Shown here piece after piece: positions 1-34,161 of a DNA stretch of 34,161 nt. Source of the DNA: an uncultured bacterium (GTDB lineage Bacteria; Abyssobacteria; SURF-5); NCBI GenBank assembly GCA_964607485.1, contig CAZSKP010000031.1, forward strand, positions 1-34,161. Direction: 5' to 3'. Position 1 is the stretch's first letter; the number at the start of each line of letters is the position of its first letter. The position numbers were made by a program, and so were the translations under genes. Below the pieces are notes generated by a model. It was not told where the DNA came from and did not search any database. It saw nothing but the letters and a program-made list of their open reading frames with translations.

Positions 1-1646
<1,646 letters not shown>

Positions 1647-1988
1647 CTATGACTATAGCGCTTCGGAGCCAATTGCTCTAGTCAACTTTAACGGACTCAT
1701 CGATTGATTTTGGTGACAATGGGAGACTTGAAGGGTCGTTAGAAGAACGTCGCACCATTTCTTGAGCGAAGAATTCGGGGCCGACGGTCATTACATTCTG
1801 ATTATCAGCGGCAGGGGCGCCAACAGCGGGGCGTCCAGAGGCCAGCTACCAGAGAATTCTAGCCTCAATGCATACACAGCCGGGCAGAGACTAGGCGGAT
1901 CTATTTGGAGCAGCGAAGAGTAATCTCAGAAGGGGTGGAATTGTTCACTTCTCGAGTTGAAGGATTCGGCTTTTTGCAGTCAAGAGCA

Positions 1989-2085
1989 AGTGCAGAATCG
2001 AAAACGGAATATGCACTCTCTGAGAGCGATATTTAGACAATCGGATGGGTGGAATGTGCACTCTTGAAGGGGCTGAAAAAGTGCA
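1989..2085 (+). repeat. Dispersed intergenic repeat, copy A
   Basis: Core GAGCGATATTTAGACAATCGGATGGGTGGAA (2024-2054) matches 9118-9148 at 30/31. AGAATCGAAAACG (1994-2006) is identical to 3814-3826. Confidence 0.85.
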
Positions 2086-2231
2086 ACTCTTGACAGGTAT
2101 TCTTAGATTCTATTGCGTCCGCGTATGTTTGGCTGGACGTCTTCAGATCACGCACGTTCCCGCATGGCCATCTGGGGATATGTCTCCCAGCGGGGGCTGA
2201 CCCGCTGGGTTTCCTGGCTTTCCTCGCATGG

Positions 2232-3482
2232 TCACCACTGAGCAGGTTTATGGATATTCAGCCGTTCGTTTACGCCACCGTCCTGGTGATTCTGCTCTAC
2301 CATGCCCCGTTCTCGTTGATCGAGAGGAAGCGCAACGGGCCGACCCGTTCGAGCCGATTCGTAGCTGGCAAATACCAACTCTATGTCAGCGCGACCGTGA
2401 CGCCCCTCGACACATGGTGTCTTACCCGTCCGTACACACTCGGCAAAATCCGTGATCGACGCTTCGTAAACGTTGAAATTACCGAATTCCCCAATGATAT
2501 CCACGGGCGTTCCGCAGGCAAGAGTTCGCTGTAACACATCATCCGGAACCTCCGCATCTAGAACCATTTTCATATACAGCTTTGCGTCCTCAAAGTAGTC
2601 TACGTCTGCGGGCGCCTGAAACTTCTTATTCTTTGCACTGTATACATTCAATCCGCCTATTTCAAGTGGCCCGTGGGCGGGCAAACGCATCCCCGGAATC
2701 TCGGCGATGCTGCCTTCTGTCCCGTACACCGCCATAAATGGAACCTTGGGTGCGGAACGAATATTACAGCTTTCGATCAGATTCGTGATGACACCGGTTT
2801 CATGAACGAATGTGACGACAGAAGTCTCGTCCACCTCCCACACCCCGGCGGGAGACCGGTTGAGCGCATAAACACTCCTGACGGGCCCACCTAGTTGGTT
2901 AACCATTGCCATCAGATGTACGCCCCGGTCGAAGAGGAATCCGCCGCCACCAGTCGATTCTCGCCTGCGCCAGTCAAATGCTTGCATATGTGTGCTCACT
3001 TCAACGGTGAAAAACATCTCTTGCACGAGGATGAGAAATGGTTCACCGATGTCTCCTCTATCGATTATTTCGATTGTTCGCCTGATGGCCGGTTCGAAGC
3101 GGAAATTCTCCGAGACAGCCAACACGAGGCCGGCGCTTCGAGCAGCGTCAATGATTGAATCGGCTTCGGCGAGCGAGTTTGCGATTGGTTTTTCGAGCAA
3201 TACGTGTTTTCCCGCTCCGAATGCTGACAGAGCCAACTCAGCGTGCAGATGGTGAGGAAGACAAAGGTCAACCGCATCGATGCGGGGATCGGAAAGGACC
3301 CGGTCGTAATCGCTGATAACACCTGCGGCTTCAAACTCATCCTCGAACGCGCGCGCTCGCGTTGCATCGGCATCGCACACATACAGCTCAATGGTATCCT
3401 GATGTTTCTGGCATGCCTGAGCATGAACCCTGCCGATCATGCCACACCCAACAAGACAGAGTCTCAGTTTTTCTTTGCCCAT
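2232..3482 (-). CDS. Gfo/Idh/MocA family NAD(P)-dependent oxidoreductase
   Basis: Rossmann GCGMIG, 'AGKHVLLEKPIA', 'GGGFLFDRGVH' and C-terminal 'YESARTGRPV' motifs; GGAGGG RBS upstream. Confidence 0.93.
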   Translation of the reverse strand: MGKEKLRLCLVGCGMIGRVHAQACQKHQDTIELYVCDADATRARAFEDEFEAAGVISDYDRVLSDPRIDAVDLCLPHHLHAELALSAFGAGKHVLLEKPIANSLAEADSIIDAARSAGLVLAVSENFRFEPAIRRTIEIIDRGDIGEPFLILVQEMFFTVEVSTHMQAFDWRRRESTGGGGFLFDRGVHLMAMVNQLGGPVRSVYALNRSPAGVWEVDETSVVTFVHETGVITNLIESCNIRSAPKVPFMAVYGTEGSIAEIPGMRLPAHGPLEIGGLNVYSAKNKKFQAPADVDYFEDAKLYMKMVLDAEVPDDVLQRTLACGTPVDIIGEFGNFNVYEASITDFAECVRTGKTPCVEGRHGRADIELVFASYESARTGRPVALPLDQRERGMVEQNHQDGGVNERLNIHKPAQW

Positions 3483-3654
3483 ATCATTCCCTCCGGTATG
3501 TCGAACCGTATCCTTTTTGTCTCGTCGAAAACGCTGCGCCAGTTAACGAACGCTATCACAACGGGAGCCTGAAATGCAACTAATAAGTGGCGACTTCCGC
3601 ACGGGAATGGCTGGAATCGAGCAGGTGAGGATTCTTGTAGAAGACCGCTGTTAT

Positions 3655-3677
3655 TCTTCACTCCGGTCGAGTGAAGA
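3655..3677. other. Perfect 9-bp inverted repeat (hairpin or operator)
   Basis: TCTTCACTC-cggtc-GAGTGAAGA upstream of the Gfo/Idh/MocA gene; function unknown. Confidence 0.4.
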
Positions 3678-3810
3678 TTTCGCCCAAATAACCCCCGCCG
3701 GTCGATTTCAAGAATTGCCTTGGGATGAGAGCGCCACAGGTCCCATATTAGCAGCAAGCGGTCATTTGGGGGTACAGGGGTCAAGGATGGAAAGGGGAAA
3801 GCCTATAGAA

Positions 3811-3903
3811 TATAGAATCGAAAACGAACTCTTGACTCTCTCAGAGGGAGATTAAGCGGTCGGATGAGCAACAGTCTCACTTCCTGAGAGCCAGGAAAGT
3901 CAC
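3811..3903 (+). repeat. Dispersed intergenic repeat, copy B (diverged)
   Basis: TATAGAATCGAAAACG...ACTCTCTCAGAG...TCGGATG...CACTTCCTGAGAGCCAGGAAAGT is colinear with copies A, C and D. Confidence 0.7.
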
Positions 3904-3950
3904 GGGTTTGAACAATTTCTCTGCGATTTCATCCTCATACTGTCAGCTTT

Positions 3951-5849
3951 TCAAGAGATTTCCTTGGCACGAGCAGTGTAAAAGGACTGCAGGACAAAAA
4001 AGGCAGGTTTGCGGTACGTCTTATCGGCCGAGAGCAATCCTTTCAAATTGTAGTAATCCTGGATGGGATTGGTTCTCCGGAGGGACCTGAAATCGTAGAG
4101 TATCCATGGGCTGATTCCACGAATCTGAGGGGTCTTCTTGATAGCCTCCAGTTGTTCCTCATAGACGGCGGCCTGCTTTTCCTCTGTGAAGAATTCATCG
4201 GATGGCCCGCGTCGTCCACTCCTCGCCCCGGCTCCCATTTCGGTGATAACGAATGGCTTTGGAATGTCGGTATTCTCGAAAAATTTCCTCAGGTTATCTA
4301 TCCCGGGATGATACCATCCGAAATACTCATTGATGCCGACTATGTCGAGATGTTCCGCCAGACGATCATCGATCTTCTTGCTTTCCCAGTTGACGAGACA
4401 GGCAGCCGAGACTGGGCGTGTCGAATCCAAATCGCGACAACAGCCCGCCAGCCTGCTCATGAAAGAGAGCCGGGCATCGCTGTCCTCATTCTCATTTCCC
4501 ACAGACCAGATAATGACGCTGGCCCGTCTCCAATCTCGCAGGATCAACTCCGTCATCTGGTTTTCCGCGTCCTTGAGCGTGTCCGGGTTGCCGAAATCAA
4601 TAGCCCAGTAGACCGGAATCTCTTCCCAGAGCATCATTCCCAGTTCGTCAGCCAGCTTTGCGGTCTCTCTGCTATGAGGATAATGAGCCAATCGAACGAA
4701 GTTGCAGCCCAGTTCTTTCGCAACGCCAAGGTTTTCCCGAATCTCATCGACACTCAGCGCCTTTCCGTTGGCAACGCTCTCTTCGTGGCAACTGATCCCT
4801 TTCAGGAAAATCTCTGTGCCATTTAACAGGATTTTCTCTCCCGCTATTCTGATCTCCCGGAATCCGACCCTGTCGGAGAGCTTGTCGCCATTGTATTCTA
4901 TGCTGACATCATAGAGTTTCGGTCTTTCCGGATTCCATAGGATCGCTTCAACGCTGAATCGTGTCTCGCCTTCTCCTCCAGTTACGGGGACGGAAATTCT
5001 CGTTCCAAGCTCCGGCATATTCAGGACGGCCTCACCATCGACGGGGTCGCTCAGAGAGACCTTGCAGGACATATTCCTAAATGTTCCGTCGGGCACGAGG
5101 AACACATTGTAGTTTTTTATGAACACAGTGGGTGTAAAGACCAATTCGATATCCCGATATATCCCTCCATAGTTGAACCAGTCAAAGTTATCCATCGGGA
5201 CATGCGTATCGCGACGGGTATTGTCATCAACCAGTATCAGTCGGTTCCCGGTTTCAAGGATGTCTTCAGTTAGCTCGACATAGAAATCGGTCGAGCCGCC
5301 GAGATGTGATCCCATGAGTTTTCCATTCAGAAAGATTACGCATCGGTAATTCGCCGCTCCGATTCGGAGGAAGACTCTCTCAACTTCAGATACATCGACT
5401 TCAAACATGCGTGTGAATACCATCGGCCCTTCATAAAGGAAAAGCCTCTCGCTTACCATGTTCCAGCAGGCGGGAAGTTCCAATGTAGGCCATTCATCAA
5501 AATCAAAGTCCATCGGGGTCATTGTCCTGGCGATTTTCACCAGGTCCAGTTCATGTATGACCTCGGGAGGGAAATCTTCCTCATTTATCCCCATTTGCGA
5601 AAACATGTGCCGAAAGCCCCAATAGACGCTTTCCGATGTGCTGAACTTATACCAGCGTGACCTCAAACACGTGTTGAACGGATCAATCGAATAATGCCAG
5701 AGACCGCTCAGGCTGGCTTTCTTCCGGCCTTCGTCTGCCATGAGAGTCTGGAAACGGATCGGCTTATTCAAGAACTCCTTCCAGTAATCCCTTAGATGGA
5801 TCGACTCCTGGACATTTCCCGGTCTTTTTTCTTCCTTGGCTGCCCCCAT
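3951..5849 (-). CDS. Glycoside hydrolase family 2, beta-glucuronidase-like
   Basis: 'DWFNYGGIYR', 'NFVRLAHYP', acid/base 'WSVGNE', 'NEYFGWY', nucleophile 'ITEMGA' and N-x-K motif 'NLKG'; RBS GGGAGGAG. Confidence 0.92.
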   Translation of the reverse strand: MGAAKEEKRPGNVQESIHLRDYWKEFLNKPIRFQTLMADEGRKKASLSGLWHYSIDPFNTCLRSRWYKFSTSESVYWGFRHMFSQMGINEEDFPPEVIHELDLVKIARTMTPMDFDFDEWPTLELPACWNMVSERLFLYEGPMVFTRMFEVDVSEVERVFLRIGAANYRCVIFLNGKLMGSHLGGSTDFYVELTEDILETGNRLILVDDNTRRDTHVPMDNFDWFNYGGIYRDIELVFTPTVFIKNYNVFLVPDGTFRNMSCKVSLSDPVDGEAVLNMPELGTRISVPVTGGEGETRFSVEAILWNPERPKLYDVSIEYNGDKLSDRVGFREIRIAGEKILLNGTEIFLKGISCHEESVANGKALSVDEIRENLGVAKELGCNFVRLAHYPHSRETAKLADELGMMLWEEIPVYWAIDFGNPDTLKDAENQMTELILRDWRRASVIIWSVGNENEDSDARLSFMSRLAGCCRDLDSTRPVSAACLVNWESKKIDDRLAEHLDIVGINEYFGWYHPGIDNLRKFFENTDIPKPFVITEMGAGARSGRRGPSDEFFTEEKQAAVYEEQLEAIKKTPQIRGISPWILYDFRSLRRTNPIQDYYNLKGLLSADKTYRKPAFFVLQSFYTARAKEIS

Positions 5850-6171
5850 CTTCTCCTCCCTTATTGCAGCAACTAAGCTCTCTCTTCCCTTGAGGAAGCA
5901 TGTACTATGTATGAACTGCCCCCACCAACGTTACGAGTCTTTATGTTAGTCCGCGGACTGTTATCAAATCAACCAGTTTCTCGCTGATGGGACGCTGGCG
6001 CGGAAGCGAGGCAACACTTCGGGTGGAAAAGACGGGCATTCTGCACTGCCGCATAGTGGAGCTTCCCAAGATGTTTTTCACTCCCTAGAAGTCGGAGAAT
6101 GAAGTATCATCATTGAGTCGGTGTTATTTGTCGAGTGACAGGGAGGGGCTGCTCGGTATCGAGCAAACAAA

Positions 6172-6267
6172 TGCAGAATGGAAGGCGTTATCTACACTCT
6201 CTCGGAGCGATACTTGAACGAGTTGACGGGAGATGCCTTCACTTTGAGAGATCGGGTAAAGTGAAGG
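6172..6267 (+). repeat. Dispersed intergenic repeat, copy C
   Basis: CGTTATCTACACT (6186-6198) is identical to 9099-9111. CTCTCGGAGCGATACTTGAACGA matches copy E at 21/23. Ends in a perfect 10-bp inverted repeat CCTTCACTTT-N12-AAAGTGAAGG (6236-6267). Confidence 0.8.
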
Positions 6268-6322
6268 GTACAATTCAAGAACGCAAGAGTGAATGATCCC
6301 TAAATGAGCCGACCAGCTTATG

Positions 6323-8815
6323 CTAACGATCCGTCTTAACTGGTATCAACAGCAGTTTGCCTTCCTGATTTGCCTCGATCTCCTCTGCGGTATTCCAGAT
6401 GGGGAGTGATTCGCCCCTGAGCCAGAATGGCAATTGGTCGGAGTAGTGGCTGCTGAAGCGGTTTCCGGATTGGCCGAGGGTGATGACCATGTGAGCCGCA
6501 TTCACATTTCCGAAGTCCACGACCGTCCTCATCGATGCCCCGGCAACGACGGGATACGGCTTGCGTTCCACGTCGAAGTAGTAGTTGGCCGGGTTGATAG
6601 TAGAGTTCGAGCCTCCCATCTGGAATGGCCCTACGTTCAGCGCCTTTGCCAAGATTCCTTGGCGCCCCAGGGGATGCGTGAAGGTAAGCGTGTGAAGTCG
6701 TCCCCATGTCCAGCCTTCGGGATCACATTGGTAGAACTGTCTCAGTGACTTCACGGCCCGGGCCACGCCGGCCGCGATTGCCTGGTCGCGTGTCTCCACG
6801 GCATCGGTCGAAGCGTCATCAAACCATTTCCGGGATGCGGCCTCTGTCAACAAGTCGTCGAGGCTCGGGATGGACCTGTAAACTCGCCTCCACAGCCCCC
6901 CTTCCATCCTGTCCCGAATGATGTTCCTGGCAATCGTCGCATAGCTCTCGAAGAAAATGGTGGCTCCAGCCCTGTCCGGCTCGGCCATCAGATCCCACGC
7001 CTTCATCAGCTCGACAGCCTGCCGGAAGTCCGAATCGGCGCTCGGATATTTCTCGCATGCGTCAACAAAGATGTCTCGCAATCGCTCCGCCTGCTTCGAG
7101 TACACATCCATCTGAATACGTTCCATATCCTCGGAGGAGAGTCTCTCACGCGCAAGGATAAGTTCCTCTATCCGTTCCGCTCGATACGGACCGAGGTACT
7201 GCGTGGAGATGAGATAGGGGTAGTCATCCGGCGTCACCCTGTTGTTCGCGGTAACGATATATCCATTCGAGGGATTGAACAGACGGGGCATCTCGTCATA
7301 GGGAATGTAACCATCCCAGTCGTATTCTTCAAGCCATCCGGGCACGGGAAGCATCCCGCGGCCCTTTTTTCTGATTGGTATCAGACCCACAAGCTGATAC
7401 CCGATGTTGCCCTCCGCATCCGCATACACCCAATTCCACACAGGTGTTACCGTGTATCTTAGGGCCTCACGAAAATCCTGCCAATTTCTCGCCCTGAGCA
7501 TCAGACGCGCTGATTTGAGCGAATCGGATGTCTCGTAGCCTGCCCAGCGAAGCGAGAGCGGCATGTCGGTCCGGACCGGCGGATCGGCGATCTCGTTAAT
7601 GATCGGACCGTGAACGCTCAACCGGATCTCCTTTTCGACCGATTTCATTTCGCCGCGTTCCCGGTACCGGATGACTTCCTTGACGCTCTCGAACGGCAGA
7701 TACGCACCGTCATGGTAGTATTCGTTGGGGTCCTCCGGATTCAGCTTTTCGATGAACAAGTCCTGCGTATCCGCGCCGGTAGTCGTGTCGCCCCATGCAA
7801 TATGGCGGGTGTGTCCCATCACAATCATCGGCACCCCAAGCGTCATGATGCCTGCGGCGTCGTCGATTCCCGGCGCCGACAGGTGAACCATGTACCATAT
7901 CGAAGGTAAGGTGTGCGGAATGTGAGGGTCGTTGGCCAGCATCGGTTTTCCCGAATGGCTGCGCGCACCGCTCACGACCCATGCGTTGCTCGCGAAAACC
8001 TGGCTGCGGTCGGCAATCGACGACACATGTGTTTCACCTTTCTGCGCCGGTGACGCTTCCTCTCGTTCAAATTTGATGCGATTGTAGTCGAACTCCGGCG
8101 GAATGATTGTGCCGTCTATGCGCGACTGCTCGACGCCGTACTGCTTCTCCGTCTCCGATATAATGCTGGGCCCTTGCTCTCTCTGAGTGCCGATGAGTTC
8201 CAGCGTTTCATCGACTCCGAGGCCTTGCATCAAACCCACCATTGCAAGCTCGGATTCCCAGTTGAATGTTACCATCCACTGCTGCCACATGAGCACGCCG
8301 TACACATTCTCAGGCGACCACAACTCAGGTCTGTACCCCAGCAGGAGGAATTCGAGCGGAACCCGGTCGGGGAATTCCCTTATGTAGTCGTTGATGCCGC
8401 CCACGTAGGCGCGGCACATCTTCCTGGACTCTTCGTCGGCATCGCCGTAGAGCCTCTCCGCCAGTCGCTGAAAGCCGAGAACACGGTGCTTGTAATCGAG
8501 AGGAATCAGGTCAGGCCCGAATATCTCGGCCAGCCGCCCCTGCGAAAGGCGGCGGAAAAGGTCCATTTGCCAGAGTCTGTCCTGTGCGTTCACAAACCCG
8601 AGAGCGTAGTAAAGGTCATTCTCGGATCGGGCTCTTATATGGGGAATTCCGTAAATGTCTCGGATTACTTCGACGCGGTTCAGGAGCCCGGGCAGGGCGA
8701 TCTCGCCGCTGATCTGTGGAAGGCTTTTTCGGATCAGATGCGTGCTCCACAGACCGACGACCGCGACAGCGAGCAAGAGTGTGACGGCGAGTACGAGGAT
8801 GATTCTCTTTGTCAT
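6323..8815 (-). CDS. Penicillin acylase / acyl-homoserine-lactone acylase family Ntn hydrolase, N-terminally anchored or exported
   Basis: 'RDIYGIPHI', 'AQDRLWQMD', beta-subunit start 'SNAWVVSG', 'LANDPH', 'YADAEGNIGY' and 'GQSG...HYSDQ'. Start moved from 8983 to the ATG at 8815 (MTKRIILVLAVTLLL; RBS GGGAAGGGG). Confidence 0.93.
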   Translation of the reverse strand: MTKRIILVLAVTLLLAVAVVGLWSTHLIRKSLPQISGEIALPGLLNRVEVIRDIYGIPHIRARSENDLYYALGFVNAQDRLWQMDLFRRLSQGRLAEIFGPDLIPLDYKHRVLGFQRLAERLYGDADEESRKMCRAYVGGINDYIREFPDRVPLEFLLLGYRPELWSPENVYGVLMWQQWMVTFNWESELAMVGLMQGLGVDETLELIGTQREQGPSIISETEKQYGVEQSRIDGTIIPPEFDYNRIKFEREEASPAQKGETHVSSIADRSQVFASNAWVVSGARSHSGKPMLANDPHIPHTLPSIWYMVHLSAPGIDDAAGIMTLGVPMIVMGHTRHIAWGDTTTGADTQDLFIEKLNPEDPNEYYHDGAYLPFESVKEVIRYRERGEMKSVEKEIRLSVHGPIINEIADPPVRTDMPLSLRWAGYETSDSLKSARLMLRARNWQDFREALRYTVTPVWNWVYADAEGNIGYQLVGLIPIRKKGRGMLPVPGWLEEYDWDGYIPYDEMPRLFNPSNGYIVTANNRVTPDDYPYLISTQYLGPYRAERIEELILARERLSSEDMERIQMDVYSKQAERLRDIFVDACEKYPSADSDFRQAVELMKAWDLMAEPDRAGATIFFESYATIARNIIRDRMEGGLWRRVYRSIPSLDDLLTEAASRKWFDDASTDAVETRDQAIAAGVARAVKSLRQFYQCDPEGWTWGRLHTLTFTHPLGRQGILAKALNVGPFQMGGSNSTINPANYYFDVERKPYPVVAGASMRTVVDFGNVNAAHMVITLGQSGNRFSSHYSDQLPFWLRGESLPIWNTAEEIEANQEGKLLLIPVKTDR

Positions 8816-9083
8816 CTGCCCCTTCCCAATCCTCTCTTTCCGCATGGGCCCGACTTCAGCAATGACCAACTTACCTGGGCACATTCCGGCTCGCGGAAAT
8901 CCGTTCGATATGCAGATTGCGCTTCCAACTCTCGGCGAAGTATATAACATTGGACATCCTATTGCCAAACCGCGCGCAACCATGTGTGCTGGTTCGGATG
9001 CGGGAGATTCCGTGAGAGTGGATTGTGGGGGGTCGATTCACGAGAGTCCAAACTCATCATCAATGGAGGCATGATCTGGGGAT

Positions 9084-9176
9084 GTGCAGCCTGGAAAACG
9101 TTATCTACACTAGCTGGGAGCGATATTTAGACGATCGGATGGGTGGAAGGTCGACTTTTTGAGGTTTCGGAAAAGC
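9084..9176 (+). repeat. Dispersed intergenic repeat, copy D
   Basis: GTGCAG...CGTTATCTACAC...GAGCGATATTTAGACGATCGGATGGGTGGAA...ACTTTTT-N10-AAAAG; core matches copy A at 30/31 and copy E at 28/31. Confidence 0.85.
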
Positions 9177-9403
9177 AAAGTCGTGCCGATCGTGTTCTCG
9201 GTAATCCATTTTGTCAGGAACAAGAGCGCCCCTGTCGAGAACAGAAAGAAAGCGGTGACGAGCGGCAGGCTAAACCAGTTCTTCCCTTTTTGATTAGAGC
9301 GTCTTCATCGGAATATTGCTCTGCCGCGGTCGGAGCTTCGCCATTTCGGAAAAAGCGCTGAGCATTAAGGGAATCTCGACCGATTGAAGCATCTATTCCA
9401 TCG

Positions 9404-10501
9404 TTAATCCAGCTTGAACTCGATTCCTCGGGCTGCGGCGCGTTGCCTCCCCCATTCGATTTCGTCCGCAGGCGGTTCCAGCCGCTCGGCCTCGGGCTTT
9501 CGAACCAGCGTTATCGCCTCCACGGGACAGGTGGGCGCGCATGCGCCACAGCCGATGCAGCGCTCTTCGAGCACCCGGTACTCTCCGGCATCCTCAACAA
9601 TGGCATCCATGGGACACCGCTCATCCTTGCACACACCGCATGCCGTGCAGCTTTCCTGGTCTATCGCCGCCCGGAAATTGCTTCGTGCGATCGCAGTGGG
9701 AATATTGAACTCCTTCACGGCGCGAAGCATCCCACAACAGCATGGACAGCAGGCACACACAAAATCCTGCCCTTCGCCGTAGTTGTAGGTGAGGTGAACA
9801 AGACCTGCTTCCTCAGCCCTGTCAATGGCCTCGAAGGCTTCCTTCTTGGATATGATCTTTCCAAGCTGCGGATATCTCTCGTAGGCGTTTTCCTCGTTGG
9901 AGAAGTTCAGGCATACGTCGAGCGGATACTTGCATCGATTGCCAAGAAGCCCCTGCTCCGTCCGGCACATGCAGTCTTGGAGCATGAACGACTTGGCCTC
10001 GTCCACCATCCTTCGTATGTCCTCGTAACGATGCACATGAAGGTCCTCTTTGACCTGTGTGCTCACGGGGACGACACGCGTAACGGCCGGGTCGATACCT
10101 ACAAGAGTCATGCCGAGATACGGCGCGTATTCCTCGAACAGCTCCATGAATTCTCTGCGCTCGGCCGGTGTCTTATCCTTTCGGAGAAACTGGAACTCAT
10201 AGATGCCGATGGCAAACGGATACAACTTGTACATCTGCTTGCCGTTCCTTTTCAGGGGACCGATCTGCCCCTTAAGGACCATGTCGTCCAGGATCGCCTG
10301 CATTTCATCCAAGGGTTTTCCGACGCGCTCGGCGATCTGCTCAACAGTCTCCGCCACGGGTCTGAGATTGAGCGCCATCTCGGCTTCTTCCGGCGCAAAG
10401 ACGCGCTGGAGAATCTTGAGTTCGACGCCGTCCTCGGTCTCCGGATAGCCGTTCGGCAGTTCGTCGAGTTTCCTGGCCAGCCGCTTATAGACGTCGGTCA
10501 T
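9404..10501 (-). CDS. Multi-cluster Fe-S protein with C-terminal 2x[4Fe-4S] ferredoxin domain
   Basis: Cys motifs CMCR, C..C, CACCPCCC, CTACGVC....CP and CIGCGACAPTCP; RBS AAGGAGG. Confidence 0.88.
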   Translation of the reverse strand: MTDVYKRLARKLDELPNGYPETEDGVELKILQRVFAPEEAEMALNLRPVAETVEQIAERVGKPLDEMQAILDDMVLKGQIGPLKRNGKQMYKLYPFAIGIYEFQFLRKDKTPAERREFMELFEEYAPYLGMTLVGIDPAVTRVVPVSTQVKEDLHVHRYEDIRRMVDEAKSFMLQDCMCRTEQGLLGNRCKYPLDVCLNFSNEENAYERYPQLGKIISKKEAFEAIDRAEEAGLVHLTYNYGEGQDFVCACCPCCCGMLRAVKEFNIPTAIARSNFRAAIDQESCTACGVCKDERCPMDAIVEDAGEYRVLEERCIGCGACAPTCPVEAITLVRKPEAERLEPPADEIEWGRQRAAARGIEFKLD

Positions 10502-10524
10502 CGGGAAATCCTCCTTTCGTGTTT

Positions 10525-11607
10525 TTACTTCTTGTAGTATTCGGTCGCCTCGGGATTAAGCCAGCACTTAGGGTCGGAGGCCATAACGTCGCCGGTGTAG
10601 TAGAGCGCGCTCGCCCGGCAGCCGAAGCAGAGATCGTTGTTGGGGCAATCGCCACACATGCCTTTGGGCGTGAAGTTGAAGAACAGCTTATCGCGATGCT
10701 TCTCGACGACGGTTCTCAGACCGCGCTCGAATACGCTTTCGGTGTCCAGATAGTCGCGCATCGCCAGGCACGGATGTGCGCGACCACCGACATCGACGCA
10801 GAAGGTCGTCCTGCAATAGTAGAGTGAGGCTTCGCTGGCGCCGAGACGGAGCCAGTGGTCTCCCATTTTGCTTGCCCGATATTTGATCGCTCGCGCCACG
10901 TCGGACGTCGAGGGTTCCAGGTCAGCCGTTTCCTTGCCGAAGCCCTCTCCCTTAAATACCATCAGGCAAACGAACGTGGTCCCCATTTCATCGTAGAACC
11001 AGTCGAGCGTCTCTTCGATGCGTCGGAGCGAGGGCGCCGTCATTGTGATCAGTCCAAAGGTCTTGTATGCCGGGTATCCGCTGTCGAGCAGCCTCTTGAA
11101 GCCGTCCATGCGAGCCTGCCGCGTGCGAGGGTTCTCGTGAAGTTCGGCATAGGTTTCGGGATGCACGCTGTCGAGATGGACTCCGAGAAACAGGTTTTCC
11201 TGATATTCGTTGAAGAGCTCGATGTGTTTCTTCGAGAACAGGCCGCTTGTGGGCATCTGCATCGAGATTCCGAGATTTGTGGCGAGCTCGAACAGCTCAC
11301 GGATGTGAGGATAGAGCTGTGGGTCGCCGCCCATCCATGTGACGGCCTTTACTCCGAGTTCCTGCGCCTCCCTCAGCATTTGCGTCACACTCTCCAATGG
11401 CATCCTTTCGGTCCGTCCCGACGTGGATGACGCACAGCAGAACCGGCAGGAAGCCGCACACTTCGTCGTCAGCTCGATTTCCATCTGAACCGGTCCGAGC
11501 TTTTCAACCTGCTCGGCGCGCGATGTGTCGCACAATATCTGAAAGACCGGGTCATCGGGCAGCTCGGTCAGCCGCGGCGGAAATTCACAGGCTGAAGCGT
11601 GACTCAT
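10525..11607 (-). CDS. Radical SAM protein with SPASM domain (NirJ/Ahb/PqqE-like architecture)
   Basis: CAASCRFC (CxxxCxxC), 'GGDP', and SPASM Cys array YC...HPC...CGDC.....C..C...DPKCW; TAATG overlap with tetR. Confidence 0.92.
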   Translation of the reverse strand: MSHASACEFPPRLTELPDDPVFQILCDTSRAEQVEKLGPVQMEIELTTKCAASCRFCCASSTSGRTERMPLESVTQMLREAQELGVKAVTWMGGDPQLYPHIRELFELATNLGISMQMPTSGLFSKKHIELFNEYQENLFLGVHLDSVHPETYAELHENPRTRQARMDGFKRLLDSGYPAYKTFGLITMTAPSLRRIEETLDWFYDEMGTTFVCLMVFKGEGFGKETADLEPSTSDVARAIKYRASKMGDHWLRLGASEASLYYCRTTFCVDVGGRAHPCLAMRDYLDTESVFERGLRTVVEKHRDKLFFNFTPKGMCGDCPNNDLCFGCRASALYYTGDVMASDPKCWLNPEATEYYKK

Positions 11608-12269
11608 TATTTGTTCTCCCTCTTTCCTTTTTGGACTTCCTTTTGCTTTGTCCCAATGCTGTCAAGGAAAAAGCGCGTTGCCTGCTCGAGGTTCGCCGAA
11701 AGCGGTGGCTCCAGTCTCTCCGTCTTGTTCAGCATAAAGAGACCGATGATCTGCGCAAAGAAGATATCGCCCATCATGACCGGATCCCATGGCTGAAACT
11801 CACCTTTCTTCACGCCCTCCCGAAACAGACGATGAAAGATCGCATCAAGCTCCTTAGTCTTCCGCTCGAGGCGCTCTGCAAGGTCGCTGTCGAGATATGG
11901 GCTGACTTCGTATCGGGTGATGAAATACAGGTGAAACAGCGCCTGTCGGTTTCGAAAGAAGGTCAGGAGAACATCCTTCAGCCCCTCGATCCTGTCCGCG
12001 GCGCTGCGATCCTCCGAGGCCGCCTTGCGCGCCTCCGATATCAGCGAATCCATCGCGCGGCCGAGTATGGCAACGTATATCGCCTCCTTGCTCGGAAAGT
12101 AGTTGTAGAGCGAGGCCCTGCTAAACTCGGCCGCCTCGCCGATGTCGTTCATCGTGGTGCCGGTAAACCCTTTCTTGAAAAAGAGTTCTTCCGCGGCATC
12201 GAGGATGAGCTCGACTCGCGCCCGTCTCTCTCTCGCTCGTCTCGAGCATTTCGTAGCAGTCGTCATCAT
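11607..12269 (-). CDS. TetR/AcrR family transcriptional regulator
   Basis: HTH 'ILDAAEELFFKKGFTGTTMNDIGEAAEFSRASLYNYFPSKEAI'; start uncertain (12287, 12269 or 12266). Confidence 0.93.
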   Translation of the reverse strand: MMTTATKCSRRARERRARVELILDAAEELFFKKGFTGTTMNDIGEAAEFSRASLYNYFPSKEAIYVAILGRAMDSLISEARKAASEDRSAADRIEGLKDVLLTFFRNRQALFHLYFITRYEVSPYLDSDLAERLERKTKELDAIFHRLFREGVKKGEFQPWDPVMMGDIFFAQIIGLFMLNKTERLEPPLSANLEQATRFFLDSIGTKQKEVQKGKRENK

Positions 12270-12314
12270 CAGTCCAGATTTAGACACTTGTTCGTTTTTA
12301 CGACTTGTAGTCTA

Positions 12315-12343
12315 CTAATATCATGAAACAAAGCCTTTGTCAA
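12315..12343 (-). promoter_or_regulatory. Putative sigma70 promoter of the tetR-rSAM-FeS operon
   Basis: Minus strand TTGACA-17 bp-TATTAG with an extended-10 TG. An imperfect inverted repeat TAGAC...GTCTA (12281-12314) just downstream could be the TetR operator. Confidence 0.5.
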
Positions 12344-12703
12344 GCGATATCGAAGCTTCATTTCTTGAAACCGGCCAAAAGGTCATGTCTATCGGAACAG
12401 CGGAGCACCCTGAGGGAGTTTCTGTATTTGTTGCTTGGCATCCTGAATATGCCAAATTCTCTTCAATCTGGCACACAGGGGGCATTTCCCCGCATTTCGG
12501 TCAATCCCATCTCCGCCAGGCGGTTCCATCGCGTTGGTCAGAGACACTTACCTTTGTTGGGGTGCTCTGCTGTCGCCCGGGAACTGTCTTTCCACGACCA
12601 GGCTAGCGCCCCCTCCTTTTTCGGGATACTATTGACATAGGTGTAACTTGACGAGGGAATGTCCGGGTTGTCCTTGAAATTCATGAAGTGCGACTTGACA
12701 CGC

Positions 12704-13113
12704 GCCGATGGCGAGACGTTCTTCCATGAGGAAAAACGAGACCTTCGGAGTGAAATAGACTACATCGAGCGCGACAGGTCTCTTGGCCTGCGGTGACAGC
12801 ATGACCCCCGCCCCGGACGCTCGCATACCTCGCCTGCTCGCAACGGCCGGACGGCGGATTTCCGCAGAATTTTTGGATTGACGGAACAACCTATTGGAGC
12901 GGTATTCAGCTCGACGAAGTGGCTTTCCCCGTGATGCTCGCCTGGCGTCTTTGGAAAGCCGAAGCGCTCGGGGATTTCGACCCGTATTACATGGTCAGGA
13001 AGGCCGCGGCGTATCTGCTCCGTCAGGGCCCCATGACCCAGCAGGAGCGCTGGGAGGAAAACAGTGGCTATTCACCTTCGACGATTGCGTCAGTGTGCAT
13101 AGGCCATGAATAA
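12704..13113 (+). pseudogene. GH15 glucoamylase / glucan 1,4-alpha-glucosidase relic (internal deletion plus frameshift)
   Basis: 12704-12769 ADGETFFHEEKRDLRSEIDYIE (N-terminal domain-like); 12768-12812 SATGLLACGDSMTPA; extra C near 12813; 12814-13113 RTLAYLACSQRPDGGFPQNFWIDGTTYWSGIQLDEVAFP...QERWEENSGYSPST, then stop. Confidence 0.85.
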
Positions 13114-13182
13114 TATGATTGTTTGGTGACAGTTCAGTTCAGGTCATGCGTTTCGAGGAAAAGACGTCCGGGAGATGTGAGA

Positions 13183-14067
13183 ATGCAGTCGATATATTGG
13201 GTGATAACCCGCAATTGCACGCAGAAATGTGCTCATTGTTACATAAGCTCCGGCCCCGGCGAAGCTTCTCTTTCCGAAAGGGACGCGGAAGATATCATTG
13301 GCAATTTCCCGGAAAGGGTAAGTCAGGTTATTGTCGCGGGCGGCGAGGTGCTGGCGGTCAAACCCTTGCTCTATGGGGCTCTTGACACGCTTTACGCAAA
13401 GTTCGGAGATGAGACACGATACATGATTCAGACGAACGGAGACCTCCTTGATGAGCGCACCGTCGAAGAACTTCTGGAGCATCATGTCAGTCGAATAGAT
13501 GTTTCAAGCATCGACGATTTTCACAATAATCGCAGGACTCGCGAACAACTGGAGAGTGTTCTGAACGGGAAGGGTGTCAAATATCTTGAATTCCCGAGTT
13601 TCGTGGATGAAAACGGCAATATTCCGCCCGCAGCGTACTCTTTCTGGGGGTCAACTCCCGAGTTATGGCTTGGAGGAGTTTGGCCGCGTGGCCGCGCTGT
13701 CGCGAACAACCTTTGGATCAAGAAGCCGTCCCATAATTTCTGTAGCATCTGGTCAGGCGCTCTCGGGTTTCTGGAGAGCGGTGCGCCGCAACAAGAGATA
13801 AACGTTCGATTGAGCCATGCGTTTCCCTGTTGCCCGGCGACAAGGACGCCGCTCGGAGACCTCCGCGAGAAATCGCTCCTCGACATGCTGGAAGAGCATC
13901 GGGATGATCCCGTTTACCAGGCTTTGAACCGAGGCGAGCCGGAGGCCATGGGGATCATGCAGGGAATCTCAGTTGAACACGGAAGGGCGAGAATCGAGGA
14001 GCTCGGCAGTTGCTGTCTCTGGTGTGACGAATTTTTCGAAAGACACTATCTATCCGGACACGCATGA
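13183..14067 (+). CDS. Radical SAM protein of unknown function with a Cys-rich C-terminal (twitch/SPASM-like) domain
   Basis: CTQKCAHC, 'GGEV', 'IQTNG'; C-terminal HNFC...PCC...CCLWC. Start moved to the ATG at 13183 (RBS GGAGA). Confidence 0.88.
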   Translation: MQSIYWVITRNCTQKCAHCYISSGPGEASLSERDAEDIIGNFPERVSQVIVAGGEVLAVKPLLYGALDTLYAKFGDETRYMIQTNGDLLDERTVEELLEHHVSRIDVSSIDDFHNNRRTREQLESVLNGKGVKYLEFPSFVDENGNIPPAAYSFWGSTPELWLGGVWPRGRAVANNLWIKKPSHNFCSIWSGALGFLESGAPQQEINVRLSHAFPCCPATRTPLGDLREKSLLDMLEEHRDDPVYQALNRGEPEAMGIMQGISVEHGRARIEELGSCCLWCDEFFERHYLSGHA

Positions 14068-14184
14068 GATGTGGTCCTATGGAGATTCAAGAAATTGGCG
14101 GATGTCGCGACACAATGAACACTGCTTCCAAGGGAAGAGTTTGCGGACCCGCTCTCCACGCAGGCAGGCAAGAAAGGAAGTCCG

Positions 14185-14865
14185 TTGAAAATCCTTATTG
14201 CGCCATCAATTCTTTCAGCCGATTTTTCCAGACTCGCTGAGGAGGTCGACGCCGTTCAGCGGGCGGGCGCCGACATGCTGCACCTCGATGTAATGGATGG
14301 GCACTTTGTCCCGAACATAACCTTCGGGCCGGCTGTTGTGAGCGCCATAAAGTCCGTCGCTTCAGTGCCGCTTGCCGTTCACCTTATGATTGAAAAGCCG
14401 GAGAATTATGTCAAAGAGTTCGTCGACGCCGGAGCCGGTATCTTAACGTTCCATCTAGAGGCTTACCGTTATCCACACAGACTTGCGCAAGTGATAAGGG
14501 ACCATGGTGTAAAGGCCGGAGTTGCCCTCAACCCCTCCACCCCTGTTGACGAACTCGAATACGTGGTCGAGCATCTCGATATGGTCCTTGTGATGAGTGT
14601 CGATCCCGGGTTTGGGGGGCAGGAGTTTATACCCGGGATGCTGAAAAAGATCTCTCAAACGAGGAAACTGGCGGGGGATGACATGGACATTTTCGTCGAC
14701 GGCGGAGTAAATCGGCACAATGCAGGCGATATTGTGTGCGCAGGAGGAAACGTGCTCGTGGCGGGGTCTTCCGTATTTCGGTCAGCCGACTACAAAGAGG
14801 CCATAGCAGCTCTCCGGACCGAGAACGTATTTTGTAGCGACCGGAAAGGAGGACGATTGGCATGA
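14185..14865 (+). CDS. rpe: Ribulose-phosphate 3-epimerase
   Basis: 'IAPSILSADF', 'HLDVMDGHFVPN', 'MSVDPGFGGQ', 'VDGGVN', 'VAGSSVF'; TTG start. Confidence 0.97.
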   Translation: MKILIAPSILSADFSRLAEEVDAVQRAGADMLHLDVMDGHFVPNITFGPAVVSAIKSVASVPLAVHLMIEKPENYVKEFVDAGAGILTFHLEAYRYPHRLAQVIRDHGVKAGVALNPSTPVDELEYVVEHLDMVLVMSVDPGFGGQEFIPGMLKKISQTRKLAGDDMDIFVDGGVNRHNAGDIVCAGGNVLVAGSSVFRSADYKEAIAALRTENVFCSDRKGGRLA

Positions 14866-17672
14866 ACAGGATCGGCAAACTCAACAAGCTGGGGCAGGCC
14901 ATCTGGTACGACAATATCCGCAGGTCTCTCCTAGACTCCGGTGAGCTTCAGGCGCTCATAGATGAGGGCGTGACCGGTGTAACGTCCAACCCGACGATAT
15001 TTCAGAAGGCGATAGCCGGCAGCGGGGACTATGATGAAGACCTGCAACGTCTCAGCGGCGAGGGCAAGGCTCCGGAGGAAATCTTCTGGAGTCTCGCAGC
15101 CGATGATATGCGGCGCACGGCCGACCTGCTGCGTCCGGTCTACGACCGCACCGAGGGCGCAGACGGGTACGCCTGTCTCGAGGTCAATCCCGCCCTCGCC
15201 CATGAGACCGAAGAGACGGTCAGCGAGGCGAGGCGCCTGTTCGCTCTTCTGGACCGCCCCAACGTCATGATCAAAGTGCCCGCCACGCCCGCCGGCATAC
15301 CGGCCATAGAAAAACTGATCTCGGAGGGAATCAACGTCAACGTCACGTTGATGTTTTCCCTCGAGCAGTACGAGGCGGTCGCCAACGCCTACATAGCCGG
15401 ACTGGAAAAGCTGGCAGCGTCCGGAGGAGACGTGGGCCGGGTCGCGTCGGTGGCCTCGTTCTTCGTGAGCCGCGTCGATACCGCCGTGGATAAGATACTC
15501 GAGGCGGTCGGAGAGACAGACCTCCAGGGCAAGGCGGCCATCGCCAACGCCAAGATGGCCTATGCCCGCTTCAAGGAGATCTTCGGCGGACCCCGGTGGA
15601 AAGCGCTGGCAGCGAGAGGGGCCCGCGTGCAGCGCCCGCTGTGGGCGAGCACGGGCACGAAGAACCCGATGTATTCCGACACCCTTTACGTCGACAGCCT
15701 CGTAGGACGGGACACCGTTAATACCCTCCCGCCTGCCACATTGCAGGCTTTCATCGACCACGGCGCCGCTGCTCCCACGATTGAGGCCGACCTGGATGTG
15801 GCCCGCAAATTCGTGGAGCGCCTGCCCGAGGCGGGTGTCGACCTAGACGCGGTGACGAAAAAGCTGCTGGACGAAGGCGTCGCCGCATTCGCCGGCTCCT
15901 TCGATTCTCTGATTGATTCGATCACGGAGAAGCGCGAGAGATTGCAGACCGGGCGGCGGCAATTCTCGGCCACACTGGATTCATATCAGACGCTGGTCGA
16001 CAGGGCGATGGCGGAGGTCAGGGACAAGCGCATCCTGAGCCGCATCTGGGCGCACGACCACACCGTATGGAAGCCTGAGCCGAAGGAGATCTCGAACCGG
16101 CTGGGATGGCTGAACATGCCGGAAATCATGAAAGAGTGCGCCTACCGGATGCATGCCCTGACCGAGGCCGTTCGCAACGACGACTATACCCACGCAGTGC
16201 TGCTTGGGATGGGTGGCTCTAGTCTGGCGCCGGAGGTCTTCCGCAAGACATTCGGCGTCAAGAATGGGTACGTGGACCTCGCCGTGCTCGACAGCACCGA
16301 CCCCGGCGCCGTCTTGGCTCATGCCGAACGGCTCCACCCGGCGAGGACGCTGCTCATCGTTTCCACCAAGTCCGGCGGCACCGTGGAGACTCTTTCATTC
16401 TTCAAGTTCTTCTACAACTGGGTGGCCGAAGCTCTCGGAGCCGACCAAGCCGGCAGGCATTTCATCGCCGTCACCGACCCCGGCAGCGCCCTCGCCGACC
16501 TGGCCGGGCAATACAAGTTTCGGGCAACGTTCCTCAACGACCCGACTATCGGCGGACGCTATTCGGCCCTCTCCTACTTCGGGCTCGTGCCGGCGGCGCT
16601 CGTCGGCGTGGACATCGAGACGTTGCTCGACCGTGCCATGACCATGGCCTGTAACTGCGAGGGCTGTAACTGTCCCGTGGACGGCGACAACGCCGGCGGC
16701 CGCCTGGGCGTCATCATGGCCGAACTGGCCAAAGCGGGCCGCGACAAAATTACGCTGATCACCTCGCCGGCCCTCGCCAGCTTCGGCGATTGGGTTGAGC
16801 AGCTCATCGCGGAGAGCACGGGCAAGGATGGCAAAGGAATCGTTCCCGTAGTGGGTGAGCCGGTCGGAACTCCCGAGGTTTATGGCCCCGACCGCCTTTT
16901 CGTATACCTTCGGCTGAAAGGCGATGAAGCTCATGATTCGGCCGTGAGAACACTGGAAGAAGCCGGCCACCCCGTCGTCCGGCTTCATCTCGAAGACCTC
17001 TACGATCTTGGGGGACAGTTTTTCCTCTGGGAAATGGCCACCGCCGTGGCGGGCGCGCGCATCGGCATCAATCCGTTTGACCAGCCCAACGTCGAAGCGG
17101 CCAAGAAGCTGGCCCGCAAGATGGTCGACTCGTACAAAAAGGAAGGAGAGCTCCCCGAGCTATCCCCTGCATTCCAATCGGACGGAATGCGCGTGTATGC
17201 CGATTTCGGGGCGAACAGCGTGGGCGAGGCGCTTCAACGATTTCTCTCCCTGGCCCAGCCGGGGGACGATGACGGCGCGGGACGGAGCTATGTCGCCCTT
17301 CAAGCATACATCGAGCCGACGCCGGAAACCGACGAAGCCCTACGGAATCTGCGCGTGAGAATCCGAGATCGATACCGGTTGGCGGTCACGACCGGGTATG
17401 GGCCGCGTTTTCTCCATTCGACCGGACAACTTCACAAGGGAGATGCCGGACGTGGGCTGTTCATACAGTTCGCTGCCGATATGCCCAATGATGCGCCCAT
17501 CCCCGACCGTGCGAATGAGAACACCTCATCAATAAGCTTCGGCGTTCTGAAAGATGCCCAGGCGCTCGGCGATCGCCAGGCATTGCTCGACGCGGGCCGG
17601 AAAGTGATTCGCTTTCACTTGGGCAAAGACGTCGTCGGGTCTCTAAGACGACTGACAGAGGCACTGGGATGA
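14862..17672 (+). CDS. tal: Bifunctional transaldolase / phosphoglucose isomerase fusion
   Basis: Tal domain 'GVTSNPTIF', 'NVMIKVPAT', 'SFFVSRVD', 'LWASTGTKNP'; Pgi/SIS domain 'GMGGSSL', 'SKSG-like STKSGGTVET', 'GGRYSALS', 'QLIAESTGK', 'NPFDQPNVE', 'STGQLHKG'; ATGA overlap with rpe. Confidence 0.96.
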   Translation: MNRIGKLNKLGQAIWYDNIRRSLLDSGELQALIDEGVTGVTSNPTIFQKAIAGSGDYDEDLQRLSGEGKAPEEIFWSLAADDMRRTADLLRPVYDRTEGADGYACLEVNPALAHETEETVSEARRLFALLDRPNVMIKVPATPAGIPAIEKLISEGINVNVTLMFSLEQYEAVANAYIAGLEKLAASGGDVGRVASVASFFVSRVDTAVDKILEAVGETDLQGKAAIANAKMAYARFKEIFGGPRWKALAARGARVQRPLWASTGTKNPMYSDTLYVDSLVGRDTVNTLPPATLQAFIDHGAAAPTIEADLDVARKFVERLPEAGVDLDAVTKKLLDEGVAAFAGSFDSLIDSITEKRERLQTGRRQFSATLDSYQTLVDRAMAEVRDKRILSRIWAHDHTVWKPEPKEISNRLGWLNMPEIMKECAYRMHALTEAVRNDDYTHAVLLGMGGSSLAPEVFRKTFGVKNGYVDLAVLDSTDPGAVLAHAERLHPARTLLIVSTKSGGTVETLSFFKFFYNWVAEALGADQAGRHFIAVTDPGSALADLAGQYKFRATFLNDPTIGGRYSALSYFGLVPAALVGVDIETLLDRAMTMACNCEGCNCPVDGDNAGGRLGVIMAELAKAGRDKITLITSPALASFGDWVEQLIAESTGKDGKGIVPVVGEPVGTPEVYGPDRLFVYLRLKGDEAHDSAVRTLEEAGHPVVRLHLEDLYDLGGQFFLWEMATAVAGARIGINPFDQPNVEAAKKLARKMVDSYKKEGELPELSPAFQSDGMRVYADFGANSVGEALQRFLSLAQPGDDDGAGRSYVALQAYIEPTPETDEALRNLRVRIRDRYRLAVTTGYGPRFLHSTGQLHKGDAGRGLFIQFAADMPNDAPIPDRANENTSSISFGVLKDAQALGDRQALLDAGRKVIRFHLGKDVVGSLRRLTEALG

Positions 17673-18427
17673 TTCGGGCGTTCATTTTTGACCTGGATGG
17701 GACACTTGTAAAGACAGAGCTCTTGAAGGCGCGATCCTACGCCCAAGCCGTTGTTGAGCTGTGTCCCGACCCGCCCACCGAGGAGGAAGTCCTGGAGGCG
17801 TTCAAAAAAGTGGTAGGACTCTCTCGCCGGGAAGTGGCTCAAGGGCTGATCAAAGCTTTTGGCCTTGAGGAGTGTCTGATGGCCAGGACGAGCAGTCTGG
17901 GCGTCTCAACTGCGTGGCAGGCCTTTGTGCAGGTGCGTATGCGGATTTTCAATTCAATGCTTCAAGACCCAATGGTCCTGCGCAGTCATCTCTGGCCGGA
18001 TGATCTCGAGCTGCTGAAATGGGCTCGACAAAACAACTACAAAACCGGTCTGGCTACAAATTCCGCATGCGCTGAGGTTAACCACGTATTGCAGATACTG
18101 GATATCCGCTCAGAATTCCATTTCATCGCGACGTTGGATGACGTCACTCTTGGAAAACCGAATCCGGAGATCTATCATTTGGTGGCGCAGGAACTACGCG
18201 TGTCGCCTGAAGAGTGCCTGGCGATTGAAGATTCCACTCCCGGCATAAAGGCGGCGCTTGGGGCGGGTATGTGGTGCATTGCCATGACTACCCAATTCAC
18301 AAGAGATAGCGTCCACAAGAGCGGCCTGTTGGATGAAAGATGGATTGTTGACGATCCAAGCAGAATAAAATCCGTGGCGCGAGCATTCATCGAAGAGAGA
18401 AAAGCACTGGCAAAGCCGGTGGGATAG
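17669..18427 (+). CDS. HAD-superfamily hydrolase, subfamily IA (beta-phosphoglucomutase / sugar-phosphate phosphatase-like)
   Basis: Motif I 'FDLDGT', motif II 'ATNS', 'KPNPEIY', 'IEDS..GI.AA..AGM'; ATGA overlap with tal-pgi. Confidence 0.9.
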   Translation: MIRAFIFDLDGTLVKTELLKARSYAQAVVELCPDPPTEEEVLEAFKKVVGLSRREVAQGLIKAFGLEECLMARTSSLGVSTAWQAFVQVRMRIFNSMLQDPMVLRSHLWPDDLELLKWARQNNYKTGLATNSACAEVNHVLQILDIRSEFHFIATLDDVTLGKPNPEIYHLVAQELRVSPEECLAIEDSTPGIKAALGAGMWCIAMTTQFTRDSVHKSGLLDERWIVDDPSRIKSVARAFIEERKALAKPVG

Positions 18428-18483
18428 TGTCGTCCACGTGTCTCGGCCACGGCGGATTCTCGAATGAATGGGCAATCTGAGTG

Positions 18484-19185
18484 ATGGATACAAGAGACGG
18501 ATTGAAGCGTGAAGCTGCGCATCAGGCGGCGAGATGCGTAGAGTCCGGAATGGTCCTAGGGCTTGGAAGCGGCAGCACGGCGGCGTTTGTCTTGGAGCGT
18601 ATCGCCGAGCTACTGGAGAGCGGAAATTTGAAGAATATCGTCGGCATTCCCAGTTCCAGCCAGACCGAACAACTGGCGCGCTCTCTTGGAGTACAACTCG
18701 CTTCCCTCGATGACCACTCCACGATTGACCTGACCATAGACGGCGCGGATGAAGTGGACCCCGACCTGAACCTGATAAAAGGACACGGAGGCGCGCTCCT
18801 CCGCGAAAAGATGCTGGCTCAGGCCAGCCGGCGTGAAATAATCGTCGTTGACGATTCCAAGCTTTCCCCCGCATTAGGCACAAAAAGTCGGCTTCCGGTC
18901 GAGGTAATTCCCTTCGGCTGGCGCTCGCAAATAGGATATCTGGAATCGTTGGGGGCGCGCGTAACCGTTCGCAAGACTGCAAGCGGAGACCTCTACAGAA
19001 CCGACCAGGAAAACCTGATACTCGACTGCGATTTCGGCCGCATCCCGGAGCCCGTCCGGTTGGCGGACAGAATGAAACAGCGCGCGGGCATCGTTGAACA
19101 TGGCTTGTTTATCGACTGCGCGTCGGAAGTGATCGTGGCCGGGAAACGCGGAATCCGCCACCTGACGAGGCAACAGATGAGCTGA
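18484..19185 (+). CDS. rpiA: Ribose-5-phosphate isomerase A
   Basis: 'GLGSGST', 'DGADEVD', 'KGHGGALLREK', 'LPVEV', 'GIVEHGLF'; start 18481 (GTG) or 18484 (ATG). Confidence 0.97.
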   Translation: MDTRDGLKREAAHQAARCVESGMVLGLGSGSTAAFVLERIAELLESGNLKNIVGIPSSSQTEQLARSLGVQLASLDDHSTIDLTIDGADEVDPDLNLIKGHGGALLREKMLAQASRREIIVVDDSKLSPALGTKSRLPVEVIPFGWRSQIGYLESLGARVTVRKTASGDLYRTDQENLILDCDFGRIPEPVRLADRMKQRAGIVEHGLFIDCASEVIVAGKRGIRHLTRQQMS

Positions 19186-19270
19186 CATTTTGCCTGAATA
19201 GACGGGCCGACGTTCAATTTGTCACGAGACTTATTGGGAGCGAAAGCCAATCACTGGGGATAAAGAGACA

Positions 19271-20815
19271 ATGCTGGAAAAAAAGATACCGATCGCGTTT
19301 TCAGAGGAACGAGAAGTCCTTGTTCACAAGGCTGGGAAGCCGGATCCCTGCGTCTTCGTCATTCTGGGGGCCGCCGGCGATCTATCCCGGCGCAAGTTGT
19401 TCCCATCGCTCTATCACCTGACGCTGGACGGAAAACTTCCCGACAATCTTGCCATCATCGGAGCCAGTGTTGAAGAACAGACTGAGGATGCGTTTCGAGC
19501 AATTCTGCGGGAATCTATAAGAGACTTTTCGAAGGAGCAATCGCTCGACGAGGAAGTCTGGGGGCAGCTCGCTTCAAGAATCCACTACGTTTCGGGAGAC
19601 TTCAAGGAACCCAAGACGTTTCAAGATTTGCGCACGCGTATCACCGACCTTGACAAAGAGTATGGAGCCTGCGGCAATCGGCTGTTCTTTTTCGCGATCC
19701 CGCCGAGCATCATCGAAGTCGTTCTGAGGCAATTGAAAGAGGCGGACCTGCTTTACTCAAGGGAATCCGAGGGAAATGCGTCGTGGGCTCGCGTCATCAT
19801 TGAAAAACCTTTCGGGTATGACCTCGATTCGGCACGACGGCTGAATCGCCTGGCGGCAGAGCATCTTGAAGAGAAGAATATTTTTCGGGTCGACCATTAT
19901 CTCGGGAAAGAAACGGTTCAAAACATTGTTGTCTTTCGGTTCGGCAACTCCATCTTTGAACCGATCTGGAACCGCAAATACATCGACCATATTCAGATAA
20001 CGGCGGCGGAAGAAATTGGAATCGAGGGGAGAGGTCCCTTCTACGATGAGACGGGAGTCATTCGGGACATCGTGCAAAATCATCTCCTGCAGATACTGGC
20101 GCTGTGCGCTATGGAGCCCCCCGTCTCCCTCAAGGCCGAGGACATACGCAACGAAAAGACGAAGGTTTTTCGGTCTCTGAGGCCTATCGTGGGTGAAACC
20201 GCCATCAGAGAGAACGTTGTGCTTGGCCAGTATAAAGGCTATCGAAACGAGCCGAAGGTCGCCCCGGATTCGCGAATGCCAACGTATGCGGCGCTGAAGG
20301 TGATGATTGACAATTGGCGCTGGCAGGGCGTGCCGTTCTATTTCCGCGCAGGGAAGCGGTTGTCCAAGCGCCTGACCGAAATCTCCGTTCATTTCCGGGA
20401 AATTCCCTTCTGCCTTTTCGGCGGAGAGGATGTCTGCAATATCCTTGACAACAATGTCCTTACCATAAGGATTCAACCAAGTGAAGGAATCACACTGAGT
20501 ATGCTGTGCAAGGTTCCGGGCGATGACCTTTCGGTGAACAACGTCCTCATGGATTTCAGTTATGCGAAGGTTTTCGACAAGAAAACGGCTCATGAAGCCT
20601 ATGAACGTTTGTTCCTGGACGCCACGCGAGGAGACCAGACGCTTTTCTCGCGCGCCGACGGAGTCGAACTGGAATGGTTGTTTGTCACGCCGATTCTGGA
20701 AGCATGGGAATCGAGCACGGAGGAACCGTTCTTCTATGAACCCGGAAGCGACGGACCGATTGAAGCAAGAGGAGTCCTCGTAGACTCCGGACACGCATGG
20801 AAAATTCTCACATGA
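19271..20815 (+). CDS. zwf: Glucose-6-phosphate 1-dehydrogenase
   Basis: 'GAAGDLSRRKL', 'IEKPFG', 'RVDHYLGKE', 'DIVQNHL', 'RWQGVPFY.R.GK'. Confidence 0.98.
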   Translation: MLEKKIPIAFSEEREVLVHKAGKPDPCVFVILGAAGDLSRRKLFPSLYHLTLDGKLPDNLAIIGASVEEQTEDAFRAILRESIRDFSKEQSLDEEVWGQLASRIHYVSGDFKEPKTFQDLRTRITDLDKEYGACGNRLFFFAIPPSIIEVVLRQLKEADLLYSRESEGNASWARVIIEKPFGYDLDSARRLNRLAAEHLEEKNIFRVDHYLGKETVQNIVVFRFGNSIFEPIWNRKYIDHIQITAAEEIGIEGRGPFYDETGVIRDIVQNHLLQILALCAMEPPVSLKAEDIRNEKTKVFRSLRPIVGETAIRENVVLGQYKGYRNEPKVAPDSRMPTYAALKVMIDNWRWQGVPFYFRAGKRLSKRLTEISVHFREIPFCLFGGEDVCNILDNNVLTIRIQPSEGITLSMLCKVPGDDLSVNNVLMDFSYAKVFDKKTAHEAYERLFLDATRGDQTLFSRADGVELEWLFVTPILEAWESSTEEPFFYEPGSDGPIEARGVLVDSGHAWKILT

Positions 20816-21525
20816 TGCCGGAAGACCTCATAATCGTTAATCGACATGGTGCCTTTGCTGAGATTGTGGCGGAGTGGGTTGCCGCGAAGATCGCCGAAAC
20901 GATCGCCTCTCGGCGACGCTGCACACTGGCGCTTGCGGGTGGTGAGACCCCGCGGCCGATTTACGAGTGTCTGGCACGACCCGATTCTAAGCAGAGAATC
21001 GAGTGGGGAAGATTGGAGTTCTACTTTGGAGACGAACGCTGTGTGTCCCCCACCGACCGCGACAGCAACTACCGGATGGCTTATGAGTCGCTCCTTGCAA
21101 AGGCGCCGGTTGCGCCGGAACAGGTCAACCGTATCGAGGCGGAACGCGGCGACCGCGACCAGGCGGCCGCCGAGTATGAGGCCAGGCTGCCCCAACGACT
21201 CGACCTGCTCATGCTGGGCATGGGGACAGACGGACACACCGCATCCCTGTTTCCGGGATCGCCTGCATTGGATGAGGAGAAACGGAGGGTTCTGGTCGTT
21301 AGCGGGCCCAAACCTCCCCTGTGGCGCATAACCATCACGCCTCCGGTCATTGCCGGCGCGCGGCAAATACTGGTCCTGATTTCCGGCAAGGAGAAGGCGC
21401 CAATGGTCGCCCAAGCGTTCCAGGAGCCTCGTAACCCCAAGAGGATACCCATACAGCTGGCGCTCCAAGGTACATGGATACTCGATGCGTCAGCCGCAGA
21501 AGAACTTGTGAGGTCCGGAAGATGA
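20812..21525 (+). CDS. pgl: 6-phosphogluconolactonase
   Basis: 'LAGGETP', 'FGDERCV', 'SNY', 'LLMLGMGTDGHTASLFP', 'RITIT'; start placed at the ATGA overlap with zwf. Confidence 0.96.
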   Translation: MMPEDLIIVNRHGAFAEIVAEWVAAKIAETIASRRRCTLALAGGETPRPIYECLARPDSKQRIEWGRLEFYFGDERCVSPTDRDSNYRMAYESLLAKAPVAPEQVNRIEAERGDRDQAAAEYEARLPQRLDLLMLGMGTDGHTASLFPGSPALDEEKRRVLVVSGPKPPLWRITITPPVIAGARQILVLISGKEKAPMVAQAFQEPRNPKRIPIQLALQGTWILDASAAEELVRSGR

Positions 21526-22505
21526 AAGTCATTGCCGGCGACATCGGAGGAACAAAGTCGCTCCTGGCCCTCATGGAGGTCCATCTGAATCAGGCCACGT
21601 ATCGCATAATCCATGAACATACGTTTGAGAGCAGGCGGTTTGACTCGCTTGCCGCGGTGGTGAAGGAGTTCCTTCAGGAGACCGGTTCGAAGGTGAAGAG
21701 GGCCTGTTTCGGAGTGCCATGCCCCGTGGTCGACGCGGAATGTGATACGACAAACCTGCCCTGGCATATACGAAGAAATGAACTGGCCGAGGAAAGCAAC
21801 ATCCCCAATACGAGTTTAATAAACGACTTCGAGGCAATCGGCTATGGCCTCGAGCTGCTCGGCCCCGAGGACCTGATCTCTTTGCAGGAAGGCACACCAA
21901 AGCCACGCGGGTCGATCGCTCTTCTTGGAGCGGGCACAGGGTTGGGGGAAGCCTTCCTCATATGGGAAGCAGAACGATACCGTGTGCATTCCTCGGAAGG
22001 CGGCCACGCCGACTTTGCCCCTCGAAACGACCCCGAGATCGACTTGCTCAAGTTTTTGCGGCAGCAGGAGCGCCACGTCTCATACGAGCGTGTGCTTTCA
22101 GGTGCCGGACTTGTTGAAATATACAATTACCTGGTGCAAACCGGGAGTGAACGGGAGAATCGGAAGATACGAGCCGAGGTGCAGGAACAGGACGGCGCGG
22201 CCGTTATCTCCATGCATGCGCTTGCGCGAACCGACGCGGCATGTGTGAGAGCACTCGACCTGTTTGCCGCCGTTTATGGAGCAGAAGCCGGAAACTTGGC
22301 CCTCAAGGTTTTGGCGCGGGGTGGAGTATATCTGGCCGGCGGCATTGCCCCCAAGATAATTGCCAAATTGCGTGACGGTGCCTTCATCGAGGCTTTTCGT
22401 GACAAGGGCCGACTCTCTTCCTTTGTTCAAGACGTGCCTGTCCGCGTGATCATGAATCCCAAGGTCGGGCTCTTGGGAGCGGCCCTGATAGCCGCGCGCT
22501 CATGA
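21522..22505 (+). CDS. glk: Glucokinase (Glk type)
   Basis: 'GDIGGT', 'TNLPW', 'INDFEA', 'GAGTGLG', 'SEGGH', 'GGVYLAGGIAPK'; ATGA overlap with pgl. Confidence 0.96.
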   Translation: MKVIAGDIGGTKSLLALMEVHLNQATYRIIHEHTFESRRFDSLAAVVKEFLQETGSKVKRACFGVPCPVVDAECDTTNLPWHIRRNELAEESNIPNTSLINDFEAIGYGLELLGPEDLISLQEGTPKPRGSIALLGAGTGLGEAFLIWEAERYRVHSSEGGHADFAPRNDPEIDLLKFLRQQERHVSYERVLSGAGLVEIYNYLVQTGSERENRKIRAEVQEQDGAAVISMHALARTDAACVRALDLFAAVYGAEAGNLALKVLARGGVYLAGGIAPKIIAKLRDGAFIEAFRDKGRLSSFVQDVPVRVIMNPKVGLLGAALIAARS

Positions 22506-22532
22506 GGAAACTGGGCGTGAGGGGAGACTGAT

Positions 22533-24548
22533 ATGACAGATGCCGATAAGTCGCTCGATCAACTCTGCATAGACACTCTTCGAATATTGGCTGTTGACAT
22601 GGTTCAGAAGGCCGAATCGGGACACCCCGGCCTCCCCATGGGAGCGGCGCCTATGGCCTATGTGCTCTGGAGAAGGCATCTGCGACATAATCCCAAAGAC
22701 CCGAACTGGCCCGACCGTGACCGGTTTGTTCTCTCCGCCGGACACGGAAGCGCGCTCCTCTATTGCCTGCTCCACCTGACTGGATACGATCTGACAATGG
22801 AAGACCTCAAAGCTTTTCGGCAATGGGGCAGCCGCACGCCCGGTCATCCGGAATACCGCGCGACCCCGGGAGTCGAAGCGACAACCGGTCCGCTCGGTCA
22901 GGGCACGGGAAACGCCGTAGGCATGGCGGTCGCCGAACGGATGCTCTCGCACCGATTCAATCGCCCCGGACACACGATCGTGGACCATCACACTTATGCA
23001 ATCGTCTCCGACGGAGATTTGATGGAAGGCGTTTCCTCGGAAGCGAGTTCCCTGGCGGGACACTTGAAGCTTGGCAAACTCATTTTCCTTTATGACTCGA
23101 ACGGAGTTACCCTCGATGGCGACTCATGCCTCGCGTTTTGCACTGAAGATGTGGCTCGTCGGTATGAAAGCTATGGATGGCAGGTTCTGCATGTTGAAAA
23201 AGGCGACACCGACACCGACGCGATCGACGCGGCGATTGAGGCGGCCAAGGAGGATACATCGCGTCCGTCTCTCATCGTGGTCAAGACGACGATCGGTTAT
23301 GGTTCACCCCACAAACAGGGAACCTCTGCCGCGCACGGCGCCCCGCTGGGAGTCGAAGAGGTGGCTTTGGTGAAAGAAAGGATGGGATGGGACCCGGAGA
23401 AATCTTTTGTTATTCCGGAACAGGCGCTGGGGCGCTTTCGGCAGGCGGCTCAAGGGGGCGAGTTTCAGGAGGACTGGCAGAAACGATTCGACCTCTATAG
23501 ACAGGCTCACCCCGACCTCGCCGAGGAGTGGGACCGGACAATATCGGGAGAGCTCCCGGAAGGCTGGGACGATGATATCCCACAGTGGAAGCCCGGTGAA
23601 TCGGTGGCAACACGCGAGGCTTCCGGGAAGGTCTTGAACGCAATTGCCAAACGCGTGCCGTGGTTTGTCGGGGGAGACGCGGACTTGTCTGAATCGACGA
23701 AGACAAGCATTGCGGGCGGCGGAGATTTTGACGGACAGTCAGGTGAAGGCAAGAATTTACACTTCGGAGTGCGGGAACATGCCATGGGCGCTATCGCCAA
23801 CGGTATGGCCTACCACGGCGGCGCGCGTCCGTTCGTAGCCACATTCTTTGTCTTCTCGGATTACATGCGCCCGGCAGTCCGCCTCGCTGCGTTGAGCGAA
23901 TTATCGGTAATCTTTATCTGGACTCACGATTCGATTGCGCTGGGTGAGGACGGACCGACACATCAACCCGTCGAACACCTCATATCGCTCCGGGCAATGC
24001 CGAACATGAGGGTTCTGCGTCCCGCCGACGCCGGCGAAACGGCCGAGGCCTACCGGTTCATAATGGAGCATCCGGAAGGTCCGGCGGCGCTGGTGTTGTC
24101 CCGGCAGAAGCTGCCCGTGATCGATAGGAAACGCTGCGCTTCCGCTTCCGGCCTGCGCAGGGGAGCATACATCCTTTCAGACCCGCCCGCCGGTGATCCA
24201 CGCGCGATCATTATCGCGACAGGCTCCGAAGTGCATCAAGCGCTCGAGGCAAAAGACTTGCTCGGCAAAGAAAACATACCCGTTCGGATTGTCTCCATGC
24301 CGTCTTGGGAGCTATTCGCCGCGCAAAGTCAGAGTTACCAAGAGGCGGTCCTGCCCCCTTCCATAGAGGCCCGAGTCTCTGTGGAAGCCGGCGTCACACT
24401 CGGCTGGAGCCGCTGGGTAGGAGAATCGGGAATATCCATTGGGATCGACCGTTTCGGCGCGTCCGCGCCCGGAAAAATCACTTTGGAAAAGCTCGGCATC
24501 ACCGCCGAAAATATCGCAAACACTCTCAGGAAGCTGCTGGGGAAATAA
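22533..24548 (+). CDS. tkt: Transketolase
   Basis: 'SGHPG', 'DRFVLSAGH', 'TTGPLGQG', TPP motif 'SDGDLMEG...N', 'FGVREHAM', 'GEDGPTHQP'. Confidence 0.98.
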
Positions 24549-24623
24549 GAAAACAGTAGATTCTCGCCCTAATCTTCTTAAGTTGCAGGACCCGGCGTTG
24601 CCGGTCGGAAGGGGGTTGTCAGG

Positions 24624-26078
24624 ATGACAGAAAATAAGAAAAGGGATGGCGTCGCGCAGTTCGGGGTTATCGGGCTCGCTGTTATGGGGCGCAATCTTGC
24701 CCTAAACATCTCGGACCAAGGATACTCCATGGCAGTGTGGAATCTAGAGACTCAGGATATGGAACGGTTTGTGAGTGAAAACGCAGAGAGAAATTTTCTC
24801 GGCTGTAAGACTCTGGAGGAGTTAACTGGATCGCTCACCAAGCCCCGGAGAATCCTTATGATGATAAAGTCCGGTACTCCGGTGGACCAGACTATAGAGA
24901 AGCTGAAGCCTCTACTTGATGAGGGAGATATTCTGATAGATGGCGGCAACTCGTGGTTCAAGGATACGCAAAGGCGGGAAAAAGACCTTCGAGAAATGGG
25001 CATCAACTTTTTCGGAGTGGGGATTTCAGGTGGCGAAGAAGGGGCCCGTCACGGTCCCTCTATAATGCCGGGTGGCAATGAAGAAGCCTATGAGCATATT
25101 CGCCCAGTATTTGAGGCAATTGCGGCAAAGACAGATTCAGGCTCATGCGTTACCCATGTCGGACCGGATGGAGCCGGACATTTTGTAAAGATGGTTCACA
25201 ACGGCATCGAGTACGGCGATATGCAATTGATCGCCGAAATAGTAGATTTCCTGCGCCGGGTTCTTTGTCTTGAACCTATGGAACTGGCCGATATCTTTGC
25301 CGATTGGAATAACAGTCCCCTTGAGTCGTTTCTCATTGAACTGACTTCGAGGGTCTTCAGGGTGGTAGATGAGGAGACCGGAAAACCTCTCATTGACTTG
25401 ATAATGGATAAAGCCGAGCAAAAAGGTACGGGCAAATGGACAGCACAGGTCGCGCTGGACCTTGGAGTGCCAATACCAACCATCGCAGCGGCCATAGATG
25501 CCCGATTCATTTCCAGTAAGAAAGAGGAGAGAGTTGCAGCCAGTCGCGAAATCAAGGGGCCGAAAGTGAAGCCAAATGCGGGTGAGAGGAAAAAGCTTGT
25601 TGCGGCTGCTCACAAAGCTCTATATGCGGCTAAAATATGTACCTATGCCCAAGGCATGAGCCTTATTCAGACCGGATCCGAAGAATACGGATGGAGCATC
25701 AACTTAAAGGAAATGGCTCGAATTTGGAAAGGTGGCTGCATTATCAGAGCGCGCTTGCTTGATCCAATCATGCACGCTTATGAAAGCCGTCCGGATTTAA
25801 AGAATCTGCTTATCGACGATTATTTCAGACAACAGATTGAAGAGGCGCAAAAAGGATGGCGGAAAATCTTAAGAAAAAGCCAGAAAAAGGGAATCCCCGT
25901 CCCTGCTCTGGGCGCATCCCTGGCCTACTTCGACAGCTATCGAACGGCCAGACTGCCTCAGAACCTTACGCAGGCCGAGCGTGATGCCTTCGGATCCCAC
26001 ACTTATGAACGCATCGACCATCCGGAAAGGGGCTTTGTCCACACGGATTGGACAAACCCTAATGGTGAAAAAAAATAG
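24624..26078 (+). CDS. gnd: 6-phosphogluconate dehydrogenase, decarboxylating (long GndA type)
   Basis: 'GLAVMG', 'DGGNS', 'GISGGEEGA', 'GHFVKMVHNGIEY', 'QKGTGKW', 'GGCIIR', 'RDAFGSHTY'. Confidence 0.98.
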   Translation: MTENKKRDGVAQFGVIGLAVMGRNLALNISDQGYSMAVWNLETQDMERFVSENAERNFLGCKTLEELTGSLTKPRRILMMIKSGTPVDQTIEKLKPLLDEGDILIDGGNSWFKDTQRREKDLREMGINFFGVGISGGEEGARHGPSIMPGGNEEAYEHIRPVFEAIAAKTDSGSCVTHVGPDGAGHFVKMVHNGIEYGDMQLIAEIVDFLRRVLCLEPMELADIFADWNNSPLESFLIELTSRVFRVVDEETGKPLIDLIMDKAEQKGTGKWTAQVALDLGVPIPTIAAAIDARFISSKKEERVAASREIKGPKVKPNAGERKKLVAAAHKALYAAKICTYAQGMSLIQTGSEEYGWSINLKEMARIWKGGCIIRARLLDPIMHAYESRPDLKNLLIDDYFRQQIEEAQKGWRKILRKSQKKGIPVPALGASLAYFDSYRTARLPQNLTQAERDAFGSHTYERIDHPERGFVHTDWTNPNGEKK

Positions 26079-26220
26079 GCAATAAGTACGTTTATAAAAC
26101 ATGATTGGCAGAGGTGAAGGCCTCGCGATTTCGGGAATATGATTTTGAGCCGTCTCTTGCATTACTACCAAGTGAGGATGAAATCCTCCTAATGCCGTCG
26201 AATATGATTGATAATCTCCT

Positions 26221-26553
26221 ATGGCCAGAGTGGAAATTGATGACCCAAATACGTGGGTGGACGAATACGGCGATTATCTGTTTCGATATGCGCAGTTGAT
26301 GCTTCGAGATGCCGAGGGCGCCGAGGATGCCGTGCAGGAGACGTTTCTTGCCGTCCTCGCCGCCCGTAAGAGTTTTTCCGGTCGCTCTTCGACAAAGACC
26401 TGGCTGGTCGGAATCCTCAAACATAAGATCGCCGACCAGTTCCGCTTCCGGCAGTTCCAGCGGCCTTCTTCGCATTCTCCATCCCAGGCCCCCTCGTTTT
26501 CGGCGTTCATCAGCACGATTATAAGCAGCAGAACTGTAACACGCATTCCTTAG
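26221..26553 (+). pseudogene. Truncated ECF sigma-70 factor (region 2 only)
   Basis: 'WVDEYGDYLFRYA...AEDAVQETFL...FSGRSSTKTWLVGILKHKIADQFR', then unrelated low-complexity sequence; no region 4 HTH seen. Confidence 0.8.
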
Positions 26554-27047
26554 ACCCTCAATCGCGGGTGATTTGCGCAAGCATGAGAGAAGTCCGGGGG
26601 ATAAAGATTGAAACTTTCCGAAGGAATATCTCTTTCTCTATCTTGTATCCGATCAAGAACGAGAATGGATAAGCTGTCTTGACAGTTTGGGCCACAGTGA
26701 CATTCCCCATCCATTTGCTCTCCCAAGTCACGATGGGACGCCGGCCCGTCGGCGCATAAACTCCACTCCGCACGCCAGGGCAATCCGTTCTTCAAATGCC
26801 CATCTCTTGAAGGAGGCAGACTGCCTGAGGTTACACTTCGATTCTTGTTCTCCGAAGTAGTTCTTTGATCTTCGGATTGGTCAAGGGTCGTGATGACAAG
26901 CTTGACTCTCGCCTTCGTGCTGCGGGTTACGAATTTCGGACGAAAGACTCCTCAAAAGGACACAGCATCTCTCCTACTTGCCGGAGCTGTTTGTCACTAA
27001 GAGCGGAGTGGGGGATTTGATTGGCTCAATGCCGACACCAGTGAGCA

Positions 27048-30000
27048 TTACTGCTTCTGTGGAAGCAAAGCTCTAAGAGTGGGGACGAGGATCAGTGTGG
27101 CAACGGTTGATGAAATCAATCCTCCAATCACCGTTATCGCGAATGGCTGAAATATCCGCGAACCGACCGCCGGGTTCACAGCCACGGGGATCAGGGCGAA
27201 GATCGTAGTTGCAGCGGTCATCAGGATCGGTCGAAAACGGATTGATGCGGCAGTGAGCAATGCTTCGTGCAGTGCCTGGCCCGCAGACAGTTGGCGATTT
27301 GCATAGTCCAGCAGCACTATCGCATTGTTGACAGCTATACCTATGAGGGTGAGCGCGCCCATCGCAACGGAAACATCCAGGCCCACACGGGTGATTGCCA
27401 GCAGCACGATCGCTCCGACGAGAGCGAAGGGCACGGTCACCAGAATGATCGCTGGCTGGAGACAAGAACGGAACTGCACGGCCATGACCAGGTAGATCAG
27501 CATGATGGCTGCCAGTCCAACCAGAACAAAGTCCAAGACCGTCCGTTTCATCACTTGGTACTGGCCGGTGAAAGCGATGCTGTATCCAGTGGGCAGAGAG
27601 ACGGTCGAAAACTCATGGCGCAGTCTCTTCACGGCCGCAGCAATGCTCCCGTTCACCTCTGCTAGAACCGTGACTTCACGTTGACCATTGAGTCGAGTGA
27701 CGGCCGCGGGCATATGAGTAACATGAATGCCGGCGACCCGCCCCAGAGGAACCGTCTGGCCCGATGGAGTTGAAATGGAAAGTCCCTCCAACCACTCGAG
27801 CGTTGTGTCCGAAGGCGACTCAGTCTTGACCCAGACTTGCACTTGCTTCTGCTGCCTGATGATTGTCGTCGCCTGGACACCGAATCGAGCTGCCTGGATC
27901 GCTGCAAAGACATCGCTGGGGGAAATCCCGCAACGGGCCAGCTCGAGCGGATTGGGCCGGACGATGATCTGCGGGCTGTTGATCTTCGTGTTGTTGATGA
28001 TATTGGCCAAGGCAGGGTCGTCAGCCATGATCTTCTCAACCTGTGCCGCCAGCGACACCAGCTCCGCCATATCAGGGCCGAAGATCGTCACCCCGAACAT
28101 CGCCGGCAGGCCCGAAAGGCTTTCGTCCATCTTCTCCTGCGTAGGTTGGTGATACAGAAACGCCACACCGGGAATCTGCTTGTATCGTTCGCGCAGCCCA
28201 TCCATGATTTGGGCCAGCGTTCGCTTGCGGGCTGAACGAGGGGCAAGCTTGATTGTCAGCTCTCCGCGATTGACGCCTTCGATCTGGAATCCCTTTTCCG
28301 GCGAACCGGTTCGACGATACACGGTTTCAACATCGTCTTGGGCGAGGGCTTCGCGCTCGAGGATGTCGCCGATACGGCCGCTCTCGGCCAGCGACGTGCC
28401 CGGCGGCATGACGTACTCAATAAGAATGGCTCCCTCATCAATGGGCGGCAACACGCTGACCGGTCCCAGCCAGGCGGCAAGCCCGCCCAGGCACAGCGTC
28501 AGGCCCACTATCAGGAGGGTTAGGCCTCGGTGATTTAACGCGAAGCGAAGAACCCGCTGGAGACGACGGTCGAGCGACGTGAGCAACGCTGCGCCGATTG
28601 CGCGTCGTTCGCCAAGCGAGCCTACAGCGCCAAACATCGCAGGCACGAAGCTCAGAGAGATTATCAGTGATGCCAGCAGCGCAGCGCTGACGACCAGCCC
28701 GAAAGGCCGCACGAAGAGTCCGGCAATGCCTCCGAGAAGAACAAGTGGCGCGAAGGCTGCGATTGTCGTGAAAGTCCCCGAGACATCCGGACCGGCAATC
28801 TCGGCGGCACCCTCCAGACTGGCCGCCCCGCGCTCCCGGCCGGATTGAAGATGCCGGACAATGCTTTCGGCCACGACAATGGCGTCATCGACCACCATCC
28901 CTACCGCCAGCGTCAGCGCTGAAAGCGTGATGACGTTAAGCGTCTGGTCGAAGACCTGCATTAGTGCGAGTGCCGCGAGTAGCGTGATGGGGATTGCCGC
29001 GGCGACGATCAACGTTGCTCGAATCGTCCCCATAAAAAGGAAGAGCACAACCGCTACTAGAATTGCGCCGAGGATTAAGTCATGAAAGAGCGAGTCCCGC
29101 GCCTCGGTAATGATGTCAGCCTGGTCGTAGAACTTCCGAACCTGTGCGCCCGGCGGCAGGAGCGTCCCGAGCTCCGCCAGCTCCCGATCGACGCCATGGA
29201 CGACGGCGATCGTGCTGGCTGTGGGTTGTTTGCTCACGATGAATGCAACGGCCGGCTGGCCGTTGCCGTGGACCTCGTAATGTCGCGGCATCCGGCCGGA
29301 CCGGACTGAGGCAATGTCCCGCAGCAACACGGATCGCATGCTGTCGCCAACGACTGGCACCGTCTCGATATCTTCGATTGTCTGGAGCCTGCTGTCGCCT
29401 CGAATGAGATATTCCCTCGACCCACGCTCGATAAAGTCCGCTGCGACAGCCACGTTTTGCCCGGAGAGGGCGGACGTCACGTCGCCGATGGTCAAATGTT
29501 CCCGCGCCAGCGCGTCCGGATGGAGGGTTATGATAAAGGCCGGCTCCTCGCCACCCAGGACCTCTACGCGCGACACTCCTTCGACGCCCATCAACCGGCT
29601 GGCCACGTCGGTCTGCACGGTTGAGCGGAGTTCTATCGGGTCGCCTCCCCCATAGGCCACATAGCCGCTCACCTCCTGAAGGGTGGTGCCGATGTTTTCC
29701 AGGCGGGGAGTGACGCCGGCCGGCAGGTCGGGTTGTACGGATGAGAGCTCTGCTTGAACGAGCTGGCGCGCATCGGTCAGGCGGGTTCCCCATTCAAACT
29801 CGGCGGTGATCTGCGAGATGCCTTCGATACAGTCTGAGGAAACACGACGAATGCCGGGTATCGTGCGGATGCGATCCTCGATAGGGCGAGTGATGAACAA
29901 CTCCATGTCCTGAGCGGCTGCACCGGGATAGTGGCAGATGACATTCACCACCGGCACATCCAGACCGGGAAAAAGCCCCACGGGCAGGTGAAGCAGCGCG

Positions 30001-30083
30001 TAGATTCCTCCCAGAGCCATGATCGTTATCAGCAACACGACAGCGATCGGATTGGCAATGGTCAGGTGGAGGAGTTTGCGCAT
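27048..30083 (-). CDS. RND efflux permease, CzcA/CusA-like
   Basis: 1011 aa; 'LPVGLFP', 'ITRPIE', TM4 'GMVVDDAIVVAE', TM10 'GIAVNNAIVL', 'RFRPILMT'. Confidence 0.95.
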   Translation of the reverse strand: MRKLLHLTIANPIAVVLLITIMALGGIYALLHLPVGLFPGLDVPVVNVICHYPGAAAQDMELFITRPIEDRIRTIPGIRRVSSDCIEGISQITAEFEWGTRLTDARQLVQAELSSVQPDLPAGVTPRLENIGTTLQEVSGYVAYGGGDPIELRSTVQTDVASRLMGVEGVSRVEVLGGEEPAFIITLHPDALAREHLTIGDVTSALSGQNVAVAADFIERGSREYLIRGDSRLQTIEDIETVPVVGDSMRSVLLRDIASVRSGRMPRHYEVHGNGQPAVAFIVSKQPTASTIAVVHGVDRELAELGTLLPPGAQVRKFYDQADIITEARDSLFHDLILGAILVAVVLFLFMGTIRATLIVAAAIPITLLAALALMQVFDQTLNVITLSALTLAVGMVVDDAIVVAESIVRHLQSGRERGAASLEGAAEIAGPDVSGTFTTIAAFAPLVLLGGIAGLFVRPFGLVVSAALLASLIISLSFVPAMFGAVGSLGERRAIGAALLTSLDRRLQRVLRFALNHRGLTLLIVGLTLCLGGLAAWLGPVSVLPPIDEGAILIEYVMPPGTSLAESGRIGDILEREALAQDDVETVYRRTGSPEKGFQIEGVNRGELTIKLAPRSARKRTLAQIMDGLRERYKQIPGVAFLYHQPTQEKMDESLSGLPAMFGVTIFGPDMAELVSLAAQVEKIMADDPALANIINNTKINSPQIIVRPNPLELARCGISPSDVFAAIQAARFGVQATTIIRQQKQVQVWVKTESPSDTTLEWLEGLSISTPSGQTVPLGRVAGIHVTHMPAAVTRLNGQREVTVLAEVNGSIAAAVKRLRHEFSTVSLPTGYSIAFTGQYQVMKRTVLDFVLVGLAAIMLIYLVMAVQFRSCLQPAIILVTVPFALVGAIVLLAITRVGLDVSVAMGALTLIGIAVNNAIVLLDYANRQLSAGQALHEALLTAASIRFRPILMTAATTIFALIPVAVNPAVGSRIFQPFAITVIGGLISSTVATLILVPTLRALLPQKQ

Positions 30084-30086
30084 GGG

Positions 30087-31184
30087 TTAGTCCTGTACCT
30101 TGAACTGTTCGTTGAATTGTCGATAGAAGAGTTCGTAGGCTCCACGCGTGACGACGGCTTGATTCTGTTCCAGTCCTGAACGGACCTCGACCCAGCCGTC
30201 CTCTGTCAGTCCAAGGCGGACACTCAGAGGTTTGTAGGTGTCCCCGGTGCGGACAAACACAAGCGGCTGTTCTCGCGAGTCGAAGACGATAGCCGACTGC
30301 GGTACAGCCAAGGCCGAGCGATTTGTCTCCACTACCACGTCGCCCGAGACCGTTTGGCCGAGGCGCAGCCGCTGGTCGATTTCCGGTCCACCGATCCATA
30401 CAATCGTCTCTCCCGTGCTGCTGGTCTGGGGCAAGACGTGTTGGACGGTCCCGGGCACGCTCTGCTCTTCACCGATGAGGACAGACGTATTCCTCCCATC
30501 GAGGGCGACTCCCTCCGGGGGAAAGAGCTTGGCCACGACCCGCAGGTGGCCGGTGTCGATTATCTCTCCGATTGCGTCTCCTACACTGAGCGCCTGGCCC
30601 ACGCTAACACGCCTGCTAGTGAAGATGCCGGCTATCGGCGCAGCAAGCTCGATCTGCTTCTCAAAGGAATCCTGAGCCAGCTGGACATCGCGCAGTTGTC
30701 CTCGAAGCTGGAGCTGTGTCTCCTGAGCAGCGGCAAGCTGATCTCTTGTGACGAGTTGCTCGTTGAGGTCCCGCTGGAGGCGCTCGACGGTTTGATCGGC
30801 GATGTCGAGTTGCGACTTCAACGACTCCACCCTGGCCTGAAACTGACCGCGTTGTGTTTCGATCTGAGGTCCGCCCAACCGAGCAATCACTTCCCCAACT
30901 TGCACGGGTGCCTGGTCTTTGGCCTCAATCTCTTCCACTCTGCCAGCAACCAATGCGGTCAATTGCACCGATGTCTGGGCCTCCACCGTTCCGATCCACG
31001 GAACACGAAGCGCGAAAGTGCGCATAGCCGGCTGTGCTGTCTCAATGAGGGGTGCCGTAGCTGGCACGGTCTGGGGGATGTTAGGGTGGACCGCAGAAGC
31101 GTGCACTCGCAGATACCGTAACATCAGGGCAACGCTGATGACGACGACCACTACAACCAGTCCCACCCAGTATCTGGCTTTCAT
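30087..31184 (-). CDS. RND efflux periplasmic adaptor (membrane fusion protein)
   Basis: N-terminal TM anchor, lipoyl halves 'AGRVEEI' and 'APIAGI', coiled coil, 'LAVPQSAI', 'VRLG...GWVEVRSGL'. Confidence 0.94.
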   Translation of the reverse strand: MKARYWVGLVVVVVVISVALMLRYLRVHASAVHPNIPQTVPATAPLIETAQPAMRTFALRVPWIGTVEAQTSVQLTALVAGRVEEIEAKDQAPVQVGEVIARLGGPQIETQRGQFQARVESLKSQLDIADQTVERLQRDLNEQLVTRDQLAAAQETQLQLRGQLRDVQLAQDSFEKQIELAAPIAGIFTSRRVSVGQALSVGDAIGEIIDTGHLRVVAKLFPPEGVALDGRNTSVLIGEEQSVPGTVQHVLPQTSSTGETIVWIGGPEIDQRLRLGQTVSGDVVVETNRSALAVPQSAIVFDSREQPLVFVRTGDTYKPLSVRLGLTEDGWVEVRSGLEQNQAVVTRGAYELFYRQFNEQFKVQD

Positions 31185-32614
31185 GGAGTCACCTCGTTAT
31201 GAGAAGCAGGGACCTTGACTGTATTGGGGAGTTGATACATACCGGCCTCCAGTTCCAGCGCAACGACCGCCTCGGCTAATTGACCCTTGAGAACAAGCGC
31301 ATTCATGCGGCTGTCGGCCAGCTCGCGCCAGGCTCCGAAGTATGACAGCACGTCGATCCTCCCGTCAGCCAATGCAGCGCGATAATCGTCTGCCAGTTTC
31401 TCGAGAGTGGACTGTCCCGCCTGGGCGGCCGCAATTTGCCGATTCAGAAAATCAATCCGAGATGAAACCATCTGGATATTGGAGCGGGCTTGGAGGACGC
31501 GATTCGCATATTCGTTGAAGAGTCTCTGTCGGGTCGCGCGTTCGATCGCAATCTTGCCCTGGCTGCGGTCAAAGATCGGCAGGCTGACGCTCAGTCCGAA
31601 ACCAGCAGTATCGACGTTCTCGACGTCGCGTCCCACAGCCGGCCCAATGCTGATTCTTGGGAACTGCTCCAAGACGGCAATACGAACCGCTTCTTCCTGG
31701 CTATCGTAACCGAGACGGAGAGCAAGGAGATCAAGTCGCCGCTGTTCGAGTCCTTCGAACAGCTCTTCGGCCAGCGGTACTTCGAAGCGGGATGGGAGTT
31801 CGAGGCCCTCCCGCAGGCGGACATGTGCGTCGGGCGACAAGCCAAGCAATTGGTTGAGTTGAAGGCGGTACTGTTGGGCCTGTTTCTTCAGATCAAGCAG
31901 AACGGCATCTGCCTGGAGGCTGGCGGACTGAGCAGCCGTCAGGTCTTTCTCCGTTCTGGTTCCCGCCGCAACAGCCTTCTGGACAAGGGTTGCGTTTTCC
32001 GCCAAGCCTTGTCGGATCTCCTCAGCCAGACCAATCTGTTTTTCCAGGCTCGCTACCTGATACACGGCACTCTTGGCGGCCTCGGCGACCTGCCATTCCT
32101 GCCAGGCGGTCTCCATCTCGACGGCTGCCCGCTGGGCCGATGCCTCACGTGTCCTTGCAGAATGGGTGATCAGCGACACCACGTCCCAATTGAGTTCGAG
32201 GCCGAAGGCGGTCACCGTTCCAGCGGTATCGCCGCCCGTTGGTACTTCAAAGCTGTATGCAAGCTCCGGATTGGGAAGCAGGCCGGCCTTAAGGAGTTGA
32301 GCGTCAGCCACCGCCCGCTGGTCTCGGACAGCACGGAGGGATGGATTGAGCAGGACCGCAAGCACGCCTGCCGCCTCGGGCGAAAGCCCTTCCTCCGGAT
32401 CGAGCATCACGGGCCGGAGAAGGGGATGTTTGATCTCGCTCGCAGGGATGCGCAGCTTCGCCATATCGAGGGTTTGAGGCGCCTGAATTTGGGATGATTC
32501 CGGAAGCGGCATCGGATGGTACTTTGCGCAGCCAGGCAGGAACCACGCGACTAGCAGGAAGAAGGAAAACAGTTGAAGCATGCAAATCGCGTTCTTGTTC
32601 TGTGTGCGGACCAT
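31181..32614 (-). CDS. TolC/CzcC family outer membrane efflux lipoprotein
   Basis: Lipobox LPG-C, 'AGLLPNPEL', 'LSVSLPIFDRSQG'; start moved from 32695 to the ATG at 32614; ATGA overlap with the adaptor gene. Confidence 0.92.
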   Translation of the reverse strand: MVRTQNKNAICMLQLFSFFLLVAWFLPGCAKYHPMPLPESSQIQAPQTLDMAKLRIPASEIKHPLLRPVMLDPEEGLSPEAAGVLAVLLNPSLRAVRDQRAVADAQLLKAGLLPNPELAYSFEVPTGGDTAGTVTAFGLELNWDVVSLITHSARTREASAQRAAVEMETAWQEWQVAEAAKSAVYQVASLEKQIGLAEEIRQGLAENATLVQKAVAAGTRTEKDLTAAQSASLQADAVLLDLKKQAQQYRLQLNQLLGLSPDAHVRLREGLELPSRFEVPLAEELFEGLEQRRLDLLALRLGYDSQEEAVRIAVLEQFPRISIGPAVGRDVENVDTAGFGLSVSLPIFDRSQGKIAIERATRQRLFNEYANRVLQARSNIQMVSSRIDFLNRQIAAAQAGQSTLEKLADDYRAALADGRIDVLSYFGAWRELADSRMNALVLKGQLAEAVVALELEAGMYQLPNTVKVPASHNEVTP

Positions 32615-32860
32615 GGATTTCCATCGCGTGAGTGGACGCATCTGCCGCCACGGAGCTCCGATACCCAGAGGGCTGCCCAATTGCGCCTCCAGCACTTGCC
32701 CGTCAATATTAGAAACTCCTACTCTTCTCCAACAGAGTATACATCATTGCCCTCCTGCATATCAAAACGCCCTTGGCCTGTGAATCATTGGCTGACGTCA
32801 ATCAGAAACGACTCAGTGAGGAATGTTACTTGTTCGATTTCTCACGAATGCGCGTTACCA

Positions 32861-32908
32861 GAAAGTGAAGCTTCCACCCATCCGGTCGTTCAAATATCGC
32901 TCTGAGAG
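32861..32908 (-). repeat. Dispersed intergenic repeat, copy E (inverted, partial)
   Basis: Reverse complement CTCTCAGAGCGATATTTGAACGACCGGATGGGTGGAAGCTTCACTTTC; core 32872-32902 matches copy D at 28/31. Confidence 0.85.
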
Positions 32909-33369
32909 AACCCTAACATCACAAGAGCTGCCAAAGCGGCGCCAGGCGGATATGAAACATGCTAGCGAGGTATGACAGGGGATACGAATTGGTCGATTAC
33001 CATCGTCAATGCAGCGCGCACTTCGGGAGATAACCTCTCTCACGCTTGCATAAGCAGGATTTTGTGAGCATATATGGTGCAATGGCCTCGATTAAGGTGC
33101 AGATTCTGGTCGGCAGTCTGCAGTTGACGGAAGTGTTGAATGGTCCATTATTGCTCAGACTTTTGCTTCTCTGGGTGGGATTTCGGGAAATAATCTCCAG
33201 ATTAAGAGCATGAGTCCAGAAATTATTATCTCTTTGCAAGGCCGTTTCAAGGCCAATCTTAAGTAAAGATAAATGTAATATACGCAAAAGTCCTTTTCAT
33301 CTCCCGATTTTCACGGTTGCGCAGAGGGACCCAGTTCAAGCCCTCCTAAGAGTCAGTCCAGGAATTTAC

Positions 33370-33398
33370 TTGACATTTTGTTTACCCACTGATTTAAT
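33370..33398 (+). promoter_or_regulatory. Putative strong sigma70 promoter
   Basis: TTGACA-17 bp-TTTAAT with an extended-10 TG, about 260 bp upstream of the ATG at 33659. Confidence 0.6.
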
Positions 33399-33658
33399 AT
33401 GCTTGCCTTTAGTGGTGTGGAAATCCATCCCATGTCACCCGGTACATGATACCGCTTCGAACAGTGGGGTAGCACGGTGGCTTCGCTGAGCTACAATCCG
33501 TCCACAAGGGGCTCACTCATTTCTGAAGGATATCCCCATATCCTGAAGCTATTCTCCCTTCCATATGTTCTTTCCCGCATTCGTCCGAACATAGCGGAGA
33601 TACTTCCATTAGTTGAATTTGGCGAAAGGTTAAAAGTCCTTTAAAGGGGGATGACTCC

Positions 33659-34161
33659 ATGAGATACAAAGCATCGTCGGTCATCTTGCTGTCTGCTGGA
33701 CTGCTATTTTTTCTTTTTTCGACAGACCATGTGCCGGCATACGCCGACGTAATCATCGGCACGCCCGGCGATGACACGATTGTGGTCACTCCGGGAACTG
33801 ATTGCGATGGCATTGACAGCGACGGCGGGAATGACACGATCATTGTAGAAGAGAATGCAGAAGTCAACCGCGAGGTTAATGAGTCGGGTTCCGCAACCGA
33901 GGATGCCGATGCCACAGCCGTTGATGCAGGTACGGGCGATGACACCGTGCAGAACAACGGAACCGTTAACGCGAAAGCGGAGGCCAACGCCGCGAGCGAT
34001 GGGGAGAACAGTACAGCGTCGGCCCGAGCGGCCGGAATCGACGGGGGAGCAGGCGTGGACGAAATCAACAATGAGGGCGATGCGAGCGCGTCTGCGACCT
34101 CGAATGCGACCGCACTGGGCGCGTCCCTGACGATTGACGGTACCGTGACGGGAGACGCCGA
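33659..34161 (+). CDS. Secreted Gly/Asp/Ala-rich repeat protein (autotransporter passenger / adhesin-like), partial
   Basis: Not in the ORF track; hand translation MRYKASSVILLSAGLLFFLFSTDHVPAYA|DVIIGTPGDDTI...IDSDGGNDTI...VDAGTGDDTVQNNGTV...IDGGAGVDEINNEG. Signal peptide (AYA), RTX-like GxGDD repeats, RBS AAGGGGG; open to the window edge. Confidence 0.85.
   Translation, partial: MRYKASSVILLSAGLLFFLFSTDHVPAYADVIIGTPGDDTIVVTPGTDCDGIDSDGGNDTIIVEENAEVNREVNESGSATEDADATAVDAGTGDDTVQNNGTVNAKAEANAASDGENSTASARAAGIDGGAGVDEINNEGDASASATSNATALGASLTIDGTVTGDA

Follow-up and report, generated by a model that had tools for sequence, protein, structure and literature searches.

To our knowledge, integrons and, to a lesser extent, modules bounded by Xer sites are the only well-understood bacterial routes by which single genes are filed into arrays. 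Integron attC sites are imperfect palindromes that terminate in the core sites RYYYAAC ... GTTRRRY. Repeats of about 120 nt, such as those of Vibrio cholerae, bound arrays of mostly single genes in sedentary chromosomal integrons and in CALINs (attC clusters without an integrase), and the sites are co-oriented, contain inverted units and usually lie just past a stop codon. A dif or pdif site consists of XerC and XerD arms of 11 nt each, separated by a 6-nt spacer, and on Acinetobacter plasmids such 28-bp XerC-spacer-XerD sites, in alternating orientation, bound gene-sized modules that depend on a housekeeping-type recombinase encoded elsewhere. Regarding dispersed repeats, the BIME-1/RIP elements and REPINs of Enterobacteria and Pseudomonas are extragenic and carry a pair of inverted palindromic units, one on each side of a conserved linker; they often follow a gene closely and probably bind protein. 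ERIC (IRU) elements of Enterobacteriaceae are single long imperfect palindromes, described as transcribed, for which no transposase is known.

Here we describe a repeat in a 34,161-nt stretch of contig CAZSKP010000031.1 (the window), from an uncultured bacterium of the Abyssobacteria. The repeat is previously undescribed. Among the genomes compared, ten of one family of uncultured sediment bacteria and one other, it was confined to that family, and it may form the joint at which genes are shuffled without a known integrase. A first-pass annotation of the window had claimed five copies, and a repeat search and a profile search recovered all of them where it had placed them (Table 1). The repeat search returned a direct four-copy family (1994-2036, 3814-3856, 6175-6217 and 9088-9130; 72-79% identity to copy A) and an inverted match to A and D at 32859-32909 (83-84% complementary), while A and D align over 92 nt with 76% identity. 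The 31-nt core differs, as claimed, at 1/31 positions between A and D and at 3/31 between D and E. The nhmmer profile that we used on the window and the genome, built from the copies, matched all five in the window with E-values from 5e-15 to 2e-28, and the spans of these matches show that the element is about 120-125 nt long, so the repeat itself stands but not the length of ~95 bp first given to it. There were zero profile matches between 9186 and 32828, and hence the pentose-phosphate cluster is free of copies, also as annotated. Copy E covers only model positions ~30-111, without the left inverted unit, and lies upstream of an outer-membrane/HlyD/AcrB efflux operon (27048-32695, Pfam), in the same direction.

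Pfam searches confirmed the neighbouring genes (catalase-peroxidase, GFO/IDH/MocA, GH2, penicillin-amidase family, 4Fe-4S/radical SAM and TetR) and agreed with the statement of the first annotation that the window encodes no recombinase (0/22 ORFs scanned). The stop codon of module 1 faces the 3' side of copy A, and the 3' end of copy B lies ~20 nt from that of module 2. GC content is 52% at 2001-4000 and 50% at 4001-6000, compared with 57.4% for the genome; we count this lower GC of both modules between A and C in favor of a recombination joint.

Table 1. Repeat copies and the gene modules between them in the window.
Feature	Position	Strand	Description and evidence
Copy A	1988..2113	+	nhmmer 1989-2106, E 2e-28; covariance-model match 1988-2109
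Copy A, left inverted unit	~1990-2022	+	sequence reading
Copy A, invariant core	2024-2051	+	sequence reading
Copy A, hairpin and right inverted unit	~2052-2113	+	sequence reading
Copy A, upstream box	1934-1948		sequence reading
Copy A, decayed 3' extension	to ~2136		sequence reading
Module 1 (A-B)	2232..3482	-	GFO/IDH/MocA oxidoreductase; Pfam PF01408, PF02894
Copy B	3809..3928	+	gap between GFO/IDH/MocA and GH2 genes; nhmmer 3811-3928, E 6e-20; model match 3809-3928
Module 2 (B-C)	3951..5849	-	GH2 glycoside hydrolase; Pfam PF02836, PF02837
Copy C	6169..6277	+	gap between GH2 and penicillin-amidase-family genes; nhmmer 6170-6276, E 1.5e-19; model match 6169-6277
Module 3 (C-D)	6323..8983	-	penicillin-amidase-family protein; Pfam PF01804
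Copy D	9082..9186	+	gap between amidase-family gene and 4Fe-4S/radical-SAM/TetR genes; nhmmer 9084-9186, E 5.5e-23; model match 9082-9186
Copy E	32827..32909	-	partial; nhmmer 32828-32909, E 5e-15; model match 32827-32909

A full copy measures ~125 nt, with extra 5' and 3' modules in some copies, and consists of two ~35-nt inverted units around a nearly invariant core of ~30 nt. In the alignment, the left-hand 35 nt align with the right-hand 38 nt, reverse-complemented, at a mean column identity of 64%. The conserved blocks are present in every copy and across genera, and examination of coding potential indicated a non-coding element. The inverted units are conserved in sequence without covariation (own versus cross duplex energy, -11.7 vs -12.2, p 0.85) and the core has no consensus fold, which fits recognition of DNA by a protein. 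These units are internal rather than terminal, conserved sequence extending past both sides. In the occupied sites inspected, we observed no variable direct repeat at the element ends and no target duplication.

This architecture departs from that of attC. As first annotated, the RYYYAAC/GTTRRRY ends are absent: the conserved inverted motifs have purines and pyrimidines swapped relative to the attC consensus (alignment inspection). The element is moreover not an imperfect palindrome overall, and its units do not covary. The Xer-type arms were also rightly reported as missing, since only 7 nt of the 3' extension resemble an XerD arm of the dif consensus and the XerC position does not fit (by eye), and sites of at least 125 nt in one orientation are unlike pdif.

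The host genome holds ~48 copies, 47 of them profile matches at E<1e-3. All ten genomes of the family carry the element, with 1 to 48 copies each, and the one genome of the phylum set outside the family lacks it. The number of matches and their intergenic placement are far beyond chance: 44/47 lie outside ORFs of at least 150 aa, which make up 84% of the genome (genes were called with our own longest-ORF heuristic). Besides, 31/47 copies have a neighbor copy within 5 kb, compared with a mean of 4.2 and a maximum of 18 in 2000 random trials, and the remaining 16 have none within that distance. The first-pass annotation had reasoned that hundreds of randomly placed intergenic copies would speak against a cassette-like layout; what we found are ~48 clustered ones. 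Among 74 copies, the highest pairwise identity was 84%, between genera, and identity within and between genomes was practically the same (0.608 vs 0.603). The nearest neighbor came from the same genome for 18/74 copies, with 16.6 expected, and this lack of grouping by genome fits a shared pool. With no pair above 84%, nothing points to recent activity, and the bursts of near-identical copies that are a hallmark of MITEs were absent from this set.

Of the 43 pairs of adjacent copies with less than 8 kb between them, 41 are co-oriented (21/23 in the host genome and 20/20 in other genera), and 23/43 pairs frame exactly one gene of at least 100 aa, as is the case for attC-type sites. This co-orientation is independent of the strand of the gene between the copies, the single framed genes lying on the strand of the element in 9 cases and on the opposite one in 13. 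The 3' side of the element faces a stop codon in 74/107 copies, and in the host genome the median distance to it is 30 nt. By hand arithmetic, a gene-relative bias of ~69% would predict only ~57% co-orientation. Gaps of all three kinds (convergent, divergent and tandem) contain copies, at variable distances from start codons, and at one locus of another genus (G006:C3) each of six gaps between genes that alternate in strand has a copy. The arrays resemble CALINs, also in standing without a neighboring integrase. They differ from integrons in that many copies are solitary, the genes are large and encode ordinary enzymes, and the framed modules carry long upstream spacers of ~200 nt, unlike compact cassettes.

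Conserved synteny without breakpoints at the repeats had been named beforehand as evidence against cassettes. The gene order that we found is of the other kind, though from few pairs. Pairs of genes separated by a copy in other genera kept their adjacency in the host genome in 0/5 cases, compared with 12/25 for copy-free pairs (5/9 with long gaps and 7/16 with short gaps), a difference with a Fisher p of ~0.06 by hand arithmetic on these few pairs. At 8/8 loci, picked because the homologue adjoined a copy, the block in common with the host genome (G000) stops at the copy; in 3 of them the block comprises just 1-2 genes and ends on the copy-free side too. Homologues of element-adjoining genes adjoin an element themselves in 6/30 cases, compared with a background of 2.1%, and some gene-plus-element units recur in differing contexts. 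For an AMP-binding gene of two genera, DNA homology of 83% continues into the element, and paralogues of a GT2 gene each have a copy facing the stop codon. A 376-aa gene has a copy on both flanks in two genera, and these two copies were not recovered as homologous between them. The distance from the element to the start of a conserved 149-aa module is 43 nt in one genome and 294 nt in another. Neither of these two comparisons revealed a fixed crossover point.

We also looked for the enzyme. No integrase, resolvase or transposase family, Phage_integrase included, was detected in 174 ORFs in and around the arrays. The host genome lacks an integron integrase (best TIGR02249 score 86.6 bits, cut-off 265), and only one relative, G003, passes that model (418.8 bits), on a contig without copies. 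Y1 transposase genes (IS200/RAYT-type) are present in 10/11 genomes, with five PF01797 matches in the host. Within ~3.5 kb of the five host genes and at six Y1/IntI loci of relatives, no element match was better than E 1.8. The search for copies next to a transposase or recombinase, proposed at first pass, therefore came back empty among the neighbors and Y1 loci scanned.

Tentatively, and with slightly less than even confidence, we read the element as a lineage-specific non-coding DNA site that acts as a joint for the recombination or insertion of gene-sized modules, like attC or pdif in its working and neither of them in kind. The first of the options offered at first pass is thus partly borne out: co-orientation, single-gene spacing and the coincidence of copies with gene-order breaks (0/5 vs 12/25; 8/8 loci) speak for it, while the lack of a recombinase and of a fixed crossover speaks against it. 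A trans-acting recombinase or transposase-like protein would recognize the inverted units and the core, and modules, mostly single genes together with their upstream spacers, would enter or leave at existing copies. Insertion would leave direct, co-oriented copies flanking the module, whatever the strand of the inner gene, and arrays would grow over time at the edges of conserved gene blocks. It is rather unlikely that the family runs an integrase-independent cassette system, with compound sites of about 125-260 nt composed of two inverted protein-binding units and an invariant core. At these joints a recombinase encoded elsewhere in the genome would capture and excise single genes, in either orientation and with their own promoter regions, and genera would exchange them. 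The arrays are similar in type to those of integrons, with a different and much larger site, in a deep-branching uncultured lineage whose sequenced host has no integron integrase, and they hold ordinary catabolic enzymes in either orientation. If confirmed, they would represent a second, independent solution to gene capture, and the core and inverted units offer a concrete sequence with which to seek the responsible protein.

One could argue that the genes between copies are not moved by the element at all. In this main rival reading, which we consider somewhat doubtful, it is a selfish or domesticated non-autonomous repeat of the BIME, ERIC or REPIN kind, spreading now or in the past, tolerated mostly just past stop codons in flexible regions, and perhaps binding a nucleoid or topology protein. 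The extragenic pair of inverted units around a linker is indeed what REP, BIME and REPIN elements show (64% identity; 44/47 intergenic). Size, cross-genus conservation, a copy number of 1-48 among genera and positions that are mostly not conserved recall ERIC; orthologues of module 3 in 8 other genera had no copy within 1.5 kb (0/8 loci). Stop-codon proximity (74/107) and the Y1 genes in 10/11 genomes also agree with this reading. However, with a maximum identity of 84% and no genome-specific groups despite the 1-48 range, no transposition burst is visible, and no element lies near the Y1 genes. The MITE/REP-like option of the first annotation thus retains its inverted units, but not near-identical copies, target duplications or a linked transposase, and the units are internal. 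No RAYT-type gene is flanked by copies, the sequence is unrelated to REPINs, and there are ~48 copies rather than hundreds. Unlike ERIC, the element has no consensus fold, belongs to another lineage and forms clustered, co-oriented arrays. Finally, BIME and REPIN elements differ from these strictly co-oriented local arrays framing single genes; we know of no REP, BIME or ERIC with a local co-orientation independent of gene strand, and strand skew does not explain it (GC skew on the element strand is positive at only 16/46 copies). Even a repeat of this kind would be a clean marker of flexible regions in these genomes, and would warn annotators that ~50 conserved non-coding elements per genome are left blank.

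The element could also be transcribed and regulatory, as a small RNA gene, as part of the 3'-UTR of the preceding gene, or as a portable promoter-leader segment, and would then act on neighboring genes or bind an RNA-binding protein. We regard this as improbable, and the corresponding option of the first-pass annotation is disfavored by our results. The conserved blocks across genera are compatible with it, and hairpin stability slightly favors the model strand over its complement (mean -7.8 vs -6.1 kcal/mol, 44 copies). The first hairpin shows weak covariation (p 0.005-0.05), and the 3' extension has a predicted 6-bp stem on the model strand only, in the 14 copies selected from 78. By eye, a purine-rich run and a spacing like that of -35/-10 boxes can be made out in the tail, and in three genera a copy lies upstream of the 149-aa gene and points the same way. 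Against this, Rfam gave no match at E<=1 on either strand of the whole window, RNAalifold found no consensus structure in 27 or 43 copies and no consensus hairpin over the whole element, and the long hairpin, like the inverted units, does not covary. Of the four full copies in the window, three are no more stably folded than shuffled sequence (z -0.3, -0.5 and -0.6), and a promoter scan found no site inside copies. Copies stand in all gap types, in orientations independent of the neighboring genes and at unfixed distances from start codons, and the 193 neighboring genes include almost no recurrent families, so no regulon is evident.

A polar motif of chromosome architecture, oriented by the direction of replication so that local co-orientation (41/43) reflects position on a replication arm, is very improbable. 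It would account for the mild excess of copies whose C-rich strand is the element strand, yet this agreement reaches only 30/46, and the copies are mutually non-independent. They cluster on a few stretches rather than chromosome-wide, and their 125-260 nt are far above the size of known polar motifs. Moreover, orientation switches five times on four contigs, twice within ~30 kb on a single one (C7).

The element is a real, previously undescribed DNA repeat, restricted to one family of uncultured bacteria. A repeat search of the window recovered all five copies, four direct and one inverted and partial, where the first-pass annotation had placed them, and direct reading of the copy sequences reproduced the agreement that it had claimed over the 31-nt core (30/31 and 28/31). 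In a five-way alignment, the common body of these copies has a mean column identity of 64%. We trained a profile of a 77-nt core on four copies and iterated it over the whole assembly of the window's genome (G000; 4.70 Mb, 93 contigs, 57.4% GC) until convergence, which gave 41 matches at E<1e-4. Conservation extends 3' of this core once the flanks are included, and the genome scan that the annotation had proposed, run with a profile of 125 positions, gave 47 matches at E<1e-3. The pentose-phosphate cluster, said to be free of copies, indeed has no match to the 125-position profile. Within this cluster, a single 936-aa ORF (14862-17672, + strand) carries a transaldolase domain (residues 14-353) followed by a phosphoglucose-isomerase domain (428-599). 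Regarding base composition, the stretch from copy A to copy C that holds the GFO/IDH/MocA and GH2 modules (2001-6000) has 50-52% GC, compared with 57.4% in the genome and 55-61% in most of the window. The window corresponds to C31:1-34161 of this assembly, and a weak further copy lies past it on the same contig (G000:C31:47526-47621; E 1.5e-5, covariance model).

Copies of the element in the window and loci of the 149-aa protein in three genera (G000, the window's genome; G005 and G006, genomes of two other genera of the family)
Feature	Position	Strand	Remark
Copy A	1989-2106	+	125-position profile
Copy B	3811-3928	+	125-position profile
Copy C	6170-6276	+	125-position profile
Copy D	9084-9186	+	125-position profile
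Copy E	32828-32909	-	125-position profile, positions 30-111 only
149-aa protein locus	G000:C4:78102-78851		element upstream, same strand
149-aa protein locus	L011:14093-14838 (G006)		element upstream, same strand
149-aa protein locus	L073:3366-3936 (G005)		element upstream, same strand

Using a sequence-only covariance model built from 43 copies, we found the element in all ten genomes of the family (48, 23, 18, 15, 8, 6, 6, 3, 3 and 1 matches) and no match in the sole other genome of the phylum set. By plain BLAST, it is absent from 31 genomes outside the family. A degenerate core pattern, searched in one genome per species, gave 25 matches, 20 of them in seven MAG records (one titled Candidatus Abyssobacteria, one Candidatus Poribacteria and five 'uncultured bacterium'); the other five are singletons in unrelated taxa, by our own arithmetic about the number expected by chance for a 37-bit pattern. 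The core pattern has no match in viral contigs. At the level of article listings, we found no report of such an element in the published literature, and the terms repeat, integron, transpos-, intergenic and mobile are all absent from the main text of the lineage description (PMC6121073).

In the orientation of copies A-D, four parts follow one another from 5' to 3'. The first is a short hairpin-like unit, in which a loop with GAAAACG separates a 9-nt arm from a complementary arm ending in CTTCAC or TGCAC. Next comes the core (~30 nt), which includes GGATGGG and is the best-conserved stretch, then a longer hairpin in whose arms the same arm motif recurs, and finally a conserved tail. Since the left ~35 nt are homologous to the reverse complement of the right ~38 nt, the body consists of two inverted units around the core. 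Many copies in several genera also carry a 5' module, with a box ~58 nt upstream that is similar to the arm motif, and a 3' module of a further 60-80 conserved nt or so downstream, so that full units with both extras reach up to ~260 nt. Copy A has the upstream box at 1934-1948 and a decayed downstream stretch.

The element could act as a transcribed regulator, and the first hairpin does show a small excess of pairing between each copy's own arms over arms exchanged between copies (p 0.005 to 0.05); this result is weak, because kinship among copies inflates such tests. For the long hairpin the excess was not convincing (p 0.31 for the model strand, 0.026 for the complement and 0.10 with DNA parameters), and the inverted units gave none (p 0.85). 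RNAalifold, applied to sets of 27 and 43 copies, gave no consensus fold for either strand, and a scan of column pairs returned helices only from invariant columns and G-T pairs; on these grounds we rejected a structured RNA. The window has no Rfam match at E<=1, and three of the four full window copies fold as single strands no better than shuffles (z -0.3, -0.5 and -0.6; copy C, z -2.3). Other candidates were also discarded: in many copies the complement has one frame that runs open across the core, with no conserved start and with stops in several copies; short ORFs 3' of the downstream extension (5-21 aa) are not conserved; a sigma-70 scan placed no promoter inside the copies; and the only hairpin resembling an intrinsic terminator that the scan placed there (9184-9203) shares just 3 nt with the 3' end of copy D (9082-9186) and continues beyond it. 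A transcribed regulator is improbable. Because the inverted units are conserved without compensatory change and the invariant core is unstructured, the parts of the element are most simply understood as DNA sites that a protein would recognise.

In the window's genome, 44 of the 47 copies fall outside ORFs of at least 150 aa, which make up 84% of the sequence. To describe placement more widely, we used 113 copies, namely these 47 and 66 more from 46 loci of eight other genera, with genes called by a longest-ORF heuristic that Pfam backs in many cases, not all. Tandem, convergent and divergent gaps all hold copies. A stop codon faces the 3' side of the element in 74 of 107 scorable copies, at a median distance of 30 nt in the window's genome and 78 nt in the other genera, some tails overlapping the end of the ORF. 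Where a side faces a start codon, the distance is about 200-270 nt. The 193 neighbouring proteins are varied enzymes, transporters and regulators, with just three homology clusters of three or more members.

Copies gather in arrays, which lie at window 1-12000, G000:C4:49-120 kb and G000:C7:107-149 kb among other places: 31 of 47 have another within 5 kb, compared with an average of 4.2 over 2000 random placements, none of which exceeded 18. Neighbouring copies separated by less than 8 kb form 43 pairs. Both copies point the same way in 41 of these, and in 23 a single gene of at least 100 aa lies between them. The gene enclosed by the 22 co-oriented single-gene pairs is on the strand of the element in nine cases and on the opposite strand in 13, and one contig of another genus (G006:C3) has a run of six co-oriented copies, one in each successive gap, between genes of alternating strand. 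By our own arithmetic, the orientation bias of the element relative to genes (~69%) predicts only ~57% co-orientation. One could argue that the element is a replication-polar motif, but GC skew has the sign of the element in only 16 of 46 cases and orientation flips five times across four contigs, so replication polarity is rejected as the cause of co-orientation and a motif of this kind is very unlikely indeed. Some process that makes direct repeats is needed to account for the arrays. The textbook source of direct repeats is recombination that inserts a circular module at a resident site, and a module inserted in this way at a resident copy would leave such an arrangement.

Gene order around the copies was compared between genomes. 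Orthologues of the amidase-family gene are present in all nine other genomes (62-78% identical); none of the eight loci examined has an element within 1.5 kb or the window's neighbouring genes, save for a weak 4Fe-4S match in one. We then took consecutive gene pairs of foreign loci in which both members have homologues in the window's genome. Pairs separated by an element are adjacent there in none of five cases, compared with 5/9 element-free pairs with gaps of at least 150 nt and 7/16 with shorter gaps (Fisher p ~0.06, own arithmetic). At eight loci, selected for having a homologue beside the element, the block shared with the window's genome always terminates at the element, and in three of them this block is no longer than two genes and stops on the opposite side as well. 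Homologues of element-adjacent genes are themselves element-adjacent in the window's genome in 6 of 30 cases, against a background of 2.1%, and those of nearby non-adjacent genes in 3 of 31. Several genes recur together with the element: DNA homology of 83% at an AMP-binding gene of two genera continues about 74 nt inside the element; a 376-aa gene is flanked by two co-oriented copies in two genera; the stop codons of two GT2 paralogues each face the 3' side of a copy; and a 149-aa protein, 85-93% identical in three genera, has a co-directional copy upstream. This protein has no Pfam family, and about 245 nt upstream of its gene are conserved too (85% over 751 nt between the window's genome and G006). 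The best relative of the GH2 module gene in metagenome contigs is 55% identical.

The most distinctive property of the element is its co-oriented arrays, which, regardless of gene strand, enclose single genes where conserved blocks end, and this is what an insertion site for gene modules would produce. We tentatively read the element as a recombination or insertion joint for such modules, a possibility that falls somewhat short of even. It would then resemble integron attC sites and XerC/D pdif sites in its way of working, as a joint between modules, but the features that define attC and pdif are absent. Several observations go against a joint. The homology of the 149-aa unit ends at different distances from the element in two genomes (43 and 294 nt), and the similarity between the copies around the shared 376-aa gene does not detectably exceed that of other copies. 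There is no grouping by genome (identity 0.608 within and 0.603 between genomes; nearest neighbour in the same genome for 18 of 74, with 16.6 expected) and hardly any by proximity (0.629 below 15 kb vs 0.606), and there is no sign of recent movement, as even the best pair is at most 84% identical. A Pfam scan of 174 ORFs in and around the arrays gave no integrase, resolvase or transposase, the window's genome has no integron integrase, and Y1 transposase genes are not near copies. Candidate enzymes encoded by this genome are the tyrosine recombinases at G000:C18:16691-17482, C22:14654-15478, C56:10905-11717 and C82:149-1631 and the Y1 proteins at C2:11200, C6:82382, C38:33194 and C7:78511. Alternatively, though this is rather unlikely, the element is a BIME/ERIC/REPIN-like repeat that marks flexible regions and does not itself move their genes.

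The only genuine integron integrase of the family lies in another genome (G003:C114:746-1666, locus L083; TIGR02249, 418.8 bits vs a cut-off of 265), on a contig with no element copy. A larger parent element was rejected, since an all-against-all comparison of 2.5-kb flanks gave only paralogous genes and one unrelated 204-nt repeat. The latter is a direct repeat with 93% identity (G000:C4:77735-77938 and 109415-109618), whose second copy takes in the start of a Mg-chelatase/ComM-like gene (PF01078; first 147 nt) together with its upstream region. Seven element copies lie in the 31.5 kb between the two. The pair could be the scar of an island inserted at the 5' end of the Mg-chelatase/ComM-like gene, but no integrase was seen in this region. 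Finally, at G000:C7:136436-137624 two copies diverge across a single 133-aa ORF (136537-136938) with no Pfam family, and the arrays on each side run in opposite directions; a control region might sit in such a place.
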